From: a virus
Virus record (IMG/VR): IMGVR_UViG_3300030381_000254
Span: 69,982-133,981 of that record
DNA length: 64,000 nt
Reading direction: 5' to 3' (one strand)
Part shown: piece after piece, positions 1 to 64,000 of the stretch
Layout of the letters: the number at the start of each line of letters is the position of its first letter
Numbering within the stretch: the stretch's first letter is position 1
Translations under genes and position numbers: made by a program
The notes under the pieces: model-generated
Database searches by the model: none
What the model was told of the DNA's origin: nothing
Seen by the model: the letters and a program-made list of their open reading frames with translations, nothing else

Positions 1-893
1 AATTAACTTTTACATATTTATTATTCAAATCCTTCAGTAGTATATTTTTATATTCATGAAAATATTCTAATATAGTTTTTTTATATCTTCCTTTTTTCCC
101 ATAATCTTTCTCTGCAAATCTATAAATTTCGTCAAGCATATTTTTATTTATATAATAGATACAGCTATTACTTGGATCTACTATAGTTCTTTGTGATAAA
201 TTTAAGGTGTTATTATTATCATATCCCCATCTATTATGATGACAAATAAACTCATTAGTAGAAAAATTATATGATATATCAGAAAAACAATCATCGCTAT
301 CAAGTCTAGCAAGATCTATATCATCATTAGGAAGCGGGTAGCTATAAAGTTCTATATCTACATTTCCTATATTTCCCCCAAATTCAATTGTAACTATGGC
401 TTTAGGGCTATTAGTACCATCATTTTCATTTAATATATAAAATCCAATTGGCTCATCTGAATTATCATTTCCAGTAAATAACCATGAATTTTTAGAAAAG
501 ATAAAACTTTTCATTGACTCTTTAGATTCTATTATTTCCGAAAAAATGTCGCTAGAATTATGATCTATCTCAATAGGATTAGTTTCATCATATAGTACTT
601 TATTAGCACCCGTCATTTCTTGTACTATGTCAAATAGTTTTTTTAATTTTTTATTATTACTATTACTCCTCGAAAGTATCCCAACTACATATTGTAGTTT
701 TGTCATACAATCATTATACTTTTCCCATTCCCAACCAAAGTCTCTACTTGGTATCTCTAAATCCCCGTTGGAATTTAATTTTAGGGTTTCATCTACTGTA
801 TAATCTTTTTTAGTACTAATAACTACACTATGAGACGAGCTACTATTCGTTTCAGGTAATTTTTCTCTGATAATTCTTTTAATACCTTTCATA
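1..893 (-). CDS. Hypothetical protein, 5'-partial; the ORF starts at the ATG at 891-893 (minus strand) and runs off the window start
   Basis: Manual reverse-complement translation from 893 leftwards gave a continuous frame, MKGIKRIIREKLPETNSS..., with no stop by position 1. No recognisable motifs. Confidence 0.4.
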
Positions 894-950
894 TATTGAT
901 ATTGTTTATGAATTTAATAACATATATAAGGAATTAAGGTTATTAGAAGA

Positions 951-993
951 AATAAAAAAAGATCATAGATTTCCTATGATCTTTTTTTATTAT
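951..993 (-). terminator. Minus-strand terminator after lysis cassette
   Basis: Hairpin aaagatcatagatttcctatgatcttt with A and T runs on both sides. Confidence 0.55.
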
Positions 994-1349
994 TATTTGG
1001 GATTTAAATTATAAACTTTGAATATAGTATCACTATTAAAAATCACTTTATCATATTCAATACTATTTATTTTAAACAATAAACTATCATTAATTTCTAA
1101 CATAGAATATTCTTCTTTTAATTCCCAATTTCCTTTTTTATATACCTTATTACAAGTCCAATCCGTTAGTACAAATATATTATTATTTTCAAAATGTATT
1201 ATATCATTGTTATCATTAATTCTCCACATTCCAATAAGTTGATCTTCTGATACATTAATTGTATTTGTACAACTTATTATGATTGATATAAGAACAGACA
1301 ACACTATTATAACATAATTAGTTATATCTTTCATTTTATTATAGTCCAA
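993..1349 (-). CDS. Small secreted or lipoprotein-like protein, 118 aa
   Basis: The N-terminus has a hydrophobic segment followed by Cys (IIISC), which looks like a signal peptide plus lipobox. It sits immediately downstream of the holin and peptidase, so it could be a lysis accessory or spanin-like protein. Confidence 0.45.
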   Translation of the reverse strand: MDYNKMKDITNYVIIVLSVLISIIISCTNTINVSEDQLIGMWRINDNNDIIHFENNNIFVLTDWTCNKVYKKGNWELKEEYSMLEINDSLLFKINSIEYDKVIFNSDTIFKVYNLNPK

Positions 1350-1915
1350 GCCTCCTTAACTACTTGAAAATCATTAAATGGTAAATACCAGTACCCATAC
1401 TCTCCATATGAATATCCCCAAGAATTTTTAATAATTAAAGAATCCTGATTATATCCGACCACTGCCACAGCATGTCCTATATTTTGTGCAGTTGGTCCAT
1501 TCCAAAAATCTGTTCTATCTGTATCTCTAACCGTCATTGCAATAAGAGCTGGTCCATTAGCTAGTATAGACTGCTTTAATGAATCTAGTGTTGATATTCT
1601 AGAAAACATCTTTATTCTTCCTTCATCAGATAATATCTTAAATCCTTCAGCTGGTTGCATACCATCTAAACTTTTATCTGATCTCTTATCATATACGTAT
1701 GTATATGGAATATCTAATTTTCTTCCATGAGATATCTGATAAAAATTATACATCTCAGAGATACTACAGCTAACACAAGATCCCTTACTTCCTTGGTCCC
1801 ATACTTCGCCTAAATCTTTAAGTTTATATTCTTTGGGTAATTCACAAACTTCAGGATTATATTCTTTATAAGATTCTAAGTTATCTGTTTTAATATAACC
1901 ATAAAAACGTTTCAT
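1331..1915 (-). CDS. Papain-like (C1-type) cysteine peptidase, candidate endolysin or lysis peptidase
   Basis: QGSKGSC places Gln six residues before Cys, as in papain Q19/C25. His in NIGHAVAVVGY lies 16 residues before the Asn of NSWG, as in papain H159/N175-S-W177. The WGxxYGExGY tail is also present. The gene is adjacent to the holin. Confidence 0.7.
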   Translation of the reverse strand: MKRFYGYIKTDNLESYKEYNPEVCELPKEYKLKDLGEVWDQGSKGSCVSCSISEMYNFYQISHGRKLDIPYTYVYDKRSDKSLDGMQPAEGFKILSDEGRIKMFSRISTLDSLKQSILANGPALIAMTVRDTDRTDFWNGPTAQNIGHAVAVVGYNQDSLIIKNSWGYSYGEYGYWYLPFNDFQVVKEAWTIIK

Positions 1916-1930
1916 AGATTAATTTTTAAA

Positions 1931-2254
1931 TTATTTACTATCACTACTACTTATTTTAATTTTTTCAAAAATAAGTTTTAATAACTGTTGTACTACATTA
2001 ATATCCCAAATACCATTAGATGCAAGTCCTGCAAAAACTCCTATAATTAAAGATTGCCACCAATTTACATCAGCAAACACTCCAAGATTAAAGAATTGTC
2101 CAAATAATGCTATTAATAAAGCAACTATCCAAGATATTAATTGATTTGCCCAACTAGGTAATTCTTTTTTAATCAAACTTTTAATTCCTTCAGTTACTAC
2201 TGGAATTAATGCCACTACTGCAGCAAAAGTTTCAAAACATGATACAATATCCAT
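1931..2254 (-). CDS. Holin, phage_holin_4 / phiLC3-like family
   Basis: 107 aa with two or three TM segments and a charged C-terminus. The pattern LIPVVTEGIKSLIKK...GVFAGLASNGIWD resembles Gram-positive phage holins. It lies next to the peptidase gene. Confidence 0.6.
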   Translation of the reverse strand: MDIVSCFETFAAVVALIPVVTEGIKSLIKKELPSWANQLISWIVALLIALFGQFFNLGVFADVNWWQSLIIGVFAGLASNGIWDINVVQQLLKLIFEKIKISSSDSK

Positions 2255-2258
2255 ACTA

Positions 2259-2579
2259 TTACTCCTTTCTAAATTTTATAAAATAAATACTGTCATCTTT
2301 TTCTCTTGTTACTGAAAATATGTATGTAGTATCTTCTTTTTGAATATACTTAACATATTGTTCTGTTATAACAGAGTCAGATCCAAAATACATACTTTTA
2401 CTCCAATTATAAAAGTTACTTTCAGGGATTAGATTACTAGCGCAAATACTATCAATTACATTTTCTGGAGTATTTGTATATATTTCGAAAAAAGTAGTTA
2501 AAAACTTTCTTTTAGTTGCACAAGATACAATAAAAAGAATAAAAATAGTTAATAATACTGAATATATAACTTTCTTCAT
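2259..2579 (-). CDS. Lipoprotein-like small protein, 106 aa
   Basis: MKKVIYSVLLTIFILFIVSC has a signal peptide and lipobox-like Cys. Confidence 0.45.
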   Translation of the reverse strand: MKKVIYSVLLTIFILFIVSCATKRKFLTTFFEIYTNTPENVIDSICASNLIPESNFYNWSKSMYFGSDSVITEQYVKYIQKEDTTYIFSVTREKDDSIYFIKFRKE

Positions 2580-2594
2580 AATAATTATACTATA

Positions 2595-5324
2595 TTATAC
2601 ATCGAAAAAACCATCTGTAGATGATACTTTCTTAAATTTAACTTCATTACTTTCTCCAAGAGATAATTGATCTCTAGTAACATTATGAGGATTATTACTA
2701 TTGCTTATATGAGAATCTATCTTATCGGAAATTAATTTTATTTGTGAATCTAATGCTTTAAGACAATCAATTATAGTTGTTTTTCCATTTAAATAATTTG
2801 TTCCAGATAAACTTGGTAAAGATCCGTCTTCTGAAGTTCCAATAGTATCTTTTACTTTTTCAATAGAACTTTTTATACTACTTAACTCACTATTTAAATT
2901 ATATACATTACTTATTTGTATTGCTTTATATCCAGAATTAGATAAAAAACTTTCCCCAGTTCCATCAAAAATAATTTTATCTAATTTTATTTTATCTGCA
3001 TTATTCATGAGTCCGGGAGGATTTCCATCAACTCCAGAAACTTCACTTATAATCAAATTTCCATCACTAGAAGGATATAGTAAATCTTTATTAGTACCCA
3101 ATTGAATAGACTTTACTACTTTTAAATTATCAATTTTTACGTCTAAATCACTTATTTTCCCCTCTAAACTACTATTAGTCTCGTCTATTTTAGTATTTAA
3201 TTGAGTATCTGCGTTTTCCCTATCAATAATTTCTTGATTAACTTTATTAGTTAACTCTGTTATTTTATTATCAATTCCTCCTATTGTAGAATCTTCTAAA
3301 TTATTTAGTCTAACTTTATCTTCCTTAGACATTAATCCATCTAATGTTTCTGTAGCATTTGGATAAAGTCTTATAGTACTATCACCAGAGTTAGAGTAGA
3401 GATATCCATATGTTCCATCATTACTGAACTTAATACCAATTTCTCCTTTATTACTTAAATTAGGAGTAGATGAATCTGGAATAATCTTACTAATAATATC
3501 TGATACAGATCCATCAATTTTATCTATAGTAACACCTAATTCTATGTCTTCATCTGTATGCTCAATATTAATTGGATAAATATTATTTTCTCTACTAACA
3601 GTTTTTATTTTTTCAGATAGATAATTAGCAGGACCGTTTGCGGTTACTTTTACTTTCCCGGATTCTTCTGGCAAAGAAGTTTTAGATATAGTTATGTTAT
3701 GTCCTTCCGATGTAATTGAAGATATATATTTATTATTCTCTTCTTCCCCATTACTAATAACTACATTAGGTATTATTAATTGGGATTTAGTAACTTTTAT
3801 AGAATGATCATTAACAGATATTCCAGTTACATAATTATTAGATATTTCTTCTCCACCAGTAATAGATAATCTTGGTAAATCTGAAGTAGTTCCTGATAAC
3901 TTAGTTCCAGAAAGATTAACACTTGATATATATTTTCCGGATTCTGCAGTAACTGACCCACTTAATGATACCTTAGACGTTTCTACTACATGTCCTAAAT
4001 CGTCTATCTTTACAGTAGTAACAAAAGAACCACTGCCTCCAGCATCATTCCCAGAGGATGGTTTATCTTGATGTGATAATGTTCTAGTAGATCCTAGATC
4101 ACCTCCTCCAACTAAACCTTTTCCTGGAAGAATAGCTATAGAGGTTTTTGCTAAATTGGATAAGGATAATCCCGAATCTTTTACTAATTTTCCAGTATTT
4201 CCATTAAAAATTGGAATATTATTGTTTACACAGCTTGACGGCCCAACTACAGCACCATCAATATTTGTTTGAACAACAGTCCAATCTGAATCATTCTTTA
4301 CAGAACCATCTTTTATACAAATAATTAAATCTCCAGGCTCTAATACTTCATCTCCTACATTTGGAGCACCTATTAAAGATAGATAAACATCTCCAGTAGT
4401 ATGAGAACTTGGCAATTCAGTTATTGTTCCACCATTACCTATAGTTCCTTTAAACCTAAGAGCTATTGCTGCCTGTATCTTATCTTGAATTTCTGCTATA
4501 ACGAATTCTGTAGTAGCTAGTTGCTTAGTATTAGTTCCTTTACTTGCTGTGGGTGCTTGTGGTACCCCTGTGAATACTGGATTATTAATAGGAGCTTTAT
4601 TATTTAACTCATCAGTTAAATTAGTAATCTGAGATATACTGTGTGTATGATCTGAAAGTGTAGTATTAATTACAACATCTCCACTAAAATCTGATCTAAC
4701 ATTACCATTAACAGCTCCTTTAATAGTTATAGATTTTGGATTTTGAAATTTAGTAGTTGTTCCTGAATTTCCTGATATATTAATCTGCTCTGGATGTACA
4801 TGATCAGCTCTTGACCAATCATTTTTTGTTCCAGGAGATCCACTACCTGAATTTATTTTTGGAGTTTCATTACTAGATAATGGAATATTAATTGTAACCT
4901 TATTAGATCCATCAAATTCTCCTGTTGAACCCCCTTGAAAAATTAATTTATTTTTTACTTTCCCTGCAGAATTAACTATACCACCACCATCAGTAAATGT
5001 TATATCATTACTAGATTTTACATGTCCTACAGTATCCCCATTAGCTAATAATAATTCATGAGAACTAAATGAATTCTCTAATGAATTAATTATAGAAGAT
5101 ATATTATCTATAGATTGAGTTGTAGCAATTACATCGAAACAAGAATCTCCAACTCCATTATCTTTACCTATTGCAAGAATTACTCTAGCATCTTCTTCAG
5201 TTTTTCCATATATTGCTACTGCAGGTTCACCTTTTTGAAATATAATATTTCTTAGAGCCTGTAGTGCTTCCTCTTCAGTACTAAAATATTCTTCATTTTT
5301 CTTTAAAACAATTCGAGCTGCCAT
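2595..5324 (-). CDS. Tail fibre or tail spike-like protein, 909 aa
   Basis: Long Ser/Gly/Thr/Asn-rich protein with a predicted beta-rich composition. It has an NPHxVT motif near the C-terminus like the giant fibre. Its N-terminal roughly 60 aa resemble the N-terminus of ORF 20736..21314 (EEAL.AL...GE..AV.Y...V.LAI.K...GD). Confidence 0.55.
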   Translation of the reverse strand: MAARIVLKKNEEYFSTEEEALQALRNIIFQKGEPAVAIYGKTEEDARVILAIGKDNGVGDSCFDVIATTQSIDNISSIINSLENSFSSHELLLANGDTVGHVKSSNDITFTDGGGIVNSAGKVKNKLIFQGGSTGEFDGSNKVTINIPLSSNETPKINSGSGSPGTKNDWSRADHVHPEQINISGNSGTTTKFQNPKSITIKGAVNGNVRSDFSGDVVINTTLSDHTHSISQITNLTDELNNKAPINNPVFTGVPQAPTASKGTNTKQLATTEFVIAEIQDKIQAAIALRFKGTIGNGGTITELPSSHTTGDVYLSLIGAPNVGDEVLEPGDLIICIKDGSVKNDSDWTVVQTNIDGAVVGPSSCVNNNIPIFNGNTGKLVKDSGLSLSNLAKTSIAILPGKGLVGGGDLGSTRTLSHQDKPSSGNDAGGSGSFVTTVKIDDLGHVVETSKVSLSGSVTAESGKYISSVNLSGTKLSGTTSDLPRLSITGGEEISNNYVTGISVNDHSIKVTKSQLIIPNVVISNGEEENNKYISSITSEGHNITISKTSLPEESGKVKVTANGPANYLSEKIKTVSRENNIYPINIEHTDEDIELGVTIDKIDGSVSDIISKIIPDSSTPNLSNKGEIGIKFSNDGTYGYLYSNSGDSTIRLYPNATETLDGLMSKEDKVRLNNLEDSTIGGIDNKITELTNKVNQEIIDRENADTQLNTKIDETNSSLEGKISDLDVKIDNLKVVKSIQLGTNKDLLYPSSDGNLIISEVSGVDGNPPGLMNNADKIKLDKIIFDGTGESFLSNSGYKAIQISNVYNLNSELSSIKSSIEKVKDTIGTSEDGSLPSLSGTNYLNGKTTIIDCLKALDSQIKLISDKIDSHISNSNNPHNVTRDQLSLGESNEVKFKKVSSTDGFFDV

Positions 5325-5378
5325 AATATATTAAAATAATAGGGAAGAGGTTATAAGTCTCCTCCCTATCTATTAATG

Positions 5379-8090
5379 TTATTTATTAAGTTGTTTCTTA
5401 AGCTCCTCTATTTCTTTCTTAAGAAGTTTAATTCCTTCAATAGCTAATATACTAAGCTTTGAATAATCTACCTCTTTTACTAAAACATAAGATTCGCCGT
5501 TAATTTCTACTTTATCAAACTTGCTAGGCTCATCTACATCAGATTCTTTTAATCTAGCTTCAGAAACTAGTTCTGGAAATTTATCTTCAACTTCTTGCGC
5601 TATAGTTCCAAAATCATTCTTTCCATTTAAGATAAATGAATCTGTAGGGATAGAACAAATATCTTCAAGAGAATGATCTAACGGTTTTATATTAGATTTC
5701 AATCTCTTATCAGAAGTTTGAAAGAATCCACTAGAAGCATTTACTCTTGTTAATGATATAGTACTATTCAAACTAAATGTATTTCCTGATAAACTTAAGT
5801 TAGTTCCAGCTGTATAAGTTTGATTATTATATGTAGCACCTTTAGTTAAAGTTAATTTAGTTCCACTAATAGATGCAGCTGTTATAGCATTACCAGTACC
5901 TGTGACTTCTACAGTTTGTACTTTAGAATTTAAAGCAGTTTGTGTAGCTGTAGATATAGGCTTATTTAAGTCACTAGTATTATCACAGTTTCCTAAACCT
6001 ACTTGAGCTTTAGTTACTCCATGAGGATTAGATTTATTTGCTATATGGTCATCTGCTTTTTTCTCTAACTTACCTAAAGCGGCATTAATACTATCTGTAG
6101 CAGCAATAGCAGATGTAGAAGTAGGTTTAGAATATCCAGTAACTTTTGCATTAGCACCAGTTATTACTGGATTAGTAGATATTTTTATACCATTAACAGT
6201 ATAATTATCTATAGTTCCTTTATTACTATTAATAGAAGACTGTAATTGATTCTCCTTTGTAGTAGCTCTAGAAACTTCAGCTTCTAATCTATCTTCTAAT
6301 TCTCCTAATGTATTTCCAGATTCAGTCGCAGTTCCTAAAATATCACTCTTAGTAGTATCTATTTTATTATCTAACTCTTTTTCTCTTGTGGTTGCTCTAC
6401 TAGTTTCTGCAGAAATTTGATTAGGTAAAGTAGTATCTAATTTTACTTTATCTGCAGCAGTCATAACACCCGCTAAAGATGATGTAGCAGAAGGTAATGT
6501 TATATTATTATTTGCTGATGCACCAGTTGATATCGTAGTTTTAGTAGCTGCAATTGCTACTGTACTAGCGTTAGGAGTTACTGCACCTAATGCAAAATTA
6601 GCAGTTGTAATTCTATCTAACTCAGTTTTGTCAGTAGAAGTCATAACACCTGCTAAAGATGATGTAGCGGCTCCTATAGAAACAGAATGTTCAGTTACAG
6701 TTCCTAAAGAATCATCTGATGAATTAGGATTAACACAAGAAAAATTTAATTTAACATCTGATGCAGATCTAGTAAACGCCGTATCATCTTTTACATGTGT
6801 TATAGCTGTCATAGCTTCTAAGTTTGTCAAAGCTATCTTATCTTTAGCAGTTACTGTACCTGCTTTAGTAGTACTAGATACTGGAAAATCAAATGTAGAA
6901 GTAGAATCTGCAGAATTTCCATTATCTTTCTTAACTGTAAAAGTAGCTTTAGATTCATTAGAAGTTACTGATATTCCACTAATATTATTAGTATTTAATC
7001 CATCTAATTTTGTTTTATCTGCAGCTGTTAATATACCAGCTTTAGACTGAGTTACTACTGGAATATCTGCAGTTTTAGTAACTACTGAAGAATTAGCACC
7101 AGCGGTTGATGATATATTCTTATAATTTAAAGTTACTGTATCTTCTGTAGTAGTAAATGTAGGAGTAGTTTCATCATCTGAATCATTTATCTTAGATATT
7201 GCTCCTAATTTATTCAACTGTTCAAGCTGATTCCTCTGATCAGCAGCTAACATTCCAGCATTAGTTAAACTAGCTGCTGGAATATCTGCAGTTTTTTCTA
7301 CAGTTGAACTAGTAGCTCCAGCTGTTGTATCAATGCATGTATAGTGAATTGTAGCCTTAGTTGCATCTGTAGTTATTACTCCACCGTCTTTTAAATGAGT
7401 AACTTCCCCTATTTTATTTAATTGATCTAATTGATCCTTTCCATCAGCTGTTAGTACCCCTGCTAAATCTCCAGTTGCAGCAGGAATATCCTCATATTTA
7501 GTTTCAATTGCACTAGTAGCTCCAGCTGTTGTACTAATACAATTATAATTAAATGTAAGTTTACTAGCTGATTTAGTAAATATTCCAGCATCTTTCATGT
7601 GAGATACTGAACCTATTTTATTTAATTGATCTAATTGATCCTTTCCATTAGCTGTTAGTACTCCAGCATTATCTCCGGTTGCAGCAGGAATAACTGCTAT
7701 TCCATCTTCACTAGTTTCTGAATTTTTCCAAGTATTATAATTCAAGGTTACATCATTTGCAGTAGTGGTAAAATTTTTTATCTTATCTGCACCATGAGAT
7801 TGAAGACTGTCAAATTCAGTATCAACATTCTGTAATTTTCTCCATCCACTAGCTTGTTTTCTATTAGCCCAATCATCTAATCTATATACACTTTTTTCCG
7901 AAATTACATACCATTCTTGACCAATTGCATCATTTCCAGTATTATTCTTAGATTTACTAAGAATTGCATCGGACAATTTATATAGTGCTTCCAGATTAGC
8001 AACTGTTCTATGACCTTGAATATGATCTGCAAACACTATACCAAATTCATCAGTATTTGCAGACTCAAGTGTTCCAGGATAACGTGCCAT
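5379..8090 (-). CDS. Tail fibre protein with C-terminal intramolecular chaperone (peptidase S74-like) domain, 903 aa
   Basis: The N-terminal ~90 aa are homologous to the N-terminus of the 2708-aa fibre (ANLEALYKLSDAIL...NTGNDAIGQEWYVISE). It has NPHGVTKAQVGLGN motifs and coiled-coil-like RATT(R/K)E repeats. The C-terminal 111 aa begin with SDKRLKSNI and end with an amphipathic helix (LSILAIEGIKLLKKEIEELKK), typical of auto-cleaving endosialidase-type chaperone domains. Confidence 0.65.
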   Translation of the reverse strand: MARYPGTLESANTDEFGIVFADHIQGHRTVANLEALYKLSDAILSKSKNNTGNDAIGQEWYVISEKSVYRLDDWANRKQASGWRKLQNVDTEFDSLQSHGADKIKNFTTTANDVTLNYNTWKNSETSEDGIAVIPAATGDNAGVLTANGKDQLDQLNKIGSVSHMKDAGIFTKSASKLTFNYNCISTTAGATSAIETKYEDIPAATGDLAGVLTADGKDQLDQLNKIGEVTHLKDGGVITTDATKATIHYTCIDTTAGATSSTVEKTADIPAASLTNAGMLAADQRNQLEQLNKLGAISKINDSDDETTPTFTTTEDTVTLNYKNISSTAGANSSVVTKTADIPVVTQSKAGILTAADKTKLDGLNTNNISGISVTSNESKATFTVKKDNGNSADSTSTFDFPVSSTTKAGTVTAKDKIALTNLEAMTAITHVKDDTAFTRSASDVKLNFSCVNPNSSDDSLGTVTEHSVSIGAATSSLAGVMTSTDKTELDRITTANFALGAVTPNASTVAIAATKTTISTGASANNNITLPSATSSLAGVMTAADKVKLDTTLPNQISAETSRATTREKELDNKIDTTKSDILGTATESGNTLGELEDRLEAEVSRATTKENQLQSSINSNKGTIDNYTVNGIKISTNPVITGANAKVTGYSKPTSTSAIAATDSINAALGKLEKKADDHIANKSNPHGVTKAQVGLGNCDNTSDLNKPISTATQTALNSKVQTVEVTGTGNAITAASISGTKLTLTKGATYNNQTYTAGTNLSLSGNTFSLNSTISLTRVNASSGFFQTSDKRLKSNIKPLDHSLEDICSIPTDSFILNGKNDFGTIAQEVEDKFPELVSEARLKESDVDEPSKFDKVEINGESYVLVKEVDYSKLSILAIEGIKLLKKEIEELKKQLNK

Positions 8091-8116
8091 ATTATATTAT
8101 TATTTAAATAAGTTCA

Positions 8117-8560
8117 TTAAGATTTAATTTTCATATAAAATACTCTATATTTAGCATTTCCACATCTATATGCTTCAACACCACCAACTACAATAGATAC
8201 TCCATATTTAGGACCGCCTGTAATAAGTTGTGCGTTTCCAGTAGGCTTATAGCAAACGCAATTAGACCACATTCCAGCATTAGTATCGTAATATACAATA
8301 GAGATTATCATATTTTCATATCCTTCTTCGGGCTCAGGTAAATTTATACTACTTATTACTCCATCACTGTCAGAAGTCCCTTCAATATATTCTATTTTCT
8401 GCGAATCTATATTGTTAGATGAATTATAATACTGTCCATGTGTATATATCTGATTAGTATCTTTAATAAAACATACCGATGTTTGGGATATTAGTCCGGC
8501 ATCTAAATCTGATTTAAAAGTATTATACGTATTATAATGAACTAATATATTTTCAATCAT
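8117..8560 (-). CDS. Hypothetical protein in tail fibre module, 147 aa
   Basis: ORF with fibre-module context only. Confidence 0.4.
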   Translation of the reverse strand: MIENILVHYNTYNTFKSDLDAGLISQTSVCFIKDTNQIYTHGQYYNSSNNIDSQKIEYIEGTSDSDGVISSINLPEPEEGYENMIISIVYYDTNAGMWSNCVCYKPTGNAQLITGGPKYGVSIVVGGVEAYRCGNAKYRVFYMKIKS

Positions 8561-8565
8561 TTTTA

Positions 8566-9549
8566 TTATTTAAAGTCTAATTTAACATTTTGGAATGCAC
8601 CTTTATTTTTAGAGGTGTATACATAATAAGTGATAGCTAAACCAGCATTATTAGTAACACTAACTTCAGTTCTATTAAAATCCTCAAGTACAGGTGCAGC
8701 ACCATTTTGTACAGCAGTAGTTAGTGCTCCAAGATCTTTTGGAAATGCATAACAATAATATTCTGTACTTTGTGCTGTAACTCCAGAAACTGATAAGTCG
8801 TTATTATTAGATAATTTTGATCCAGCCAAAGCTTTCACTTGACTTTGATTAGGAGCGCTTGCTGTAGTTACTCCATAATACAACTTTGACCATATATTAA
8901 TAGATACTTGATCAGAAGTATTATCATTTCCAGTAGCTTCTACTACAGAAGAACCACTAACCATAAATCCTTTTTTCTTTGCAGTTAGAGTTTCTTTTAT
9001 TGTTCTAGAAGCTGTTATATTATCTATAGTAACAGGATCAGATAGTACATCTGTAGTAGGAAGTTTTGTTCCTAAATCACCACTACAAGATGTAGGGGCT
9101 TTATTAGTAGTTGTCTTTGACCATTTAAATTGTCCAACATACTTTGCTTTATAACCTCTTTCAATAGTAATTGATTTAGCATGTTCATCAGATACTCCTA
9201 CTTCTTCTTTAGTAGCTTCTTCTCCAGAATTATCTTTGAATGTCCAAGTTCCTGATATTGAAGGAGTAGCTAATAATCTATCGGCAAATAATCTAGTATC
9301 TAGTGCCCAAGTAACTTCCCCTTCTTCACTTATAGATTGAACATAATATCCAGTTTCTTCATCTGTTACTAATACTTTAGCTCCAACTTCCAATCTTTCA
9401 ACTGGAATAGCATCTCTATCAGAAATTGACTTTACTGATTTAAATCCACCCATTCCATATATAGCGGAATGAGTAGGATAAACATCAGCTGTATTAGATG
9501 GAACGATGCCCGAATAGAGCACCGTTCCTTTTAAATTATTATTTGGCAT
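8566..9549 (-). CDS. Tail fibre-associated protein with shared C-terminal module, 327 aa
   Basis: The C-terminal ~70 aa (YYCYAFPKDLG...AGLAITYYVYTS...FQNVKLDFK) are homologous to the C-termini of 9549..17675 and 17687..19180. Confidence 0.5.
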   Translation of the reverse strand: MPNNNLKGTVLYSGIVPSNTADVYPTHSAIYGMGGFKSVKSISDRDAIPVERLEVGAKVLVTDEETGYYVQSISEEGEVTWALDTRLFADRLLATPSISGTWTFKDNSGEEATKEEVGVSDEHAKSITIERGYKAKYVGQFKWSKTTTNKAPTSCSGDLGTKLPTTDVLSDPVTIDNITASRTIKETLTAKKKGFMVSGSSVVEATGNDNTSDQVSINIWSKLYYGVTTASAPNQSQVKALAGSKLSNNNDLSVSGVTAQSTEYYCYAFPKDLGALTTAVQNGAAPVLEDFNRTEVSVTNNAGLAITYYVYTSKNKGAFQNVKLDFK

Positions 9550-12500
9550 TATTTATTCAATTTAACTTCAATATTCAATATTCCATTATACTTATTGCTT
9601 AATCGGTAGATTGTATATTCAGCTTTTCCTCCTGAAGCATTTACAACATTTCTACTAGTTTCAACAACATCAGTAACTAAGATATTATTTGCATAGATAG
9701 TATAATTAGTTGCATTCACTTTAGGTATTGCAACATAAATATATTTTCCACCTGTACAATCAAGCTTAGTTAAAGGAAGACTATTTTTCTCATTATCAAA
9801 GAATGAAGTCATAGCTTGTAATTCAGAATCACTAACAGTATTATTAGTTGAAGTTCCTACATATACTTTACTATAGAATTTAACTTGCAATTCTGCACTA
9901 GCTGAAATACCTCTATATCCGGCAGATAATACAAATGTAGTATCAGCTAAAACGTCAGTGATTGATAACGTTCTAGATGCAGGTTCCGCTACATTACCGT
10001 TAATATTTTGAGATTCAGGATTTTCTCCTTCACCTAAACCATTATATTCCCAGTTAAATTTAATAGTAGCATTTTCTCCAATTTCACATTCATATTTATC
10101 TGCTGTAAATGAAGTAATATCAAATCTAGTAACTTCATCTCTCTGATTTGATCCACTTAATCGATACCAAGTACCATAAGCATTAAATATAATATCATAA
10201 GGTAAAAACTCATAACCAAATCTTACACCTTGTCCTCTTACAATATAATAATCTCCTTCTTGCGCATTATTTCCTAAATCATTCTCTAACTTAGGAGAAT
10301 TAATATCAGCATCCCAGAAACCACGATAATGTAAACTATGAATAACTTGATCAGGTAATTGAGTAGTAGGAACCTTACCATCTACTAAATCTGCTTTCTT
10401 ATCAAGGGCTATTTGTGTAGCAGTAGATACAGGTTTATCCATATCAGCTGTATTATTCACATTTCCTAATCCAATTTGGAAAGCAGTAACACTATGAGGA
10501 TTATTCTTATCTGCAACATGAGCATTTAAGATTTCTCCTTGAGACGTAATTGTAGTAGTAAGATCTAATTTAATTTTATTTACTAATTCTTGAGTTGCAT
10601 TAGAGACTGGTTTCTCTAAGTCGTTAGTATTATCTACTCTATCAAGACCAACTTGGGCCTTTGTTACCTGATGAGGATTGCTATAATTTTGAGCATGAGC
10701 ATTTACTATTTGGGTAACACTATCACTTAATGCTGATAAAGCTTCTCTAGTAGCATTAGAAACTGGTTTATTTAAGTCACTTGTATTATCTACATTACCT
10801 AAACCAACTTGTTCTTTCGTTACTCCATGAGGATTTCTTACATCAGCAATATGATCATTAATACTCTTAGTTACTTCTGCTTTAGCTGCACTGATAGCTT
10901 CTGACTGAGCAGTAGATACAGGTTTATCTTTATCGGCTGTATTATCTACATTTCCTAATCCTACCTGTTCTTTTGTTACTTCATGAGGATTAGATTTATT
11001 TGCAATATGTGAAGTAAGTGTTTCACTTCCTTCTCCAATACTTTGCTCTAAATCTTCTTTAACCTTATCTATCGCTGCTTGAGTAGCAGTAGATACAGGT
11101 TTATCCATATCAGAAGTATTATCTACATTAGCTAAACCTACCTGTTCTTTTGTTACCTGATGAGGATTTTCAGTATTAGCTACATGCTCATTTAATTTAT
11201 CTGTAGTAGCTTTACCTTTATCTCCAGGATATGCTGTACTAGAAGTTTCACCAAGTGCTAAAGAAGAAGATATCTCAACGTATTTAGATCCACTCCAACG
11301 ATATATGATATTAGTATCTTTGGCTAAATAGATCTTTCCAATTTCTCCAACTTCTGGGAATTCATCAAGACTATCTGCTTCAACAATATCATCTACGAAG
11401 GAAGGCAATTGAGAACTAGGAACTTTTCCAGATTCATCAAGAGTAGCAACACCACTAGCAACTCCCATTTCAGAACGTTTAACCTGAGCGTCATTAGTTA
11501 CATTGCTTAATCCTACTTGTTCTTTTGTTACCTGATGAGGATTAGACTTATCTGCAATATGAGTAGTTACAGATTCACTTAATCTACTATCTAATTCATC
11601 TAATGCTCTTTGTGTAGCAGTAGATATAGGTTTATCTATATCTCTTGTATTATCTACATCTCCTAAACCAATCTGAGCTTTAGTAACTTCATGAGGATTA
11701 TTCTTATCTGAAGTATGAATAGTAATTTTAGCAGTTAAATCAGATTCAACTTTAGAAATTCTTGCTTCTTGAGCTAATGATACAGGCTTATTTTCATCAC
11801 TAGTATCATCAACGTTACCTAAACCAATCTGAGCTTTAGTAACTTTATGAGGATTATTTTCACTACTAACATGAGCAGTTAATGATGAATTTACTTTATC
11901 AACCTCTGGAAGAATTTCACTCTTAACTTTATCTATTGCTGCTTGTTGAGCTATAGATACTGGTTTATTTAAGTCCGCTGTATTATCTACATTTGCTAAA
12001 CCTACTTGTTCCTTCGTTACTCCGTGAGGATTATTTTTATTTTCTGTATGAAGTGTAATAGTTTGAGTTAAACTATCTTTCGTACTATTTATTAATTCTT
12101 TAGTAGCATTAGAAACTGGTTTATCTAAATCTGCAGTATTATCTACATTACCTAAACCTACTTGAGCTTTTGTTACTTCATGAGGATTAGATTTATTAGT
12201 AGTATGAGATTCTACATCAGATGTTATTTTATCTAGAGCTTCTTGTGTAGCAGTAGATATAGGTTTATCCATATCAGCTGTATTATCTACATTAGCTAAA
12301 CCCACTTGAGCTTTAGTAACATTATGAGGATTTTCAGTATTAGCTACATGTTCATTTAATTTATCTGTAGTAGCCTTACCTTTATTTCCTTCATAAGCTG
12401 TACCTTCAGTTTCCCCTAAATGTATAGGATTTCCAATTTCTACTAAATCAGTACCATCCCATCTATAGATATAATTAGTATCTCTGTTAGAATAAATAGT

Positions 12501-15500
12501 TCCTTTTTCAGGAGTCTTTCCTTCATCAACAGTTGTATCACTAATAGCTGTATAAATCTTCTTATCTTCTTTTACGTAGTAAGTAGTACCAACTACTAAT
12601 CTAGAAGTAGGAATTTGATCTTTACTATCTACAAAATGATCAATACCAAATACTTGAACTACTTTTCCAGGAAGTTGTGAATCTGGAATTTTTCCATTAT
12701 CATCAAGGGTAGCAACTCCGTTAAGAGCACCCATCTCAGAACGTTTAACCTGAGCATCATTAGTAACGTTACCTAAACCTACTTGTTCTTTCGTTACTCC
12801 ATGAGGATTATTTTTATCTGAAATATGTTCATCAATTTTTGAATTAACATCATTAAGTTGATTTAATTCAGCAAAGATAGAACCATCCCAACGATACATT
12901 TTATTCCCCAATCCAGAAGTAATATCTACATAGATAACTCCTGTAATAGGCTCATATGGATGTCCTTGTTTATCATTAAAAGTAGTTTCATTAATGTATT
13001 TACCTTCCAATACATTTATAGCTTCCTTAGGTATTTGTGCCTGAACTAATTTTCCATTAGAGTCTAAAGTAGCAATACCATTAGGTTGTGCTAAAGAATC
13101 ATTAATAGCTTTTAATCCACTAGTTAATACATCTAAAGCTTCTTGTGTAGCAGTAGATATAGGTTTATTCAAGTCACTTGTGTTATCAACTTCACTTAAA
13201 CCAATATCTTCTTTATCTAATACAGGATTTTCAGATATCTTATAACCATTAATAGTATAATTATCTGTAGTTTCTTTATTAGAATCAATATTTTGTTTAA
13301 GTTCGTCTTTAACTGCATCTAATGCTGCTTGTTGAGCTTTAGATACTGGTTTATTAACGTCACTTGTATTATCTACATCTCCTAAACCCACTTGAGCTTT
13401 AGTAACTTGATGTGGATTTTCGAAATCTTCTAAATGAGAATTTACTTTATCAGTAGTTTCTTTACCTTTATCTCCAGGATATGCTGTTCCAGCTATTTCT
13501 CCTAAATGTATAGGATTTCCAATTTCTACTAAATCAGTACCATCCCATCTATAAATTATATTAGTATCTCTATCTGAGTATATTACTCCTTTTTCTGGAG
13601 TCTTTCCCTCATCTAGAGATGTATCACTAATAGCTGTATAAATTTTCTTCTCAAGTTTTGCATAATAAGTAGTTCCGGTATCTAATCTAGAAGTAGGAAT
13701 TTGATCTTTACTATCTACAAAATGATCAATACCAAATACTTCATCTACTTGACCTGGTAATTGCCATGTTGGAATTTTTCCATTTATATCAAGAGTAGCG
13801 ACTCCTTCAGCAACTCCCATTTCTGTTCTCTTAACTTGAGCATCATTAGTTACATTTCCAAGACCTATTTGTTCTTTTGTTACTTCATGAGGATTAGATT
13901 TATTATCAATGTGATCTAATATATCTTGCTCTATATCTCCAGTTTGGCAAAGTTTAACAAACGCTGTACCATTCCAACGATATATATTATTATTAGATCC
14001 ATCAGTAATATCTACATAAATTATTCCTAATGCTGGAGTGTATGGAGAATCTGACCTATCATTAAAAGTAGTTTCATTAATATACTTACCTTCTAGTACA
14101 TTAATTGCTTTACTTGGAATTTGAGATTCTACCAATTTTCCATTAGAATCTAGAGTAGCAATTCCATCAGGTTGAGCTAATGAATCATTTAATTTATTAG
14201 CTAGTTCTTTAACTGAATCTAAATCAGATTGTGCTGCTTTAGAATTCAATTCATCTGTTAAACCACTAATATCTGCAATTTCAATTACTACTTCTCCAGA
14301 CTTTCCATTAACAGATTTTACTGCATCTACATTATCTACCTTAGCCCAATTTCCACCGTTATTAATTACCCAATCTCCAGGTTCGAAATTTATACCGAAT
14401 TGAGATCCAGCAATCGAAACAACATAATATTTTCCAGAATTCTCTGGAGAATTATCTGTTAACTCCGGTATATTCTTAGAAGCATCCCAAGTTCCTGAAT
14501 ATCTTACATTTCCTAATACTGAATCAGGTAATTGAGAACTAGGAACTTTTCCAGATTCATCAAGTGTAGCAACTCCTTCTGCTATACCCATTTCAGCTCT
14601 TTTAACCTGAGCATCATTAGTAACATTACCTAATCCTACCTGTTCTTTTGTTACTTGATGAGGATTAGACTTATCTGCAATATGAGCCTCTACTTTAGAA
14701 TCTACTGTATCAATATTTCCTTGTAATTCTTCTTTTGCTACATTTACGGCTTCATCTACTATATCTTTAATCGAAGTATTTTCATCAATACCTTCAGAAA
14801 GAGTATCTAATTTCTTTTTATCTTCCTTAGACATAGTACCATTAGCTTCCTGTGTAGCTGTAGGTAAATTTGTAGTTGCTAATTCAGTAAAATCTTTAGA
14901 AGTTAGATCATAACTCCAACTATTAGAATCAGCAAATATTTCCCCATAGTAAGTATAAGTTCTCCATACTCCTGTAGTATCTAAAAATTTACACTTAACT
15001 CCAGGTACTCTATATTTAGGATCAGCGTAGCTATCTAATTTAGATATAGCTAATTGAATAGTCCACTGATCTTTATTATCTCCTTGTCCTTCTCCTGGGA
15101 AAAGAGACGTAACATTATATACTATATCTGAATGCTCTTGTAATTTCTTCAATGCATCTAACGTAGCAGTAGAAATCGGCTTATCCATATCAGATGTATT
15201 ATCTACATTTCCTAAGCCAACCTGTTCTTTAGTAACATTATGAGGATTTTCAGTATTAGAAGTATGAGCTTCCAAATCTACCTGAGAAGCTTTAGAATCT
15301 AATTCATCTCTTAAATTTGGAATATCTTCAATAACTAATTCTACTATTCCATCTTTACCATTAACAGATTTTACTGCGTCTACGTTATCTACCTTAGACC
15401 AAGATCCATTACTATTAATTACCCAATCTCCTGCGTCAAAATCAAATCCAAATTGAGATCCCGGAACATCAACAATATAGTAATGTCCATTATCTTCTTC

Positions 15501-17675
15501 ATTTCCTTCTACTAGTTCAGGAGTATTTGTGGAAGCGTTCCAAGTACCCATAAACTTAACATTTCCTAATACAGAATCAGGAAGTTGTGAATCTGGTACT
15601 TTTCCATTATTATCAAGGGTAGCAACACCATTAGCAACTCCCATCTCAGAGCGCTTAACTTGAGCATCGTCCGTAACATTTCCAAGGCCAATGTCAGTTT
15701 TATTTAAGACAGGATTTTCAGATATCTTATAACCATTAACAGTATAATTATCTATTACTTCTTTAGTATCTTCTACGATTTCATTAATCTTATCTACTAT
15801 AGAAACGCCTTCTCCTATACCTTCGGAAAGAGTATCTAATTTCTTCTTATCTTCCTTAGACATAGTACCGTTAGCCTCTTGTGTAGCGGTAGGTAAATCT
15901 ACAGTTGCTAATTCAGTAAAATCTTTAGAAGTTAGATCATATTTCCAAGAACTTACGTCAGTAAATACTTCTCCATAGAAAGTATAAGTTCTCCACTTTC
16001 CATCCTCAGTTATTAATTTAATCTTAACTCCTGGAACTTTGTACTTACTATCAATTGTACCACTTAGTCTAGATATTGCGGATTGTAAATTCCATTGATC
16101 TTTATTATCTCCTTGTCCTTCTCCTGGAAAGAGATCAACTATATTAAATAATACTTCAGTATGTGAAATTAATTCATCTAAAGCTTCTTGAGTAGCAGTA
16201 GATATAGGTTTATCCATATCAGAAGTATTATCTACGTTTCCAAGACCAACATCTTCTTTATTTAAGACAGGATTTTCAGATATCTTATAACCATTAACAG
16301 TATAATTATCTATTACTTCTTTAGTATCTTCTACGATTTCATTAATCTTATCTACTATAGAAACACCTTCCTCTATGCCTTCAGAAAGAGTATCGAATTT
16401 CTTCTTATCTTCCTTAGACATAGTACCATTAGCTTCTTGTGTAGCTGTAGGTAAATTTGTTGTAGCTAATTCAATAAAATCTTTAGAAGTTAGATCATAG
16501 TTCCATTTAGATTCATCTAATATTTCGGAAGATTCTCCATAGAAAGTATAAGTTCTCCACTTATCTTCATTAGATAAAAATTTTATTTTAATACCTGCTA
16601 ATCTTTCTTCATCTGATAATAGTGAATCTAATTTAGATATGGCTCTAGTTAAAGTCCATTGATTCTTATTATCTCCCATTCCTTCATTAGGAAAAAGAGT
16701 ATTAATATTATAGAGATATTCTGTATGAGATTGCATTTCATCTAGATCAGACTTATACTCTTCTTTTACTTTATTATCTCCTGCATTAATGGCTTCTTGA
16801 ACCCCGCTTAATTTTAGCCCGTTTTCAGATAAACTTAAAAAATCTTCACTACTTTCGTCTCTAAGTATTCCAATAGTAGGATCATTTTTTGTTCCTTCTA
16901 TAATAATACCCTTTCCTTCTGTAGCGGTGATGCTATGAACTGTATTTTCATTTAATGAATCTATCTGATCTTTTAACTCTTTTCCTTGAGATGCTCCTAA
17001 TACTTGTTCAGATTCACCTCCTTCTAAAGAATTAATTATATCAGTTTTCTTTACATATAATTTTTCAGCATCTTCCTTCTTAAGATACGGCTCTAATTCG
17101 ATACCTAAATCATATTCTCCTAATTTCTCCCAAGCTCTAGATTCAAATCCAGCCTCATCATAGACAGTAGTAAGAATATATTCTATATATTTTTGATTCT
17201 CTCCTTCATTTTCTGTTTTTCTTAAGATATATATCTTATTAAACTTTGCTTCTTTTAAAGGAGGAAGTTCATCAACAAATATAAAAATTTCAGTATCCAA
17301 CGTACAAGAAATGATATTATCTTCTGAAATATTAATTCCTGTACCAGCTGTTAACTTATCTTGTTTTTTCTTTAATTCTTCTTGTAATTGATCTTCGGTA
17401 ACATATTCACCTAAAGAGGATTTCCAACCCTCTTCTGAATGACGATTATCCCAACTAATTAATTTATAATTAGATGCTTCACTAACTACATACCATTCTT
17501 GACCAATTGCATCATCTCCAGTATTATCTCCACTATCAGACAATATACAATCTGGTATTTTATACAAAGCTTCTAGAGATGATACAGTTTTGTGTCCTGA
17601 GATTTCTATAGCTCTCGCAATCCCATAACTTTTAGGATTATTAGACACTAATATATCTGCAAATTTTAATGCCAT
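9549..17675 (-). CDS. Giant tail fibre protein, 2708 aa, highly repetitive
   Basis: Its N-terminus is shared with fibre 5379..8090. There are more than 20 tandem copies of a ~35-aa unit NPHxVTKEQVGLGNVDNTSDxDKPVSxATQ. There are three ~185-aa repeats (…LTSKDFTELATTNLPTATQEANGTMSKEDKKKLDTLSEGI…) with near-identical DNA, and repeated …IYRWDGTDLVEIGNPIHLGE… blocks. It shares the C-terminal module with its neighbours. Confidence 0.7.
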   Translation of the reverse strand: MALKFADILVSNNPKSYGIARAIEISGHKTVSSLEALYKIPDCILSDSGDNTGDDAIGQEWYVVSEASNYKLISWDNRHSEEGWKSSLGEYVTEDQLQEELKKKQDKLTAGTGINISEDNIISCTLDTEIFIFVDELPPLKEAKFNKIYILRKTENEGENQKYIEYILTTVYDEAGFESRAWEKLGEYDLGIELEPYLKKEDAEKLYVKKTDIINSLEGGESEQVLGASQGKELKDQIDSLNENTVHSITATEGKGIIIEGTKNDPTIGILRDESSEDFLSLSENGLKLSGVQEAINAGDNKVKEEYKSDLDEMQSHTEYLYNINTLFPNEGMGDNKNQWTLTRAISKLDSLLSDEERLAGIKIKFLSNEDKWRTYTFYGESSEILDESKWNYDLTSKDFIELATTNLPTATQEANGTMSKEDKKKFDTLSEGIEEGVSIVDKINEIVEDTKEVIDNYTVNGYKISENPVLNKEDVGLGNVDNTSDMDKPISTATQEALDELISHTEVLFNIVDLFPGEGQGDNKDQWNLQSAISRLSGTIDSKYKVPGVKIKLITEDGKWRTYTFYGEVFTDVSSWKYDLTSKDFTELATVDLPTATQEANGTMSKEDKKKLDTLSEGIGEGVSIVDKINEIVEDTKEVIDNYTVNGYKISENPVLNKTDIGLGNVTDDAQVKRSEMGVANGVATLDNNGKVPDSQLPDSVLGNVKFMGTWNASTNTPELVEGNEEDNGHYYIVDVPGSQFGFDFDAGDWVINSNGSWSKVDNVDAVKSVNGKDGIVELVIEDIPNLRDELDSKASQVDLEAHTSNTENPHNVTKEQVGLGNVDNTSDMDKPISTATLDALKKLQEHSDIVYNVTSLFPGEGQGDNKDQWTIQLAISKLDSYADPKYRVPGVKCKFLDTTGVWRTYTYYGEIFADSNSWSYDLTSKDFTELATTNLPTATQEANGTMSKEDKKKLDTLSEGIDENTSIKDIVDEAVNVAKEELQGNIDTVDSKVEAHIADKSNPHQVTKEQVGLGNVTNDAQVKRAEMGIAEGVATLDESGKVPSSQLPDSVLGNVRYSGTWDASKNIPELTDNSPENSGKYYVVSIAGSQFGINFEPGDWVINNGGNWAKVDNVDAVKSVNGKSGEVVIEIADISGLTDELNSKAAQSDLDSVKELANKLNDSLAQPDGIATLDSNGKLVESQIPSKAINVLEGKYINETTFNDRSDSPYTPALGIIYVDITDGSNNNIYRWNGTAFVKLCQTGDIEQDILDHIDNKSNPHEVTKEQIGLGNVTNDAQVKRTEMGVAEGVATLDINGKIPTWQLPGQVDEVFGIDHFVDSKDQIPTSRLDTGTTYYAKLEKKIYTAISDTSLDEGKTPEKGVIYSDRDTNIIYRWDGTDLVEIGNPIHLGEIAGTAYPGDKGKETTDKVNSHLEDFENPHQVTKAQVGLGDVDNTSDVNKPVSKAQQAALDAVKDELKQNIDSNKETTDNYTINGYKISENPVLDKEDIGLSEVDNTSDLNKPISTATQEALDVLTSGLKAINDSLAQPNGIATLDSNGKLVQAQIPKEAINVLEGKYINETTFNDKQGHPYEPITGVIYVDITSGLGNKMYRWDGSIFAELNQLNDVNSKIDEHISDKNNPHGVTKEQVGLGNVTNDAQVKRSEMGALNGVATLDDNGKIPDSQLPGKVVQVFGIDHFVDSKDQIPTSRLVVGTTYYVKEDKKIYTAISDTTVDEGKTPEKGTIYSNRDTNYIYRWDGTDLVEIGNPIHLGETEGTAYEGNKGKATTDKLNEHVANTENPHNVTKAQVGLANVDNTADMDKPISTATQEALDKITSDVESHTTNKSNPHEVTKAQVGLGNVDNTADLDKPVSNATKELINSTKDSLTQTITLHTENKNNPHGVTKEQVGLANVDNTADLNKPVSIAQQAAIDKVKSEILPEVDKVNSSLTAHVSSENNPHKVTKAQIGLGNVDDTSDENKPVSLAQEARISKVESDLTAKITIHTSDKNNPHEVTKAQIGLGDVDNTRDIDKPISTATQRALDELDSRLSESVTTHIADKSNPHQVTKEQVGLSNVTNDAQVKRSEMGVASGVATLDESGKVPSSQLPSFVDDIVEADSLDEFPEVGEIGKIYLAKDTNIIYRWSGSKYVEISSSLALGETSSTAYPGDKGKATTDKLNEHVANTENPHQVTKEQVGLANVDNTSDMDKPVSTATQAAIDKVKEDLEQSIGEGSETLTSHIANKSNPHEVTKEQVGLGNVDNTADKDKPVSTAQSEAISAAKAEVTKSINDHIADVRNPHGVTKEQVGLGNVDNTSDLNKPVSNATREALSALSDSVTQIVNAHAQNYSNPHQVTKAQVGLDRVDNTNDLEKPVSNATQELVNKIKLDLTTTITSQGEILNAHVADKNNPHSVTAFQIGLGNVNNTADMDKPVSTATQIALDKKADLVDGKVPTTQLPDQVIHSLHYRGFWDADINSPKLENDLGNNAQEGDYYIVRGQGVRFGYEFLPYDIIFNAYGTWYRLSGSNQRDEVTRFDITSFTADKYECEIGENATIKFNWEYNGLGEGENPESQNINGNVAEPASRTLSITDVLADTTFVLSAGYRGISASAELQVKFYSKVYVGTSTNNTVSDSELQAMTSFFDNEKNSLPLTKLDCTGGKYIYVAIPKVNATNYTIYANNILVTDVVETSRNVVNASGGKAEYTIYRLSNKYNGILNIEVKLNK
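11700..13700 (-). repeat. Tandem array of ~105-nt (35-aa) NPHxVTKEQVGLGNVDNTSD fibre repeats
   Basis: A recurrent DNA motif recurs, ...cctaaaccaacttg(t/a)(t/g)ctttcgttac(t/c)ccatgaggatt.... More than 20 peptide repeats are visible in the translation. Confidence 0.65.
14640..16750 (-). repeat. Intragenic ~185-codon repeats in the giant fibre gene, three copies
   Basis: The DNA is near-identical at about 16255..16515 and 15700..15960, for example ...tttcagatatcttataaccattaacagtataattatctattacttctttagtatcttctacgatttcattaatcttatctactatagaaac.... A third copy lies around 14790..14960. Confidence 0.7.
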
Positions 17676-17686
17676 TGTAATTATAT

Positions 17687-19180
17687 TTATTTAAATTCTA
17701 TAGTAACATTAGTAAATACTCCTGGATGATTTGTAATATATACTTTATAATCAATTCCAATTCCAGCTGCATTGATAACTTCTATTGAGTTTTCAAATTT
17801 ATGAAAAGCTCCTAGAATTGGAAAACCATCCTGATAAATACCTTTCAAGTCACCTAAAGAATCTGGAAAGGCTATTAAATAATACTCATCTTCATCTGTA
17901 GTTACACCTTCTACTTTAGTTTCTAAATTTCCTTCTAAAATTAGTTTAGTATCAGATAAAGATCTAATATCATATTCAACTATATCTTTTTCAGATCCTT
18001 TATGTAAAGTTCCGTAATATATTCTATCAGCAAAAGATACTTTTCTTTTATCTTCAGTTACATCTATTTTCCCATTACTATAAATTACATCTTCTCCTCT
18101 AACCATAAATCCAGTTTTAGGAGCCTCAAGCTTAATTAAAAACTCTGTATCTTCAGTAACATATGTAGATGTAAACATAGAAGACTCTACCCCACTAGGA
18201 GTTAATTCTTTCCACGTTGAATCTTCCGATATGCTAATTGGATCTTTTTTTCCTTCCTCAGATTTCCAAGAATACACTCCTTTAAATACTACTTTATAAC
18301 CCTTTTCTATAATTGGATTATCTCTATCAGGACTTGGATATACTGAAATAGGTTTAAATGAATTATTATAAAATTCCCAAGAACAACTAATTTTAGGAAC
18401 TACTAATTCTTTATTTTCATCCAATAAACTATCTAAATTATCTACTATCTCTAGTAATGATTTAGAAGTACTTTCTACTGCTGATGTAAATACTAAAGTG
18501 TCATTATTAAGAGTAATTACTTCTTTATAATATTTTCCTTTAAATATCCACTCAATAGTAAGAATATGTTTACATTGATATTCACACTCTATAGTACATG
18601 CAGAAGCCGTTACAGGAACTATTCCTCTTCCTTCGTTTACCTTCATTGCTACTATAGACGCAGATAATTTCAATGATTCACAAAGTTTCTTAAATTTATC
18701 TGCTCCTCCAAAAACTTCAGAAATCTCTTCACTAGTACTTTCGCTAGTTAATTCTGAGGTCTTTAATGGAAGTAATAAAACTTTACTATTTATTAAATTT
18801 AATACTTCATTTTCAGACAATGCAAAAAAAGTACCAGCAGTCCAAATCTGTCTAGTCTCTTTTATATACACTATAGATGATTCAGGAATTACTCCTGCAG
18901 ATAGATCTAATTCAAAGCTTTCAATTAAATCATAAACTCTAAAGAAATTACCCCAAAATAAATCTACTCTAGGATCTCTTAAATCTATAATATTTCCAGC
19001 GGAATTTTTTGCCCAGATACTTTCATGACCTTCAAATAATCCTAAACCAAGTTCTCCAACCTCTAATTGTTCTGGTTTAGGCATTTTTCCTTCTTCTATA
19101 GAATTCTTTAATATAATAATAGAAGGAAGAGGAAGCTGGGTATTATCCACTACATTTTTTAATTCTTCACTATTATTCAT
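17687..19180 (-). CDS. Tail fibre or baseplate-associated protein with shared C-terminal module, 497 aa
   Basis: The C-terminus (YYLIAFPDSLG...AGIGIDYKVYIT...FTNVTIEFK) is homologous to the C-termini of the two upstream genes. Confidence 0.5.
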   Translation of the reverse strand: MNNSEELKNVVDNTQLPLPSIIILKNSIEEGKMPKPEQLEVGELGLGLFEGHESIWAKNSAGNIIDLRDPRVDLFWGNFFRVYDLIESFELDLSAGVIPESSIVYIKETRQIWTAGTFFALSENEVLNLINSKVLLLPLKTSELTSESTSEEISEVFGGADKFKKLCESLKLSASIVAMKVNEGRGIVPVTASACTIECEYQCKHILTIEWIFKGKYYKEVITLNNDTLVFTSAVESTSKSLLEIVDNLDSLLDENKELVVPKISCSWEFYNNSFKPISVYPSPDRDNPIIEKGYKVVFKGVYSWKSEEGKKDPISISEDSTWKELTPSGVESSMFTSTYVTEDTEFLIKLEAPKTGFMVRGEDVIYSNGKIDVTEDKRKVSFADRIYYGTLHKGSEKDIVEYDIRSLSDTKLILEGNLETKVEGVTTDEDEYYLIAFPDSLGDLKGIYQDGFPILGAFHKFENSIEVINAAGIGIDYKVYITNHPGVFTNVTIEFK

Positions 19181-19776
19181 TTCCTAAGACATTTAGTACA
19201 TTCAGGAATATCATTATTTACTCTCCATCCTGTATTCGTTACATCATTATAATTATAATAAGAATAACTTTCATCTTCGGGATAAACCCCGGAAGTCCAA
19301 TTTTCAAAGTCTGATACACTTTGTCCAGGAGAACATTCATTTCCACACGGACATTCATTTATCGGATTTTGATATAAAAGGTTTTGATATTGAAACTTTA
19401 TTCTAACTAATAAAGCTGTAATTACATTACTCCAGGAATAGATAAATCTATCTTGATTATATGGAATTTCTTCATTATCTACATAAATCTCTCCATTATC
19501 TATTCCTAACTCTCTTCTAAGATCATCAACATCCCCGTATATAATCTTTGTTTCTCCATGTTCCTTAATATCAAATATCTCTTGAATACTTACTTCAATA
19601 TCTGAACCTTCTGGGAGTAAAGTTAATCTTTTACTTATATAGTCTAAAGTATAAGTAATGTACGGTGCTAATTCACATCTTAAAGAATAATCTATTTGTG
19701 ATATTCCTAAGACAGATTTAATATTTTGAAGAGCTACTTTGTAAATGATATATCCATTTTTATCATTCCACTTCAT
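19177..19776 (-). CDS. Hypothetical structural protein with Cys-rich C-terminus, 199 aa
   Basis: CPCGNECSPGQ...CTKCLRK is a possible zinc ribbon. The gene sits in the structural block. Confidence 0.35.
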   Translation of the reverse strand: MKWNDKNGYIIYKVALQNIKSVLGISQIDYSLRCELAPYITYTLDYISKRLTLLPEGSDIEVSIQEIFDIKEHGETKIIYGDVDDLRRELGIDNGEIYVDNEEIPYNQDRFIYSWSNVITALLVRIKFQYQNLLYQNPINECPCGNECSPGQSVSDFENWTSGVYPEDESYSYYNYNDVTNTGWRVNNDIPECTKCLRK

Positions 19777-19777
19777 A

Positions 19778-20161
19778 TTAATCTTTCACTTCAAAAATAG
19801 TAACACCATTAATCATTATTTTGACTAATGATTTTGTTTCTGGGTTTAAGAAAAAGTATAATCTATCCTTTTCAAATTGAAGAATACTGCTAGCATCAGT
19901 TACCACATCAATTCCTTTACAACTTTCTGATTGCATTATTTTATCAGAAACTGAAATTTGAATACCCTTTTTTGTATTTCCATAACAATCAGAGTTACAA
20001 GTAGCATCTGCAATTCTAATACCATCTCCTTCTAATATTTCAGAAGGACTTATTGCATTTGTATATAAATCTGAAATAGCGTTTTCAATCTTATTAAGAT
20101 TAGCTGCATTAACTGGAGTTTTATTATCAATCCAGGTTGTTTTTATGTAATTATTTTTCAT
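19778..20161 (-). CDS. Hypothetical protein, 127 aa
   Basis: ORF in structural block with tight gene packing. Confidence 0.35.
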   Translation of the reverse strand: MKNNYIKTTWIDNKTPVNAANLNKIENAISDLYTNAISPSEILEGDGIRIADATCNSDCYGNTKKGIQISVSDKIMQSESCKGIDVVTDASSILQFEKDRLYFFLNPETKSLVKIMINGVTIFEVKD

Positions 20162-20182
20162 AATTTTATATTATAATAATAT

Positions 20183-20545
20183 TTACCACTCTCCTCCATC
20201 AATTATATCAAATGGAGCAGACCAATTATCTTCATTTATCCAATTTTCCTCGTCAGTATTAGCACCCTTATAAATAAACTCTAGAAAATTTCCTTCAGAT
20301 CCTAAAAATCTTATTTTCATACCTAATCTTCTTCTAGACTCAGGAACTAATAATACAGCGGTACTTAAATTAAACTTTCTTGAGAAATCATTAGCTTCGG
20401 AATTAATATTACAGAAATCCTTTATTATCTCATTTATATAATTTACACCAGAATTAGCTGTATTATTTACAGAGTTGAAATCCTGATGTGATAAAGAATC
20501 TCCTAATTTCTTCATTCCTACACCAGATGTATTTAATAAATCCAT
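20183..20545 (-). CDS. Hypothetical protein, 120 aa
   Basis: ORF in structural block. Confidence 0.35.
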   Translation of the reverse strand: MDLLNTSGVGMKKLGDSLSHQDFNSVNNTANSGVNYINEIIKDFCNINSEANDFSRKFNLSTAVLLVPESRRRLGMKIRFLGSEGNFLEFIYKGANTDEENWINEDNWSAPFDIIDGGEW

Positions 20546-20547
20546 AA

Positions 20548-20736
20548 TTATTTAAGTTTCATTAGATCTAGATTATAGTCACCAAAGACATTTCCACTAA
20601 CTTTTCCAGAATCTATTAATTTCTTGAGAGCATTTGGAATAGGATGATTTAATCTGCCAAGAAATGGAGAATAATTTTTTCCAGATGACTTCCCAACTTT
20701 TAATCTTATATCTTTAGGACTTCTTACTTTTTTCAT
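20548..20736 (-). CDS. Small basic protein, 62 aa
   Basis: Short Lys/Arg-rich ORF packed tightly between neighbours. Confidence 0.3.
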   Translation of the reverse strand: MKKVRSPKDIRLKVGKSSGKNYSPFLGRLNHPIPNALKKLIDSGKVSGNVFGDYNLDLMKLK

Positions 20737-21314
20737 TAGAATGTTCCTCCATAAATCTTATTTACTCTAATAGCATCTATATCTTTATCATAAACTAGAC
20801 TATTATCGTCAAGTTTAACATCTGCTTTTAGAGTTTTTTTACTTTCTGTTGGTCCAGGAGAAAGAGTAAAATCAATAGTTCCAGAATCTTCAAATATAAT
20901 TCCTAAACCATCTGCAGTAGTACCTCCAGTCTTAATCCATTCTCCCCCTATCATAGTATAAGTAATAGATGTAGTTCCATCATATGATGTTAAAATTACT
21001 ACATCACCATTTTTTGGTTTCTCACCAAATAATGCTATTAATATACACTCAGCATCAGATTGATCTTCAGACTGTTTCTTTGCTGTAAATATTCTAGGTT
21101 GATTACAACATAAAAAACTATCTGATACTATCTCAAAATCACCAAGATCAGCGCTTTTATAAATAGCTAAGATAATACAAACTTCTTCATTTTCATTATA
21201 ATATCTAACTGCTACTAATTCAGCGTATTGTCTACTTGAACAACTTAGAGCCTTTAACGCTTCTTCTCGACTTGAATAAATACATTCAAATCTAGTTAAC
21301 TGTCCTTGTGCCAT
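20736..21314 (-). CDS. Hypothetical structural protein, 192 aa, with fibre-like N-terminal domain
   Basis: The N-terminus (SSREEALKAL...YAELVAVRYY...ILAIYKSADLGD) resembles the N-terminus of fibre 2595..5324. Confidence 0.4.
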   Translation of the reverse strand: MAQGQLTRFECIYSSREEALKALSCSSRQYAELVAVRYYNENEEVCIILAIYKSADLGDFEIVSDSFLCCNQPRIFTAKKQSEDQSDAECILIALFGEKPKNGDVVILTSYDGTTSITYTMIGGEWIKTGGTTADGLGIIFEDSGTIDFTLSPGPTESKKTLKADVKLDDNSLVYDKDIDAIRVNKIYGGTF

Positions 21315-21323
21315 ATTATATAT

Positions 21324-21839
21324 TTATTTTTTATCTAGAATGTCCCCATTAAAATTAACATCGATATCAGATATATCATCAACATCTTTAGTAATATCTT
21401 CTACCGTAGCTCCAACAATTCGAACAATTCTATTAGTTATTACATTTCCATTTTCATCGATAATTGCTATACCATTTACATTATTTAACCAAGATGGATT
21501 AGTATCAACTCCATATCCACATACAGTTTGACCCGCTAAAAATCCTCCACAAGTAGATTTAAACTTACTTATTACATTAAGCTCTACTACTTCTAGGTCT
21601 TTCCATGTAAATATTTTTCCGGGATATTCAACTAGCTCAATAACTGTTATAGTCTTCCCATCTAAAGATATTCTAAAAAATATATCTTTTATAGTAAGCA
21701 ATTCATTTACTCCACTAAAACATCCGAAAAAATTACTAACTGGCATTGATTTTACTTTAACTTTCGCACCAATTAGTTGTTCATATTCCCAAACTCCGGA
21801 TGGGCTTACTATTCTTGCATTTTTACAACTATTTAACAT
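21324..21839 (-). CDS. Hypothetical protein, 171 aa
   Basis: ORF only. Confidence 0.35.
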   Translation of the reverse strand: MLNSCKNARIVSPSGVWEYEQLIGAKVKVKSMPVSNFFGCFSGVNELLTIKDIFFRISLDGKTITVIELVEYPGKIFTWKDLEVVELNVISKFKSTCGGFLAGQTVCGYGVDTNPSWLNNVNGIAIIDENGNVITNRIVRIVGATVEDITKDVDDISDIDVNFNGDILDKK

Positions 21840-21840
21840 C

Positions 21841-22332
21841 TTAATCTATTCCTTTAGCTAGCGAATCTACATAGTTATTCCAATATATGTCTGGATTAAC
21901 TCCATCAAATTTTTGATGTCCTTTTACCCATTCATAACTTAGTCTACCTTGTAAACCCTGTTTCATTATTTCTTTATCTATTTCGCTCTTTATTTTAGCA
22001 ATATAAGGTTCTTTAATTCTCCATTTTCCTGTCATCCACTCCTTTACTCCCAAGTAATCCGCATGAATTACTACTTTGTCTAATGGACCCCAAAATTTAG
22101 AAAATTCTCTAAGAGCAAATAATACTCCTACTAACTCAGCACTAGGATTACTACATTTAGATGCTCCAAAATTATCATACATATAATCTTGTTTTAACTC
22201 GTTAGAAAATTTTCCGAGTATAGTTCCCATTCCAGGGCCTGATAAATTTACTATAACTCCTCCAACACCTAAACGTCCATTATTCTGCTTATCTAAATGA
22301 GATCCATCTGTATAAACATCAAATTGTTTCAT
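21841..22332 (-). CDS. rnhA: Ribonuclease H (RNase HI-like)
   Basis: DVYTDGS matches the RNase H motif 1. ELVGVLFALRE and WVKGHQKFDGNPD...NYVDSLAKG resemble the C-terminal catalytic Asp region. Confidence 0.7.
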   Translation of the reverse strand: MKQFDVYTDGSHLDKQNNGRLGVGGVIVNLSGPGMGTILGKFSNELKQDYMYDNFGASKCSNPSAELVGVLFALREFSKFWGPLDKVVIHADYLGVKEWMTGKWRIKEPYIAKIKSEIDKEIMKQGLQGRLSYEWVKGHQKFDGVNPDIYWNNYVDSLAKGID

Positions 22333-22817
22333 ATATCAATATTTTTATTAAGAGATCTATATTCTAATGGATCTAAATCTAGATTAAAGTCATTAAGAAC
22401 CCAATCTCTAAAATCTTTAGTACCAATTACACTAATATTCCCTAAAACATCTAATAACTCATCTCCATTAATAGATGATAAATTTGGTTCAAGATAACAA
22501 ACGAATTTAGTCATTAAATATCCAAAATTATTAAACTTATCATCCTCATAATTTACACTATGATATAAAATTTCGTCACCAGAATGACAATTTAAAGCGG
22601 AAAATAAATAAATCCATTTTGGAGGAATATAAATTGAAGTTCCATTATATAGGTATATAATATAATGACCAAATTCCGTAACCCTATATAAAATATAATC
22701 AGATACTAAATTATCATTAAAATTTAGTATTATTCTCTTATCTTTTATATCAGAATAATATAATCTATAGAATTCACTAAAAATTCTCTTAAACCAAGGA
22801 TCAGTTACTACTTTCAT
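22329..22817 (-). CDS. Hypothetical protein, 162 aa
   Basis: ORF only. Confidence 0.35.
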   Translation of the reverse strand: MKVVTDPWFKRIFSEFYRLYYSDIKDKRIILNFNDNLVSDYILYRVTEFGHYIIYLYNGTSIYIPPKWIYLFSALNCHSGDEILYHSVNYEDDKFNNFGYLMTKFVCYLEPNLSSINGDELLDVLGNISVIGTKDFRDWVLNDFNLDLDPLEYRSLNKNIDI

Positions 22818-23083
22818 AATAATGTATATAAGTTTATTAATCCAAGACCACTAAGAATTATAGTATTATTATCCTCTAATATCAAGTATCCTGACTTATC
22901 ACATTGATTTTTATAATCTAGAATATCTAAAAATTCTAATAAATCAGAATTTAAATAAAATGTTATAGATACAATCCCATTATCAAATGCAAATGAACAG
23001 ATAACTGAATATGGGTTTATATCATAGTTACTAAGTCTTTTCTCTATTTCATCTTGAATTTCTATTTCTCTAGGAACTTTCAT
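22814..23083 (-). CDS. Hypothetical protein, 89 aa
   Basis: ORF with overlapping start and stop with its neighbours. Confidence 0.3.
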   Translation of the reverse strand: MKVPREIEIQDEIEKRLSNYDINPYSVICSFAFDNGIVSITFYLNSDLLEFLDILDYKNQCDKSGYLILEDNNTIILSGLGLINLYTLL

Positions 23084-23505
23084 AATATCAACTCAGTAAC
23101 TCTATCATCTAGAATTCTCATGTTATTTAATATACTTGACAATATAGATCTATGACAATTCTTATCATCTGATCCATACCCCATTAAAACTACACCTCTA
23201 GCATCTGATAAATTAGCTAAATAGTTTAATCTATCTATCACACTAACAAAATTAACTTCAGACATTTCTATAATATACTTCTTAGAGAATTCTTCAAAAC
23301 TTATTAAATTATCTCTTCTTTCTCTAAATAATTCATTACTAGGAGCTAATTCTCTCATGTGAATTGCTGTTCCAGAATACTTTCCTATTAAATTTGAATT
23401 TCCTATATTTCTAATAATAAATATTGGCAAATATCCATACTCTGGGAGAACTTTTAATGTCATTGGAGACACAAAAGATGTTTTTACTTGTAATTGGTAA
23501 CTCAT
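23080..23505 (-). CDS. DUF488 (YeaO-like) family protein
   Basis: ...AIHMRELAPSNELFRE...ISFEEFSKKYIIEM... matches the DUF488 signature LAPSxEL...F...W.EF..RY..EL. Confidence 0.45.
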   Translation of the reverse strand: MSYQLQVKTSFVSPMTLKVLPEYGYLPIFIIRNIGNSNLIGKYSGTAIHMRELAPSNELFRERRDNLISFEEFSKKYIIEMSEVNFVSVIDRLNYLANLSDARGVVLMGYGSDDKNCHRSILSSILNNMRILDDRVTELIL

Positions 23506-23536
23506 TTTTCTATAAATTTTAAATTAATAACTTCTT

Positions 23537-23983
23537 CTATTTTCCTCCAAATTTCTTATTCGCCGTTCGAAATCCTGACTTTCCAGAAAAATTAGAAGAT
23601 GATTTTTTATTAAATTTTCTATCTGAATTTTTATAAGATTCTGAAAATCCAGTAGAATTATTAGATTTTTTAGACGATATTAATCCAGAAGTTCCTCCAA
23701 AACGTTGACTACTTATAGTAAATCCAGAAGGGGCAGTTTGTAATCTTTTTATTAAATTAACATTGCTTTCTACCATACTTTTCACAGTATAAGAATCTAG
23801 ATGATAAGATATCTCTGGATAATCTAGAATATCACCTTGTAATAATCCAGCAGAATTTAAAAAAATTGAAAGATTAACTAAAGCCTCTGTTAAGTTACTA
23901 GACACTAATAATGTATCAGTAGTTGGTTCATATACCTGAAAATTCTGATTATCTTTATTATAATTTATTACTACCTCTACCAT
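23537..23983 (-). CDS. Hypothetical protein with Gly/Ser/Lys/Arg-rich C-terminal tail, 148 aa
   Basis: The C-terminus (FGGTSG...KFNKKSSSNFSGKSGFRTANKKFGGK) is low-complexity and basic, and may bind nucleic acid. Confidence 0.35.
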   Translation of the reverse strand: MVEVVINYNKDNQNFQVYEPTTDTLLVSSNLTEALVNLSIFLNSAGLLQGDILDYPEISYHLDSYTVKSMVESNVNLIKRLQTAPSGFTISSQRFGGTSGLISSKKSNNSTGFSESYKNSDRKFNKKSSSNFSGKSGFRTANKKFGGK

Positions 23984-23991
23984 AATATCTT

Positions 23992-24384
23992 TTATTTAAT
24001 TATAGCTATAGTGCCAAAGATAACTGCTACTAAACCTAAAGCACTAGTCCATACTGTCTTTTTTATCTTTTCTTTTTTTAATGTCTTTTCTAAATTATTA
24101 ATAGATTCAGTATAATATTTATTCTGTTTATCAATTATATTAGTTTGATTAACTATTATAGAATCTCTTTCTGATTTAACTATAGAGTCATTTTTAATAA
24201 TTTTATTTTGAAGATTTATTATTTTTTTAGAATCCTCAAGATCAATGATAATCGAATTTATAGTTTTTAAATTGTTAGGGGAGATTACTATCATGGTATC
24301 TCCTTTATGCTCTATTATCTCTTGAGCCTCTATACTTAATAAAGGCAATAGAGATAACAAGAGACAATAGATTATTTTTTTCAT
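23992..24384 (-). CDS. Membrane protein with N-terminal signal and C-terminal TM anchor, 130 aa
   Basis: MKKIIYCLLLSLLPLLSIEAQE is a signal peptide. The C-terminal WTSALGLVAVIFGTIAIIK is a TM segment, with a coiled-coil middle region. Confidence 0.4.
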   Translation of the reverse strand: MKKIIYCLLLSLLPLLSIEAQEIIEHKGDTMIVISPNNLKTINSIIIDLEDSKKIINLQNKIIKNDSIVKSERDSIIVNQTNIIDKQNKYYTESINNLEKTLKKEKIKKTVWTSALGLVAVIFGTIAIIK

Positions 24385-24399
24385 AAAATTTATTTTAAA

Positions 24400-24440
24400 T
24401 AAAAAAAACTTAGAGAACTTGACTAAGTAAGTTCTCTAAG
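24400..24440 (-). terminator. Minus-strand rho-independent terminator
   Basis: An A-run on the plus strand is followed by the hairpin cttagagaacttgactaagtaagttctctaag. On the minus strand this reads as a hairpin plus a T-run. Confidence 0.6.
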
Positions 24441-24446
24441 TTAAAT

Positions 24447-24785
24447 TTAATTATTATACTTACTTTCAAATTCTCTAAGTTTAGATCTTAGAAACTCTAC
24501 TCCTTGTGTAGTAGGTAAATTTCTAATACTATCAACTTTATAGATTCGAGTAGTATCAATCTTTCTAATACTATCTCTGAGATAATCTATAATACTATCT
24601 CTCTTAAGAATTACTCCTTTAAGAGAGTCTATTTTATCTTTTTCTGGTTTAATAACTTCAATAGGTATATTTACAGAAGGGGTCTGAGAATTTTCCTTCT
24701 TAAAAAAGAAATATCCCAGACACCATCCGATCAATATGCTTATAAAAGTAATTAAAATAGCTTTAATTAACTCCTTTACTTTCAT
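24447..24785 (-). CDS. Type II membrane protein with coiled coil, 112 aa
   Basis: The N-terminal TM is LIKAILITFISILIGWCLGYFFF, and the rest is predicted helical. Confidence 0.4.
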   Translation of the reverse strand: MKVKELIKAILITFISILIGWCLGYFFFKKENSQTPSVNIPIEVIKPEKDKIDSLKGVILKRDSIIDYLRDSIRKIDTTRIYKVDSIRNLPTTQGVEFLRSKLREFESKYNN

Positions 24786-25368
24786 TTTCAGTTACGAATA
24801 TACCGATTCGATACTCGATATCATCTTCTTTCTTATAATTAACAAATTGATGAAATATTCTATAATATCCATCATCTTCTCTTTGAATAAGATGCGCATC
24901 CCATCCATGAGTAGTTGTTAATTTATCGATTAAATCTTGTAATCTAGATATTTTAGGAGCGTATTCTTTTAATACTTCTATATCTTGAGAAGGATCCATA
25001 AATTCTTTTAATCTTGCAAGTTCTTTATTGGATTCTTCTTCATTCATTATGTCGCTAGTAAACTCAGTTAATTTATACTGCTTAATATCACTAGTACTTT
25101 TAATAGTATTTAGAAATTGTCCTGCTATTTTCTTACTAGAAATTTCAGCAATAACAGCATTATACTCATCCTTAGAGGATATGATATTTCTCATATCCTC
25201 TAATACTTTCATAGATGTAGTAATGCCTAAACTAACAAATACTCCAAATGGTTTAACAAATGTATTCCCATCAACTGAATTTACATAAAATGTTTTAAAT
25301 GCTGGTTGATAAAACACTTCAACCAGTGAATGAATTTTATCTCTATTTATGTTTCCATTAGTAGCCAT
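24763..25368 (-). CDS. Hypothetical protein, 201 aa
   Basis: ORF only. Confidence 0.35.
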   Translation of the reverse strand: MATNGNINRDKIHSLVEVFYQPAFKTFYVNSVDGNTFVKPFGVFVSLGITTSMKVLEDMRNIISSKDEYNAVIAEISSKKIAGQFLNTIKSTSDIKQYKLTEFTSDIMNEEESNKELARLKEFMDPSQDIEVLKEYAPKISRLQDLIDKLTTTHGWDAHLIQREDDGYYRIFHQFVNYKKEDDIEYRIGIFVTENESKGVN

Positions 25369-27085
25369 AACTATTTTTAAAATTTTTTACTTTGAAATAT
25401 TTAAAATTTTGATTATAATTACTAGAGCCATAATTAAATCCATACATAGTATATTCTGGCATCTTAGACTCTTCTTCATGCCATTCTTCCAAGTAATCTT
25501 CAAAATCTGAGATAAGAATCAATATAGCTTCTGGCCCATAATTATCTCTAAAGTATTTTATACCTCTAGCCATTCTTGTTCCACCTCCCATAGATATACG
25601 AGGAACACCTTTTCTTGGATTAATGTTCTTTATGTGCTCACCTAAACAAGTAGACCAAGATATAATATTGTAAGTAAGACCTCTTCCAAGTCGTTTCATC
25701 TTACTAGCAATAGTATTAAGTATTCTATCTACAAGTCTAGTATCCATAGATCCTGACACATCTATTAAAAATACAATAGTAGGATCATTTGAAATAGTAA
25801 CTTTTCTTCTAATAGTTGGAGTAATAACACTTCTATTAATCCCCCTATTATACATATACATTAAATCTTTTTTTGTATCTACTTTTACTACTCTAGATTT
25901 ATAGTTCAACATAACTTCATCTAGAGCCATATCTACTTCATCAGTATCTGTTACTACTCTAGTAGCATCCGGACCACCTGAATTTCCACATCCAACTCCA
26001 CCACCAGAACGAATTTGTCCTAGCTCTCTCTTTTTATCTGCATCATCTCTAGAATCTGTTCCGTGGTCTCTATGAGTTCCTCCTTTATTATTTCCATTAG
26101 GATCTAACTCATTTGTTCCAGAATCTCTATTCCCTTTATATGGACAATCCCTAGGTGTTTTTTGTCCTTGACCATTACCATTTCCAGAACCAGAAGACAT
26201 ACCCATTTCTTCCATCAAATCAGATAGTCCTTGCATTCCTCCTCCTTGAGAAGAACCTCCATCTCCACTACCTAATGCATTCTGTACATCTTCAGCAGTT
26301 ATATTAGAAGTATCTCCATTTCCTCCATTCTTAATTGATACTAGCATCTTAACAAATTGATCTAAGTGCATAATAATCAACATAAGATATTCTGAATAAG
26401 AACGTTCTTTTGGAAATGGTGTAGGATCTGGTAATGCATTATCTAGATGATATCTCTCTGGAATAATTAATTTAATTTTTGTTTCATTCTCCATTTTCTT
26501 GAGAGCTTCATCTATTTGTTTTTTCACTTCTTCATCATCAGTGTGATCTCTCTGATATCTTAATAATTCTGCTTGATAATCCGGAAGTTTTTCTGAAATA
26601 TCTTTCTCCATTTCTTCAATATCATCTTTAGATAATATCTTAGAATTTACTTCCATATCCATAGCTATATTATGAATACTGTGATTTAATACAGGATCAT
26701 CAATTACTCTTTCAATAAGCTTATCCGCAAAATCAATCCCACACTCTTTATTAATTCTATCTATAAGCTCTCCTCTATGATCTCTGAAAGCATTACAGAT
26801 CTGAACATCTAACTCTTCGTGAATTCCATCCAAATGACCCAAATATATATGACCATATTCATGCATAAGTACTCTAAAATCAGTTCTTGGAATTCCTATT
26901 TCAGAACACACTATCTTATAAGTTACGTATCCAGTAGAATCATCTTTATATTTATAACAATATCCTAATTCTGGATTATCTGGATTAAATGGTTTTTCTG
27001 TATTAACCATTAATAAATTTCCAAATCTGCAATAAGTGTTGTCTACAAATCTTTTTATAAACTCTAATTCTGATTGAGTTCTCAT
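25358..27085 (-). CDS. VWA-domain protein with N-terminal HExxH putative metallopeptidase domain (DUF2201-like), partner of the MoxR ATPase
   Basis: The N-terminal LMHEYGHIYLGH is an HExxHxxxxH motif. The middle has a Gly/Ser/Asn/Asp-rich low-complexity linker. The C-terminal VFLIDVSGSMDTRLVDRILNTIASK is a VWA MIDAS motif (DxSGS). Confidence 0.65.
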   Translation of the reverse strand: MRTQSELEFIKRFVDNTYCRFGNLLMVNTEKPFNPDNPELGYCYKYKDDSTGYVTYKIVCSEIGIPRTDFRVLMHEYGHIYLGHLDGIHEELDVQICNAFRDHRGELIDRINKECGIDFADKLIERVIDDPVLNHSIHNIAMDMEVNSKILSKDDIEEMEKDISEKLPDYQAELLRYQRDHTDDEEVKKQIDEALKKMENETKIKLIIPERYHLDNALPDPTPFPKERSYSEYLMLIIMHLDQFVKMLVSIKNGGNGDTSNITAEDVQNALGSGDGGSSQGGGMQGLSDLMEEMGMSSGSGNGNGQGQKTPRDCPYKGNRDSGTNELDPNGNNKGGTHRDHGTDSRDDADKKRELGQIRSGGGVGCGNSGGPDATRVVTDTDEVDMALDEVMLNYKSRVVKVDTKKDLMYMYNRGINRSVITPTIRRKVTISNDPTIVFLIDVSGSMDTRLVDRILNTIASKMKRLGRGLTYNIISWSTCLGEHIKNINPRKGVPRISMGGGTRMARGIKYFRDNYGPEAILILISDFEDYLEEWHEEESKMPEYTMYGFNYGSSNYNQNFKYFKVKNFKNSYGY

Positions 27086-27189
27086 AATTTTAAATTTTTT
27101 TAAATTGTTCTTAATGAAAAAACCTTAGAGATTCATATAAATCAAACTATATTCTCTCTAAGGTTATATACTATCTATTTAACTATATT

Positions 27190-28716
27190 TTATTTAAAAC
27201 CTCTAATTTCAGGTACTATAGATGCAAGAGCTGGATCTTCCTGTAAAATAATCTTACGGAAAGATTTCAATCTAAATCCAGCTACCTTCAAGTCTTCTTG
27301 AGTAGACTTAAGTGTAGATACTGAATTATCTTTATTTCCATAACCCTTAGTAGAATCCATAACTAATTCTTGCATTGATGTCATAAGGTCTGCTAAAACA
27401 TTCCAATAAGTAACGTAACCAATAAAAGTATCTGAAGATATTTTATCTAAGAACTTATCTGTCGGTGCCATCTTAATCTTGCTAATGCTAGATCCAGAAG
27501 CTTTGCAAATCTTAAACATCTTTTCAATACATTCAGGATCAATAGGACGTTCAATAGAGTTAATTTCCTTATCTCCCTTCAATTCAGAAAGCTTATTAAT
27601 AATAGCCTGCATTTCAGGAATTTGGAACTGAGTCTTTCCATCTACTATGTCATTGAAGAATTTAGTATATTTAGGTAACTTATCATTCTTCATCTTCTCA
27701 ATATCATTAACGATATTAACCATAGTATCATAGAACTCTTTTGAAATTGGAGTTTTAATAACATTCTTAGAGGATTTATCTCTAGAAATACCAATTCCAC
27801 AAAGACCATCAATCATATTTCTATAATTATCACTAGTAATACCAGCTTTTCCAAAACATTTGAAAGAAGCTATAGTTACATCTCTAAGATAATTAAGAGT
27901 TCTGAATGTAACGAATCCATAAAGTTTAGTTTCATTCTCTGCATCTGAATATAATCCTTGAAGATCTGTAATAGCCAAATCTACTACTTTAGATCCAGAA
28001 GTCATAAGAGATTTTGCGGTCATTTTAATACCTCGTTCGATATATTCACCAATCTTATTATACTGATCTTCTGAAATATCTTGTTCTTGAGCATCCAGCT
28101 TTTTCATGGTCTTTCTCAAGTTTTCCATGTAATTATTTGTCTTTCCTTCAGAAGATGCTATAGCTCCTTCATACTTACATAAGAATGTATCCAAATCGTT
28201 ATAATCAGGAGTTATATTAAATATCATAAAACGGTTCATTAATGGAGGAAGCATCTGCATTGAATTAGAAAGATTCTGTGCATAGTTACCTGCAGACACA
28301 ATCAATGTATTTTCAGGCAATTTTTCACTTCCTACCTTACGTTCAAAAACTAAATGTAACAACGCAGACTGAACGTACTCGTTTGCAGTTGTAATTTCAT
28401 CCAAAAATAACAAACTTTTACCACCCTTTTCTGCAATATCACGAATTTCAGTATACCATGATGGGCGAAGATGTTTAGTAGTCTTTGATTCTGGATTATC
28501 ATTATCCACTACATCATATCCCATTACTTCTTCAGCAGTAGTACTATTACCTCTAAGAAGTACTAGATTATATCCTCTAACTTCAGCAAACATTTCTACT
28601 GAAGTTGATTTACCCAAACCTGGATTAGACATAATCAATACAGGTACTTTACTAGTTTCGCTAACTTTTAATGCTGTAAAAATTTGAACATTAATAGAAT
28701 CATTTTTCTTTGCCAT
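27190..28716 (-). CDS. MoxR-like AAA+ ATPase (AAA_5 / CbbQ / GvpN-type)
   Basis: Walker A is SNPGLGKST and Walker B is LLFLDEIT. Sensor-like SAGNYAQN is present. It lies immediately upstream of the VWA protein, the classic MoxR-VWA arrangement. Confidence 0.65.
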   Translation of the reverse strand: MAKKNDSINVQIFTALKVSETSKVPVLIMSNPGLGKSTSVEMFAEVRGYNLVLLRGNSTTAEEVMGYDVVDNDNPESKTTKHLRPSWYTEIRDIAEKGGKSLLFLDEITTANEYVQSALLHLVFERKVGSEKLPENTLIVSAGNYAQNLSNSMQMLPPLMNRFMIFNITPDYNDLDTFLCKYEGAIASSEGKTNNYMENLRKTMKKLDAQEQDISEDQYNKIGEYIERGIKMTAKSLMTSGSKVVDLAITDLQGLYSDAENETKLYGFVTFRTLNYLRDVTIASFKCFGKAGITSDNYRNMIDGLCGIGISRDKSSKNVIKTPISKEFYDTMVNIVNDIEKMKNDKLPKYTKFFNDIVDGKTQFQIPEMQAIINKLSELKGDKEINSIERPIDPECIEKMFKICKASGSSISKIKMAPTDKFLDKISSDTFIGYVTYWNVLADLMTSMQELVMDSTKGYGNKDNSVSTLKSTQEDLKVAGFRLKSFRKIILQEDPALASIVPEIRGFK

Positions 28717-28816
28717 TTTTCTAATGTTTTAAATTTGTGAATTTTATATAATTTACTTCTTAAATAATGAGAGCCAATAACTTGATTAGCTCTCATTATT
28801 TAGATTTTCAAGGGTT

Positions 28817-29548
28817 TTAAAATGCGTTTTTATCTGCATTATCAATATTATTAGATATACTATTTTTATTATCGCAATTCAATATACTTTCTTTAAGTTT
28901 TGATTCCAAATAAGTATAAATATCTTCATGAATATTTTCACCAGTATAATTATACAATGGACCATCATACATTATTCTTCCTCCAGTACGAGGATCAATA
29001 GATATACCATTATTCCCATAATTTCCAGGAACCTTCCTAATCAATTCTTTCCTTATCTCATTAATTTCTTTCTTAAGATCAGATACTTCTTTCTTCAAAT
29101 CAAGTATTTCTTTATCTCTTTCATCAATCTTTATTAATAGTTCTGGATCATCAATTATATTTTCTAAGTGTCCCCTAAGAAGATTCAGAATAATATCTAA
29201 AGTGTCTTTATCTAATTCTAATAATTTTGTTAATATATCTTTTTTAAAATCATCAGATAATTCTATTCTACTTTGTAAATCATCCTCGTCACTCCAAATG
29301 GGAGTTTTACTAAATGAAGAGCTTGTTGAAGTAATAGAACTACTAAATGGATTCTTACTACTACTATAACCATACATTGGAGTAGATCCACTATATCCAA
29401 TTACATCTTTACTAATAGTATTAATAGCAGTAGATGATAAATCTGAAGAAATTGTATAATCTCCTACACTCACGTCTGCAGAATTCAAAGAACTAATATC
29501 TGCAGAAATAATGCTATTAACATCAATTGTTTTAAATTCTTCTTCCAT
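28817..29548 (-). CDS. Coiled-coil protein with Ser/Thr-rich N-terminus, 243 aa
   Basis: The C-terminal half (KEILDLKKEVSDLKKEINEIRKELIRK) is heptad-like. Confidence 0.35.
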   Translation of the reverse strand: MEEEFKTIDVNSIISADISSLNSADVSVGDYTISSDLSSTAINTISKDVIGYSGSTPMYGYSSSKNPFSSSITSTSSSFSKTPIWSDEDDLQSRIELSDDFKKDILTKLLELDKDTLDIILNLLRGHLENIIDDPELLIKIDERDKEILDLKKEVSDLKKEINEIRKELIRKVPGNYGNNGISIDPRTGGRIMYDGPLYNYTGENIHEDIYTYLESKLKESILNCDNKNSISNNIDNADKNAF

Positions 29549-29556
29549 AACTATAA

Positions 29557-30276
29557 TTATTTATTAAGTTTATATAATTCATTAATATCTAAACATTTAT
29601 ATAATACGTTCTCTAACGAGGATGTTAAAGAACAGTGATAGTGACCAAAAAACCATCTACTACATCTTATATTTCTAAAAATATAATCTAAATAATTTCT
29701 ATCTTCTAAAATATTATTATAAATCTCTTCCGTCATGTTACTATCTCTAGTAATCACAGGAAGAAAACTAATTGGAGCCTCATGAGATACTATAATATCT
29801 ACTTTATTAGGAAGATCTCTATATTTCTTTATTGGTCTTTCATCTTCCCACCAAATTCTTTTAGATGATCCATACTTTTCCATCTTAGAGTTATAGTCTA
29901 ATCTAAATTTCATATCAATACTCTGAGCCCCTCCTATTGGATAGATAGTTTTTCCAGATAACTCCATAATTTCATGATCCGGAACATACTTAATTCTTGG
30001 ATAATTATAATAGTCATTATTAAAGTATTCTAATGAATCATGATTTCCTCTTATAGCAAAAATTTCTATATTATTTTTTTCTAATTTTGGTTCTATCTTC
30101 TTATATATATCATCATAATAAGATTTTTTATTAAATCCATCAAAACCAAAATCGCCACATACAATAATATTAGCATCAGCTATATCATATCTATTTATAA
30201 TATTCCATAAATTAGTTTTAATTTCTCCATGCCAATCCGAAGAAAAATATAAATCTCGTTCTTGTCTACTTTTCAT
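29557..30276 (-). CDS. Calcineurin-like metallophosphoesterase (Ser/Thr phosphatase-like)
   Basis: SSDWHGE (D-x-H), VCGDFGFDG (GDxxD) and RGNHDS (GNHD/E) are the metallophosphoesterase motifs I-III. Confidence 0.65.
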   Translation of the reverse strand: MKSRQERDLYFSSDWHGEIKTNLWNIINRYDIADANIIVCGDFGFDGFNKKSYYDDIYKKIEPKLEKNNIEIFAIRGNHDSLEYFNNDYYNYPRIKYVPDHEIMELSGKTIYPIGGAQSIDMKFRLDYNSKMEKYGSSKRIWWEDERPIKKYRDLPNKVDIIVSHEAPISFLPVITRDSNMTEEIYNNILEDRNYLDYIFRNIRCSRWFFGHYHCSLTSSLENVLYKCLDINELYKLNK

Positions 30277-31115
30277 AAAAATGATGTTAATTTAAATTCA
30301 TTAATTACATATGAGATAGAAAAATTGTATAATAAATAATCATATTGAGAATTCCACATTCTTTTTTCTAAGTCTTTTATTAATAACTTAACCGTTTCTA
30401 TATCAGAATTAAAAAATTTATCTAAAAATTCTTTAAATTTAATAGAATCATACCCAGAAAATTCACTAAGTAAATTTTGAATAATATAAAAATTAGATTT
30501 ATTTTGATTTTCTTTATCCTTAGATAAATTCAAAATCTTTTTAAATTTTATATTCAATAAATCCTGATTATTCTGTATTTTTTCAGGAAATTCTATCAAA
30601 GGAAATAATCTTATAGTAGATAAATTAAACTCATCATAAAGATATGAATCCCTAATTGAATCTTTTTTTATCTGAAGACTAGTCTTTTGATGAAATTTTT
30701 TAGAATCAGCTTCTAAAATTAATCCACCACTAAGAATAAAATCTACATATATTACTTTTCGATAAAAAAACTCATCGTCATCAGTTATGTCATTAGCAGT
30801 ACATAAAGATTCCCACTTTTCTCTATTAGAAATCACTATTGGATATTCACTTAAATACTTAATTTTAAATCTATCCAATAAATTTTCTAAAAGAAGTTCA
30901 TTATTATTTTTTTCTCTTTTAGTTAATTGAGAATTCCTCCTAGAAACGATATTGCATTTAATCATGTCTTTATAAACAATTATAGGAATTGGTAAATAAA
31001 AATCATTTGATTTACTAGATACTATATCGAAATTAAACGAGAGTACATCTGAAAGTAATAATATTTCGCTAAAATATTTATTAATTTTTTCTAAATTCTT
31101 TTCATAATTATTCAT
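30273..31115 (-). CDS. Protein with C-terminal DUF559-like (Vsr/PD-(D/E)xK-type) endonuclease domain
   Basis: VIYVDFILSGGLILEADSKKFHQ...KDSIRDSYL... fits the DUF559 pattern D...LxIExDGxxH...D..RDxxL. Confidence 0.4.
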   Translation of the reverse strand: MNNYEKNLEKINKYFSEILLLSDVLSFNFDIVSSKSNDFYLPIPIIVYKDMIKCNIVSRRNSQLTKREKNNNELLLENLLDRFKIKYLSEYPIVISNREKWESLCTANDITDDDEFFYRKVIYVDFILSGGLILEADSKKFHQKTSLQIKKDSIRDSYLYDEFNLSTIRLFPLIEFPEKIQNNQDLLNIKFKKILNLSKDKENQNKSNFYIIQNLLSEFSGYDSIKFKEFLDKFFNSDIETVKLLIKDLEKRMWNSQYDYLLYNFSISYVINEFKLTSFL

Positions 31116-31199
31116 AGTATTATTTTTATAAAGTATGACACAACTACATACTTTTTATTACATTATTAAGTATTTACCCTGATTATCACCGCGTTTTAA

Positions 31200-31230
31200 A
31201 CCTTAAAATTCTTATAAATGAACTATGTTT
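31200..31230 (+). promoter_or_regulatory. Promoter-like motif variant upstream of flotillin-like gene
   Basis: aaaccttaaaattcttataaatgaactatg is one mismatch from the CTTATATATGA core. Confidence 0.4.
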
Positions 31231-31249
31231 AATTTAAAATTAATAATTT

Positions 31250-32758
31250 ATGATTAGTACTTTTATTTTAATCGGAATTATTGTTCTGATTCTAGTAGTT
31301 ATTGTGTTAGTTTCTTATGTAAAAGCACCTCCAAGTCAAGCTTTTATAATCTCAGGTTTAAACAAAAATCCTAGAGTTCTTATCGGTAAAGGAGGATTTA
31401 GATTGCCATTCTTTGAACGATTAGATAAAATCTATCTAGGACAAATTACTGTAGATATAAAAACGGAAACTTCTGTTCCAACTAATGACTTTATTAATGT
31501 AGATGTAGATGCAGTAGCAAAAATTAGAGTAAAACCTACAGATGAAGGAATTAGATTAGCTGGAAAAAACTTCCTTAATATGAAACCTTTAGATATTGCA
31601 AATCAATTGCAAGATTCTCTTCAAGGAAATATGAGGGAAATTATAGGAACTCTTGAACTTAAAGAACTTAATACTAATAGAGATGGATTCTCTGATCAGG
31701 TAATGGAAAAAGCTGCTCCTGATATGGAAAAATTAGGTATTGAGATATTATCTTGTAATATTCAAAATATTACAGATAGAGAAGGGTTAATAAAAGATTT
31801 AGGTGCTGATAATACTTCTAAAATAAAAAAAGAAGCAGCTATTACTAGAATAACTGCTGAAAAAGAAATTAGCATAAAAAGTAGTCAGGCAAATAAAGAA
31901 GCTAATGATTTTAAAGTAGAATCTGAAATGAGGATAGCTGAAAAAAATAATGAACTATCTCTCAAAAAATCAGACTTAAAACTAAAAGAAGATGCTAAAA
32001 AAGCAGAAGCTGATACCGCTTATGAGATACAAAAACAAGAACAGCAAAAAATAATTAATACTAAATCTGTTGAAGCTGAAATTGAAAAAACGAAGAAACA
32101 ACAGATTCTTAGTCAAGAACAAATTATAATTCGTGAAAATGAATTAAAAGCTGAAATAAATAAAAAGGTAGAAGCTGAAAAATATAAAACCGAAAAAGAA
32201 TCTGAGGCAGAAAAGTATAAAACTGAAACTGAAGCAAAAGCAATTCTGGAACAAAGAAAAAGAAATGCTGAGGCTGAAAAATACGAAACAGAACAAAAAG
32301 CAGAGGCTATGAAAGCTGAAGCAGATGCCATTAGATACAAATTAATCCAAGAGGCAGAAGGTATAAAAGCAAAAGGTGAAGCAGAAGCTTATGCAATTCA
32401 ACAAAAAGGTATAGCTGAAGCAGAAGCTATGAAACAAAAAGCAGAAGCTTATAAATTATATAATGGTGCTGCTGTTGCTGAAATGATGATAAAAATACTT
32501 CCAGAAATGGCAGCAAATATTGCTAAACCTATGGAATCTATTGATTCTGTAAATATCTATGGTACTAATGGTAATGAGGTTTCTGGAGTAACTGGTAATA
32601 TTCCAGTAATAGTTAAACAAGTATTTGATACTATGAGTCAAGCTACTGGAGTAGATATGAAAGAAATACTGAAAACTGGTACAATAGAAGCCGCTACCAC
32701 TAGAAATATTAATATCTCTAAAGATATTGATGAACTAAAGGATAATATTGTAAAATAA
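31250..32758 (+). CDS. Flotillin-like SPFH/Band-7 protein with E/A-rich coiled-coil repeats
   Basis: An N-terminal TM helix is followed by an SPFH-like domain (IISGLNKNPRVLIGKGGFRLPFFERLDKIYLGQITVDIK...). Next come tandem AEAEKYKTE / EAEAMKQKAEAY repeats, as in flotillin EA repeats. The DNA-level tandem repeats lie at about 32160..32460. Confidence 0.65.
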   Translation: MISTFILIGIIVLILVVIVLVSYVKAPPSQAFIISGLNKNPRVLIGKGGFRLPFFERLDKIYLGQITVDIKTETSVPTNDFINVDVDAVAKIRVKPTDEGIRLAGKNFLNMKPLDIANQLQDSLQGNMREIIGTLELKELNTNRDGFSDQVMEKAAPDMEKLGIEILSCNIQNITDREGLIKDLGADNTSKIKKEAAITRITAEKEISIKSSQANKEANDFKVESEMRIAEKNNELSLKKSDLKLKEDAKKAEADTAYEIQKQEQQKIINTKSVEAEIEKTKKQQILSQEQIIIRENELKAEINKKVEAEKYKTEKESEAEKYKTETEAKAILEQRKRNAEAEKYETEQKAEAMKAEADAIRYKLIQEAEGIKAKGEAEAYAIQQKGIAEAEAMKQKAEAYKLYNGAAVAEMMIKILPEMAANIAKPMESIDSVNIYGTNGNEVSGVTGNIPVIVKQVFDTMSQATGVDMKEILKTGTIEAATTRNINISKDIDELKDNIVK

Positions 32759-32764
32759 ATAAAA

Positions 32765-32797
32765 TAGAGGGATAAAATTATCCCTCTATTTTTTCTT
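32765..32797 (+). terminator. Rho-independent terminator after flotillin-like gene
   Basis: Hairpin tagagggataaaattatccctcta followed by tttttt. Confidence 0.7.
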
Positions 32798-32856
32798 CTC
32801 TAAAACTCTTATAGATGAAAAGAAAATAATTAACTTTATAAATATTTTAATAAATT

Positions 32857-33606
32857 ATGAAAAATTTAAAAGATACAATTTTTATTCACTATGGAACAAA
32901 TAAAATTAAAGAGAAATTATTTAAAACAATAAAGAATAGAAGAGGGTGGAATAAACCAAGTGGAGGAATATGGGCTTCTCCACTAAACTCTAATCATTCT
33001 TGGAGAAAATTCTGTTTGGATGAAAATTTCAATATCGGAACTTTAAAGAAACATATATTATTTAAAATAAATCCTAACAGTAAAATATATACCATAGATT
33101 CTTATCTAGATCTTATTAAGTTAAAAAAATATTGGATCTATGATAAAAATAGAATATTTAATGAAGTTATGATAGATTATGAGAAGATGATGAAAGATGG
33201 ATATGATGGAATATATCTTACTGAAGATGGGGAACATGATACTAGATTTTCTCCATATGGCAGGTATGACTGTAGTATGGGTGGAAAGTTAGATCTGTAT
33301 GGATGGGACTGTGAGAGTATTGTGATATTTAACAAAAATATTATAAAACAAATCAAAAGAAAAAGATTAAAACTTTCCAAAAGAAATTATAAGAGACAAT
33401 CAATAATTATAAATACACAAAAATCAAATAATATTAATAACCCTGATATATTAGAATGGGATAGAAATGAATTAATGAATAATACCATATTTATACCAGG
33501 GAAGAACTATAAATCTAAGAAAGCATATTATAGAGATATAGAAAAAATATTATATGAAACTGAAGATGATCCATCAAGAATAGTAAAATTATATGGAGGA
33601 AAATAA
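32857..33606 (+). CDS. Hypothetical protein, 249 aa
   Basis: ORF followed by a strong bidirectional terminator. Confidence 0.4.
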   Translation: MKNLKDTIFIHYGTNKIKEKLFKTIKNRRGWNKPSGGIWASPLNSNHSWRKFCLDENFNIGTLKKHILFKINPNSKIYTIDSYLDLIKLKKYWIYDKNRIFNEVMIDYEKMMKDGYDGIYLTEDGEHDTRFSPYGRYDCSMGGKLDLYGWDCESIVIFNKNIIKQIKRKRLKLSKRNYKRQSIIINTQKSNNINNPDILEWDRNELMNNTIFIPGKNYKSKKAYYRDIEKILYETEDDPSRIVKLYGGK

Positions 33607-33609
33607 AAA

Positions 33610-33645
33610 CAAGGAAGAGGATTAATCCTCTTCCTTGTTTTCTTG
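33610..33645. terminator. Bidirectional rho-independent terminator between convergent genes
   Basis: A perfect palindrome caaggaagaggattaatcctcttccttg is flanked by an A-run upstream and a T-run downstream. Confidence 0.7.
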
Positions 33646-35742
33646 TTCTACATAATTATTTGCTACTAGTAAATTATTATATTCTAACTGATAGTAAGGT
33701 TTAACTGATATTAACTCTAATCCATCTAATCTCTTACCATTATTTGAAATTTTACATTTCTTAACTTCAAAATATTCTCCTAAATCAATAGCTTTTGGAG
33801 TTGCTTTATAGTTAATAGAACTGTAAAGATTAGTAAGAATATTCTTTATATCTGTATTTGGAATTTTATCACCTATCTTAAAATTTTGAAATATAGTCTT
33901 AACTAGTAATTCTTTATTAAATACTACTACTCCTAATTCTCTTTCAATATATGTTCTATTATATCCAAGAGATTTTAATCTGTCAGGTTTTAATGTAGTG
34001 TAATAAGATCTAATATTATCATGTTCCCCTATTTGCTCTAATGCAATACTTCTAGCTTCATCGGACATATCATATTCACAAAGTAATCTAAGTTTATCTT
34101 TAAATAAAGATAGTCGATCGTATTTATAAAAAAATGCTTCAATTTCTTGATTTACTGAATATCCTATATCTAACTTTTCATTTATAGTACTAAATACAGT
34201 AAATCGATCTGCATAATCATACTGTTGTATTTCAAATACTCTAAGATCGTTTACTTTAACTAAATTATTAAATGTTGGAAATAATCCGGTACCTCCATGA
34301 GTATTTACTGAAACATAATTATCTTTATAATTTGCAGATTTAGCTACATATTGATAAGTTAAAGCTAGTGTAGATTTTGAAGATTCGGTATCACATCTTT
34401 CATACGCATACAATAAATCTTTAGTAGCTTTTTCTTTTCTCTCTATCTCCTTCATAAACTCCTCTTGCGAAACTTTTCTATAATCCGCAGTTACTCTATA
34501 AAAAAATTCGGCGGAATTTTTCCACGGATTTTCAGATTTTCTTTGACGTCCTAAGATTTGTGGAAGATCATCACTTATATCTACTGCTAATGTATCTAAA
34601 TTAGCGTCACTGAATATAAAAGTTCTTGCACAATAACTATCAAAATCAGCTCCTAGATAAACCGTTGAAGTACAAAATGTAAACATTGGAAAACTCTCTC
34701 CTTTTTCAATAATAGGTACATGTCCTATACTAAAAAATTTTCCTAATTTCTTCCTTATTTTCTTTTTATTATCTTCTGTCTTAGCACATAATATTAATAC
34801 TTGATCTGAACTTAAATTACATTTTTTGATAATACTAATAATATGATTTACAGAATTCATAAATAATACTGCTTCCCTAGACTCTATTTCTACTGGGAAA
34901 CCATTAATAATTCTAGTAGCCCTTTCAAAATTTCCATTAAGATAAGATTGTATAATTTCTCCTGCTTTAGTACCTACGGATTTCATTGTTCTTACCTTAA
35001 GAGAAGGTTTAATAACTCTAGTAAAATCTTCAGTTAACCAATCTAGTTCTATATATGGAAGACCATCAAATTCATCTAACATATTCAAATATTTATCTAC
35101 CATTGGTGTAGCTGAGACAAATATAGCTGAATGAGATTTCTTAAGATATCCTAAAAATTCGTTCTCAGTATTACTCTTAAACCTAGAATCATGTAAGATA
35201 CTTTGAAATTCATCTATTATTGTATAGAAAGTATCAAACTTACCTAGAGCAATTAAAATATCTTGTACTATCCTATAAGAATCGTACGTAACTAAGATTT
35301 TATAAGGTTTACCGTAGAAATCTCTCATATTAATATAATCTTTAATTTCTCTCATTAATCGATTATATATATCTTTTTTTCTTTGATTAGGATCAATACA
35401 ATCTTTAAGCTTTTCCTCAAATATATCTCCACTGGACATCTGAGTAAATTTATCTAATTTACTCAAATCTTTATCAATTCCTGGATCAGAATCCAATAAC
35501 TCATTTTTTACTAAATAAACATCCTTGTCATGTTTACTATATTTACTGTCAAGAAGAGCTATTCTAGGACTACATAATATACAATTTTCTATTCCATTAA
35601 TTACTCTTTCTGTAAAACCACAACCAGGAATTTGTTTATTTATTATACATTTTGGTGGTAATTTATAAAAGAAAAAATCTTTCCAATCACTTAAAAATCT
35701 AATTCCTCCTGGTACAATCCAAGATTTTAATTTATTTATCAT
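33622..35742 (-). CDS. SF2 helicase-like protein with atypical Walker A, 706 aa
   Basis: Motif I-like IPGCGFTE has no Lys. DEFQ resembles the motif II DExx box. FVSATP resembles the motif III SAT. It is oppositely oriented within the plus arm. Confidence 0.4.
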   Translation of the reverse strand: MINKLKSWIVPGGIRFLSDWKDFFFYKLPPKCIINKQIPGCGFTERVINGIENCILCSPRIALLDSKYSKHDKDVYLVKNELLDSDPGIDKDLSKLDKFTQMSSGDIFEEKLKDCIDPNQRKKDIYNRLMREIKDYINMRDFYGKPYKILVTYDSYRIVQDILIALGKFDTFYTIIDEFQSILHDSRFKSNTENEFLGYLKKSHSAIFVSATPMVDKYLNMLDEFDGLPYIELDWLTEDFTRVIKPSLKVRTMKSVGTKAGEIIQSYLNGNFERATRIINGFPVEIESREAVLFMNSVNHIISIIKKCNLSSDQVLILCAKTEDNKKKIRKKLGKFFSIGHVPIIEKGESFPMFTFCTSTVYLGADFDSYCARTFIFSDANLDTLAVDISDDLPQILGRQRKSENPWKNSAEFFYRVTADYRKVSQEEFMKEIERKEKATKDLLYAYERCDTESSKSTLALTYQYVAKSANYKDNYVSVNTHGGTGLFPTFNNLVKVNDLRVFEIQQYDYADRFTVFSTINEKLDIGYSVNQEIEAFFYKYDRLSLFKDKLRLLCEYDMSDEARSIALEQIGEHDNIRSYYTTLKPDRLKSLGYNRTYIERELGVVVFNKELLVKTIFQNFKIGDKIPNTDIKNILTNLYSSINYKATPKAIDLGEYFEVKKCKISNNGKRLDGLELISVKPYYQLEYNNLLVANNYVEQENKEED

Positions 35743-36098
35743 AATTTATATTTATTTATTACAGAATCCAGTTAAATTGTCTTATTTTTATGAAGTCAAA
35801 GGAGTTTCCCTTTAACTCAATTGTAAGGATAATAAGTTATAATAAACGTATTTTGTCGATTTTATTGAGATAATTTTAACCATATTCTAATATAAGATAG
35901 TTATTGAAAGAAATTCGACACCTTTTCCTTTCTTTCCCTCCTTTCAATGGGAGGGAAAGAATCAATTTTAATAGAATAATTTCCTATAACACTTTATAGG
36001 GTTTCATTCAAGTTTAAAAGGAAAAAAGTAGAAGGGCTAACGCCTTTGTCTTCAGAAATAAAGGACAAAAATAAATAAGTAAGATTAGTTAATCTTAC

Positions 36099-36350
36099 TT
36101 ATGAAAAAGTTACGATGATAAATCCGATATATAAATATATTAAGATACTTAATATATAAAAATCTCTCATTATTTTAGATTCTTTTAAGTACATACCTAT
36201 ACTATTATCATCGATAGAACTCTTTAAATTACATAATGTATTTATTGAACTACTGTTCTTTATTAAAATTCCGATTAAAAGAACAGTAAACCAAACTGCT
36301 ATACCTGGAAATAAAAATAAACCTTCCAGATTATTCATAAATTTTCTCAT
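36099..36350 (-). CDS. Small membrane protein, 83 aa
   Basis: Two hydrophobic helices. The promoter-like motif lies upstream on the minus strand and a terminator hairpin lies downstream at 36078..36097. Confidence 0.4.
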   Translation of the reverse strand: MRKFMNNLEGLFLFPGIAVWFTVLLIGILIKNSSSINTLCNLKSSIDDNSIGMYLKESKIMRDFYILSILIYLYIGFIIVTFS

Positions 36351-36388
36351 ATATTTAAATTAAAGTTATTGTATTCTTTAAAAGTTTA

Positions 36389-36415
36389 TCTTTCATATAT
36401 AAGGCTTTGAAGGAA
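36389..36415 (-). promoter_or_regulatory. Conserved phage promoter-like motif on minus strand
   Basis: The reverse complement reads ccttcaaagccttatatatgaaaga, about 40-65 nt upstream of the minus gene 36099..36350. Confidence 0.5.
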
Positions 36416-36571
36416 TAATAAAAGAAAGAAAAAATTAGCACCGTTTTCACAAACAGTGCTAATCATAATTTGATAATATCGAACTTAATTGCTTTAGACG
36501 ACAATTTTACTAATTGTCTTTAACTATGTCCATTTATAAGGATTTTAAGGGTTTTAAATTATAATAGTTTA

Positions 36572-36590
36572 TAATCCTTATAAATGATAA
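36572..36590 (+). promoter_or_regulatory. Promoter-like motif variant
   Basis: taatccttataaatgataat lies upstream of the gene at 36607. Confidence 0.35.
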
Positions 36591-36606
36591 TATTAATAAG
36601 CAATTT

Positions 36607-36993
36607 ATGTTAAGAGAATTAAATAAAATTGAATTTGTTAAGATTGGATATTATATAAATGTTCTTTCTTCTTCTACAAATAATGTAGAATATGGTGTTA
36701 ATGATTTTTCTAAACTTGAATTAGAAAAATTAAATTTAAGAGATTGTATCACTTTATTTCAAGTAGATGATAATAAAGTGAAGGTTTACTATAATAGTGA
36801 TATTGTTTTATTAAATCCATATAAACTAGATTTTAAGATTAGTAAAGATGATCCCAATAGTTTACTAGTATCATTATGTCTTGGATCAATATCTAATACT
36901 GTTAAAGTAGTTGATTCAATATTTTATGGAAAAGATATACAGAAAGTGTACGTAGATATTAAAGATGAGTCAATATTAATAATTCTAAAATAA
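36607..36993 (+). CDS. Hypothetical protein, paralog A, 128 aa
   Basis: It shares its start (ML+EL) and its C-terminal KVYVDIKDESILIILK with the adjacent ORF. Confidence 0.4.
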   Translation: MLRELNKIEFVKIGYYINVLSSSTNNVEYGVNDFSKLELEKLNLRDCITLFQVDDNKVKVYYNSDIVLLNPYKLDFKISKDDPNSLLVSLCLGSISNTVKVVDSIFYGKDIQKVYVDIKDESILIILK

Positions 36994-36995
36994 AT

Positions 36996-37364
36996 ATGTT
37001 AAAAGAGTTAACAGATATTAATCAAGAAATATCGGTTTCAGATTTTTCATCATTAATTTATGAGAGTAATAATAATGTAACTAGTGAGTTTAATAATACT
37101 AATTGGGAAATTTTTATTCTAGTTTTACAAGTTGGAGAGAATTCTATAAATATATTTATTAATGAAAAAGTTTTTAATGAAGTTAGGCACTCGTTTAGAA
37201 TATATACAGAGGTGTTTAATAATTCATTAGTATTAAGAACAAATATTAATAATATTTCTAGAATCTTTAAAATACATGATAAAATTTTTAATAAAAAAGA
37301 AGTAGATAAAGTTTATATAGATGAGAAAAATAGTTTATTATCAGTTAAATTAAGAAAATGTTAA
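36996..37364 (+). CDS. Hypothetical protein, paralog B, 122 aa
   Basis: Tandem paralog of 36607..36993. Its C-terminus is KVYIDEKNSLLSVKLRK. Confidence 0.4.
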   Translation: MLKELTDINQEISVSDFSSLIYESNNNVTSEFNNTNWEIFILVLQVGENSINIFINEKVFNEVRHSFRIYTEVFNNSLVLRTNINNISRIFKIHDKIFNKKEVDKVYIDEKNSLLSVKLRKC

Positions 37365-37367
37365 ATT

Positions 37368-38198
37368 ATGGTACATTTTGAAAAAATAAAGTTAACAAAA
37401 GGAATTTTTAAAGGAACTGAAGAGATAGAATTAGAAATTCCAGACATTAAATGGGTATTGTGGGATGGTGTTCCTCGTGGAGGAAAAAGAATTAATCATG
37501 TGAATTATTGGTCTATATTAAAAGTTTCAGATGAAGAAGAAGCAAAATATGTTAAGGATAAGTTAAAGAATATTAGAGCACATCAGATGTACTCATATGA
37601 ATTAATTAAAAATAAGATATGGGTTCTTGAATTAAATGATGTGGATAAGACGTATGATATACCACAAATGACAACAGCACATGATTTATACAGTACTTAT
37701 TTAAAAGATTTAGTATTTGTAGAATATACTAAGTATTTTAGGATATCTTCAGTTTTTAGAATAAAAGAAATAGATCATCCTGATTCTGTAACAGTACAAT
37801 CTGTAATATTGAATGGAAGATTTTGTTTTAATAGACCCTGTTATAATATTATGACTACTATTAATAATTGTCTTCCGAAAATGATAAATTTTTTAGGAAC
37901 AGGAGATATTTTTGTAGAAGTATTTAGTGGAAATATTGCAAATAAGTGGTGGTATTCTGCATTTAACAAAGCTATATTTAGTTATGATTTTGACCTAAAT
38001 TTTAATGAAGGAGATAATATAATTTGGGATGCTGATGTTCCAGATAGTTTTAATATTGATGATCTGTTAAGTTTATCTGTAGTTGATAAAAGTGAAGAAA
38101 ATGTTTCAGAAAAAGTAAAAGAGATTGAGAAAAGATTTAAAGAGTTTGAAGAAATCTTTTTAAAAATTTCTAAATTTAATGAACAATTTAAACAATAA
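37368..38198 (+). CDS. Hypothetical protein, 276 aa
   Basis: ORF only. Confidence 0.4.
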   Translation: MVHFEKIKLTKGIFKGTEEIELEIPDIKWVLWDGVPRGGKRINHVNYWSILKVSDEEEAKYVKDKLKNIRAHQMYSYELIKNKIWVLELNDVDKTYDIPQMTTAHDLYSTYLKDLVFVEYTKYFRISSVFRIKEIDHPDSVTVQSVILNGRFCFNRPCYNIMTTINNCLPKMINFLGTGDIFVEVFSGNIANKWWYSAFNKAIFSYDFDLNFNEGDNIIWDADVPDSFNIDDLLSLSVVDKSEENVSEKVKEIEKRFKEFEEIFLKISKFNEQFKQ

Positions 38199-38240
38199 TT
38201 ATGTTAAGGAGATAGAGATTTAATTTCTATCTCTTAATTT

Positions 38241-38266
38241 TCTTCAAATTTTTATATATGTATAAA
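38241..38266 (+). promoter_or_regulatory. Conserved phage promoter-like motif (variant)
   Basis: tcttcaaatttttatatatgtataaa lies about 270 nt upstream of groES. A terminator hairpin at 38384..38426 lies between the two. Confidence 0.4.
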
Positions 38267-38383
38267 TTTTAAATAACTATAATTATTATAGTAGTAATAA
38301 TGAAGAATGCTGAGATAGTGTAAAATTATTAAGAAGAGTATTATAGAGATATTGTACAAATTACATAGTTATGTGGATAAGGG

Positions 38384-38426
38384 ATAGAAGAGAACTAGTT
38401 CTCTTCTATTTATTATTTTGCTTTTT
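38384..38426 (+). terminator. Rho-independent terminator in GroES upstream region
   Basis: Hairpin atagaagagaactagttctcttctat followed by a T-rich tract. Confidence 0.6.
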
Positions 38427-38534
38427 AAAACCCTAAATAATCTTAGTAATGAAGAAAGAGGAATAAAAACAGTCCTCAATCTCTTATAATTGTATAAAAA
38501 GTTTATTGTGTAACATTTAAAAATTTAAAAAGAA

Positions 38535-38792
38535 ATGAAAGTATTACAATCAAAAGTTTTAGTACAAGTAGATAACGATCAATTACAACAGAAGCTTGGT
38601 AATTTTACAGTTCCTGTAGAAGATATTGAGAAAGCTACTGTTATCGAGGTTGGAAATGAAGTTAATAAAGATGGAGAGATTTTAAAGCCTGGGGATAAGG
38701 TGTATATTTATCCAAAATCTGGAAAGGAATTCATGGAAAACGGAGAGAAATATCGTGTTATTACTTTAAATGAAATTATTGTAGTATTGTAA
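38535..38792 (+). CDS. groES: Co-chaperonin GroES / gp31-like
   Basis: 85 aa, KVLVQV...TVIEVGNE...GDKVYIYPKSGKEF...YRVITLNEIIVVL. It lies directly upstream of the GroEL homolog. Confidence 0.65.
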   Translation: MKVLQSKVLVQVDNDQLQQKLGNFTVPVEDIEKATVIEVGNEVNKDGEILKPGDKVYIYPKSGKEFMENGEKYRVITLNEIIVVL

Positions 38793-38812
38793 AATTTAAA
38801 ATTATTAGAAAA

Positions 38813-40438
38813 ATGGCAGAAGGAAAAAAAATTATTAAAGGAGCTGAATCACGTGAGAAAGTAATTAGTGGTGTTATCAAGATTGCAGATGCAGTAAAAA
38901 CAACTATTGGTCCCGCAGGAAAACATGTAGTAATTGCTAACAGTATGACTGGTCCTGAAATTTCTCGAGATGGTAGTATTGTTAGTAAATCTATATCTTT
39001 TAAAGATCAAGAAGAAAATATTGGAGCTCAGATTGTTCGTAAAGCAGCTGCAAGTACTGAAGATCAAGCTGGTGATTCAACCTCAACTACAGTAGCTCTC
39101 ATTGAAGAAATGGTGATTAAAGGTCAAAAAGCAATTCGTACTGGAGCTAATGTAAATGAAATTAAAGATGGTATGAAGAAAGCTCAGAAATGGGTTACTA
39201 ACTATATTGCTAAGAATTCTATTAAGGTAGATGGTGATCTTAATAAAATTCATAAGGTAGCAACAATTTCTGCTAACAATGATTCTACTATTGGAGATCT
39301 AATAGTATCATGTATGGAAAAAATCGGAACTGATGCAGAAATTCAAGCAGATTATTCTTCTGGTATTGATACGACTATTGATATTGTTCAAGGGTTTAAA
39401 CTTACTAAAGGATGGTCTAGTCCACAGTATGTAAATAGTCCGTCTGATGCAAAATGTGTAATGGAAAATCCATACATTATAGTAGTTGGAGAGAATATTA
39501 GTAATTTCAATCAGGTAGGTCCTATTATCGAACCTTTATGTAAAAGTGGTCGTCCTTTCTTGATTGTATGTAATGATATGTCTGATCAGGTAAATGGTAT
39601 TTTTATTCTTAATACTCTTCAAGGAAATATTCGTTGTTGTGTAGTTAAAGGAGTAGACTTTGGAGATAATAGAAAAAATATTATGGCGGATTTAGCTGTA
39701 TTTACTGGTGGAACATATTTGGATCCAGAAAATGGAATTTCAATCAATCAGGCTACATTAGAGGATTTTGGTACAGCAAATAAAGTTGTAGTATCTAGAG
39801 ATTCTTGTATTATCTATGAAGGAAATGGAGATAAGAGTATTATTAGTGAAAGAATTGAAACTTTGAAAAATCGAATTTCTGATCCTGACATTAGTGATTA
39901 CGATAAGAAGAAATATAGCTCTAGATTATCTCAATTAGCTGGGGGTATTGGATTAATTAAAGTTGGTTCTGCTAGTGAAATTGAAAGGGCAAATTTAAAA
40001 GCAACCGTTGAAGATGCTATTTTGGCATCTAAGAGTGCTTTGGCAGAAGGTTGTTCTCTCGGATCTGGATATACTTATTTCAAAGCATCACTTGAATTGG
40101 CTAAAGATAAGGAGTTCTGGAAAACATTGGTTGATGATGAGATTGAAGGAGCAAAAATTCTTCAAGAATCATTGCCAATTATTATGAAATCCGTAGTAGA
40201 AAATTGTGGAGTATCTCCTGATGTAGTATTAGAAAAGATTAAAACATCTAAACCTGGTGTAGGTTTCAATGCAAAAACAAAGAAGTATTGTAATCTTGAA
40301 GAAGAAGGTGTTTTAGATTCTTCTAAAGCATTAAGAGTAGCACTCGAAAATAGCGTATCTGCTGCATCTATGATATTATTGATTGATTGTACAGTTGTAG
40401 ATGAAGAAGATAAAAACGAAGATAATTTAATTAAATAA
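38813..40438 (+). CDS. groEL: Chaperonin GroEL-like, 541 aa
   Basis: The N-terminus KIIKGAESREKVISGV...TIGPAGKHVVIA...GDSTSTTVALIEE matches the GroEL ATP-binding motifs. It lacks the C-terminal GGM repeat. Confidence 0.8.
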   Translation: MAEGKKIIKGAESREKVISGVIKIADAVKTTIGPAGKHVVIANSMTGPEISRDGSIVSKSISFKDQEENIGAQIVRKAAASTEDQAGDSTSTTVALIEEMVIKGQKAIRTGANVNEIKDGMKKAQKWVTNYIAKNSIKVDGDLNKIHKVATISANNDSTIGDLIVSCMEKIGTDAEIQADYSSGIDTTIDIVQGFKLTKGWSSPQYVNSPSDAKCVMENPYIIVVGENISNFNQVGPIIEPLCKSGRPFLIVCNDMSDQVNGIFILNTLQGNIRCCVVKGVDFGDNRKNIMADLAVFTGGTYLDPENGISINQATLEDFGTANKVVVSRDSCIIYEGNGDKSIISERIETLKNRISDPDISDYDKKKYSSRLSQLAGGIGLIKVGSASEIERANLKATVEDAILASKSALAEGCSLGSGYTYFKASLELAKDKEFWKTLVDDEIEGAKILQESLPIIMKSVVENCGVSPDVVLEKIKTSKPGVGFNAKTKKYCNLEEEGVLDSSKALRVALENSVSAASMILLIDCTVVDEEDKNEDNLIK

Positions 40439-40455
40439 TAATTTTAAATATAATG

Positions 40456-40489
40456 CCTACCTAGAGACTTCTAGGTAGGTTTTATTTTA
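40456..40489 (+). terminator. Rho-independent terminator after groEL
   Basis: Hairpin cctacctagagacttctaggtagg followed by ttttatttta. Confidence 0.7.
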
Positions 40490-40500
40490 TTAAATATATT

Positions 40501-41067
40501 ATGATAACTGATATAATAGTAGAAAATAGATATTCTCCAGGATTAAATTTATATTTAAAATATACTTATATAATTCTTAACTATAAGATTGGATTAGTAA
40601 GTAATTTTAAGGACTATGATAATAAATTATTAGAAACTATAAAGAAAAAAGTAGATCTTAATTTATCAGTTGAGGATTTTTTTAAGAAATCTGTTGATGC
40701 AGTTAATGAATTTAATAGTAATAATACTGATGAAAAACATTTAAATGAAATAACATTTTGTATTCCAATGTCAATGTATCCAACTAAAATGGGATTTTCT
40801 AAATGTTTTGTAAAAAATTTAGAAAATACTAGAAGTATTTTTATACTTCCTAATTATTTGATTTTTGGAGAACTTGTTATCTCTAGTAATGTAAAGTATT
40901 ACTATGGTATTGACTTTGATATTGATCTATTAATTAATAGATTTCTAGAAAGTTTAAATAATCAATTTCTATCAGCTAAAGATTATTTAGAATTTTGTAA
41001 TTCTAAAAATGAAATAGAATTAGTAAGGTTTATATATTTTTTAGCGGATTATTTAAAACGCTCTTAA
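40501..41067 (+). CDS. Hypothetical protein, 188 aa
   Basis: ORF only. Confidence 0.35.
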   Translation: MITDIIVENRYSPGLNLYLKYTYIILNYKIGLVSNFKDYDNKLLETIKKKVDLNLSVEDFFKKSVDAVNEFNSNNTDEKHLNEITFCIPMSMYPTKMGFSKCFVKNLENTRSIFILPNYLIFGELVISSNVKYYYGIDFDIDLLINRFLESLNNQFLSAKDYLEFCNSKNEIELVRFIYFLADYLKRS

Positions 41068-41148
41068 AATACCTTGATTTCCTGATATGTGAGATTAATT
41101 AGTAAATTAATCTTAATTTAAATATTACTAATAAATAAAATTTTAATT

Positions 41149-41541
41149 ATGAAAAACGAAGATAAAGATTTACCATTATATGATGGCGGTAATAATAATG
41201 ATGAGTCAAATTATGATGATAATTTTGAAGATAATCAATTACCAAATATAGAAGAATTACCAGACTGCCCATTAACTGATGTTCTTTTAAATTCTTTAGT
41301 AATGCCAAAACCATTGGGATATATGTTTCCTCAAGAAAAAATGGAAGAATTTCTTAAGAATCGTGGATATAGAATAATAAAGAGATATTCTGAATCTAGA
41401 GGACAGGATTATAATGTAGCAGTAAAAGTTGGTTCTTCTTCTATTCCTGAAGATGATTACAGTAATGTAAGAGAGATTTTTGATAATGAAGTTCAAGATA
41501 TTTTATTATCTTGGTTATTGAAAATAGGAAAAGAAGCTTAA
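41149..41541 (+). CDS. Hypothetical acidic protein, 130 aa
   Basis: ORF with an Asp/Glu/Asn-rich N-terminus. Confidence 0.35.
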   Translation: MKNEDKDLPLYDGGNNNDESNYDDNFEDNQLPNIEELPDCPLTDVLLNSLVMPKPLGYMFPQEKMEEFLKNRGYRIIKRYSESRGQDYNVAVKVGSSSIPEDDYSNVREIFDNEVQDILLSWLLKIGKEA

Positions 41542-41578
41542 ATTCTTAATTATGTAAATAATTAAAATTTTTTAGATT

Positions 41579-43105
41579 ATGTGTAATAATAACATTACAG
41601 AACAATCATTAGAAAAATGGAAAACTTTAATTCAAGCTTGTAAAAACTATTATATTGACTCTCTTCCAACAGGAATGAGTGATAGTGAGTTTGATGAGTT
41701 GGAATTAAAGGCGATAAAGGAAGATGGTTTTTTTGCTAGAGATTATGTATTCAATACATATTTGAAAGGAACAAAAACCAAAAATAGTTGGATAGAAAAA
41801 ATAAAAAAGAAAAAAGTAGAAGGAATATCTATGTTAGATGCTCTTCGAAATGTAGAGAGAGAGTTTGGAGAAGAATTATTGTATGATTTAAAATATGATG
41901 GGGCTTCTATAGCTATTTACATAGATCCTACTACTGGGACTCCGATGAGAATCGTAACTGTAGGAAATCTAAACTTAGACAACTATGGTGTAGATCAAAC
42001 TTGGAAATTAATAAGCTTTCTTCCGAAAAAGTTTCCAAAAGGTATTGTTGCTATTCAAGCCGAAGCTCTTGTAGATTTAAATAGGTTGGGAGATTCTGAC
42101 CCAGATACTGCAAGACAAAAGGCTAATGGATTAGTAAATTCTAAGTATCTTGTATCAGAAGTAAATAATTATTTAACATTAAGAGCTTATAGATTTTATA
42201 TTGATCCTAATATCGATAAGGAAAGTTTTTGGAAATCGTATAATTATGATTTTAGAAATGTAATAAATTCATTTGAAATCACATATTCTCCTATAGACGG
42301 ACATATTTTATTTGCACCAGCATCAATTTGGACTTTAAAGGATTTAGAATCTGCTCCTGGATATACAGAAACGTTAAAAACTATTACTCCAACCGGTTAT
42401 TTTTTAAATGATGGTTGGGTGATATACAACAAGTTGGGAGTATGTATAGGAGCGCTTAAATATTCTGGAGCTGGAAATGATACTGAGTTGGTAAAAACAG
42501 AAGTATTAGGAATTCAATGGAATTCTCAAGTTGCTAAAGGAAAAGATAGTTGGTCAGCAAATATTTTAATTAATCCAATACAGATAAAAGGATGTACTAT
42601 AAAAAAACCTTCAGCAGGAAGTGTTAGTAAAATGGTATCAAAGAAAATAACTCCTGGATCTATTGTTAGTATTATAATGGCAAACTCTACTATTCCAATG
42701 GTTGGAGAATCATTTAAAGAAGGTAATGGAGATTTTCAATGGCCTACTTGTCCATGTGGATATACAATGTCTGAAAAAGATGTATATGGAAGTTTATTAA
42801 AGTGCGGTAATCAACTGTGCAGTGAAAGAATGGGAAGAATGAGATCATATTTATCTTCTCTTCAACCAAATTTAGTTGGATTTGATTTAAATAAATATCT
42901 TGTTATTGATAGGTTTAAGTGGGAGAACACTAATATAGATTTATCAATATTATTCTCATTTGTTGAAAATAACAATGAGCAAGGATTTTTTGAATACCTA
43001 GCAGGATATTTAACTACTCAATTACAGCTTAGAAATTTAAACTTAGTTTGGAAAGCAGGATTTATTGTTTTAAGAGAATATTATGAAAAGTTTATTAGAG
43101 TTTAA
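41579..43105 (+). CDS. ligA: NAD-dependent DNA ligase (compact LigA-like, no BRCT)
   Basis: The N-terminal Ia-like LIQACKNYYIDSLPTGMSDSEFDELELK fits AxxxYYxxDxPxxSDxEYDxL. The adenylation motif is LKYDGASIAIY (KxDG). A C4 zinc finger CPCGYT...CGNQLC is present. Confidence 0.65.
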   Translation: MCNNNITEQSLEKWKTLIQACKNYYIDSLPTGMSDSEFDELELKAIKEDGFFARDYVFNTYLKGTKTKNSWIEKIKKKKVEGISMLDALRNVEREFGEELLYDLKYDGASIAIYIDPTTGTPMRIVTVGNLNLDNYGVDQTWKLISFLPKKFPKGIVAIQAEALVDLNRLGDSDPDTARQKANGLVNSKYLVSEVNNYLTLRAYRFYIDPNIDKESFWKSYNYDFRNVINSFEITYSPIDGHILFAPASIWTLKDLESAPGYTETLKTITPTGYFLNDGWVIYNKLGVCIGALKYSGAGNDTELVKTEVLGIQWNSQVAKGKDSWSANILINPIQIKGCTIKKPSAGSVSKMVSKKITPGSIVSIIMANSTIPMVGESFKEGNGDFQWPTCPCGYTMSEKDVYGSLLKCGNQLCSERMGRMRSYLSSLQPNLVGFDLNKYLVIDRFKWENTNIDLSILFSFVENNNEQGFFEYLAGYLTTQLQLRNLNLVWKAGFIVLREYYEKFIRV

Positions 43106-43562
43106 AAAGGATTCTATATCGGTTAATTCTCCTAGCAAAGAATGGGAAGAGTTATATAAAAATTTAATAAATTTATTTATAGAATGGAATATTGAGGATA
43201 GAGTTTCTACTTTTGAATTTGAGTGGAATAATAAATTTGGTGTTATTGATGAAAAATTTGAACCAACATTTATAAAAAAATTAATAATACATGTTTTAGA
43301 TATACCCAATATTCCTATCTGGAAAGATATTTTTACAATAAAGAATACTACGTATAATCAATCATATCATGGTTCTGGGAGCAATACTTTAGTTTATCAA
43401 TATTATATGGAACTAGAGTTTAAAAGAAGTGTATTACAGAAACTAGATAGTGAGTGGGTATATGATAATTATTCTCTAGTTAAAGAATTTATGGAAGATA
43501 ATGAATTGTATACTAGATTATTTAAAATATCTAAATTATTTCCAATAAAAGTATATGTTTAA
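43083..43562 (+). CDS. Hypothetical protein, 159 aa
   Basis: ORF only. Confidence 0.35.
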   Translation: MKSLLEFKKDSISVNSPSKEWEELYKNLINLFIEWNIEDRVSTFEFEWNNKFGVIDEKFEPTFIKKLIIHVLDIPNIPIWKDIFTIKNTTYNQSYHGSGSNTLVYQYYMELEFKRSVLQKLDSEWVYDNYSLVKEFMEDNELYTRLFKISKLFPIKVYV

Positions 43563-43953
43563 TATAACTCCGAGAAATTCTTTTATAAAAACAATAAATG
43601 ATACTGACTTTACCGATGTAGTAAGGTCAGTATATAAATTATTATCTGAAAAATATGGATATACAGCAAGAATATCTGATATATTTATATTATTAAGGGA
43701 TGCATTTGATATTAAAGAATTTTTACTACTAGACTTTAATAATATTAGAAGTATTGAATTTGAGTCTTGGTTAGTTGATATCTTTATTAATTGGAGAAAT
43801 GGACAAGAGGTAGATTTTGTTCAGGTATACAATGCTATATTAGAAGCCGGAGATTTTAGTATGAATGAAAAAAGTCTATTTACCTCTGGTTTAGTTGAAG
43901 AAAGATTATGGGCTATTTTTTTATTAATAGCCAATCCTAATATTAATATGTAA
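43555..43953 (+). CDS. Hypothetical protein, 132 aa
   Basis: ORF only. Confidence 0.35.
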   Translation: MFNITPRNSFIKTINDTDFTDVVRSVYKLLSEKYGYTARISDIFILLRDAFDIKEFLLLDFNNIRSIEFESWLVDIFINWRNGQEVDFVQVYNAILEAGDFSMNEKSLFTSGLVEERLWAIFLLIANPNINM

Positions 43954-43977
43954 AATTTAATTTAAATAGTTTATAAA

Positions 43978-44601
43978 ATGATTGAAGTAAATTTGTATTC
44001 AATTCCTACTCAAGATGTAAATTCAATGGTAGGTCGTTGTGTTGCTCGTAGCAGATTTAATAAAGAAAGTATGGGCGTAAGTATTATGGAATTTGTTAAA
44101 GGATTCCTTAAAAATAATTTATCTAATTTTGAAAGTTCGTTAGGTAATGAAGAATTAGTATCTTATATTAATTCTAGTAGTATTATGAGTACTAAGGATT
44201 TTTCTAGTATTAATTATTGGTTAGCTCAATCAGGATTTATGGTTCAGATTCAGAATGTAACCGATGATGAAGAAAATTCTACTGGAGTTCCTTCAGGTGG
44301 TGTAGTTGAGTGGAACGTTATTGATTATAACTTTATTCAGAATGACTATCCTACAGCAACTAAAATTATTCCAGGCGAAGGTATGGATATTCCAAGTGTT
44401 CTTCGTCAGATCGTAGAACAGTCTGGTTTATTTGATCAAAATAAGATGTCTGGTGTAAAAAATCCATTTACAGTTTTATTAAATAATATGGATAAGATTA
44501 AAAGTACTACAGGTTCTATAAGCCCATCTATTACTTCTCAAATATATAATCTTTTAGATCAGATGGGAATTAAAGTATTTTGTGCTACTAGTGAAGATTA
44601 A
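43978..44601 (+). CDS. Hypothetical protein, 207 aa
   Basis: ORF only. Confidence 0.35.
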   Translation: MIEVNLYSIPTQDVNSMVGRCVARSRFNKESMGVSIMEFVKGFLKNNLSNFESSLGNEELVSYINSSSIMSTKDFSSINYWLAQSGFMVQIQNVTDDEENSTGVPSGGVVEWNVIDYNFIQNDYPTATKIIPGEGMDIPSVLRQIVEQSGLFDQNKMSGVKNPFTVLLNNMDKIKSTTGSISPSITSQIYNLLDQMGIKVFCATSED

Positions 44602-44606
44602 TTATT

Positions 44607-45050
44607 ATGACAACTCTTCAAAATGATATTTTAGAAATATATAATTCATTAGTGGAGTTTTCAGACAATACTGTTAAATCTAATTTTCCTGTACCTATAA
44701 CAGTTAGGTATGAGAGAGAATCTAGATTATTAATTATGGAACAAAAAGGTAAGTCAGTATATTTAAATCTCCCTATATACTATTGTTTAGCATTAGAAGA
44801 TTTAAAAAAACCGACATATCTTTTACCAGAAGATTATGACTATCTAATGTCAACTCTCCAATCATTAATTGCATCTGGAGAGTTGATAAAAGATAGAACA
44901 TGTGTTAGTCCTGAAAACTATGGATTTGATGTATATGCAGTAAATATAAATGAAATGTATAAAGGACCAGGATTAATTGGACAAGTAAGATTTATTTCAG
45001 GTACATCTTGGTTTTTTAAGTATAGGACAAGAAAAAAGTATAAATTATGA
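44607..45050 (+). CDS. Hypothetical protein, 147 aa
   Basis: ORF only. Confidence 0.35.
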   Translation: MTTLQNDILEIYNSLVEFSDNTVKSNFPVPITVRYERESRLLIMEQKGKSVYLNLPIYYCLALEDLKKPTYLLPEDYDYLMSTLQSLIASGELIKDRTCVSPENYGFDVYAVNINEMYKGPGLIGQVRFISGTSWFFKYRTRKKYKL

Positions 45051-45586
45051 AAATTGATGGAACTATTATTATTACAGATCCTTGTTATTTTGTAAAAAAG
45101 GATGGAGATTGGTCTAGCGAAGATACTGGATTTAATTATGTAACTTGTAAAATAAATCCTTCTTTAGGATTTACAGATTATATTTGGGAAGCTACTAAAG
45201 TTGGAGACGGAAGATGGAAAGTCTCTGAAATGAATAAAGTTATGTGTCAACTAGAGTTAGAAAAATTTGTTGAGGACATAGAGGATGCTTATTATAGTTT
45301 TTATAAAAATTCTAATATTGATAATCAAATAAAGTTAGAAGATCTTATAAGATCTAGAAAAACTATAGGTAGATTTTGTGTAGACTCTGGAAGTTTTGGA
45401 GTATTTAAATTAGATGAAGTATTGAAATACTGTCCAGATTTTCTTTCTAGTTACGGAGATTGGTGTTATACTATTATTCCTAATTTTATTGGGGATGTTA
45501 ATTTTTATGAAGATTCAAATAATCAAGTTCATATTTTAGGAGTAGGTAATAAATCTTTTTATAGTAATACAGTATCATGGTTGTAA
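45047..45586 (+). CDS. Hypothetical protein, 179 aa
   Basis: ORF only. Confidence 0.35.
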   Translation: MKIDGTIIITDPCYFVKKDGDWSSEDTGFNYVTCKINPSLGFTDYIWEATKVGDGRWKVSEMNKVMCQLELEKFVEDIEDAYYSFYKNSNIDNQIKLEDLIRSRKTIGRFCVDSGSFGVFKLDEVLKYCPDFLSSYGDWCYTIIPNFIGDVNFYEDSNNQVHILGVGNKSFYSNTVSWL

Positions 45587-46008
45587 AAATAGTTAATAAA
45601 TCAAATAATCCAAATCCAAAGTACGCTAAACCAGGGGACAGTGGAATGGATATAAGAACTTTTATAGATGAACCCGTAGTGTTAGGACCTTTGGAAAGAT
45701 ATACTTTTCCTACAGGTATTTACTTAGATATTCCTGAAGGTTATGAAATTCAAATTCGTCCACGAAGTGGATTAACTAGTAATCAAGGATTAGTAGCTCA
45801 ATTAGGAACTATTGATTCTTCTTACACGGGAGAGCTAAAGATTACATTAATAAATCTTAGTAATGAAACTCATACTATTAATTCAGGTGAAAGAATAGCT
45901 CAAATAGTTTGTGCAAAAGTTGAAATCATAACTTTGGAAGAAGTAGATAAAATTGAAAAAATAACTGAAAGAGGAGGAAATGGCTTTGGACACTCAGGAT
46001 TACAATAA
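45577..46008 (+). CDS. dut: dUTP pyrophosphatase (dUTPase)
   Basis: The motifs are AKPGDSGMDIRT, IRPRSGL, GTIDSSYTGEL, RIAQIV and a C-terminal GGNGFGHSG. Confidence 0.8.
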   Translation: MVVKIVNKSNNPNPKYAKPGDSGMDIRTFIDEPVVLGPLERYTFPTGIYLDIPEGYEIQIRPRSGLTSNQGLVAQLGTIDSSYTGELKITLINLSNETHTINSGERIAQIVCAKVEIITLEEVDKIEKITERGGNGFGHSGLQ

Positions 46009-46417
46009 TAATAGTGAAATCAAAAGACTTCTTAGTATGAAAGGTACTAAGAGGTTAGAAATAGGTAATAACTTAACTGAGTACATACTAAATTATAATT
46101 ATTCAGAAAATACTCCAGGAATATCTTTAAGATTTCTAGAAACTAGAAAAAGAAGCGAAGAATTAGGGGATTGGGATAATTATTATGTATTGTTCAGCGC
46201 ATTAAAATATAATGATTCTATTGAATATTTAGATCATATATTTAAATCTATTTCGAAAATAATTAGTGATTGGTCTGATAAAATAGAAATTGATGTTATT
46301 GGATTACAAGAAGTAGATTGTAGTGAAGCAAAATATTATTATATATTAATTTATATATTAAGTAATGGAAGAGATAAAGAAATCGGAGAAAGAAATACTT
46401 TGTTCGGAGGAGAATAA
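45980..46417 (+). CDS. Hypothetical protein, 145 aa
   Basis: ORF only. Confidence 0.35.
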   Translation: MALDTQDYNNNSEIKRLLSMKGTKRLEIGNNLTEYILNYNYSENTPGISLRFLETRKRSEELGDWDNYYVLFSALKYNDSIEYLDHIFKSISKIISDWSDKIEIDVIGLQEVDCSEAKYYYILIYILSNGRDKEIGERNTLFGGE

Positions 46418-46811
46418 AGAAAGTATTAAATGTAAAGATCCAAATCCATATAGATATAGTAAACAATATATTTATGGATGGGATAATGCTATGTCTGTTG
46501 CAGCTGATATTTGGTCGAGTATACATTCTTCATTATTAAATGGAGAGCTAGTATTTGCTTATAAAAATTTAAATAGCGATTCTGAACTAGTTCAAATAGT
46601 TGTAGTAGTTAATTTATTTGATAAATTTGGGAATAAATTAATTAATTCAGACTTCGGAATTGGTATGGTTACATCAGGATATACTTCTTTACTTCCACAT
46701 GTACCACTAGATTACTTAGAAAATCAAGTAACTCAAGATCTTAAGAAATACAAAGTTAATAAAAAAATAATAGATAGTTTTAATGAAGTAATTAAAAATT
46801 ATAAACAGTAG
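46365..46811 (+). CDS. Hypothetical protein, 148 aa
   Basis: ORF only. Confidence 0.35.
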   Translation: MEEIKKSEKEILCSEENKESIKCKDPNPYRYSKQYIYGWDNAMSVAADIWSSIHSSLLNGELVFAYKNLNSDSELVQIVVVVNLFDKFGNKLINSDFGIGMVTSGYTSLLPHVPLDYLENQVTQDLKKYKVNKKIIDSFNEVIKNYKQ

Positions 46812-46816
46812 AAAAT

Positions 46817-47872
46817 ATGGGAAAAGATAATCAAAAGAAATTACTAGCATTAGATTATGGATATAGTTCTCTGAAGACAAGTTTTTATGATGAAAACGGG
46901 GTTCTTCAATTTGAGAAATTTATAAGCGCAGCAGCTAAATTGGGAGGAAAAGATTTAGTAGAAGATCCTAATGATGATACTATATTTTGTTTAAATGGTG
47001 AGTATTATGTTTTAGGAACTCCGGCACTTAAAGTTCCTAGATCTTTATTATATAGATTAGAGACATATGAAGATATGAAAGCTACTTATCCTATTTGGCT
47101 TTCTTATTTATTGAAAAGATATGGCGGTGATAATTGGTTAGATAGATTTGATCATGTAATTCTAGGTTTATCTTTAGCATTTAGCGATAAAGCTTCAGAT
47201 TTATTAGATCATTTATATGAATCATTAAATATTACTAAAGATAATTTCTTTCTCTGTCTTCCTCAAGGATTAAGTTGTAAACTTGCTTATCAGCAATTTG
47301 GTTTGGATTTGAGAGAAGTATCTAAAAAGAATGATGTGAAAATGCGAAATTACTTAATAGTTGATGGAGGATTTTTAAGTATTGATGCTGCACAAGTTCT
47401 TGATGGAAAATCTTCTGCTGGTGCTGCTATAGGATTAGCTAATACTGGGGTTATCTGTATAGTATATAAAATTATAGATTATTTATTCCAGAATTTTGAG
47501 ATGAAGATGAGTGTAAAAGAAGGTCAGACTGTATTGGATAATAACGGCTTATTTACACGAAGAATGAGAGAATATGATATTTCAGATAAAGTAAAAGAAT
47601 TTACTAGAGAATATCTTATTAATGTAATTAAACTATTAGAAGAAAAGTTTAGTGAATCACTAGATTCCATTGAAGGAATATTAGTTTGCGGAGGTCTTGC
47701 TTATTTCTTTAATAAAATGAAAGATGATGAGATTTTAAATAAAGAAATAGAAAAACACTTTCCAAAATCATTTATTAAGTTAGGTGGAAATGGTAGTGAT
47801 AGTGAATTCTATAATTCAATCAGTTATCTTAAAATTGCGGAAAAATTAATCGATGAAGGTCGTTTAAATTAA
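46817..47872 (+). CDS. Actin-like ATPase (ParM/Alp family)
   Basis: Phosphate-1 is LALDYGYSSLKTSF. Phosphate-2 is IVDGGFLSIDAA. The adenosine/GG motif is ILVCGGLAYFF. At 351 aa it has ParM-like size. Confidence 0.6.
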   Translation: MGKDNQKKLLALDYGYSSLKTSFYDENGVLQFEKFISAAAKLGGKDLVEDPNDDTIFCLNGEYYVLGTPALKVPRSLLYRLETYEDMKATYPIWLSYLLKRYGGDNWLDRFDHVILGLSLAFSDKASDLLDHLYESLNITKDNFFLCLPQGLSCKLAYQQFGLDLREVSKKNDVKMRNYLIVDGGFLSIDAAQVLDGKSSAGAAIGLANTGVICIVYKIIDYLFQNFEMKMSVKEGQTVLDNNGLFTRRMREYDISDKVKEFTREYLINVIKLLEEKFSESLDSIEGILVCGGLAYFFNKMKDDEILNKEIEKHFPKSFIKLGGNGSDSEFYNSISYLKIAEKLIDEGRLN

Positions 47873-47952
47873 TTAATATTAGAGAACATTAGAACAATTT
47901 ACGTACGATATTGTAAATTAGTCCTAATGTTCTTCTTTTTTATTTTAAAATT

Positions 47953-48498
47953 ATGAGTGATAAATCAAAGATAATATATGGTCAAGCTTATATAGTTGAA
48001 AGACCTGAGAATAATAAAGGAAGAGTCTTATATAGTTTAGTACAGGAACAGACTCTAATAGTTCCCGGACAGGGTGCTGCTAATAATACTGTAGAATTGA
48101 TAGGTGATGTAGTTGGAGATCTTAAATCAGAAGGTACATATAAATATAATGGAAAGAATTATTTTTATTGGGAATATAAAATGACTGATTCTGAGAATGA
48201 TGATGTTAATACTACAATTAAGTATGAATGTCCACAACCTAGTTATTTTGGAGATGATTTTTTTACTGAAGAAGATACTATAGATACAGTAAAAGGAGAA
48301 TACTCTAAATATTGGATAAAGAAAATAAATACAGCTAAAGATAATTTTGAATATAAAGCAGCTATTCAGAAGAAAGAAATTGTTTTTCCTGGAACAAGCT
48401 ATGTGAATCAAAAAGGAGAATTAGTTGAAGTTAAGGAAATAAGAAATGCCAATACTGAATTAGGCGATATAACTAATTTATTAGATCAATTATTTTAA
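47953..48498 (+). CDS. Hypothetical protein, 181 aa
   Basis: ORF followed by a terminator. Confidence 0.4.
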   Translation: MSDKSKIIYGQAYIVERPENNKGRVLYSLVQEQTLIVPGQGAANNTVELIGDVVGDLKSEGTYKYNGKNYFYWEYKMTDSENDDVNTTIKYECPQPSYFGDDFFTEEDTIDTVKGEYSKYWIKKINTAKDNFEYKAAIQKKEIVFPGTSYVNQKGELVEVKEIRNANTELGDITNLLDQLF

Positions 48499-48502
48499 AT
48501 AA

Positions 48503-48537
48503 AAGAGAAAGGTATGAGTACCTTTCTCTTTTTTCTT
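48503..48537 (+). terminator. Rho-independent terminator
   Basis: Hairpin aagagaaaggtatgagtacctttctctt followed by ttttctt. Confidence 0.7.
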
Positions 48538-48538
48538 C

Positions 48539-48568
48539 CTTTTAAATCTTTATATATGAGAAAAATAA
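48539..48568 (+). promoter_or_regulatory. Conserved phage promoter-like motif
   Basis: ttttaaatctttatatatgagaaaaataa lies just upstream of the gene at 48580. Confidence 0.5.
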
Positions 48569-48579
48569 TTTAATATATT

Positions 48580-49125
48580 ATGGAATTTGTAGAATTTTTA
48601 AAACGATATTATTCTTTAGAGGATGATAATTATATTGAAAAATTGACATTATTATTTGTTTCTCAATATCCTGAGAAATATTTGTATGATTTAATTTATG
48701 ATAAGGAATTAATATACTTATCTAAACATTACAGTTATTTAGTTCCATGTTTTCATAGTAGCAAAACTATATTAGAGTTTGTTATATCCGGAAGTAAACT
48801 TGGTGATCCTTTTTTAAGATATTTTTCAAAGAATTTAAAGATAAATAAGTGTTATTCAAAAGATTACATTAATGAACTAATAGAAAATTATCCATATTTT
48901 CTTACAAAAGAGGAATCGTATTTCCTAAAAACATTTAATTTATCTATAGTATATTTATTTTTTAAAAAGATTATTTGGTATGATAAAGATAATAATCCTT
49001 TAAAGTACGCACCCTCTAGATATTCAAATAACCTAGAGATTAGTTATGTTAGATTATTTGACAAAATAGATTGTAAAGATTTAAAAAACTTAAATTTTAA
49101 AAAATATGATAAAGAATTGGAATGA
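48580..49125 (+). CDS. Hypothetical protein, 181 aa
   Basis: ORF preceded by the promoter-like motif. Confidence 0.4.
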   Translation: MEFVEFLKRYYSLEDDNYIEKLTLLFVSQYPEKYLYDLIYDKELIYLSKHYSYLVPCFHSSKTILEFVISGSKLGDPFLRYFSKNLKINKCYSKDYINELIENYPYFLTKEESYFLKTFNLSIVYLFFKKIIWYDKDNNPLKYAPSRYSNNLEISYVRLFDKIDCKDLKNLNFKKYDKELE

Positions 49126-49738
49126 AGTTAATATGGAAATGTTCAAGGAAATACTTGATTCATATTGGAATAGAGAAGATTGGACATTAGATAAAGTTTT
49201 AGAAATACAGTATTTAGATAAAATCCTAGATAATAAAAGTTCTACTAGAGTATATTTAGGAAATGGAATAGATATAAATGAGTGGAAGGATTTTAATAAA
49301 TCAACTTTAGAACTTATGGATATGTTAACTGATATGTTTATGCCAGATAAAAGTACGAAAGAAATTTTATCTAATACATGTCTGTCAATGTGTATATTAG
49401 AAGATGGTCCTAGGATAACACCATTATCTAATACTAAAGATCACTATAATCTATTATGGAGTACTAGTTTTGGCCACTCATCAATAAATAAAGAAATAAC
49501 TAATATGATATCTAATCCAATTGTTTTATGGTATTGGAAAGATGGTAATTATTTTAATATAGGATCAAGTAATTTATCTGATACTTTACAAGAAAAAGAT
49601 AAATTCGTAAGATTAAGAGGTATTTCTTTAAATACTTGGAAAGATATGATGTATAAATATGTAGAAAGTGGATTTGATCCAAATATATTATGTATTAATT
49701 CGGATATTTCAAAAGAGTTAATTCGAAGACCATTTTAA
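49106..49738 (+). CDS. Hypothetical protein, 210 aa
   Basis: ORF only. Confidence 0.35.
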   Translation: MIKNWNEVNMEMFKEILDSYWNREDWTLDKVLEIQYLDKILDNKSSTRVYLGNGIDINEWKDFNKSTLELMDMLTDMFMPDKSTKEILSNTCLSMCILEDGPRITPLSNTKDHYNLLWSTSFGHSSINKEITNMISNPIVLWYWKDGNYFNIGSSNLSDTLQEKDKFVRLRGISLNTWKDMMYKYVESGFDPNILCINSDISKELIRRPF

Positions 49739-49863
49739 AAACCTTAAAAACCTTATAATTGAAAAGAATGATAATAAATCATAAGTGAATTTAGATTATA
49801 ATATCTACTTAAGTAATAAAGCTTAGGTAGATTTTTTTATTTACGTTAATAAAGATTATAAAA

Positions 49864-50340
49864 ATGGAAAAAAGTTTTTTTAAAAAATTTATGCTTGGAG
49901 TTACTTCAAGTACTTTAAGATTTACACTATGGATAGTGTATTCTCTTGGATGTTATAGAAGTATAACATCTACATTAAAATTGTATGAAGATTATACATT
50001 AAGTAAATTAAGAAAAGAAGAAAATTGCTTAAAAAATATATGCAACGTTACTGGCTTAGATTCAGAATATTTAGAGAAAATAGTAAGAGTCAGAACTTCA
50101 GCTATTATTATAAAAGCTTTGGAAATTTCTGGAGCTAAAGTTGAGATTATGTCGTCTCCAGAAAAAATAAAAAAAGTTATTGAAAATCATTTTGGTATTG
50201 AAATTCAAGTAAATGAAAACGGTTGTTATAAATACTCTAATCAATCTGGATTTAATTGGGGATTAGAGTGTAGTCAAGAAAACAAAAGGAGATTTGAGTT
50301 GTTTAATATCATAATGATTATTTTAGAATCAAGGGAGTAA
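49864..50340 (+). CDS. Hypothetical protein, 158 aa
   Basis: ORF followed by a terminator. Confidence 0.4.
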   Translation: MEKSFFKKFMLGVTSSTLRFTLWIVYSLGCYRSITSTLKLYEDYTLSKLRKEENCLKNICNVTGLDSEYLEKIVRVRTSAIIIKALEISGAKVEIMSSPEKIKKVIENHFGIEIQVNENGCYKYSNQSGFNWGLECSQENKRRFELFNIIMIILESRE

Positions 50341-50360
50341 TTCCCTTGATTTTTTTTATT
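50330..50360 (+). terminator. Rho-independent terminator
   Basis: Hairpin caagggagtaattcccttg followed by attttttttatt. Confidence 0.65.
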
Positions 50361-50412
50361 TAAAGAACATTTAAATCCTTATTAATGTATAACAAATATA
50401 AATTATAAATAT

Positions 50413-50703
50413 ATGAGAAAATTAAAAATTACATTAATTTCAGTATTATCAGTTTTAATTATTGGTTCAATATTAAAATGGTATTTTTTGCCAGAAAATA
50501 GAACAACAAGAATTTTTGGAGGAACAATGGAAATTAATGTCGAACCTGGAGAAAAAGTTTTAATGGCTACTTTTAAAGGAGATAATCTATTCTATTTAAC
50601 AGAACCAATGGACTCTAATTATGTTCCTAAGATAAAAATCTTAAGGGAAAAATCAGTTAGGGGAATATTAGAGTCTAAAGTAAAATTTATTGAATCTAAA
50701 TAG
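50413..50703 (+). CDS. Small membrane or secreted protein, 96 aa
   Basis: The N-terminal hydrophobic segment is ITLISVLSVLIIGSILKWYFL. Confidence 0.4.
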   Translation: MRKLKITLISVLSVLIIGSILKWYFLPENRTTRIFGGTMEINVEPGEKVLMATFKGDNLFYLTEPMDSNYVPKIKILREKSVRGILESKVKFIESK

Positions 50704-50706
50704 TAT

Positions 50707-51111
50707 ATGTACAAGTCGACTAGTAGAGTTTTTTCATATGTTATTTCATATGAAAAAATGAAAGAATTTTTAGAGAATAGAGGGTATACTATAATAACTG
50801 CTACTCAAGCTCTAAAAACATTTAATAAAGATATAATGGTATATATAAAGAATAAATGCGGAGCATGCTGTTTATCTGGATTAAACTATTCTTTTGCTTA
50901 TAAAGAGTCAGAAAAAGAACAATTTTTCTTTAAATTTTCAAATTTAATAAAAGATTTGTATAATGATGATATTTCTGGTGGACAATTCTTTTATGGAAAA
51001 TATTTTTGGCTAAATCAAGGAGGATTATATTATGATATAGTCGATATTAAAGTTATGAATATTATTAGAGATGAATTTAAAAGAAATATTTTAGGAAATA
51101 ATAATGAATAA
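50707..51111 (+). CDS. Hypothetical protein, 134 aa
   Basis: ORF only. Confidence 0.35.
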   Translation: MYKSTSRVFSYVISYEKMKEFLENRGYTIITATQALKTFNKDIMVYIKNKCGACCLSGLNYSFAYKESEKEQFFFKFSNLIKDLYNDDISGGQFFYGKYFWLNQGGLYYDIVDIKVMNIIRDEFKRNILGNNNE

Positions 51112-51206
51112 TGACTTTAAATCAATCTTACACATATTAGATAGGATTGAAAATAATTTAAATATATTAATTAAATATTTAGAAAAAGATCAAATAACAA
51201 AAGTTT

Positions 51207-52103
51207 ATGGAAAAAGTATTAATAATTTATCACAGGGTAGACTTTGATGGTGCATTTTCTGGATGTATAGCTAATAATTGTGCTAAGGAGTGCGGGTATG
51301 AAACTGAATTACTTGGGTGGACTTATGGGGATGATATACCTGATATTAGTTATTTAGAAAAATATAATGAAATTATATTAGTGGATTTATCATTTCCACC
51401 CGAAGTAATGTCTTATTTAAAAATTCAAAATAAATTTAGGGTTACTTGGATAGATCATCATACTACAGCAATTAACAATTCATATTCTCACAATTATTCA
51501 GATATTAATGGTCTTAGAAGAGATGGAACTGCTGCGTGTGAGTTATGTTGGGAATTCTTTTATCCATCATTATTAATCCCAAAAGTAATAGAGTATATAG
51601 GATGTTATGATGTTTGGGATAAGACTAGATATTCTTGGGATAATATTGTTTTGCCATTTCAATATGGATTGAGAACTAGATATAATATTAAAGCTTTTAT
51701 GTTATCACAAGTATATAAAGATCTGATTTTTGAGAACATAGATTTAGATGAAATTATTCATGAAGGAGAAATAGTTTTAAAATATTTAGATAGAAATTGG
51801 AGAAGTGCTTGCAAAGTTTATTCATTTGATGTTAGAGTAGCTGGAAAATATAAAGGAATATGTATTTTAACAACTGAATTTACTAGTAACATTTTTAATT
51901 CAGTTCGGGATAATTATGATGTAGTTATATGTTGCAATAGAAGAGGTCCTGACGTTTATAATTTAAGTATGTATAAAGATACTAATAAATGCCCAGAATT
52001 TAGTTGTGGTGGATATAGATGGTTTAGTGGACAAAAATGTGCAGCAGGATGTACTGTGAATTTTGAAGAATTTAAGAAATTAATAACAGAGTGTGAAATT
52101 TAG
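51207..52103 (+). CDS. DHH-family phosphoesterase (NrnA/RecJ-like core)
   Basis: IYHRVDFDGAFSG matches the DHH motifs I-II (HxxxDxDG). WIDHHTT is motif III (DHH). Confidence 0.5.
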   Translation: MEKVLIIYHRVDFDGAFSGCIANNCAKECGYETELLGWTYGDDIPDISYLEKYNEIILVDLSFPPEVMSYLKIQNKFRVTWIDHHTTAINNSYSHNYSDINGLRRDGTAACELCWEFFYPSLLIPKVIEYIGCYDVWDKTRYSWDNIVLPFQYGLRTRYNIKAFMLSQVYKDLIFENIDLDEIIHEGEIVLKYLDRNWRSACKVYSFDVRVAGKYKGICILTTEFTSNIFNSVRDNYDVVICCNRRGPDVYNLSMYKDTNKCPEFSCGGYRWFSGQKCAAGCTVNFEEFKKLITECEI

Positions 52104-52122
52104 TTAATTACCGATTAATAAT

Positions 52123-52149
52123 CCTTTAAAGCCTTATATATGTAATAAA
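52123..52149 (+). promoter_or_regulatory. Conserved phage promoter-like motif (AAAGCCTTATATATG...)
   Basis: cctttaaagccttatatatgtaataaa lies about 30 nt upstream of the small ORF at 52177. Confidence 0.5.
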
Positions 52150-52176
52150 TATATAATATAATAAAACTTAATAAAG

Positions 52177-52338
52177 ATGAAAAAAGGTTATATAATTTCA
52201 GGAATTACAGTGGTAGTATCCGCTGTTATTGCTATTGTCTTGTATGCAAAAAACAAGGCAAAGGAAGGGTTTGACGAAATTCGTGATACTACATCTGAAG
52301 ATAATTCTTCTTCAGGGGAAAGTAGTAAAGAGAAATAA
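52177..52338 (+). CDS. Small membrane protein, 53 aa (not in ORF track)
   Basis: MKKGYIISGITVVVSAVIAIVLYAKNKAKEGFDE... has a single TM. The promoter-like motif lies 30 nt upstream and a terminator hairpin downstream at 52358..52385. Confidence 0.4.
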   Translation: MKKGYIISGITVVVSAVIAIVLYAKNKAKEGFDEIRDTTSEDNSSSGESSKEK

Positions 52339-52357
52339 AGACAAATCAACGAAAATA

Positions 52358-52396
52358 AAGACTTAGGACTAGTCCTAAGTCTTTATTTTGCTTTTA
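52358..52396 (+). terminator. Rho-independent terminator after small membrane ORF
   Basis: Hairpin aaagacttaggactagtcctaagtcttt followed by attttgctttt. Confidence 0.65.
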
Positions 52397-52596
52397 CTTA
52401 TCATTGAAAGCCTAATAATTGAATCATAGAAAAATAGTTATAGAAGTTTATAACTAATTTTTTATGATTTTTTATTTTCTGTAATGTAAAAAAGTGCAAT
52501 AAAATTCCCTTATTTCCTTATAAAAGAGAGGGTAAAGTTTTACCCTCTTTAATTATAATAAATAATACTTAAATTAATCAATTAAAAGACTAAAAA

Positions 52597-53694
52597 ATGG
52601 AAGACGAATTTTTGTTAGATGAAGAGGAAGACTTGGAAAACCAAGGATATCTCGGGCAAGACAATGACGATGATTCTGACAATAATGATGATTCTGGTAT
52701 TAGCCTTGAAGATGCGGAGGAAGCTAGAGAAAAGGTAGATGAATCACAGTATCAGGGTAAGATGACTAAAGATGAAATTTGGTTATCTACTGCATATGAT
52801 GATATCATTGCTGCTGGGAAAAAAGATACTAGTAATGCTATAGAAGATGCAGTAACTACTATAGTTCAAGCTAATCCAAAGCACACATCAATTACTACTA
52901 TTGGAAATATCATTAAAGATCTATTTCATAAGCAAGGTCACTCTAGAATGGTCAATTCACTCTATACACCTGATACTATGTTAAGAGGTGAAGATGTTGA
53001 TATTGATTTTAGAGATGAGGATGATTCTGGATTTAATAAAGCATATGCTGAGGAAGCCAGAAATCAAATTGCTAGATTTATAGATTTCTTAGCTAATAGA
53101 GATCTTTCTAAAGATTCTGTTGTATCTAGAAGAAGAAAGCAAAGACAAATTCCTGCTTTTATAATATTTCTATTTTCTTCTGGAATGTATGACTTGATAT
53201 TAGATTGTCCTACAATGCCAAAAGAATATGATACTCAGATTAAAGAAGCTTTAAGAAAGATAATGAAAGCTAAGTATGATATTGTAGAAGAACTAGCTAA
53301 GAAGTATGAAGAGATGGGAAGACAGCAAGTAGCGGATAGAGTAAGAAAATTACAATTATCCTGGTTTAATAAAGAACCAGCTGAAATTCGATCTTCTTCA
53401 GAGTATTCTGATCTAGATCTTACTTATGATGATGTATTAGTTTATCGAGAATACAGAGGAAGATTCACTAATACTTCTAGAGCTATTACACAAGATGTTA
53501 TTTCAGATTTAATTGAAGTAGTAGTAGATAAAGATTCTGGAATTTTTGAAAGATTAAAAGATAAAACGCGTTCTGATGCAATAGCAGATGTAAAGCAAGT
53601 TTATAAAGAATGGTCTAAAGAAAATTCTAATGATTCTGAACTGGCTACTAAGATTATTTGGAAAGATGTTTCAGAAATAGTTAAATCTAATTAA
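52597..53694 (+). CDS. Acidic protein upstream of RNAP operon, 365 aa
   Basis: The N-terminal ~60 aa are extremely acidic (DEEEDLENQG...DNDDDSDNNDD). Its position suggests a transcription-associated factor, but no motif was recognised. Confidence 0.4.
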   Translation: MEDEFLLDEEEDLENQGYLGQDNDDDSDNNDDSGISLEDAEEAREKVDESQYQGKMTKDEIWLSTAYDDIIAAGKKDTSNAIEDAVTTIVQANPKHTSITTIGNIIKDLFHKQGHSRMVNSLYTPDTMLRGEDVDIDFRDEDDSGFNKAYAEEARNQIARFIDFLANRDLSKDSVVSRRRKQRQIPAFIIFLFSSGMYDLILDCPTMPKEYDTQIKEALRKIMKAKYDIVEELAKKYEEMGRQQVADRVRKLQLSWFNKEPAEIRSSSEYSDLDLTYDDVLVYREYRGRFTNTSRAITQDVISDLIEVVVDKDSGIFERLKDKTRSDAIADVKQVYKEWSKENSNDSELATKIIWKDVSEIVKSN

Positions 53695-53710
53695 TTTTTA
53701 AATTTATTTT

Positions 53711-54843
53711 ATGTCAGTATCTCTTGAGTTACTAACCGATGAAGCAATCATCGATTATACTAAAAGTGATGGAAAGGATAGAGTTCTCTATAATCATAGA
53801 GACTTAGACTTAAAGTATAACGGTATACAACCTATTTCTGGTGGAGTATATGATGTTGAAATATTCGGATCTCCTATGGAAGATAGATGTATCTGTGGAA
53901 AAATTCGACAACCTTCTATGGAACCTTGTCCTAATTGTGGAGCTAGAGTATTTTCTAGAGAAGAGGGACTTAGAAGATTTGCCAGAATAGAATTACCTTT
54001 CTATTATTTGAATGATTTGCGTTTTGATATCTTTAAAGAATTATTTGAAGATATATTTAAAGAAAGCAAAATAGTTTTAGATTTCTTCGGGGATGATCTT
54101 AGAAGAAATGGTTATAGTGCGAGAGGAGCAAAGAAATTAGGTATTAAAGTATTCGATACCTGCCAGTTTGATTATAATCCTACTACAAAAGAGCTTAAGA
54201 TTTCTGAATTTATAGATGATGAATCTAAATGTTCTTATGAAGGACTTATGAAGATTATAGAAGAACATTTTCCTGGTCGTCTCGTAGAATATAAAAAGTT
54301 GATTAATAGGTATTACTTAGTACAGCCAGCTATGATGAGACCTTTTACCCTTGGTGTAAAAAACGGAAAAAAGATAATGGGATCTCATAAACTTAGTATC
54401 TGGTATTCTATTATAATTAGACTTTGTTGTGTAGAAGATACTAAATCTAATGACTTAAATTATGCGGAAGTAACTTCTAAATTTAAGACTCCAGGTGAGA
54501 AAGTTAGATATACAGCACTTCTAAGAGCACTTCTTAATACAGGTAAGAAAGAAGCTACGGCACTTCTTAATACGTCTAAGGAAAATTTAGCGCGTGATCT
54601 TTATTCAGTAAGAACAAAGAGTTCTGCTAGATGTCCAATCATTCCTAGTACTACACTAGCTATTGATGAAATTTCTATACCTATTCATATTGCATATGAA
54701 ATGTGTAGAGAAGGATTCTTAGACTATTTAATGAAAGAATTAAATTTTACTAAAGAAGAGGCTCTTAAAGCAACAAAAGAAGAGTATAATAATCCGGAAA
54801 CTTTAAAGATGTTTAAAGAATTTGCGGAAAAACAAATCGTACT
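53711..54843 (+). CDS. rpoC: RNA polymerase beta' subunit, exon 1 (N-terminal Zn-finger region to ...EKQIVL)
   Basis: CICGKIR...CPNCGARV matches the beta' N-terminal Cys4 zinc finger. The exon ends with U at 54843, which pairs with the intron IGS GGTACG at 54858..54863. Confidence 0.7.
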
Positions 54844-55728
54844 AGATTTTTCACTGGTACGTTAGGTGAAAATCCTGAAACAAATGTAAATTACGTTTGT
54901 TTAATTTTGTGTATTGCTGGAAATTAATTATAATTAATAATCAGCAGTTGAATCTATTATAAAAGCAGAATAATAAATATAAAAAGAAGAGCTTATGAAG
55001 ATATTTAGGATTAATTTATTTTCTACACTATCTTCTACAACTCCATGGAATCGATCTGAACATATGAAACAACTTCATGCTGAAGGAAGATATAAAGGAA
55101 CTTCTAAGATAGGGTTGTGGAATGTTAGCGAAGAAAAAAGACAAAGAATGGCTAATATACGATTAGCAAATTCTTTAAATAAAAATAGTAAAGGATATGG
55201 TAGTGAGTGGCATATGAGACTAGCTAACAGAACTTTACTGCATAATAAATTTCAAGGAGAACAGGGTTATTTATACTTTGTTAGATTTCCTATGAGTATC
55301 AAGGTTGGTTTTTCAAAAAATTGGGAAAGAAGACTGAATTATCAATTACCTAACTTGAATCATATCTTAGGTGGTAAAGTTATAGCAATCATATCAGGAC
55401 CAACAAATGATTTAGCCGATCTTGAATTTGATACATTTGTTAAATTTCAAAATTATACAAAATTATCAGAGGATGGAACTAGATATACTGAATTCTTAGA
55501 CTTATCAGTAAGAAAAGAAGTTTATGAGTTCTTAAAATCTAGAGTATCTGATAATAATGAGTTAGAATTTTTAATACAGAATCCGCTTTTATAATAAATT
55601 CAATTCAACGACTATGGACAAAACTAAGATTAGTGTTGTGATAACCTAGTTTTTGATAATATAGTCTTGCAGGATAGAGATATCCTGGTAAAGAATGATT
55701 ATAATGACGTAATATAATCATTCTACAG
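54844..55728 (+). mobile_element. Group I self-splicing intron 1 in rpoC (885 nt) carrying a homing-endonuclease ORF
   Basis: P element ATTGCTGGAAA is at 54913, Q element AATCAGCAG at 54938, R element TCAACGACTATGG at 55605 and S element GATAATATAGTCTT at 55655. R and S form the P7 pairing GACTAT/ATAGTC. A P9 hairpin lies at 55669..55687. There is a U at -1 and an omega G at 55728. Joining the exons gives QIVL|VNRQPSLHEY..., which aligns to E. coli HPVLLNRAPTLH. Confidence 0.75.
54995..55594 (+). CDS. Intron-encoded putative homing endonuclease (GIY-YIG-like motif)
   Basis: A free-standing ORF lies inside intron 1 between the Q and R elements. GYLYFVRF...IKVGFSKNWERRLNYQ resembles GIY-(10)-YIG-...R. 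Confidence 0.5.
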   Translation: MKIFRINLFSTLSSTTPWNRSEHMKQLHAEGRYKGTSKIGLWNVSEEKRQRMANIRLANSLNKNSKGYGSEWHMRLANRTLLHNKFQGEQGYLYFVRFPMSIKVGFSKNWERRLNYQLPNLNHILGGKVIAIISGPTNDLADLEFDTFVKFQNYTKLSEDGTRYTEFLDLSVRKEVYEFLKSRVSDNNELEFLIQNPLL

Positions 55729-56709
55729 AGTAAACCGTCAACCTTCATTACATGAGTATAGTACTTTTGCAATGAAGTTAAGAATTCATGAGGATTATAC
55801 AATACATTTTCCTATTCAAGTATGTGAACCATTAAATGCTGACTTTGATGGTGATACTGTATCAATACAGTTAGTTCCGCCTGAAGCAGCTGAAGAGACT
55901 TATGAAAGAATGAGTCCTAGATATGTTACAATTTATAAAAAGAATAATGAACCTATTTATAAATTTAATCACGAAACACTTAATGGTTTAGCAGTTGCGA
56001 CTGAATATTCATACTCTGATTTGGAAGAATTGAAAGATCCTAAATATTTTTATACTGATTATGTTCAGTTATTAAAGGATGTAGAAATAGAAAAGAAAAT
56101 CAAAGTTGGAACACCGATTGTATTTACAGGAAAAATAGGGAATGTAGATTATCAATCTAAAGTTACAAGTTATGGTAGACTTCGTATTTCTAAAATACTT
56201 GATGCTGATATAGATAAAATTGGTATATTTAGTAATGAGTTTGAACGTATTAGTGCTAAGAGTGCAGCTAAGTTAAGTCTTTATTTAAATCAATTCGAAG
56301 ATGGAGTTGAAAAGAGAAAAGCACTTACTAAATTTGCTCTTCGCGTAGTTAGCATGGCTGGAGTAGTAACGTTTGATTATAAAACACTGTATGCTGATTG
56401 TGATACGGAGACTTATAAGAGAATTTGTAACGTAGCAGATTCTAAAGAACTTACAGATAAACAGAAACTTTTGATAATGACTCAAGAATTTAAGAAATAT
56501 GAGGACGAAGTTTCTGCAAGTTTTAGTTCTGATTTGAAAAATGAACTTGATAGAGCAGCTCGTGTTAAATTATCATCTATTGTAGCAATGTCAATGCCAC
56601 AGTTTATAACTTCAGGAGTTGATGAAAAACCTGTAATTACTCGTGGAACATTGTTATCTGGTTACACAGAGAAAGATTATCAATTACATGCAATAGAAAA
56701 TCGAAGCTT
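55729..56709 (+). CDS. rpoC: RNA polymerase beta' subunit, exon 2 (catalytic NADFDGD region); 3' end approximate
   Basis: VNRQPSLHEYSTFAMKLRIHEDYTIHFPIQVCEPLNADFDGD aligns to E. coli NRAPTLHRLGIQAFEP...NADFDGD. A bridge-helix-like SGY motif lies near the end. The exon end was chosen at the U at 56709, 70 nt upstream of the P element, the same spacing as in intron 1. Confidence 0.6.
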
Positions 56710-57201
56710 ACAATCTATTAAAGTTAGTGGTGTTAAAATATTAAGCTCGAATATGGTAGCCCACTTAAAATAACAATTAAATGCTGGAAAGAATATGTAA
56801 ATATAAAATCAGCAACTTATATAATCTTTAAATCTATTTTATGGCGAGATTGGAAAAAGTTTTAGAAATTTTAAAAGTAATTGGAGGAATTGCTAAAACT
56901 ATGCTTTGTGGAATGGAAGAGTATAGAAGAATTCAAGAAACAAGAGCATATAGAGAAAATCAAAAGAAAAAAGTAAAATATTTACCAAAGCCAAAGAAAA
57001 GATATAAAAGAAATAAATAAGATCAACGACTATGTATTGTTAGATTAAACAAAGTTTAATCATGATATAGTCTAATCCTATGTGATAAACATAGGCAGGA
57101 TGGGATTTTAGGAAGCGCTTTTAATTTATATTATAGCCTAATATCCTTGAATGACCTTCGAGCGGATATTTAACTCGTCAAATATCTTTCCTTTTAAATA
57201 G
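56710..57201 (+). mobile_element. Group I intron 2 in rpoC (~490 nt), boundaries approximate
   Basis: P element AAATGCTGGAAAG is at 56779, Q element AAATCAGCAAC at 56806, R element ATCAACGACTATG at 57022 and S element CATGATATAGTCT at 57061. A P9 hairpin lies at 57076..57095. G at 57201 is the only omega-G candidate consistent with phase, given the in-frame stop at 57170. The intron contains a 59-aa Lys-rich ORF at 56841..57020. No canonical U.G P1 pairing was found, so the 5' splice site could instead be at 56718 or 56724. Confidence 0.55.
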
Positions 57202-58357
57202 CTACGTATATCATGAAGGAGAAGATACTGAAAATGATGGTCTTTTGATACCTAGATACAAAGCTTTAGGACGTACTGCACCTAATGGAAAAGTATATCC
57301 AGAAAAGCCATTAGTAAACGGTTCAGAAGATGATTTGGTACCAGTTAGATCAATCATTACAAAAAGAAAAGGTGACACTCATACGATTACTCCTGACCTT
57401 ATAGGAACTAAATTCAAATTTACTGATGGAGCAGCTATTGGTCTTTCTTTTGCAACATCCTTAACTGAGGGAACAACCCAAAGTGCATTAGGATTAAAAC
57501 ATGGAGGTCATGAACGTGTTTTACAAATGGACGGAATACTTAAAGCTCCTAAACAATGCGAATTTAGAGAAGAAGGAAGATGGATTTATTTAAAAGTTAG
57601 AGGTGGAGAATTAAAATATCCAAGACCTGATAACTGGGTAAGTGTAGGAAAAGAAAAGTTTGAAAAGGGAGATACTATAGGAACAGCATATAATACTACA
57701 TCTCCTATTTATAAACTTAATGCACTTATTAAATTGATGAGAGCAAAGGGATCTGATGGTACTAGATACTTTGAAAAAGATAATGTTATAGTTTCTGACT
57801 CATACTGTTATAAATCGGGGACGATTCATTACAAGGAGACTAAGGATGGTGATATAGAAGTATGGATTGGAGATATTCAATATGATTATAATCCAATGTG
57901 TATGTATTATTATCCTGATGGTACTGAAATAAAGAAATATCAAAGATTCTGCAGTGGAGTGGTTAATATGAATCACGTGATTCCAGGTATGAATAATAAT
58001 TTGAATGATATTTATTTAATTTTCAGAAATCAATTCTATACATTAACCGACGGAAAATTTGCATCTACTGGATTAACTGATTTACATTCAACTCAAGAAG
58101 AATTAGTAGAGTTATTGTTTACTGGTTTAACTGATATTATTGTAGATACTGATACTCAGAAAATTGAAGATATCCAATATTTGGGAACTCAATCTGGTGT
58201 ATTAAATAAGAAGTCATTCTATACAGTATTATCTTATGGTTATTCTAGTAGAGTAGTTAGTAGAGCCCTCAAGGGGGATTTAAATCTTAGTGGTGATGTT
58301 ATGACAGAAACTATATTAGGATTATTGTTAAATAATAAACTTGATGATAAAAAATAA
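57202..58357 (+). CDS. rpoC: RNA polymerase beta' subunit, exon 3 (trigger-loop region to C-terminus); 5' end approximate
   Basis: ...YVYHEGEDTENDG resembles E. coli VVTEDDCGTHEG. GAAIGLSFATSLTEGTTQSALGLKHGG aligns to [28 protein letters not shown]. The ORF caller placed the start at the TTG at 57245. Confidence 0.6.
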
Positions 58358-58665
58358 TGGGAACTATTAAATTTGAAATAGATCTTCCAGAATTTGAAAA
58401 AGAATTAAGTTTGAATTTAATTATTCGTAGAGATGGTGAGGTAATTTATAATACCTCATCCTCTTCTACAAATAACTCTTTTTCAAAAAATAATGGTAGA
58501 TTGGAAAATTCTGTAGAAAAAGTAGATAAAATAATTCCCCCTATCGTGGAAGGTAGTGGAAATTCATTATCTAATAATATAGGAAATAAGGTAAGAGAAC
58601 AATCTATTACATCAAAAACTCCTAAAGGAAGAGGAGGTAATTTGATGAATTTGACAGATATTTAA
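58357..58665 (+). CDS. Hypothetical protein between rpoC and rpoB, 102 aa
   Basis: ORF whose start overlaps the rpoC stop. Ser/Asn-rich. Confidence 0.35.
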   Translation: MGTIKFEIDLPEFEKELSLNLIIRRDGEVIYNTSSSSTNNSFSKNNGRLENSVEKVDKIIPPIVEGSGNSLSNNIGNKVREQSITSKTPKGRGGNLMNLTDI

Positions 58666-58686
58666 TAAAAAGAAGAGAATTTAATT

Positions 58687-59037
58687 ATGAACGATAATTA
58701 TTATAAAATTACTTTATCATATGAAATTCCATATAACGTCATAGATTCTCAAGATCCTAATGTAATACAGGCTAGAAATATACTTTACGAAAAATTAAAA
58801 GATAGTATTTATCCTAAATATGAGAAATTTTCAGTTAAACTTGTATTATATCAGTTAAAAGATACATTTAATTATTTAGTTACATATGAGGCTTTCTTTA
58901 GATCTTTAGATGGTAAACCTATGGAAGAATATGTAGAGGCTCGTGATCTAAAAGATAGTATTAAGAAAGAATTAGAAGATTTTTTTAATTCAGTAGATTG
59001 CGATTATAAGCAGTTAAATATTAAAACATTATTATAA
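58687..59037 (+). CDS. Hypothetical protein, 116 aa
   Basis: ORF whose stop overlaps the rpoB start. Confidence 0.35.
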   Translation: MNDNYYKITLSYEIPYNVIDSQDPNVIQARNILYEKLKDSIYPKYEKFSVKLVLYQLKDTFNYLVTYEAFFRSLDGKPMEEYVEARDLKDSIKKELEDFFNSVDCDYKQLNIKTLL

Positions 59038-62000
59038 TGAGTAATTTTAATCAATATTTTAGAAACACTGGAGTAAAAATAATGGTAGATAAGTTCTTCA
59101 GACAGAGTAATATAGATAAATATAATCCAGATAATAAAATTACTTCTTTGGATTATGAAATTATCGAAGAACCACCTCAGCCAGCTTCTTACTATATAGA
59201 AAATGGTTTGACTGCTACTCATAAAGTAAGAATTAATTATACCATTAATGAAGACGATGAACTAAAATATGCAGAATTTGAAGTACCTAAAGAAATAGAT
59301 GGAGCTTTTATTATAGAAGGAGCTTATCGTATTTCAACTAACAAAATGAATGCAGATTTTGACTGTCGTATTCGTATGTCAGGTACTGGAGAATATACAG
59401 TAAAATTCGATTATGATAGAACATATGATATAAATAAAAAGATTTTAAAGATAACTAGAATAAATCCAGATCTAGGAATTTCAGAAAAGGCTATGGATAT
59501 TCACTTTGATGATATCGATAAGACCTTAGAAACTGATAAAAAAGATATTCTTAAACTTACTGAAAGACAGTCTAAGAAATTGATGATTAAGTTGGACCTA
59601 GACTATAAACCGGAGTATATAACACAAAAGCTTATTCAAGATTGTATGGCTTTTGGAGACGATAGACTTAAGGATTTAATCATTGATAAAACTATAGAGT
59701 CTGTACCTAATGGATTTATGAAATATCTATTCAGAGATAATAATCGAAGAAACTATTATTCTGCTTGTAGAAGAATAAATTCATACTTTACTAAATATGG
59801 AAGAATACAGGATCAAGTTACTGCTATTACTACTTTATGTTTCAGATATTTTAAAGGAGCAAAAGATATCTCTACAGCAGAAACAGGAATTCAGGTTCCT
59901 CCTGGTGTAAACTCTATTAATCTAGAAGCAATCTCTAATAAAATTGTTATTCCAGATAGCATAGCATATAATACCACATTTAGTGATTTGATAGATATTG
60001 CTGATACACCTATTAATAATAATACTAATCTCCAGAATTCATTAACGGTTTCATGTCATATTACTGATGATGATATACTTTTTGATGTTTATGATAAAAA
60101 TTTTATGAGGATAACTATCCCTTACATCGATTATCTTAACCATAAAGTATGTGCATCTGAATTTGTAGATTACGAAACTAATACTATAAAACCTAATAAA
60201 GATGGACAAGTAGAAGTTAAGTATAGAATGAAACGTAGAATGGTTCCTGTAGAGGAGATAGAATTAATAGACCTACATCCTGACTATAGATTATCCGGAA
60301 CTACTAGAAGAATACCATTTGTAAATTATACTGATAGTGTTCGTATTAGTATGGGTACTTCTATGTTAAAACAAAGTATTCCATTAGTTAATGCAGAACG
60401 ACCATTAGTTGATACTGGTAGATCGGAAGAGTTAAAAGATAATATATTGAATGAGAAATTTCAATATCCAGAAGGAAAAGTAAAAGATATTACTGACGAT
60501 AAAGTAGTAATAGAGTTACCTGATGGAACTGAAACTGAAATATTAAGACGTACGGCTATTCAGAGTATAAATGATGTCGCTGTATTTACAGAGCCTAAAG
60601 TAAAGATTGGACAAAAAGTAAAACAAGGAGATATTATTACTGGAGCTGTAGGACATACACTAGATACTTATAAATCTGGAGTTAATGCATTAGTTCTTTT
60701 CCATGCATATCATGGATTAGTTAATGAGGATGCTTTGGTTATTTCAGAGTCTTTTGCAAATCGAATAGCATCTTATAGCATTATAGATTTAATGATTAAT
60801 GTTAAAAATATTAGTGCTATTAAGTGGATTGCTCCTATTGGAACTAAAGTTAAATCTAAAGATCCAGTAGTTACATTATATAAAGCAGTTCGTCTAGATG
60901 CTATAAATGCTGCTTTACAGGAAAAATTAGGAGGATTATTTGGAGAAGGAAGAGATTTAACCGAATATACTATTGAGGATCATCTAAAAGTACCTAATAA
61001 TATAGATGAAGCTTGGGTATCTGACGTTATGGTTCAAGAAATGAAGAATCCTAAAATTCCAAAATCTGTAAAAGCTCCTGATTACTCATTTGCGCATACT
61101 TCTCAAGATGTTATTAATGAGTATGAGAAAAATAAAGATAGAAAAGTAATTTATGATAAATTTCCAGAATATGTAGCAGCTGATACTTTAGATCCGATTA
61201 ATATGGATCCAGATGCATATAAAATTGTTTATACAGTTAGAATAAGACTGATTAAGAGAACAATAGGTATGATTGGATCTAAGATTACATCTAGATATGG
61301 AGGTAAAGGAGTAGTTAGCTGTGTAAAACCGGACGAACAGATGCCTATTATGGTAGATAAATTTGGAAATAAGACGAGAGTTGAAGTAGTAATGAATCCT
61401 TATTCAACTATTAATCGAAAAATTCCTAGTGTTCTTATGGAATTTGCTCTTGGAAATATTGCACATAGATTACATGATCTTGTAGATGAGTATAAGAAAA
61501 CAAAAACTGGACAGAAGAAAATTAAACCATTGTTAGAAAAATATTATCCAGGAAGATTTGACTCTATGACTATTGAAGAAATAATAGATCGTCATAATTC
61601 AAGTCCTATTGAAGAAATGTATTATTTTAATGTTGGTTGTTTTTCTACTAAATTCACACCAGAGTTAGTTAATGAATGGTCAGATGAATTAGGAGTAGAA
61701 TCTCAGAGTAAGATTCTAATGCCTGAAAATGAACTTACTGATCTCGATGAATTAAAGGAAAATTTAGATTCAGAAGAATACGAACAGGTGGTGAAAAATA
61801 TAACAGGTAAATTTATTGAAGTTGATAAGCCTCTAATGACTGGATATATGTGTTTAGAGGAGTTATATCATATACCTAGTTACTCTAATAAAGTTACCAC
61901 TAGTTTGTATGGAGTGGATGTAAATCCTAGAAGAGACGAACCTATATTAGGACGGGGAAGATATCGTTTAACTGGACAAAAGATTGATGAAATGAGTTTG

Positions 62001-62225
62001 TCAGTTCTTTTATCTAGAAATGCTAAGAAATTCATAGAAAGTACTCGTAAGGATACAGCTACTGAAGATAATCAGTTATTCTTGAATAATCTTCTTGGAT
62101 TAGGATTAACTGTGGTTGATGATAAAGGATTTAATCAAGGAGGTAGTTCTTTGAAGAAAGAATTAAATGATCTTAAAGTTAAATTCCGTCGTAAAAATAA
62201 TTTATTAAATTTGGGAGATAAATAA
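59037..62225 (+). CDS. rpoB: RNA polymerase beta subunit (compact, 1062 aa)
   Basis: MGTSMLKQSIPLVNAERPLV aligns to the beta motif NMQRQAVPL...PLV. GRGRYRLTGQKIDEMSLSVLLS aligns to GGQRFGEMEVWAL. Confidence 0.7.
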   Translation: MSNFNQYFRNTGVKIMVDKFFRQSNIDKYNPDNKITSLDYEIIEEPPQPASYYIENGLTATHKVRINYTINEDDELKYAEFEVPKEIDGAFIIEGAYRISTNKMNADFDCRIRMSGTGEYTVKFDYDRTYDINKKILKITRINPDLGISEKAMDIHFDDIDKTLETDKKDILKLTERQSKKLMIKLDLDYKPEYITQKLIQDCMAFGDDRLKDLIIDKTIESVPNGFMKYLFRDNNRRNYYSACRRINSYFTKYGRIQDQVTAITTLCFRYFKGAKDISTAETGIQVPPGVNSINLEAISNKIVIPDSIAYNTTFSDLIDIADTPINNNTNLQNSLTVSCHITDDDILFDVYDKNFMRITIPYIDYLNHKVCASEFVDYETNTIKPNKDGQVEVKYRMKRRMVPVEEIELIDLHPDYRLSGTTRRIPFVNYTDSVRISMGTSMLKQSIPLVNAERPLVDTGRSEELKDNILNEKFQYPEGKVKDITDDKVVIELPDGTETEILRRTAIQSINDVAVFTEPKVKIGQKVKQGDIITGAVGHTLDTYKSGVNALVLFHAYHGLVNEDALVISESFANRIASYSIIDLMINVKNISAIKWIAPIGTKVKSKDPVVTLYKAVRLDAINAALQEKLGGLFGEGRDLTEYTIEDHLKVPNNIDEAWVSDVMVQEMKNPKIPKSVKAPDYSFAHTSQDVINEYEKNKDRKVIYDKFPEYVAADTLDPINMDPDAYKIVYTVRIRLIKRTIGMIGSKITSRYGGKGVVSCVKPDEQMPIMVDKFGNKTRVEVVMNPYSTINRKIPSVLMEFALGNIAHRLHDLVDEYKKTKTGQKKIKPLLEKYYPGRFDSMTIEEIIDRHNSSPIEEMYYFNVGCFSTKFTPELVNEWSDELGVESQSKILMPENELTDLDELKENLDSEEYEQVVKNITGKFIEVDKPLMTGYMCLEELYHIPSYSNKVTTSLYGVDVNPRRDEPILGRGRYRLTGQKIDEMSLSVLLSRNAKKFIESTRKDTATEDNQLFLNNLLGLGLTVVDDKGFNQGGSSLKKELNDLKVKFRRKNNLLNLGDK

Positions 62226-62227
62226 TT

Positions 62228-62872
62228 ATGGAAAATAATAGTTGTTTAATGCTTAATTGCACACTTTATCTTCCTGTATCATTATCTTCCATATTTGATA
62301 AAGAAGATTTAAAAGATACAGGAATTGAAAATGAATCACATGTTACATTACTATATGCAGCTGGGAAAGAGATACCTAAAGATAATCTATTAAGTGATAT
62401 CGAAACAATTTTAGGAGATAGTGATTTTAGTTTTGATAATTTTATGGAATTCATTAAAAATGAAGAAACTGGAAAAACTGATAGAGTAATGAATTGTTTT
62501 GAACTAGGATCTTTTGAGAATGATAGCGATTATATAGTCCTAAAGATGAAACAAGAATGTAAAATATACTTTACATTAGGTCTTATTAATAAAGGACTTA
62601 GAGCTAAATATGGAGTATCATCAGAATACTCATATACACCTCATTTATCTTTAGCAGAGCTTAAACCAGGAACTGCAAGTAAGTATCTAAATAATCCAAA
62701 ATTAAATCTAATTTTAGGAGATAGTTTTGTATCATTTGAAGATTTAGTAATTTCATACGGTCCATCAAATACACCAGTAGATAGGGAAAGATATAATTTA
62801 ACAACATTTAATGTAGTTGATTATTTCTTTCATACTGAGAGAAATCGAAAAGAAAATATGGAATTAGATTAA
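62228..62872 (+). CDS. 2H phosphoesterase (LigT / cyclic phosphodiesterase-like)
   Basis: Two H-x-T/S motifs are present, SHVTLLYA and TPHLSLAE, with the spacing typical of the 2H superfamily. Confidence 0.6.
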   Translation: MENNSCLMLNCTLYLPVSLSSIFDKEDLKDTGIENESHVTLLYAAGKEIPKDNLLSDIETILGDSDFSFDNFMEFIKNEETGKTDRVMNCFELGSFENDSDYIVLKMKQECKIYFTLGLINKGLRAKYGVSSEYSYTPHLSLAELKPGTASKYLNNPKLNLILGDSFVSFEDLVISYGPSNTPVDRERYNLTTFNVVDYFFHTERNRKENMELD

Positions 62873-62904
62873 ATTTAAAGATAATTCGATAATTTTTGCA
62901 AAAA

Positions 62905-62940
62905 AGAGTAGTGAATTAATTCACTACTCTTTTCCTTTTA
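62905..62940 (+). terminator. Rho-independent terminator after 2H phosphoesterase gene
   Basis: Hairpin agagtagtgaattaattcactactct followed by tttcctttta. Confidence 0.65.
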
Positions 62941-62945
62941 TTATT

Positions 62946-62975
62946 CCTTCAAAGCCTTATATATGAGAAAATAAA
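62946..62975 (+). promoter_or_regulatory. Conserved phage promoter-like motif
   Basis: ccttcaaagccttatatatgagaaaataaa lies about 30 nt upstream of the gene at 63005. Confidence 0.5.
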
Positions 62976-63004
62976 TAAAAATTAACAATTTAAAATTAAA
63001 AATT

Positions 63005-63382
63005 ATGGAAAATGGAACAAAAAGAGAAATTGCTTTCTGGTCAGGAATATTATCAATCCTTTCTTTAATGGGGATAGGAATAGATCAAAGCATATGTGCA
63101 AATAAGTATAGATTGATAAATCTGTTAAAAGATTATAAACTCAGCTTAACGTATCTAGAAAACAGAACCAAAGAACAAAAAGAAAAGGGAGAGGATGTTG
63201 GAATGAGAATAGTTGAGCTAGGAAGTTTACAGGTAGAATCTAGCAGTATCATAGCAGAATTAGAAGCTATGAATAAGTACAAATTGTACATTAATTATTT
63301 GAGAAAAGGTTCAGAGTTAAACATGAAGTTGGACAAATTTTTCAAAAAGTTTAACTCTTTAAAGAAACAAGTAGAGGATTAA
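63005..63382 (+). CDS. Hypothetical membrane-associated protein, 125 aa
   Basis: The N-terminal hydrophobic segment is IAFWSGILSILSLMGIGI. The promoter-like motif lies upstream and a terminator downstream. Confidence 0.4.
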   Translation: MENGTKREIAFWSGILSILSLMGIGIDQSICANKYRLINLLKDYKLSLTYLENRTKEQKEKGEDVGMRIVELGSLQVESSSIIAELEAMNKYKLYINYLRKGSELNMKLDKFFKKFNSLKKQVED

Positions 63383-63404
63383 TCCTCTACTTTTATTTTT
63401 TTTT
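63371..63404 (+). terminator. Rho-independent terminator
   Basis: Hairpin gtagaggattaatcctctac followed by ttttatttttttttc. Confidence 0.7.
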
Positions 63405-63429
63405 CTTAAAAAGTACTCTAAAGAGACTT

Positions 63430-63453
63430 AATAATCTTATATATGGAGAGATA
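63430..63453 (+). promoter_or_regulatory. Conserved phage promoter-like motif (variant)
   Basis: taataatcttatatatggagagat lies upstream of the topoisomerase gene at 63535. Confidence 0.4.
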
Positions 63454-63534
63454 TATTGTGTTATCTCTCTTTTATTTGATTATTTATAATATATATTTTG
63501 AAAACTTTTAAAATTTTTATTTTAATTAATTTTT

Positions 63535-63999
63535 ATGGAAGAAAAAAAGAAAAAAGGTCCTGGTGATATTAGACAACTAGATTGGAGAGAAGCTATTCTT
63601 ACAAATCCTGAATACATGATAGGTAGTTTAACTCCAGACCCAACCGGAAAACAACCATGTGAAGGAGCATGTAATGCATTTAGAGAAATTATTGATAATG
63701 CAATTGATGTTCTGTATGATAATCCAGATTCTACTACTATAATAGTAGATACGGAAAATTTTAATGGATATAATTTTGTTGCAGATGATTCTTGGGGAAT
63801 TCCTATTAAAATGAGTGAAGTACCAGGAAAAACAATGGCACATCTTTCAATTAGTGCATTAAATTCTGGATCTAAATTTAATGGTAAAGGTGATGATACT
63901 GGAGCTCATATAGGTCGTCATGGTGTAGGTAGTTCTGTAACTAATTGTCTTAGTTCAGAGTATATATTATTATCTAAAATTACAGAAGATAATTATGAT
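63535..63999 (+). CDS. Type II DNA topoisomerase ATPase subunit (GyrB / T4 gp39-like), 3'-truncated by window end
   Basis: The start is the ATG at 63535. REIIDNAIDV resembles the GHKL motif EIVDNSIDE. GRHGVGSSVTNCLSSE resembles GLHGVGxSVVNALS. Confidence 0.65.
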   Translation, partial: MEEKKKKGPGDIRQLDWREAILTNPEYMIGSLTPDPTGKQPCEGACNAFREIIDNAIDVLYDNPDSTTIIVDTENFNGYNFVADDSWGIPIKMSEVPGKTMAHLSISALNSGSKFNGKGDDTGAHIGRHGVGSSVTNCLSSEYILLSKITEDNYD

Positions 64000-64000
64000 A

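Follow-up and report, generated by a model that had tools for sequence, protein, structure and literature searches.

The window, a stretch of 64,000 nucleotides of DNA from a virus, carries on its + strand two adjacent open reading frames, groES at 38535-38792 (85 aa) and groEL at 38813-40438 (541 aa), the latter starting 20 nt past the groES stop codon. The 336-nt intergenic region preceding groES is limited at its 5' end by a terminator-like hairpin (38207-38235, + strand; 13 pairs in the stem, then a T-rich tail) located after the upstream gene at 37368-38198, and it harbors a second terminator-like hairpin of putative function at 38382-38411 (+ strand). The groEL stop (TAA TAA) is followed 16 nt further on by a hairpin resembling an intrinsic terminator (40455-40480, + strand) with an 11-pair stem, five G-C pairs and a T-rich tail. 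Terminator-like sites number four in this region, compared with 0.5 expected from shuffles, and as predicted they bracket groES and groEL as one unit. A sigma-70 promoter scan of the region returned 10 sites, below the 15.8 found in shuffles, and we therefore propose no promoter. The G+C content of the genome is about 28%, and Shine-Dalgarno motifs are missing from the phage genes, a trait shared with Bacteroidota. The earlier note had read this DNA as that of a phage, and the gene content of the window confirms it: several tail-fibre genes, a gene for a repetitive fibre protein of 2708 aa, and split, phage-type RNA polymerase beta/beta' genes that are distant kin of those of jumbo phages AR9, PBS1 and S6. 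By RNA polymerase beta, the nearest cultured relatives are the AR9 and S6 group at 22-26% identity. No tRNA genes were found in the window. Megablast gave no match for the locus among 50,697 phage records, nor did tblastn for the open reading frame at 25358-27085, used for phage placement.

Profile searches and predicted folds agree that the two genes encode both a GroES and a GroEL, as the earlier note had claimed. The GroEL protein matches Pfam Cpn60_TCP1 (PF00118) with 168 bits (E 3.3e-49) over profile positions 1-489 of 490 and PHROG 5725 'chaperonin groEL' (E 2.9e-121). Searching the PDB with phmmer retrieved a reconstructed ancestral Fibrobacteres-Chlorobi-Bacteroidetes chaperonin (E 5.6e-116) and E. 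coli GroEL (E 1e-108), the matches spanning residues 5-531, and the AlphaFold2 model (pLDDT 86.8) contains no built-in lid insertion. Compared with E. coli GroEL/GroES (PDB 1AON), the pair shares the domains, fold, gene order, mobile loop and the aspartates D52, D87, D398 and D495, although identity to E. coli/Salmonella GroEL is 35%. Also conserved are T30, G32, P33, G53, T89, T91, I150, S151, N153, G416, N479 and A480, and the nucleotide-binding and hydrolysis positions that differ carry the conservative variants K51R, G88S, T90S and G415S. The nucleotide-binding motif (39071-39088, + strand) accordingly reads GDSTST in residue alignment, in place of the E. coli GDGTTT (G86-D87-G88-T89-T90-T91); T90S is family-wide and G88S is found in 12 of 44 family sequences, with D87, T89 and T91 kept. 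Some relatives carry an intein inserted at this motif. Together, the data place GroEL among the true group I chaperonins, with a three-domain fold and an essentially intact site for ATP binding and hydrolysis.

The contact surfaces of the ring differ more from those of E. coli GroEL. At the apical positions Y199, Y203, F204, L234, L237, L259, V263 and V264 the window protein has W, Q, Y, G, I, N, I and L, so that five remain hydrophobic or aromatic while Y203Q, L234G and L259N do not. Y199W and L259N are family-wide, position 203 is Q or N in the family, and L234G is found in the window phage only. The key inter-ring contact E461 is serine across the family, accompanied in the window by R452K, A109T and S463D, and F44 is variable in the family. 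Given the replacement of GroES- and substrate-contact residues and of E461, neither lid binding nor a double-ring architecture can be assumed.

The smaller protein is a true Cpn10 lid in which the mobile loop is kept. It matches Pfam Cpn10 (PF00166) over the whole profile length with 29 bits (gathering score 21.1; E 1.1e-6) as well as PHROG 3188 'co-chaperonin GroES', and when its AlphaFold2 model (pLDDT 85.4) was compared with the PDB by Foldseek, the best 33 matches were all Cpn10, GroES or T4 gp31 (TM 0.61-0.74). Alignments place the mobile-loop region at about residues 14-31 (NDQLQQKLGNFTVPVEDI; 38574-38627, + strand), its K-L-G-N-F-T-V-P aligning with A-G-G-I-V-L-T of E. coli such that the glycine and the following F-T-V correspond to G24 and I25-V26-L27, the middle residue being polar in the window. 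Across the family, the consensus reads (I/V)G-N-(F/L/I)-x-(V/I)-P. The loop, no longer than that of GroES, is modelled with the least confidence (pLDDT 66-73), in keeping with its expected flexibility. The roof, in contrast to that of E. coli, is truncated: the segment lying between the positions of E. coli G44 and G62 holds 12 residues in the window and 8-10 in the rest of the family compared with 17 in E. coli, and residues 40-54 of the model contain no strands and form no roof beta-hairpin. A roof of 8-12 residues is found in all 15 distinct family GroES proteins, and one of 17-18 residues in 19 of 22 other viral GroES. Since the protein is too short and too divergent for tblastn, which gave no match even at E 1, GroES in the relatives was found by an iterated HMM run over the open reading frames of the fetched loci. 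An 85-aa open reading frame upstream in Vibrio phage K471, GroES-like by size, was rejected because it did not match this HMM.

The GroEL protein ends in VVDEEDKNEDNLIK (LIDCTVVD-EEDKNEDNLIK). Only 11 residues follow the position aligned to E. coli D523, and this tail (EEDKNEDNLIK; 40403-40435, + strand, from translation and alignment) has five acidic residues and two lysines but no Gly or Met, as opposed to the 25 residues of E. coli/Salmonella, which include (GGM)4M and end in GGMGGMGGMGGMM. Residues 535-541 have AlphaFold2 pLDDT values below 50. The locus is present in four independent metagenome assemblies that are about 97.5% identical in DNA, two of which are scaffolds of about 370 kb; each gives the 541-aa protein, unchanged but for one substitution, and the tail is the same in all. 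The identity of the tail in four assemblies, together with the stop codon and the terminator-like hairpin behind it, bears out the earlier note on the absence of GGM, which is real and due neither to truncation nor to a frameshift. The note's further suggestion that the missing tail marks something special was not supported, as absence is the usual state in viral GroELs: GGM-like motifs are present in 7/44 family and 10/59 other viral sequences and in 31/36 cellular ones. Family tails have a median length of 10 residues and a G+M fraction of 0.10; for cellular GroELs the values are 20.5 residues and 0.43. The specialised client proposed in the earlier note, such as a capsid or fibre protein, finds neither support nor contradiction in the sequence.

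Loss of the GGM repeat may be neutral decay under relaxed constraint, possibly aided by AT-biased mutation against GGN codons, and no adaptation to a special client, a reading to which we give slightly less than an even chance. The family tails are hypervariable, ranging from 7 to 20 residues and being acidic/Lys-rich, Cys-rich or GMMM-ended, and this wide variation argues for weak constraint and not for a designed chamber floor; judged from these sequences, the tails would fit relaxed constraint at least as well as a specialised client. In most other viral GroELs, with or without a GroES of their own, the tail is likewise degenerate or absent. The low genome G+C is in keeping with such decay, as is the fact that E. 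coli tolerates deletion of the GroEL tail with modest kinetic effects. Conversely, the family tails are non-random, in that they are consistently short, acidic at their start and poor in Gly and Met, and the loss coincides with the truncated roof, the variable F44 and the polar apical face. Covariation of roof and tail length was rejected as independent evidence: the Spearman correlation of 0.47 overall reflects a single phylogenetic event and vanishes outside the family (0.16, p 0.48, n=22).

Exploring the relatives, we found GroES directly upstream of GroEL on the same strand in 33/33 related loci, at a distance of 1-190 nt. These loci reside on contigs of 47-401 kb, most of which exceed 130 kb, and share a conserved downstream synteny of ligase-like, dUTPase and MreB-like genes; the pair and the synteny are kept across divergent jumbo-phage contigs whose GroELs are 52-63% identical. 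In IMG/VR, where a query with the single protein gave one locus, the family alignment was used as query instead, and the relatives are catalogued there as viral genomes. At 90% identity the family, found on jumbo-phage contigs, splits into more than 120 clusters. One relative, P0070, lies on a 376-kb NCBI contig (JAGAYY010000025.1) labelled as a Bacilli bacterium MAG. A neighbour-joining tree recovered the family as monophyletic in 100/100 bootstraps on a long branch, with another viral contig as sister. Searched exhaustively with HMMER, 1.84 billion representatives contained no full-length protein above 39% identity outside the family, and among 185,579 species genomes the closest cellular GroELs, which are Bacteroidales, were at most 40% identical (best retrieved, 39.9%). 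As nodes beyond the viral sister had 3-31% bootstrap support, we claim no Bacteroidota origin; Bacteroidales GroELs are only the most similar cellular ones. The pair is probably a two-gene groES-groEL unit, inherited vertically within a clade of jumbo phages that are AT-rich and come from metagenomes of animal guts, and would serve the phage as a folding machine of its own.

Phage-encoded GroES and GroEL pairs, as well as phage GroELs without GGM, have already been described, and the earlier note's claim that such a pair is uncommon is not supported. A co-chaperonin was present on 133 of 337 (40%) virome GroEL contigs, which fall into GroES>GroEL and GroEL>GroES clades (Marine et al. 2017, ISME J, PMC5649160), and both genes are present in some phages (Bracher et al. 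2020, PMC7185714). Annotated pairs are found in the cultured Flavobacterium phages vB_FspM_immuto and vB_FspP_elemo and in Cellulophaga phage Calle_1. Besides the 33 family loci, all of which have the pair, the sample held about 60 distant viral GroEL loci; GroES was detected within the fetched flank in 23 of these, and directly upstream in 20. For the occurrence of GroEL together with GroES in jumbo phages, a literature search gave incidental mentions only. Pairs of marine and Bacteroidota phages (those named above, Cellulophaga phi38:1, Bacteroides phages of DAC16 type and marine viromes) resemble that of the window in having a group I GroEL adjacent to a Cpn10 of its own, a degenerate or absent GGM tail, and a mobile loop with glycine followed by asparagine and hydrophobic residues. 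The closest cultured-phage GroEL, that of DAC16 (39% identity), has an unannotated, roof-truncated GroES of 87 aa 13 nt upstream. However, these pairs are 30-39% identical to that of the window and lie outside the fully supported clade of its family, and their phages have genomes of 60-180 kb, unlike the animal-gut jumbo phages with complete-size scaffolds of about 370 kb. Furthermore, loss of the roof hairpin has been tied to GroEL>GroES order (Marine et al. 2017, PMC5649160), whereas in the window family it accompanies GroES>GroEL order.

Three features, as far as alignments tell, set the family apart: a short, roof-truncated GroES, an acidic/Lys GroEL tail of about 10 residues, and substitutions of the apical face. 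The changes specific to the family suggest a private ring-lid interface, based on apical Y199W, Y203Q/N and L259N and the GroES loop G-N-(F/L/I)-x-(V/I)-P, and a differently lined and somewhat roomier chamber, based on shortening of the roof from 17 to 8-12 residues, replacement of a Gly/Met-rich tail of about 20-25 residues by about 10 charged ones, and the variable F44. During infection, the phage would make its own heptameric ring or rings, the apical domains of which would bind non-native phage proteins; the phage's own GroES would then cap the ring via its mobile loop, and upon ATP hydrolysis the folded protein would be released as in GroEL/GroES, possibly freeing the phage from the capacity or specificity of the host chaperonin. 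For oligomer formation, lid binding and encapsulation we infer by analogy with GroEL/GroES (Fenton, Xu, Hunt): Fenton et al. in 1994 reportedly defined the apical residues, Xu et al. in 1997 are said to have solved the GroEL-GroES structure, and T4 gp31 was reportedly found by Hunt et al. in 1997 to lack the roof hairpin and enlarge the chamber. A stronger version, that the family has an orthogonal, co-adapted chaperonin whose private chamber, of greater size or different lining, does not cross-react with host GroES or GroEL and serves a few large phage proteins such as the jumbo-phage capsid protein, would draw on the roof-poor lid, the polar-shifted apical face, the apparent loss of the hydrophobic GGM/F44 floor and the altered contact E461S; we consider it rather unlikely. 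If true, it would make this the first lidded chaperonin encoded entirely by a phage that could be studied structurally.

Less probable still is that the two proteins do not function as a pair, GroES serving the host GroEL as T4 gp31 and RB49 CocO do, and the phage GroEL working without a lid. All phage chaperonins characterised biochemically, namely EL gp146, OBP gp246 and AR9 gp228, are lid-independent (PMC9598537), two being single rings (PMC9598537; PMC7185714); in addition, truncation of the roof hairpin is shared with gp31/CocO, and several GroES-contact residues of GroEL are altered. The window GroEL resembles these lidless proteins in being encoded by a jumbo phage, in having a Cpn60 fold and in missing the GGM tail. 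Nevertheless, it is a classical group I GroEL, with 35-40% identity to cellular proteins compared with 21-22% to AR9 gp228 and about 24%, over 29% of the length, to those of EL-like phages, and its model lacks a built-in lid. This low identity (about 21-24%), together with a cognate GroES that is present and conserved, led us to reject membership in the lidless clade. Similarly, although gp31 and CocO are phage-encoded lids of Cpn10 fold without a roof hairpin, similarity to them is at the level of fold only (gp31, structure 1G31: Foldseek TM 0.67, 11% identity, E 4e-3). T4, which has no GroEL of its own, relies on that of the host for gp31, a longer protein (111 aa) whose mobile loop is extended, whereas the window lid is shorter than GroES (97 aa in E. 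coli), its loop is not extended, and it is paired with a ring of its own; membership in the gp31/CocO group was therefore rejected. The strict co-occurrence and adjacency in all related loci also speak against separate functions, and the family-specific changes of the GroES loop (G-N-F/L) parallel those of the GroEL apical face, the pattern expected of a co-evolving private interface.

Recent capture of a host groESL as an auxiliary gene, with the odd tail an assembly or annotation artefact, is scarcely credible: the groES>groEL order is that of bacteria, the nearest cellular GroELs are Bacteroidales and the Bacteroidota-like lack of Shine-Dalgarno motifs would fit such a source, but cellular identity peaks at 39.9%, the long-branch clade has full support and a viral sister, divergent jumbo phages share pair and synteny, and the tail recurs in four assemblies with a terminator-like hairpin behind it, which refutes a recent host copy for practical purposes. 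We know of no housekeeping GroEL at most 40% identical to all other cellular GroELs, and the equally remote idea that the contig is bacterial and groESL the cell's housekeeping pair would need one; aside from the deposition of P0070 as a Bacilli contig, it is contradicted by the fibre and split RNA polymerase genes, the lack of tRNA genes in the window and the listing of relatives as viral genomes.

We favor vertical inheritance of a two-gene unit and regard the pair as a real and old feature of this entire clade of jumbo phages from the gut; the genomic observation itself will not surprise a specialist. To our knowledge, a complete phage-encoded lidded system is known from sequence surveys and has never been characterised: the phage chaperonins studied biochemically (EL, OBP, AR9) are lidless, and the phage lids examined so far (gp31, CocO) make use of the ring of the host. 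With its abundance, a compact lid of 85 aa and a short-tailed ring, the family is a convenient study system. It could show by what means a virus adjusts the size and lining of the chamber and the specificity of the lid, whether the components of phage and host are orthogonal to each other, and which phage proteins depend on the chaperonin.

The 541-aa product of groEL (38813-40438, + strand; a Cpn60) is, by domain and predicted fold, GroEL: its match to Pfam Cpn60_TCP1 is full-length (E 3.3e-49), PHROG 5725 'chaperonin groEL' (E 2.9e-121) and solved GroEL structures (E 1e-108 to 6e-116) are matched too, and its AlphaFold2 model has a pLDDT of 86.8, with values <50 in the last seven residues only. 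The 85-aa product of groES (38535-38792, + strand; a Cpn10 co-chaperonin) is GroES on the same kinds of evidence. It scores 29 bits against Pfam Cpn10 (curated cut-off 21.1; E 1.1e-6) with the whole profile covered, matches PHROG 3188 'co-chaperonin GroES', and its AlphaFold2 model (18 homologues as input) reaches a pLDDT of 85.4, the best 33 Foldseek matches in the PDB being Cpn10, GroES or T4 gp31 only (TM 0.61-0.74). The pair is present exactly where the earlier note had placed it, both genes on the + strand and 20 nt apart. The 336-nt spacer upstream of groES carries two terminator-like hairpins, and 16 nt past the end of groEL comes a strong one with an 11-pair stem and a T-rich tail; the region has four such sites where 0.5 would be expected. 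Given the hairpins on both sides, groES and groEL look like a self-contained bicistronic unit. Genes for replication and nucleotide metabolism surround the operon on the + strand, and the structural module lies elsewhere, on the - strand. Between the strand modules (~30000-36500), where G+C is lowest (23-24%), GC skew changes sign (about -0.25 to +0.25) and coding passes from the - to the + strand; this stretch may mark a replication origin or the border of divergent transcription modules.

Close relatives of this GroEL, carried on AT-rich jumbo-phage contigs from animal-gut metagenomes, form what we call the family. At residue level its ATP machinery is intact: comparison with E. coli GroEL, whose numbering we use, revealed conservation of D52, D87, T89, T91, D398, D495 and others. 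The ATP site also bears family signatures (K51R in 44/44, T90S in 43/44), and the window GroEL reads GDSTST where GDGTTT is canonical. The apical face, which binds substrate and the GroES loop, is altered family-wide, with Y199W in 44/44, L259N in 42/44, F204Y in 35/44 and Tyr203 changed to Q, N or H; L234G occurs in the window GroEL alone. At the inter-ring contact, E461 is Ser and R452 mostly Lys. Family GroES proteins keep the mobile loop, (I/V/L)-G-N-(F/L/I)-x-(V/I)-P, in the window as K-L-G-N-F-T-V-P. Their roof-hairpin segment (E. coli G44 to G62) spans 8-12 residues in all 15 distinct proteins, versus 17 in E. coli; among 22 other viral GroES proteins, 19 have 17-18. Following the established GroEL/GroES cycle, the phage would assemble its own ATP-driven ring, cap it with its own lid via the mobile loop and fold phage proteins inside the chamber. 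Because the family-specific changes on the loop side and the apical side are coordinated, a private lid-ring interface is a plausible conjecture, as was likewise speculated for Asn/Ser-loop clusters by Marine et al. 2017 (PMC5649160).

The absence of a GGM tail, claimed in the earlier note, was confirmed: the window GroEL ends ...LIDCTVVD-EEDKNEDNLIK, 11 residues past the position aligned with D523, versus 25 in Salmonella/E. coli, which end GGMGGMGGMGGMM. Its lack is less unusual than had been thought, given that GGM-like motifs were found in only 7/44 family and 10/59 other viral GroELs, versus 31/36 cellular ones. Cellular GroELs have a median tail of 20.5 residues (G+M fraction 0.43), family ones 10 (0.10) and other viral ones 15 (0.20), and the GroELs of Flavobacterium phage elemo and Cellulophaga phage Calle_1 end almost directly past the last strand. 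Some family members (L012, L013, P0048, P0057, P0060, P0105, P0107, P0112, P0115 and P0116, a subset with no clade status implied) carry Cys-rich tails instead of GGM, e.g. KKECCCGGDHSDPGLGLM, KKDCCCCAGGQGDPMMM and GEGCCGCHCHNN, and the GroEL tail of Bacteroides phage DAC16 is also Cys-bearing (...SACNCTQNPMM). By analogy with mycobacterial GroEL1, which has a His-rich tail, such tails may be metal-binding or redox-active.

The floor of the GroEL chamber is lined by F44 and the C-terminal tails, and the T4 gp31-GroEL complex has a larger chamber. Position 44 varies within the family, being F in 18 sequences, T in 14 and M in 4, and is Met in the window. Since the truncated roof recalls T4 gp31 and the tail is half the usual length, one may conjecture a chamber that is larger inside and lined differently; the correlation between roof and tail length represents one phylogenetic event. 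Neutral decay of the tail fits equally well, and GroEL tails are indeed hypervariable within the family. The fuller reading, an orthogonal lidded chaperonin whose remodelled chamber is dedicated to jumbo-phage proteins, we hold to be rather unlikely. Together, the pairing and the missing tail are borne out, and the interpretation given in the earlier note is partly supported; the sequence singles out no client. That the tail is an artefact was rejected, as four independent metagenome assemblies (two of them scaffolds of 369,783 and 370,915 bp), which match the window over the operon at ~97.5% identity, all carry this 541-aa GroEL with a single substitution and its tail unchanged.

GroELs 55-63% identical to that of the window form >120 clusters (90% identity) in a large protein database, many of them on contigs of 100-391 kb. 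An iterated Cpn10 HMM was run over the ORFs of 92 loci retrieved from IMG/VR, ENA, Logan, NCBI and INPHARED. A Cpn10 ORF (83-97 aa) precedes groEL on the same strand in all 33 close-family loci (contigs of 47-401 kb, mostly >130 kb) at a gap of 1-190 nt, with a 65-aa ORF in between in three. Downstream, family loci and the window also share a ~120-aa ORF and a ligase-like gene of ~500 aa, followed by dUTPase and MreB-like genes; as judged from these loci, the pair is a clade feature. Beyond the family representative (55% identity), some fragments and versions with insertions, an exhaustive HMMER scan of 1.84 billion representatives of 50%-identity clusters returned no full-length protein above 39%. 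This is stronger evidence than a scan of 185,579 prokaryotic species genomes (one each), biased because it was seeded by peptide patterns, in which cellular GroELs, mostly from Bacteroidales or other Bacteroidota, reached at most 40% identity. In a neighbour-joining tree of 105 non-redundant family, other viral and cellular GroELs (531 columns), the family was monophyletic in 100/100 bootstraps with the viral contig L082 as sister (87%); support at deeper nodes was low, at 3-31%. A copy recently taken from the host and ending normally in the complete assembly, the alternative that the earlier note had set against its own reading, is rejected by these searches, by the clade with its viral sister and by the tail shared among the four assemblies. 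The nearest cellular GroELs are from Bacteroidales and the nearest cultured-phage GroEL is from Bacteroides phages.

The pair itself is less unusual in phages than the earlier note held. Marine et al. 2017 (PMC5649160) reported that 133 of 337 virome contigs with GroEL also carried a co-chaperonin, defined GroES>GroEL and GroEL>GroES clades and concluded that aquatic viruses with GroEL more likely than not own a GroES; Bracher et al. 2020 (PMC7185714) mention in passing phages with both. Annotated GenBank pairs occur in Flavobacterium phages immuto (GroES>GroEL) and elemo (GroEL>GroES), this host group accounting for 73 of 272 GroEL-positive phage records, and Calle_1 has the order Cpn10-ORF-GroEL. 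Of the ~60 more distant viral GroEL loci fetched, 23 are flanked by a GroES, which lies directly upstream in 20. The closest INPHARED GroELs are those of Bacteroides phages DAC16, DAC19, DAC20, DAC22, DAC23 and SJC03 (38.6% by tblastn, 39.2% by pairwise alignment), the match lying under a 'hypothetical protein' feature in each. DAC16, the one of the six whose upstream GroES was examined (MT074137.1, 176197-178096; locus L001), encodes a 540-aa GroEL and, 13 nt upstream, an 87-aa GroES, also called hypothetical (iterated Cpn10 HMM, E 8.6e-25), with its roof truncated to 8 residues. Several INPHARED matches (H7, H8, H12-H17; loci L173-L176) are bacterial sequence labelled 'phage': Salmonella WGS contigs, 'Acinetobacter phage MD-2021a' contigs in which housekeeping genes flank groS-groL, and UNVERIFIED_ORG Staphylococcus, Enterococcus and Listeria 'phage' contigs. 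Such records inflate tallies of GroEL-carrying phages, and we used them as cellular references only.

Some relatives carry additions at this pair of genes. Five family GroELs (P0061, P0064, P0071, P0079, P0122) and P0203, a GroEL 35% identical, measure 861-873 aa owing to a ~325-aa insertion exactly in the ATP-binding motif, GDG|T(S/T)T (window equivalent 39071-39088). Within the insertion, LAGLIDADG and intein-associated homing-endonuclease domains score above Pfam thresholds; it starts with Pro, not Cys or Ser, ends ...THN followed by Thr, and contains a Cys in an 'MQCIKV' block and a 'DHLW' motif; it looks like a class-3-type intein. The window GroEL is intein-free, and titles and abstracts found by a full-text literature search (intein, GroEL, chaperonin) report no GroEL intein. 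Small ORFs of 65-90 aa with no known domain separate groES from groEL in loci L007-L009 (~5807-6004) and in Calle_1 (L183, 2199-2471), an arrangement noted in Cellulophaga phage phi38:1 (Marine et al. 2017, PMC5649160).

By gene content the window is phage. Its G+C is about 28%, and no tRNA genes were found in it. A 2708-aa ORF with many repeated fibre-like modules (9549-17675, - strand) matches dozens of tail-fibre PHROGs, in 10-18 stretches per PHROG, and has no Pfam match; two ~900-aa tail-fibre proteins follow (2595-5324 and 5379-8090, - strand). On the + strand lie an MreB/ParM-like actin homologue (46817-47872; PHROG 691 'partition protein') and split multisubunit RNA-polymerase genes (55772-62225), including a beta'-like fragment (55772-56773) and a 1062-aa beta-like protein (59037-62225) whose nearest cultured relatives, the Staphylococcus/Bacillus jumbo phages S6, PALS_2, AR9 and PBS1, are only 22-26% identical. 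An NAD-ligase-like gene is also present. Where the coding strand switches, a 502-aa protein (31250-32758, + strand) carries SPFH/Band 7 (E 1.9e-22) and flotillin (E 2e-9) domains; a flotillin-like membrane scaffold is an unusual phage gene. Among the 65 non-overlapping ORFs of at least 90 aa in the whole window, GGAG, GAGG or AGGA occurs at -20 to -4 in five, not above the 9% background; the phage thus makes no use of Shine-Dalgarno sites, a trait typical of Bacteroidota. A related NCBI MAG contig labelled 'Bacilli bacterium' (JAGAYY010000025.1, 376 kb) probably owes that label to a binning artefact.

Domain, fold and active site place the pair in group I GroEL/GroES, and it would work like that system; it departs from it in the GGM tail and the roof hairpin, neither of them defining. 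The window GroES is not a member of the gp31/CocO kind, which it matches at fold level only. Nor does the GroEL, 21-22% identical to AR9 gp228, belong to the lidless giant-phage chaperonins, which need no lid (PMC9598537). Of the kinds already described, the viral GroES>GroEL operon reported by Marine et al. and present in cultured Bacteroidota phages comes nearest, and within such operons the family constitutes a distinct, abundant and previously uncharacterised jumbo-phage group.

Follow-up and report, generated by a model that had tools for sequence, protein, structure and literature searches.

A strongly diverged actin-like protein and its conserved acidic neighbour in a putative jumbo gut phage

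The stretch of viral DNA analysed here, 64 kb in length and hereafter called the window, carries a gene whose product belongs, with strong divergence, to the actin-like protein (ALP) superfamily, and its assignment to the ParM/Alp branch is supported. The gene is conserved across a clade of ~370–400 kb gut phages. Directly downstream lies a gene for an acidic protein of 181 residues, which is a concrete candidate for the partner of the actin-like protein. Since a diverged actin ATPase is conserved in the clade together with a constant partner gene, its product is probably a phage cytoskeletal filament. On balance, we lean towards a phage filament that is driven by ATP and works with a new, tail-bearing partner, as opposed to a ParMRC cassette. 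The features of the locus are collected in Table 1.

Table 1. Features of the actin-like locus, with positions given in the window
Feature	Position	Strand	Remarks
Upstream 145-aa ORF	45980..46417	+	Conserved in many related loci
Upstream 148-aa ORF	46365..46811	+	Conserved in most, not all, related loci
Predicted actin-like (ParM/Alp-type) ATPase gene	46817..47872	+	ATG start, 351 aa, stop included; PHROG 691, sub-threshold Pfam, AF2 model, Foldseek
Phosphate-1 motif LALDYGYSSLKT	46844..46879	+	Residues 10–21
Connect-1 motif P-Q150-G151	47261..47269	+	Residues 149–151
Phosphate-2 motif DGGFLSIDAA	47363..47392	+	Residues 183–192
Adenosine motif VCGGLAYF	47684..47707	+	Residues 290–297
Conserved C-terminal helix SEFYNSISYLKIAEK	47801..47845	+	Residues 329–343; helix 328–346 in the AlphaFold model
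Actin-partner spacer, 80 nt	47873..47952	+	Without terminator
181-aa acidic partner candidate	47953..48498	+	Beta-rich head 1–135, flexible linker, C-terminal helix
Partner C-terminal tip NANTELGDITNLLDQLF	48445..48495	+	Residues 165–181; family consensus (D)LGDITNLLxLF
Terminator-like hairpin, 14-bp stem and T-run	48501..48532	+	Directly 3' of the partner gene

The initial annotation had proposed an actin homologue at 46817–47872 from the order of three motifs, phosphate-1, phosphate-2 and adenosine. The reading frame and the three quoted motifs are found exactly, in that order, on the plus strand and, together with the connect-1 motif, they show the order and spacing canonical for the actin fold. 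Conservation was scored on an alignment of 31 homologues with 49–89% identity. In this alignment, D13, G15, S17 and K20 of phosphate-1, Q150 and G151 of connect-1 and D183, G184, G185 and D190 of phosphate-2 are invariant. The adenosine motif has an invariant G293, flanked by G292, L294 and Y296, which are at least 90% conserved. Because the key residues are invariant or nearly so across homologues, the motifs reflect more than chance. Q150 stands at what we take to be the position of Gln137 in actin and of the catalytic glutamate in ParM, and in this it presumably differs from R1 ParM, where the glutamate is present. The same alignment reveals a highly conserved C-terminal helix, with E330, N333 and L338 invariant and a conservation of at least 90% at S336 and Y337. 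This helix may contribute to a cleft that binds a partner or another protomer.

The protein gives a full-length profile match to PHROG 691 ('partition protein'; E=1.6e-18, residues 6–343 versus profile positions 2–324 of 329). The Pfam matches of the window protein are all sub-threshold, namely MreB-like_C (25.7 bits versus a cut-off of 27.8), ALP_N (18.5 versus 26.3 bits) and Alp7A_C. When the 31 family members were scanned, MreB-like_C was matched by 30, ALP_N by 23 and ParM_N by 13, with the best family E-values being 2.9e-9 for ParM_N and 1.4e-8 for MreB-like_C. All sub-threshold profile matches of the family are to ALP, ParM or MreB-like families. A plasmid-encoded ParM/StbA protein of Thermovibrio shares 24.8% identity with the actin-like protein (E=3e-7), and the homologue from a Campylobacter phage provides a weak bridge to PRTRC_D and ParM of NCBIfam. 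The window protein itself has no match in NCBIfam, nor did HMMER retrieve any actin-family entry from the PDB, whether queried with the single protein or with the 31-sequence profile. The names attached to the relatives differ: GenBank annotators call them 'MreB-like ATPase', PHROGs and RefSeq use 'partition protein', and 'ParM-like' occurs as well. A search with PADLOC returned nothing for the actin-like protein or for the 181-aa partner candidate; since NCBIfam is equally devoid of matches for both, a defence-system reading was dropped.

As the sequence search of the PDB found no actins, it is fold comparison alone that ties the protein to the actins of known structure. The AlphaFold (AF2) model of the 351-aa protein has a pLDDT of 87.7 and a pTM of 0.86. 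Its best Foldseek match in the PDB is the ParM of pCBH (E=2.5e-17, TM 0.70), followed by Ta0583, BtParM, CorM, R1 ParM and Alp7A, and the top 19 matches all belong to ParM, Ta0583, BtParM, CorM or Alp7A. Identity in structural alignments is 11–17%. Given this low identity, the scores below the Pfam thresholds and the lack of sequence matches in NCBIfam and the PDB, 'divergent actin-like protein (ALP)' is a more fitting name than 'a ParM'.

The same ranking bears on the question of whether the fold belongs to an enzyme or chaperone rather than to a filament. A non-polymerising actin-fold ATPase, be it a kinase, another ASKHA enzyme or an Hsp70-like chaperone module that acts alongside the GroES/GroEL of the phage, is in our opinion improbable. 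Polymerisation is not readable from sequence, GroES/GroEL are encoded in the same gene array, 7–8 kb upstream of the actin gene, and nucleotide-binding domains of DnaK do appear in the fold list, at ranks 22 and then 29 (E about 1e-10, TM 0.57–0.60). However, the E-values of the ParM-type structures are better than those of Hsp70 by six orders of magnitude, their TM values are higher, and the 351-aa protein is devoid of an Hsp70 substrate-binding domain. Furthermore, none of the 31 members matches the HSP70, sugar-kinase or FGGY models of Pfam, the sub-threshold profile matches described above point elsewhere, and the top 50 Foldseek matches in the PDB include no sugar kinase. The chaperone reading, which had been prompted by GroES/GroEL, was rejected on the basis of the fold ranking and the missing substrate-binding domain. 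Sugar kinases or Hsp70 as the best matches were what the initial annotation had named as speaking against its proposal; the top of the list is occupied by ParM-type proteins and Hsp70 enters from rank 22. Thus, motif, profile (PHROG 691) and predicted-fold evidence agree on the ParM/Alp-like actin homologue that had been proposed.

Proteins of the actin fold are able to engage in mixed or capping interactions, and a phage actin could in principle assemble together with MreB, FtsA or some other actin homologue of the host, or poison it, thereby changing cell shape or blocking division during infection. Such interference with the host cytoskeleton seems very unlikely here. MreB and MamK are indeed among the fold matches and the relatives carry the 'MreB-like ATPase' label in GenBank, but the ParM-type similarity is clearly above that to MreB: MreB structures are found at rank 28 and lower, MreB and actin both fall below the ParM-type proteins, and FtsA is missing from the top 50. 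The Pfam model named MreB-like_C corresponds to the Ta0583/ALP-type domain, whereas the canonical MreB model matches none of the 31 members. In addition, a dedicated and conserved partner gene would be left unexplained by interference with the host.

The actin gene is located within a long co-directional early/metabolic array, which also encodes GroES/GroEL, a ligase-like protein, dUTPase, DHH phosphoesterase, endonucleases and an RNA polymerase beta-like subunit. The vicinity of the actin gene in relatives includes a DnaB-type helicase or NrdD. The placement 'in the replication module' made by the initial annotation is thus roughly right. Of the two small ORFs immediately upstream, neither has a match in Pfam, PHROG or NCBIfam; the 145-aa ORF gives a weak match to PADLOC PbeD (E=0.0024), and the 148-aa ORF is missing or replaced in one related locus (L075), while in another (L073) one small ORF is left.

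Homologues of the actin gene are found on viral contigs of 200–404 kb. The window looks like a part of a Jug-type T4-like jumbo gut phage, and the clade carrying the gene probably corresponds to the 'Jug' phages of Bacteroides/Phocaeicola. According to PMC12363816, the Jug clade accounts for ~1% of human gut metagenome reads and its members persist for weeks after FMT; in gut metatranscriptomes, Jug virion genes rank low, yet 87–99% of the genes are expressed. ParM is mentioned in the accessible text and supplements of that paper only as an entry of the reference list, which contains a ParMRC review and a phage-plasmid paper. A 20-kb part of the window found no match among GenBank phages by megablast. 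With the actin-like protein as the query, tblastn identifies cultured relatives at 26–30% identity and 83–99% coverage (E 1e-21 to 3e-35). They come from virulent T4-like or large myoviruses whose hosts are Campylobacter, Rhizobium, Vibrio, Acinetobacter and Ralstonia (for the virulent T4-like status, see PMC2853527).

These data are relevant to a role in type II (ParM-type) partition, with the phage genome kept as an episomal prophage or in a carrier state, in which the ~370-kb DNA would be segregated into daughter cells in a non-lytic phase and the adaptor and centromere would be located elsewhere or be too diverged for recognition. We regard this as unlikely. The ParM-like fold and the 'partition protein' annotation in PHROGs and RefSeq are consistent with it, as are the low rank of virion genes, in which the metatranscriptomes hint at non-lytic states, the weeks of persistence after FMT and the presence of the ParMRC review and the phage-plasmid paper among the references of PMC12363816. 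However, the cultured relatives are virulent T4-like phages (PMC2853527), and the gene is set in a lytic-type metabolic operon. Neither a ParR-type adaptor beside the parM-like gene nor parC-like direct repeats adjoining the operon, the marks of a type II system, were found at the locus and in the window, respectively. No RHH/HTH or other recognisable DNA-binding domain is present among the neighbours of the actin gene; the conserved one among them is an acidic protein in which no known DNA-binding fold was recognised. The repeat scans were made within the 64-kb window of the ~370-kb genome. Between 45.5 and 50.5 kb, direct, inverted and tandem repeats form no array of note, with chance-level AT-rich pairs only, and the four largest internal non-coding regions of the window contain no iteron array. 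Thus, the flanking iteron search suggested by the initial annotation yielded none, and its remark on the lack of an adjacent ParR or centromere repeat stands. The sole recurrent intergenic motif, the 16-nt TATAAGGNTTTNAAGG, occurs nine times versus 2.2 expected, singly and with one copy per intergenic region, for which reason it is read as a promoter or regulatory element. As a candidate for parC it was rejected, being dispersed rather than clustered. With no RHH/HTH neighbour and no iterons in the regions scanned, the actin locus is not a ParMRC cassette.

What the actin-like protein might work with instead is suggested by the gene downstream. The initial annotation had called the partner system unknown; this can be refined, because the downstream 181-aa gene is co-conserved with the actin gene. 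It follows actin in every jumbo-phage locus fetched with enough flank, and the adjacency is kept at 37–41% partner identity while both flanks change; the link between the two genes is one of conserved adjacency within a single phage clade that is broadly syntenic anyway. In many genomes, insertions of 0.2–1.7 kb part actin from the partner, and in the sister group the place of the spacer is taken by an HNH-type homing endonuclease, either free-standing or as a remnant. The partner family comprises 101 representatives in an exhaustive profile search, and no Pfam domains were detected in the 10 divergent or longer members scanned. No partner-like gene is found beside the actin homologue in the phages of Campylobacter, Rhizobium, Vibrio, Acinetobacter and Ralstonia.

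We propose that the actin and partner genes are co-transcribed, because there is no terminator between them and a strong one directly after the partner gene. The plus strand contains no terminator-like site from 43.5 kb up to position 48501, where the hairpin begins, and this hairpin is likely the end of the transcription unit. Altogether, nine terminator-like sites were found versus 1.3 expected.

The partner candidate has a pI of 4.67 and a predicted strand order of b1-b2-b3-helix-b4-b5, followed by a low-confidence linker and a predicted helix at residues 174–180. Its C-terminal tip is kept even in highly divergent family members: in the family alignment, I173 and L176 are invariant and N167, G171, D172, N175, L177 and F181 are at least 90% conserved. 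The head displays no known fold, and no cargo-binding or DNA-binding feature was found in the protein. Several DUF669 proteins are among the weak BFVD matches of the protein.

It is quite conceivable, although we do not favour it, that the 181-aa gene is functionally unrelated to actin and encodes, for example, an SSB-like or clamp-binding replication accessory protein, in which case the actin would act alone or with unlinked partners. Replication genes are nearby, the predicted strand order is possibly OB-like, and the DUF669 matches would fit such a function. So would the acidic composition and the flexible linker leading to a hydrophobic, conserved tip that ends in Phe. We take this layout to be that of the EcSSB and T7 gp2.5 tails, and the tip presumably resembles QLxLF-type clamp-binding motifs. 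The layout is equally typical of SSB-type proteins, and a clamp-binding tail is possible as well. The co-conservation of the two genes is what makes us retain the 181-aa protein as the candidate partner of the actin.

In the preferred reading, a filament with a tail-bearing partner, the actin-like protein most likely binds and hydrolyses ATP at the canonical actin-fold site and most likely polymerises into filaments inside the infected cell. The filaments would position or move phage material, such as replicating DNA, replication or assembly sites, or other cargo; both the cargo and the timing we infer. Among the roles that the initial annotation had put forward as possible are the placing of replication factories and the segregation of prophage plasmids. 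The globular beta-rich head of the partner would bind the cargo, while its near-invariant amphipathic C-terminal helix, carried on the flexible linker, would dock on the filament. This putative actin-partner contact is modelled on the docking of the ParR C-terminal helix on ParM. Precedents for a filament role may be seen in AlpC, for the DNA of prophage CGP3, and, by analogy, in PhuZ. A bolder version holds that, in the human gut, the most abundant jumbo phages assemble an actin cytoskeleton inside infected Bacteroides/Phocaeicola cells as a counterpart of the PhuZ spindle. Its adaptor would be of a new kind, acidic, beta-rich and of no known fold, docking by an invariant C-terminal helix on a tether and binding no centromere. 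We offer this version tentatively and consider it doubtful.

The phage cytoskeletons known so far are few, namely the tubulins PhuZ and TubZ and the actin AlpC, and with the family described here T4-like and jumbo phages would join those that have actin-type filaments. If the protein polymerises, it would offer a handle on the organisation of very large phage genomes in Bacteroidota hosts, a subject on which we are aware of no findings. If the 181-aa neighbour is the adaptor, it would represent the second non-centromere ParM-type coupling after CorR, achieved via a non-ParR fold. If, on the other hand, the actin gene supports episomal carriage, this would bear on the months-long persistence in the gut without obvious lysis.

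Comparison with known systems reveals both shared and distinct properties. R1 ParM of ParMRC (PDB 1mwm, 4a61, 4a62) has the actin fold, a similar size and the same motif order, and matches the window model with a Foldseek E of about 1e-12 and a TM of 0.55–0.64. As in ParMRC, a small gene lies directly downstream in the operon and its product ends in a conserved C-terminal helix. Unlike in ParMRC, however, the downstream protein is acidic and beta-rich rather than a ribbon-helix-helix DNA binder, no parC-like iterons were found in the window, and the replicon appears to be a ~370-kb T4-like phage rather than a low-copy plasmid. R1 ParM is also remote in sequence, with 14–16% identity in structural alignments and no HMMER-detectable similarity. 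The closest solved structure is pCBH ParM from Clostridium botulinum (PDB 6izr, 6ixw), with a TM of 0.70 both ways and a length of 349 residues versus 351 here; its identity is 15–17% and, unlike the window gene, it is plasmid-borne and accompanied by ParR.

The sequence homologues are the PHROG 691 proteins of phages, including CP220 gp066 and CP21_047 (Campylobacter), RHph_Y65 gp265 (Rhizobium) and RP13 ORF17 (Ralstonia), as well as those of Va2 (Vibrio) and Ab1-TPeters (Acinetobacter). Their genes are likewise set among DNA/nucleotide-metabolism genes, and in Ralstonia phage RP13 the order is similar, with NAD ligase, small ORFs, actin and then an ORF of ~170 aa. By contrast, what follows the actin gene in these phages bears no relation to the 181-aa partner; in RP13, the N-terminus of ORF18 is very basic. 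We found no experimental characterisation of these homologues in the literature.

The best functional precedent is the AlpC/AlpA/alpS system of the Corynebacterium glutamicum prophage CGP3, which is reported to serve viral DNA transport and efficient replication instead of the inheritance of a plasmid in the classical sense (PMC4446434 and PMC5539076). AlpC is a phage-encoded actin-like protein and its adaptor is separately encoded, as would be the case here. AlpA differs in being a DNA-binding adaptor with defined alpS sites, whereas neither such an adaptor nor such sites were found in the window, and CGP3 is a temperate, integrated prophage whose host is an actinobacterium. In phiKZ-like jumbo phages, the PhuZ tubulin spindle is a cytoskeletal NTPase that organises the infected cell (PMC7950403), but PhuZ belongs to the tubulin/FtsZ superfamily and not to the actins, making the analogy solely functional. 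The window encodes a multisubunit RNA polymerase beta-like protein of the phage type; genes for chimallin or tubulin are not seen within the 64 kb that it covers of the ~370-kb genome.

Finally, CorMR is a ParMR system whose ParR has lost DNA binding (bioRxiv 10.1101/2025.06.27.661541). The Anabaena protein (PDB 9rmi) forms a ParM-type filament, matches the window model with a TM of 0.67–0.69 and has a partner without DNA tethering. Unlike the 181-aa protein, CorR is an RHH-fold ParR homologue with a membrane-binding helix, and the system is chromosomal and functions in cell shape. CorMR thus sets a precedent that ParMR modules can be repurposed.

The 351-aa product described in the initial annotation as a ParM/Alp-like actin contains all three actin motifs reported for it, in the order given there. 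In an alignment of 31 homologues (49–89% identity), residues D13, G15, S17, K20, Q150, G151, D183, G184, G185, D190 and G293 are invariant and G292 is conserved at a level of at least 90%. Since key residues are invariant across the 31 homologues, the motifs are under selection and do not represent chance matches. A search of ~5.8 billion proteins returned 160 homologues, many on contigs of 200–404 kb; the best 120 have E <1e-100. One relative of 338 aa (P0212) is named 'MAG: hypothetical protein [Bacilli bacterium]' in NCBI nr and is also found on contigs of up to 394 kb from the same phage type; this label probably arose when a phage contig was mis-binned with a bacterial MAG. The signal from sequence libraries is weak but consistent. 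PHROG 691 ("partition protein") matches the actin over its full length (E=1.6e-18), and matches to Pfam MreB-like_C, ALP_N and Alp7A_like_C fall under the gathering scores. Across 31 family members, Pfam recovers MreB-like_C in 30, ALP_N in 23 and ParM_N in 13 (best E 2.9e-9). The NCBIfam search with the window's actin gave no match, and HMMER searches against all PDB sequences, including those with the family profile, retrieved no actin-family chain. Among 72,556 plasmids, the sole match is a Thermovibrio ParM/StbA protein (24.8% identity, E=3e-7).

The decisive evidence for the identity of the protein is its predicted structure. The AlphaFold2 model, computed from the 31-sequence alignment, is confident (pLDDT 87.7, pTM 0.86). 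A Foldseek search of the PDB with this model places only ParM-type actins of bacteria or archaea at the top, headed by the C. botulinum pCBH ParM (E=2.5e-17, TM 0.70) and including Ta0583, B. thuringiensis ParM, CorM, R1 ParM (also in its ParR-peptide complex, 4a62) and Alp7A. MamK, Dh-cParM1, pSK41 ParM and BeeR come next, whereas Hsp70, MreB, Arp and actin score lower, and sugar kinases are absent from the best 50 matches. Thus, the actin assignment is upheld against the two folds, Hsp70 and sugar kinase, that had been named as its possible refutation. Identity in the structural alignments with ParM-type matches is just 11–17%, which sets the protein apart from canonical ParM as a member of a deeply diverged lineage of ALPs.

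The window is AT-rich (GC 25–32%) and devoid of tRNA genes. Its first ~35 kb, on the minus strand, contain tail-fibre genes and a 2,708-aa ORF, possibly a giant tail or baseplate component. The plus-strand array begins at ~36.6 kb and encodes, in order, GroES/GroEL, a ligase-like protein, dUTPase, two small ORFs, the actin and a 181-aa protein, followed by a DHH phosphoesterase, endonucleases and an RNA polymerase beta-like protein. Judging by the Rpb2 domain 6 and PHROG matches of the latter, the phage has genes for at least a portion of a multisubunit RNA polymerase of its own, in common with phiKZ-like jumbo phages. The non-coding region at which the two arrays diverge lies at the cumulative GC-skew minimum, holds two copies of the motif TATAAGGNTTTNAAGG and may serve as a divergent promoter region or as an origin of replication. 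Among near-identical genomes, two (L001, L003) have the TnsA-like/NUMOD3 gene and three (L002, L004, L005) have other small ORFs in its place, so that the gene looks like a mobile homing-endonuclease cassette; its counterpart in the window has only a weak PHROG match. In gut-type metagenomes, a protein identical to the actin is found on contigs that reach 372,947 and 376,500 bp, and IMG/VR contains 58 related loci, mostly on viral contigs of 200–401 kb. From size, composition and habitat, we infer that the phage matches the Jug jumbo gut phages, which a 2025 preprint describes as T4-like, with genomes of 360–402 kb, GC of 27–30%, predicted Bacteroides/Phocaeicola hosts and many homing endonucleases (PMC12363816). 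The available portions of its text and supplements yielded no statement on ParM, and a ParMRC review is in its reference list. Jug genomes were absent from the GenBank phage set searched.

Features of the window and of related loci
Feature	Position	Strand	Remarks
Tail-fibre-like genes	2595-5324 and 5379-8090		~900 aa each
Giant ORF	9549-17675	-	2,708 aa; adjoins the two tail-fibre-like genes
Non-coding region	35743-36606		864 nt; minus- and plus-strand arrays diverge
GroES/GroEL	~38540-40438	+	Cpn10 and Cpn60 Pfam matches in identical loci
Ligase-like protein	41579-43105	+	508 aa; weakly similar to NAD-dependent DNA ligase; PHROG 3869 E=1.3e-18; ligase OB domain below cut-off
dUTPase	45577-46008	+
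Actin	46817-47872	+	ATG start, 351 aa
Actin motif LALDYGYSSLKT	residues 10-21
Actin motif DGGFLSIDAA	residues 183-192
Actin motif VCGGLAYF	residues 290-297
181-aa ORF	47953-48498	+	most persistent neighbour of the actin
Hairpin	48501-48532	+	14-bp stem and T-run; directly 3' of the 181-aa ORF stop
Terminator-like hairpins at gene ends	48501, 49803, 50325, 52207, 52352	+
333-aa ORF	55772-56773	+	counterpart of the TnsA-like/NUMOD3 endonuclease gene annotated in L001 and L003
RNA polymerase beta-like protein	59037-62225	+	1,062 aa; Rpb2 domain 6 E=1.2e-17; PHROG 'RNA polymerase beta subunit'
Motif TATAAGGNTTTNAAGG	31201, 36398, 36535, 48539, 49742, 50368, 52123, 52402, 62946
Sister-group spacer	L020:5026-6716 and L068:5026-5239		with endonuclease in L020; equivalent to window 47873-47952

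A partition cassette at the actin locus was rejected. The lack of an adjacent ParR or centromere repeat, pointed out initially, was borne out: 45.5–50.5 kb is free of direct-repeat arrays, tandem repeats and palindrome clusters, and such arrays or clusters are likewise missing from the window's four largest internal non-coding regions. None of the genes around the actin encodes a recognisable DNA-binding domain (RHH, HTH or other), and the products of the three conserved ones are all acidic. The 16-nt motif TATAAGGNTTTNAAGG has nine matches with up to two mismatches, versus 2.2 expected, and none of 100 shuffles reaches nine. Every copy is intergenic and most share one orientation to the downstream gene; occurring singly in separate intergenic regions, the motif probably serves as a promoter or regulatory element of the phage and not as a clustered centromere. 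The ParR adaptor and parC repeats are two defining features of ParMRC and, since neither was found in the window, we would not class the locus among type II partition systems. Relatives from cultured phages, with 26–30% identity over 83–99% of the length, belong to the Campylobacter CP220/CP21 and Rhizobium RHph_TM30/Y65 groups and to Vibrio, Acinetobacter and Ralstonia (RP13) phages. They are variously annotated as "MreB-like ATPase", "ParM-like" or "partition protein", and our literature searches turned up no experimental study of these proteins. All these phages are virulent T4-like or large myoviruses, which, together with the missing adaptor and centromere, makes classical plasmid-type segregation by the actin unlikely. 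The gene layout of RP13 (L072, 1-4085) parallels that of the window: NAD-dependent ligase, three small ORFs, a ParM/StbA-family gene and a 171-aa ORF. However, the latter has a very basic N-terminus (KKKTRVTTEKKPRRAANPDAVKTPRSKK) and is plausibly a DNA-binding adaptor, whereas the 181-aa protein of the window is acidic.

Of 68 jumbo-phage sequences (67 loci and the window), 65 encode a homologue of the 181-aa protein downstream of the actin; in the three exceptions, the locus ends 0.2–1.3 kb past the actin. Its identity is 42–67% where that of the actin is 51–54%. Even the most divergent homologues (37–41% identity) have the actin directly upstream, with the two small upstream ORFs missing or reduced and different genes downstream (NrdD in L073 and L075, an opposite-strand DnaB-type helicase in L008). 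The two genes look like the last of one transcription unit, because plus-strand terminator-like hairpins are absent from 43.5 kb to the stop codon of the 181-aa ORF and one follows directly. In total, 43500-52700 contains nine such hairpins versus 1.3 expected, and those at plus-strand gene ends suggest short, well-delimited units after the actin operon. In an abundant sister group, the spacer between the two genes holds a free-standing HNH-type homing endonuclease (215 aa, ...IDHINCIRYDN...) with small ORFs in many genomes, or only its last ~26 codons in others. This is an insertion/decay polymorphism, and translational coupling of the two genes is thus not required. The main alternative to a filament partner is that the 181-aa protein could act in replication, as an SSB-like or clamp-binding factor. 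In favour of this are its acidic composition, the OB-like order of its predicted strands, and a flexible linker leading to a conserved tip with a final Phe, a hallmark of SSB tails.

The actin is an uncharacterised, very divergent ALP, new as a protein; phage and plasmid ALPs are established, and its family already has a PHROG entry (691) and GenBank annotations. Potential novelty lies in the hypothesised obligate pairing of the actin, within a very abundant clade of gut phages, with an acidic, tail-bearing protein of no known fold. The actin is best regarded as a solid, testable lead on a phage cytoskeleton in gut jumbo phages, not as a categorically new element. With its motifs in place and its fold predicted, the protein would quite likely bind and hydrolyse ATP and form filaments. 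In the infected cell, it may, on balance, position or move phage DNA or replication/assembly sites, a role with a precedent in AlpC/AlpA of prophage CGP3 and, by analogy, in PhuZ. More tentatively, the 181-aa protein could be the partner of the filament, its tethered C-terminal helix docking on the actin in the manner of the C-terminus of ParR on ParM (4a62), and its head binding a cargo other than a centromere, for which CorMR, a repurposed ParMR module, provides the precedent.

Follow-up and report, generated by a model that had tools for sequence, protein, structure and literature searches.

Whether the short sequence at position 52,122 of this viral DNA is a promoter and, if so, which RNA polymerase reads it are the questions addressed here. 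The stretch that was analysed (the window) comprises 64,000 nt with approximately 28% G+C and carries its genes in two divergent arms. A previous sequence-only reading had noticed near-identical copies of the sequence in front of several genes, and had proposed that they form a temporal class of phage-specific promoters that might be read by a phage-encoded RNA polymerase.

Motif sites in the window

The copies were found to represent a strictly oriented 21-base signal with the consensus tCCTTnAAAgCCTTATAtATG, which in this phage and its many gut relatives precedes almost all blocks of non-virion genes. A 30-nt matrix iterated from 12 seeds converged on 17 sites (Table 1, with coordinates given as spans from -20 to the final G). 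These sites scored 19.9 to 34.0 bits compared to 10.9 bits for the next-best position of the window, and because the matrix was trained on its own matches the bit scores are partly circular. In 50 dinucleotide shuffles, 0.02 matches above 19 bits were obtained and the shuffle maximum was 19.6 bits. When the 21-mer was allowed up to three mismatches, there were four matches compared to 0.02 expected. The location and orientation of the 17 sites and their distances to start codons are not circular, as they are independent of the training of the matrix. All 17 sites were intergenic, while intergenic DNA makes up 6.3% of the window bases, and all 17 pointed towards the gene that follows on their strand. 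Between the G and the start codon there were 21 to 58 nt in 12 sites and 71 to 275 nt in the other five, so that the spacing of 20 to 70 nt proposed earlier holds for the 12 and not for the five.

The six near-identical sites listed in the sequence-only reading were all present at their places (48538, 52122, 62945, 63425 and 38240 on the plus strand and 36394 on the minus strand). Among its four one-mismatch variants, two carry exactly CTTATAAATGA (at 31211 and 36577) and the other two are more diverged (41071-41091, CCTGATATGTG, and 49741-49761, CCTTATAATTG). Seven sites had been missed, namely 32797-32817, 38472-38492, 50367-50387 and 52506-52526 on the plus strand and 921-941, 35818-35838 and 36531-36551 on the minus strand. 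The bare 9-mer TTATAWATG occurred 11 times compared to 7.9 expected and is therefore not over-represented in such AT-rich DNA; ten of the 11 copies were intergenic and co-oriented, and it is their location, not their number, that is striking. The plus arm has 19 intergenic regions of 40 nt or more, and the motif was present in 13 of them. The remaining six regions contain a terminator only, or are intron-like spacers inside the beta' gene.

Table 1. Motif sites, related sequences and selected genes of the window.
Feature	Position	Strand	Score (bits)	Context
Putative promoter site	921-941	-	23.9	After terminator ~950-985(-); ~31 nt before ORF running off the left end of the window
Three large tail-fibre genes	2595-5324, 5379-8090, 9549-17675	-		Minus arm; the last encodes a 2708-aa repeat protein
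Weak variant CCCTTGAAAATCTAAATAATG with 5' hairpin	28794-28814	-	7.7	Upstream of AAA_5 ATPase gene 27190-28716(-)
Core-only look-alike ACTTAATAATG	31161-31171	-		46 nt before first minus-arm gene
Putative promoter site	31200-31220	+	28.9	Divergent junction of the two arms; 30 nt before SPFH/flotillin gene at 31250 (Pfam Band_7)
Putative promoter site	32797-32817	+	24.0	Just after terminator 32761-32792; 40 nt before gene at 32857
Putative promoter site	35818-35838	-	20.0	706-aa helicase-like gene 33622-35742(-); hairpin from G; conserved 76-nt leader
Putative promoter site	36394-36414	-	32.7	Directly after terminator 36433-36464(-); 44 nt before 83-aa gene 36099-36350(-)
Putative promoter site	36531-36551	-	30.7	Heads ~100-nt unit ending at terminator 36433-36464(-); back to back with 36566-36586(+)
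Putative promoter site	36566-36586	+	22.0	21 nt before operon 36607-38198; divergent partner of 36531-36551(-)
Putative promoter site	38240-38260	+	20.4	After terminator 38207-38235; heads ~150-nt unit ending at terminator 38382-38411
Putative promoter site	38472-38492	+	19.9	43 nt before gene at 38535, followed by GroEL-like gene 38813-40438 (Cpn60)
Putative promoter site	41071-41091	+	23.6	Diverged core CCTGATATGTG; hairpin from G; heads operon 41149-~47872 with ligase-like and actin-like genes
Putative promoter site	48538-48558	+	22.5	After terminator 48501-48532; 22 nt before gene at 48580
Putative promoter site	49741-49761	+	30.2	CCTTATAATTG; followed by terminator-like hairpin 49803-49832 and gene at 49864
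Putative promoter site	50367-50387	+	22.2	After terminator 50325-50353; 26 nt before gene at 50413
Putative promoter site (of the sequence-only reading)	52122-52142	+	30.5	TCCTTTAAAGCCTTATATATG; G at 52142, 35 nt before small ORF at 52177
Putative promoter site	52506-52526	+	26.3	RNA polymerase operon 52597-62872; core variant CCTTATAAAAG; hairpin from G
beta'-like gene in five ORF pieces	53711-54865, 54995-55594, 55772-56773, 56841-57020, 57245-58357	+		Weak matches: N-terminus to beta', Rpb1_2
beta-like gene, unsplit	59037-62225	+		1062 aa; Pfam Rpb2_6 1.2e-17; PDB Thermus beta 8e-27, AR9 non-virion beta 6e-15
Putative promoter site, best match	62945-62965	+	34.0	TCCTTCAAAGCCTTATATATG; after terminator hairpin 62905-62932; 40 nt before gene at 63005
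Putative promoter site	63425-63445	+	20.7	GyrB/topoisomerase-like gene (63535 onward; weak HATPase_c); hairpin from G

Terminators, divergent junctions and host-type signals

Hairpins resembling intrinsic terminators were enriched in the window (17 compared to 3.7 in shuffles), and at seven sites a hairpin with a T-run lies directly before the motif (32797, 38240, 48538, 50367 and 62945 on the plus strand, 921 and 36394 on the minus strand). The motif also stands at divergent junctions, namely that of the two arms (31200-31220) and that of the back-to-back pair 36531-36551(-) and 36566-36586(+). No upstream transcript can reach such junctions, and transcription must therefore begin there.

Signals of the kind used by bacterial hosts were not enriched. 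Sigma-70-like sites numbered 133 in the window compared to 146 in shuffles, and the Bacteroidota -7 box TAnnTTTG occurred upstream of genes four times compared to 3.5 expected. One pair of -33 and -7 elements was found compared to 0.1 expected, and it lies inside an intron-like spacer. A k-mer search of the motif-less upstream regions for a second promoter class gave nothing clean, the loci being highly redundant. No Rfam family matched the whole window at the gathering threshold or the region 54700-57400 at E<=1, and ARAGORN found no tRNA in the window. Position, strand, the order of terminator and then motif, the back-to-back copies, conservation within the clade (see below) and the lack of host-type promoter signals all strongly support the earlier view of the motif as a promoter, which it very probably is.

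Related phages and conservation of the motif

The DNA of the window is 87 to 98% identical to a 370,971-bp contig (CASEGV010000001.1) that is filed as a 'Mycoplasmatota' bin. Related contigs were binned with Bacteroidaceae metagenome-assembled genomes of ruminant and human origin. Orthologues of the beta subunit formed at least 120 clusters with 52 to 73% identity, on contigs of up to 404 kb. A near-identity search of GenBank phages with 22 kb of the window gave no match, and a protein search of the same phages returned only jumbo-phage beta subunits that were 23 to 26% identical.

In IMG/VR, the pattern CCTTNAAANCCTTATAWATG matched more than 117 stretches, nearly all of them on low-GC contigs of mostly 200 to 400 kb and often several per contig. 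One match, on a 25-kb contig (L024), was on the wrong strand and was discarded as a chance match. Loci of IMG/VR homologous to the window (50 to 92% protein identity) were scanned with the matrix, and 427 sites above 17 bits were found in 976 kb, or 149 unique contexts after de-duplication. Of these unique sites, 137 were intergenic compared to an intergenic fraction of 16.5% by crude gene calls, and 115 of 120 had the orientation of the next gene; the start codon was most often 20 to 29 nt away. The enrichment upstream of start codons seen for all 17 sites of the window thus extends to its relatives. In a group whose beta subunit is 62% identical to that of the window, the motif was slightly shifted to CCCTARAWYCCTTATAnATG, which suggests that promoter and polymerase lineage drift together; the host lineage may differ as well. 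No significant match to a 40-nt consensus was found among GenBank phages and PLSDB plasmids, and the exact motif strings were absent from the relevant literature searched. In that literature the motif is without a published description, although its kind, a phage-specific promoter consensus of a jumbo phage that encodes an RNA polymerase, is not.

A published description that may apply is that of the Jug phages (Chen et al. 2026), which are reported to have genomes of 360 to 402 kb, live in the gut on Bacteroides and Phocaeicola hosts, encode RpoC and use the standard genetic code (PMC12880540). They are reported to carry approximately 18 short group I introns of approximately 206 nt per genome, to account for approximately 1.1% of human gut metagenome reads and to be transcriptionally very active; the word 'promoter' is missing from that paper (PMC12880540). 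The 371-kb nearest genome, the orthologue contigs of up to 404 kb and the intron-like interruptions described below are compatible with this profile. A Bacteroides or Phocaeicola host would also fit the contigs binned with Bacteroidaceae and the near absence of Shine-Dalgarno signals, since a Shine-Dalgarno-like sequence was found in just five of 69 genes, as is typical of Bacteroidota. The window appears to come from a Bacteroides-type jumbo phage of approximately 370 kb, and its large uncultured clade probably matches the Jug phages as described.

Anatomy of the motif and putative start site

A logo was made from 134 non-redundant intergenic sites of the relatives. Information was confined to positions -20 to 0, with a sharp drop after the G, and the consensus was c-CCTT-n-AAA-g-CCTTATA-t-ATG. 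The T at -1 and the G at 0 were each present in 132 of the 134 sites, while position -3 was T in 80 and A in 53. The two CCTT boxes are 9 bp apart and their register was fixed in all 134 sites. Downstream of the G the sequence is merely A-rich and C-poor. The sequence-only reading had extended the conservation into a downstream 'GAGAAAA'; it is only the A-richness that is found there, and conservation extends upstream instead, into the second CCTT box at -19 to -16. Upstream of the motif the sequence is T-rich and in many cases corresponds to a terminator tail. The logo of the 134 sites showed neither a -35 nor a -33 element, and G was depleted at -34 to -21. At the sixth position of the -7 box, A was found in 114 of the 134 sites compared to T in the host consensus.

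Four sites of the window (41071, 52506, 63425 and 35818 on the minus strand) have an RNA hairpin that starts precisely at the G. In relatives, the hairpin in front of the topoisomerase-like gene persists, with two of its pairs changed in a compensatory way (GAGAGAT/ATCTCTC compared to GGAAGAT/GTCTTCC), and in a more distant clade (L271) a different hairpin occupies the same place. In front of the polymerase operon, the hairpin at one and the same position is a different one in each of three lineages, and one of these lineages itself varies, with A-U in place of a G-C pair. The weak variant at 28794-28814(-) recurs as the same CCCTTGAAAATCTAAATAATG with a covarying hairpin in a relative (L050). 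Because 5'-terminal hairpins make sense only if the transcript begins there, transcription probably starts at the G or within a few bases of it. Hairpin start positions were also tested globally, but because the promoter sequence itself takes part in pairing, the test was confounded and was set aside.

Genes behind the motif and the phage RNA polymerase

The genes behind the motif are those of replication, transcription, chaperone function and unknown small proteins, including polymerase, topoisomerase, ligase-like and chaperonin genes. Products of the plus arm include an SPFH/flotillin protein, a Cpn60 chaperonin, a ligase-like and an actin-like protein, a DHH phosphoesterase, a GyrB-like ATPase and a multisubunit RNA polymerase. 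The minus arm runs from 1331 to 31115, and beyond its tail-fibre genes the arm could not be annotated. The 27-kb tail-fibre block has four intergenic gaps, each with a terminator and none with a strong site. The motif had been described as absent from the structural arm, in which the tail-fibre genes alone are identifiable as structural; this is correct in that no strong site was found at 1331-28716, but a strong site lies just beyond the tail-fibre genes at 921-941(-) and a conserved weak variant at 28794-28814(-). The proposal of a temporal class was likewise roughly right, with the reservations that one strong site and one conserved variant are on the minus strand and that the polymerase operon itself has a motif variant. 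A tentative assignment of the motif to the early or middle class is reasonable.

The beta-like gene is unsplit, and when its product was compared to the AR9 genome the sole matching place was the gene annotated as a non-virion subunit. The beta'-like gene is interrupted by intron-like spacers, which are without the motif. In relatives these spacers vary in number and position as introns do, with extra interruptions of 150 to 1200 nt. Once the spacers are removed, beta' would be approximately 1345 aa long. With beta unsplit and beta' of this length, the polymerase of the window looks more like a bacterial core than do the split enzymes of phiKZ and AR9, and for a bacterial-like enzyme the need for a sigma-type specificity factor is plausible. 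No sigma-like gene was identified in the window. The product of 62228 was considered as a specificity subunit, and its homologues were instead of the 2H phosphoesterase family. The product of the first gene of the operon (52597) has an all-helical predicted fold with no significant structural match.

A motif variant precedes the polymerase operon in all three lineages examined, which implies that the reader of the motif must exist before the operon is expressed. A second beta gene was looked for in approximately 1 Mb of clade loci with a beta HMM, and orthologues alone were found. An exhaustive HMMER search returned many full-length beta homologues at 28 to 37% identity, none of them encoded in clade loci; a locus search with one of these (P0147) returned nothing. 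Two beta loci on one clade contig were not seen among the best 80 of 232 IMG/VR beta loci, and a very divergent beta paralogue could lie below the best 80. A virion polymerase set is thus hypothetical for this clade. A Pfam scan of approximately 30 window proteins revealed no single-subunit RNA polymerase domain. The 706-aa protein (33622-35742) was tried as a hidden polymerase and rejected, since it carries helicase motifs (DEFQ, SAT).

The same motif in a Bacteroidaceae integrative element

A strict pattern of the motif was used to scan GTDB (one genome per species, 185,579 species genomes) and matched 94 stretches. The 371-kb phage contig accounts for approximately ten of these. Many others, from unrelated phyla outside Bacteroidota, are single matches, and those that were read sit inside coding-looking sequence. 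Approximately 25 are in assemblies of Bacteroidaceae, Bacteroides, Prevotella and Bacteroidales with 39 to 46% G+C, among them a 12.4-kb contig of the isolate Bacteroides muris NM69_E16B. The strict pattern was not found at any host core gene in the scan.

The Bacteroidaceae matches examined belong to one family of integrative elements without protein homology to the window. In these elements the motif scores 22 to 31.6 bits and is often present as two copies with a spacing of approximately 270 nt. A hairpin and a T/C-rich tract lie before it, and an A-rich leader comes after it. Next are genes for a hydrophobic protein of 54 to 57 aa, for a DUF3871 protein (1.8e-96) and for a Sak single-strand annealing protein (9e-40), and then an exonuclease-like ORF. 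Also encoded near this operon are a tyrosine integrase, a PDDEXK_2 protein and a DUF6169 protein. The divergent neighbour encodes an AAA_14-DUF4143 ATPase that matches a PADLOC candidate (3e-59), and its gene has a canonical host TAtcTTTG box as read from the sequence. Since the neighbour uses the canonical host box, the motif would be a distinct promoter class in the element too. No polymerase gene was found in the 8-kb stretches of the element examined.

These findings qualify the term 'phage-specific', as the 21-mer also stands at full strength in front of an operon that belongs to an unrelated integrative element of Bacteroidaceae genomes. There are two possibilities: the element borrows the transcription specificity of the phage, as a satellite or a sensor of infection, or both depend on a factor that is not borne by the phage. 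A stronger proposal would be that the 21-mer is the dedicated promoter of a Jug-type polymerase system and was copied by Bacteroidaceae elements so that the operon for DUF3871 and the annealing protein fires only on jumbo-phage infection, and we regard it as rather unlikely. If it were true, the element would be a satellite or an infection-triggered island keyed to the transcription machinery of the jumbo phage.

Recognition of the motif

The explanation that we prefer, and to which we give about an even chance, is that the motif is a phage-specific early or middle core promoter, distinct from those of host sigma-A, that is read by a phage-encoded multisubunit polymerase already in place at entry of the DNA into the cell. 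The core promoter of the non-virion (early or middle) transcription units would span approximately 21 bp, from -20 to +1, and consist of two CCTT boxes 9 bp apart followed by TTATAwAT and the invariant G, at which or within a few bases of which transcription would start. Recognition would depend on specificity supplied by the phage and not on host sigma-A. The reader would most likely be a phage-encoded multisubunit RNA polymerase and would be present at DNA entry because the sole polymerase operon in the window, which is non-virion-like, is driven by a motif variant. Candidate readers are a virion polymerase distinct from this one, this enzyme itself if it is packaged into the particle, or the host core with an added factor. 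The earlier suggestion of a phage RNA polymerase as the reader is made plausible by the multisubunit enzyme encoded in the window and by the (T/A)ATG end, which is like that of phiKZ late promoters.

It is possible, though on balance we doubt it, that the promoter is read by the host RNA polymerase core together with a sigma-like factor or activator that comes from the phage (by injection or very early expression), from the element or from the host as an alternative sigma, and that the phage polymerase serves other genes such as those of the virion. This possibility is kept mainly because of the Bacteroidaceae element, in which the same 21-mer, often in tandem and at full strength, heads the DUF3871/Sak operon in approximately 25 assemblies with no polymerase gene in the 8-kb stretches; a host-borne reader fits such a polymerase-less element with perfect motif copies equally well. 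The placement of the phage polymerase operon itself behind a motif variant points the same way, as do the 3' half of the motif, which has the TA-N4-TG skeleton of the host -7 box TAnnTTTG, and the phage beta subunit, which is nearer to bacterial beta than to AR9 beta. T4 late promoters (TATAAATA) are read by the host core with gp55 and are an example of a -10-only phage promoter. By analogy, they suggest that such a promoter can work with the host core. Reading by the host core is, however, not favoured by the lack of a -33 element, by the A in place of the host T at position 6 of the box (114 of 134 sites) or by the host-type boxes, which are not enriched. Moreover, the scan of 185,579 species genomes found the strict pattern at no host core gene, the matches examined in Bacteroidaceae are of one element family whose neighbour gene uses the canonical TAtcTTTG box, so that the motif is a separate class, and no sigma-like gene was identified in the window.

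The division of labour within the 21-mer may also be different from that of a single core promoter. Its upstream half (CCTTnAAAgCC) could be the site of a phage activator or repressor and (T/A)ATG alone the polymerase signal, which would make the 21-mer a composite of operator and minimal promoter. The two CCTT boxes 9 bp apart do resemble tandem half-sites, phiKZ late promoters need just TATG (PMC7598289), and variant sites (28794-28814 and that of L050) keep the upstream half while the core drifts. We nevertheless consider this composite improbable, as the halves are in fixed register with zero spacing variation in 134 sites, both are conserved together across clades, and no DNA-binding regulator was identified; it differs from the preferred explanation solely in how recognition is divided. 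That the motif acts in the RNA, as a processing site, a 5'-end signal or a translation element, and is not a DNA promoter would agree with its strand specificity, its intergenic position at a fixed short distance from start codons and the hairpins that follow it. An RNA signal is nonetheless very improbable, because the motif usually lies downstream of intrinsic terminators, stands in back-to-back copies at divergent junctions, where it would not be covered by any sense transcript, and precedes short units without a sizeable ORF, and because conservation stops exactly at the start of the putative transcript.

Comparison with known promoter systems

The promoters of Bacteroidota sigma-A (-33 TTTG and -7 TAnnTTTG) resemble the motif in that the host phylum fits and the TA-N4-TG skeleton is common to both. 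They differ in that the motif has no -33 box, that wAT replaces the TTT of the -7 box, and that the extra upstream boxes have no counterpart. Promoters of the single-subunit RNA polymerases of T7, SP6 and T3 are contiguous from -17 to +1, with TATA and then the G at +1 and a purine-rich start. The likeness of the motif to these T7-like promoters is one of form only, with one block of approximately 20 bp, an AT-rich stretch before the G and a purine- or A-rich initial transcribed region, and it differs from such systems in that no single-subunit RNA polymerase gene was seen in the window.

Every jumbo phage examined that encodes an RNA polymerase has a conserved, computationally detectable early-promoter motif that is read by an injected virion RNA polymerase (PMC7598289), and in phiKZ the virion polymerase drives expression of the non-virion polymerase subunits (PMC13282480). 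The motif of the window shares with these early promoters its length, its conservation and its over-representation upstream of non-structural operons, and the phage likewise encodes beta and beta' homologues, with genes of a non-virion-type polymerase behind the motif. It differs in that no virion polymerase genes were found in the clade loci reached, and in that beta is unsplit and beta' is broken by intron-like spacers and not into separate subunits. The AR9 motif is AAATATATATTAT-N6-G+1 (PMC5312081). Compared to early promoters of this type, the motif of the window is unrelated in sequence, is not purely AT-rich, has two C-rich boxes and stops at an invariant G, without an N6 spacer in front of a conserved start. 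The non-virion RNA polymerase of phiKZ starts at the G of TATG (T-3 A T G+1) (PMC7598289). Late promoters of phiKZ, which this enzyme reads with gp68, resemble the motif in its (T/A)ATG end with near-invariant T and G, in the hairpins that begin at the G and in the match of the window's beta subunit to the AR9 non-virion beta; they differ in that phiKZ has no upstream conservation and serves late genes, whereas the motif has 20 conserved upstream positions and serves non-virion genes.

A promoter consensus that holds across the clade could be used for operon and temporal maps of uncultured phages, and it offers a handle on whether a bacterial-like polymerase acts alone or with a factor. The 21-mer could also serve as an orthogonal expression element for Bacteroides engineering, and the host-resident element that carries the motif provides a testable link from the jumbo phage to a possible satellite or defence island. 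The late promoters of P4, a satellite, are activated by Ogr of P2 or Delta of P4. Compared to that system, the Bacteroidaceae element is only a putative satellite, and its helper and its induction are likewise putative. The likeness between the two is that a small integrative element resident in the host carries a helper-type promoter before one operon.

Weaker core variant and short motif-headed units

A weaker core of the motif, C(C/T)TAAwwAAT(T)G, was found to recur, often with a GAG/GGG hairpin after it (see table). It was located upstream of the polymerase operon in relatives, of the AAA_5 ATPase gene and, in some relatives, of the helicase-like gene, and it possibly also precedes the first minus-arm gene. 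This core may mark either another class of promoter or a different level of promoter strength. The 21-mer led straight to an intrinsic terminator in three units of 70-150 nt without a sizeable ORF, and these units are candidates for small RNAs or for transcripts of a leader/attenuator kind.

The 5' leader of the 706-aa helicase-like gene, with the conserved sequence GGGARACTCCTATGTCTTCA ... AACTGGATTCTGTATT, was kept across relatives (L085, L003, L105 and others). The gene family had several paralogues per genome, and three matches at 36-44% identity were found in L196. Five cargo genes judged unusual are also listed.

Features of the window (strand in brackets where assigned)
Feature	Position	Remark
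Weaker core	52401-52421(+); 31161-31171(-); 28794-28814(-)	Also in relatives
Motif-to-terminator units	36433-36531(-); 38260-38411(+); 49761-49832(+)	
Leader of helicase-like gene	35743-35818(-)	
beta' spacers	54866-54994; 55595-55771; 56774-56840; 57021-57244	
SPFH/flotillin protein	31250-32758	
GroEL-type chaperonin	38813-40438	
Actin/ParM-like protein	46817-47872	
2H-phosphoesterase-family protein	62228-62872	End of polymerase operon
Tail-fibre protein	9549-17675	2708 aa, many repeat modules

Relatives and an integrative element carrying the motif

The GTDB contig CASEGV010000001.1 (370,971 bp; loci L147, L160, L163, L167, L169, L195, L196 and L208) was 87-98% identical to the window and is filed in a bin labelled 'uncultured Mycoplasmatota'. 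Evidently, this contig is a jumbo phage genome, complete or nearly so, that was wrongly binned as a bacterium. In the relative L050, a 2.4-kb insertion (7636-10094), compared to window 24385-24446, was found between the orthologues of window 24447-24785 and 23992-24384. It contained its own genes and a motif copy in the opposite orientation, indicating a cassette of mobile or moron-like type that brings a putative promoter of its own.

Consensus-perfect 21-mer copies were also found, in the GTDB scan, in an integrative element without kinship to the phage (L130, L174, L140, L181, L188, L175, L153 and approximately 18 further loci), in Bacteroidaceae/Bacteroides/Prevotella assemblies. The motif was frequently doubled there, as a tandem pair approximately 270 nt apart, and the operon behind it encoded a small hydrophobic protein, DUF3871, a Sak annealing protein and an exonuclease-like ORF. 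Near this operon lay a tyrosine integrase, and the operon's neighbour was an AAA_14-DUF4143 ATPase that matched the PADLOC candidate PDC-S01. Such an element might act as a satellite or as an island triggered by infection; alternatively, its motif copies could point to a host-borne reader of the motif.

Interrupted polymerase genes

The window beta' gene was made up of five ORF pieces. Two of its spacers shared TCAACGACTATG...ATATAGTCT, a self-complementary pair, and no match for the beta' spacers was found in Rfam. Further interruptions of 150-1200 nt occurred at other beta' and beta positions in relatives (L002, L044, L099, L208 and L276). Short group I introns have been reported for the Jug phages, gut jumbo phages of Bacteroides/Phocaeicola (PMC12880540), and the beta'/beta interruptions fit introns of this type.
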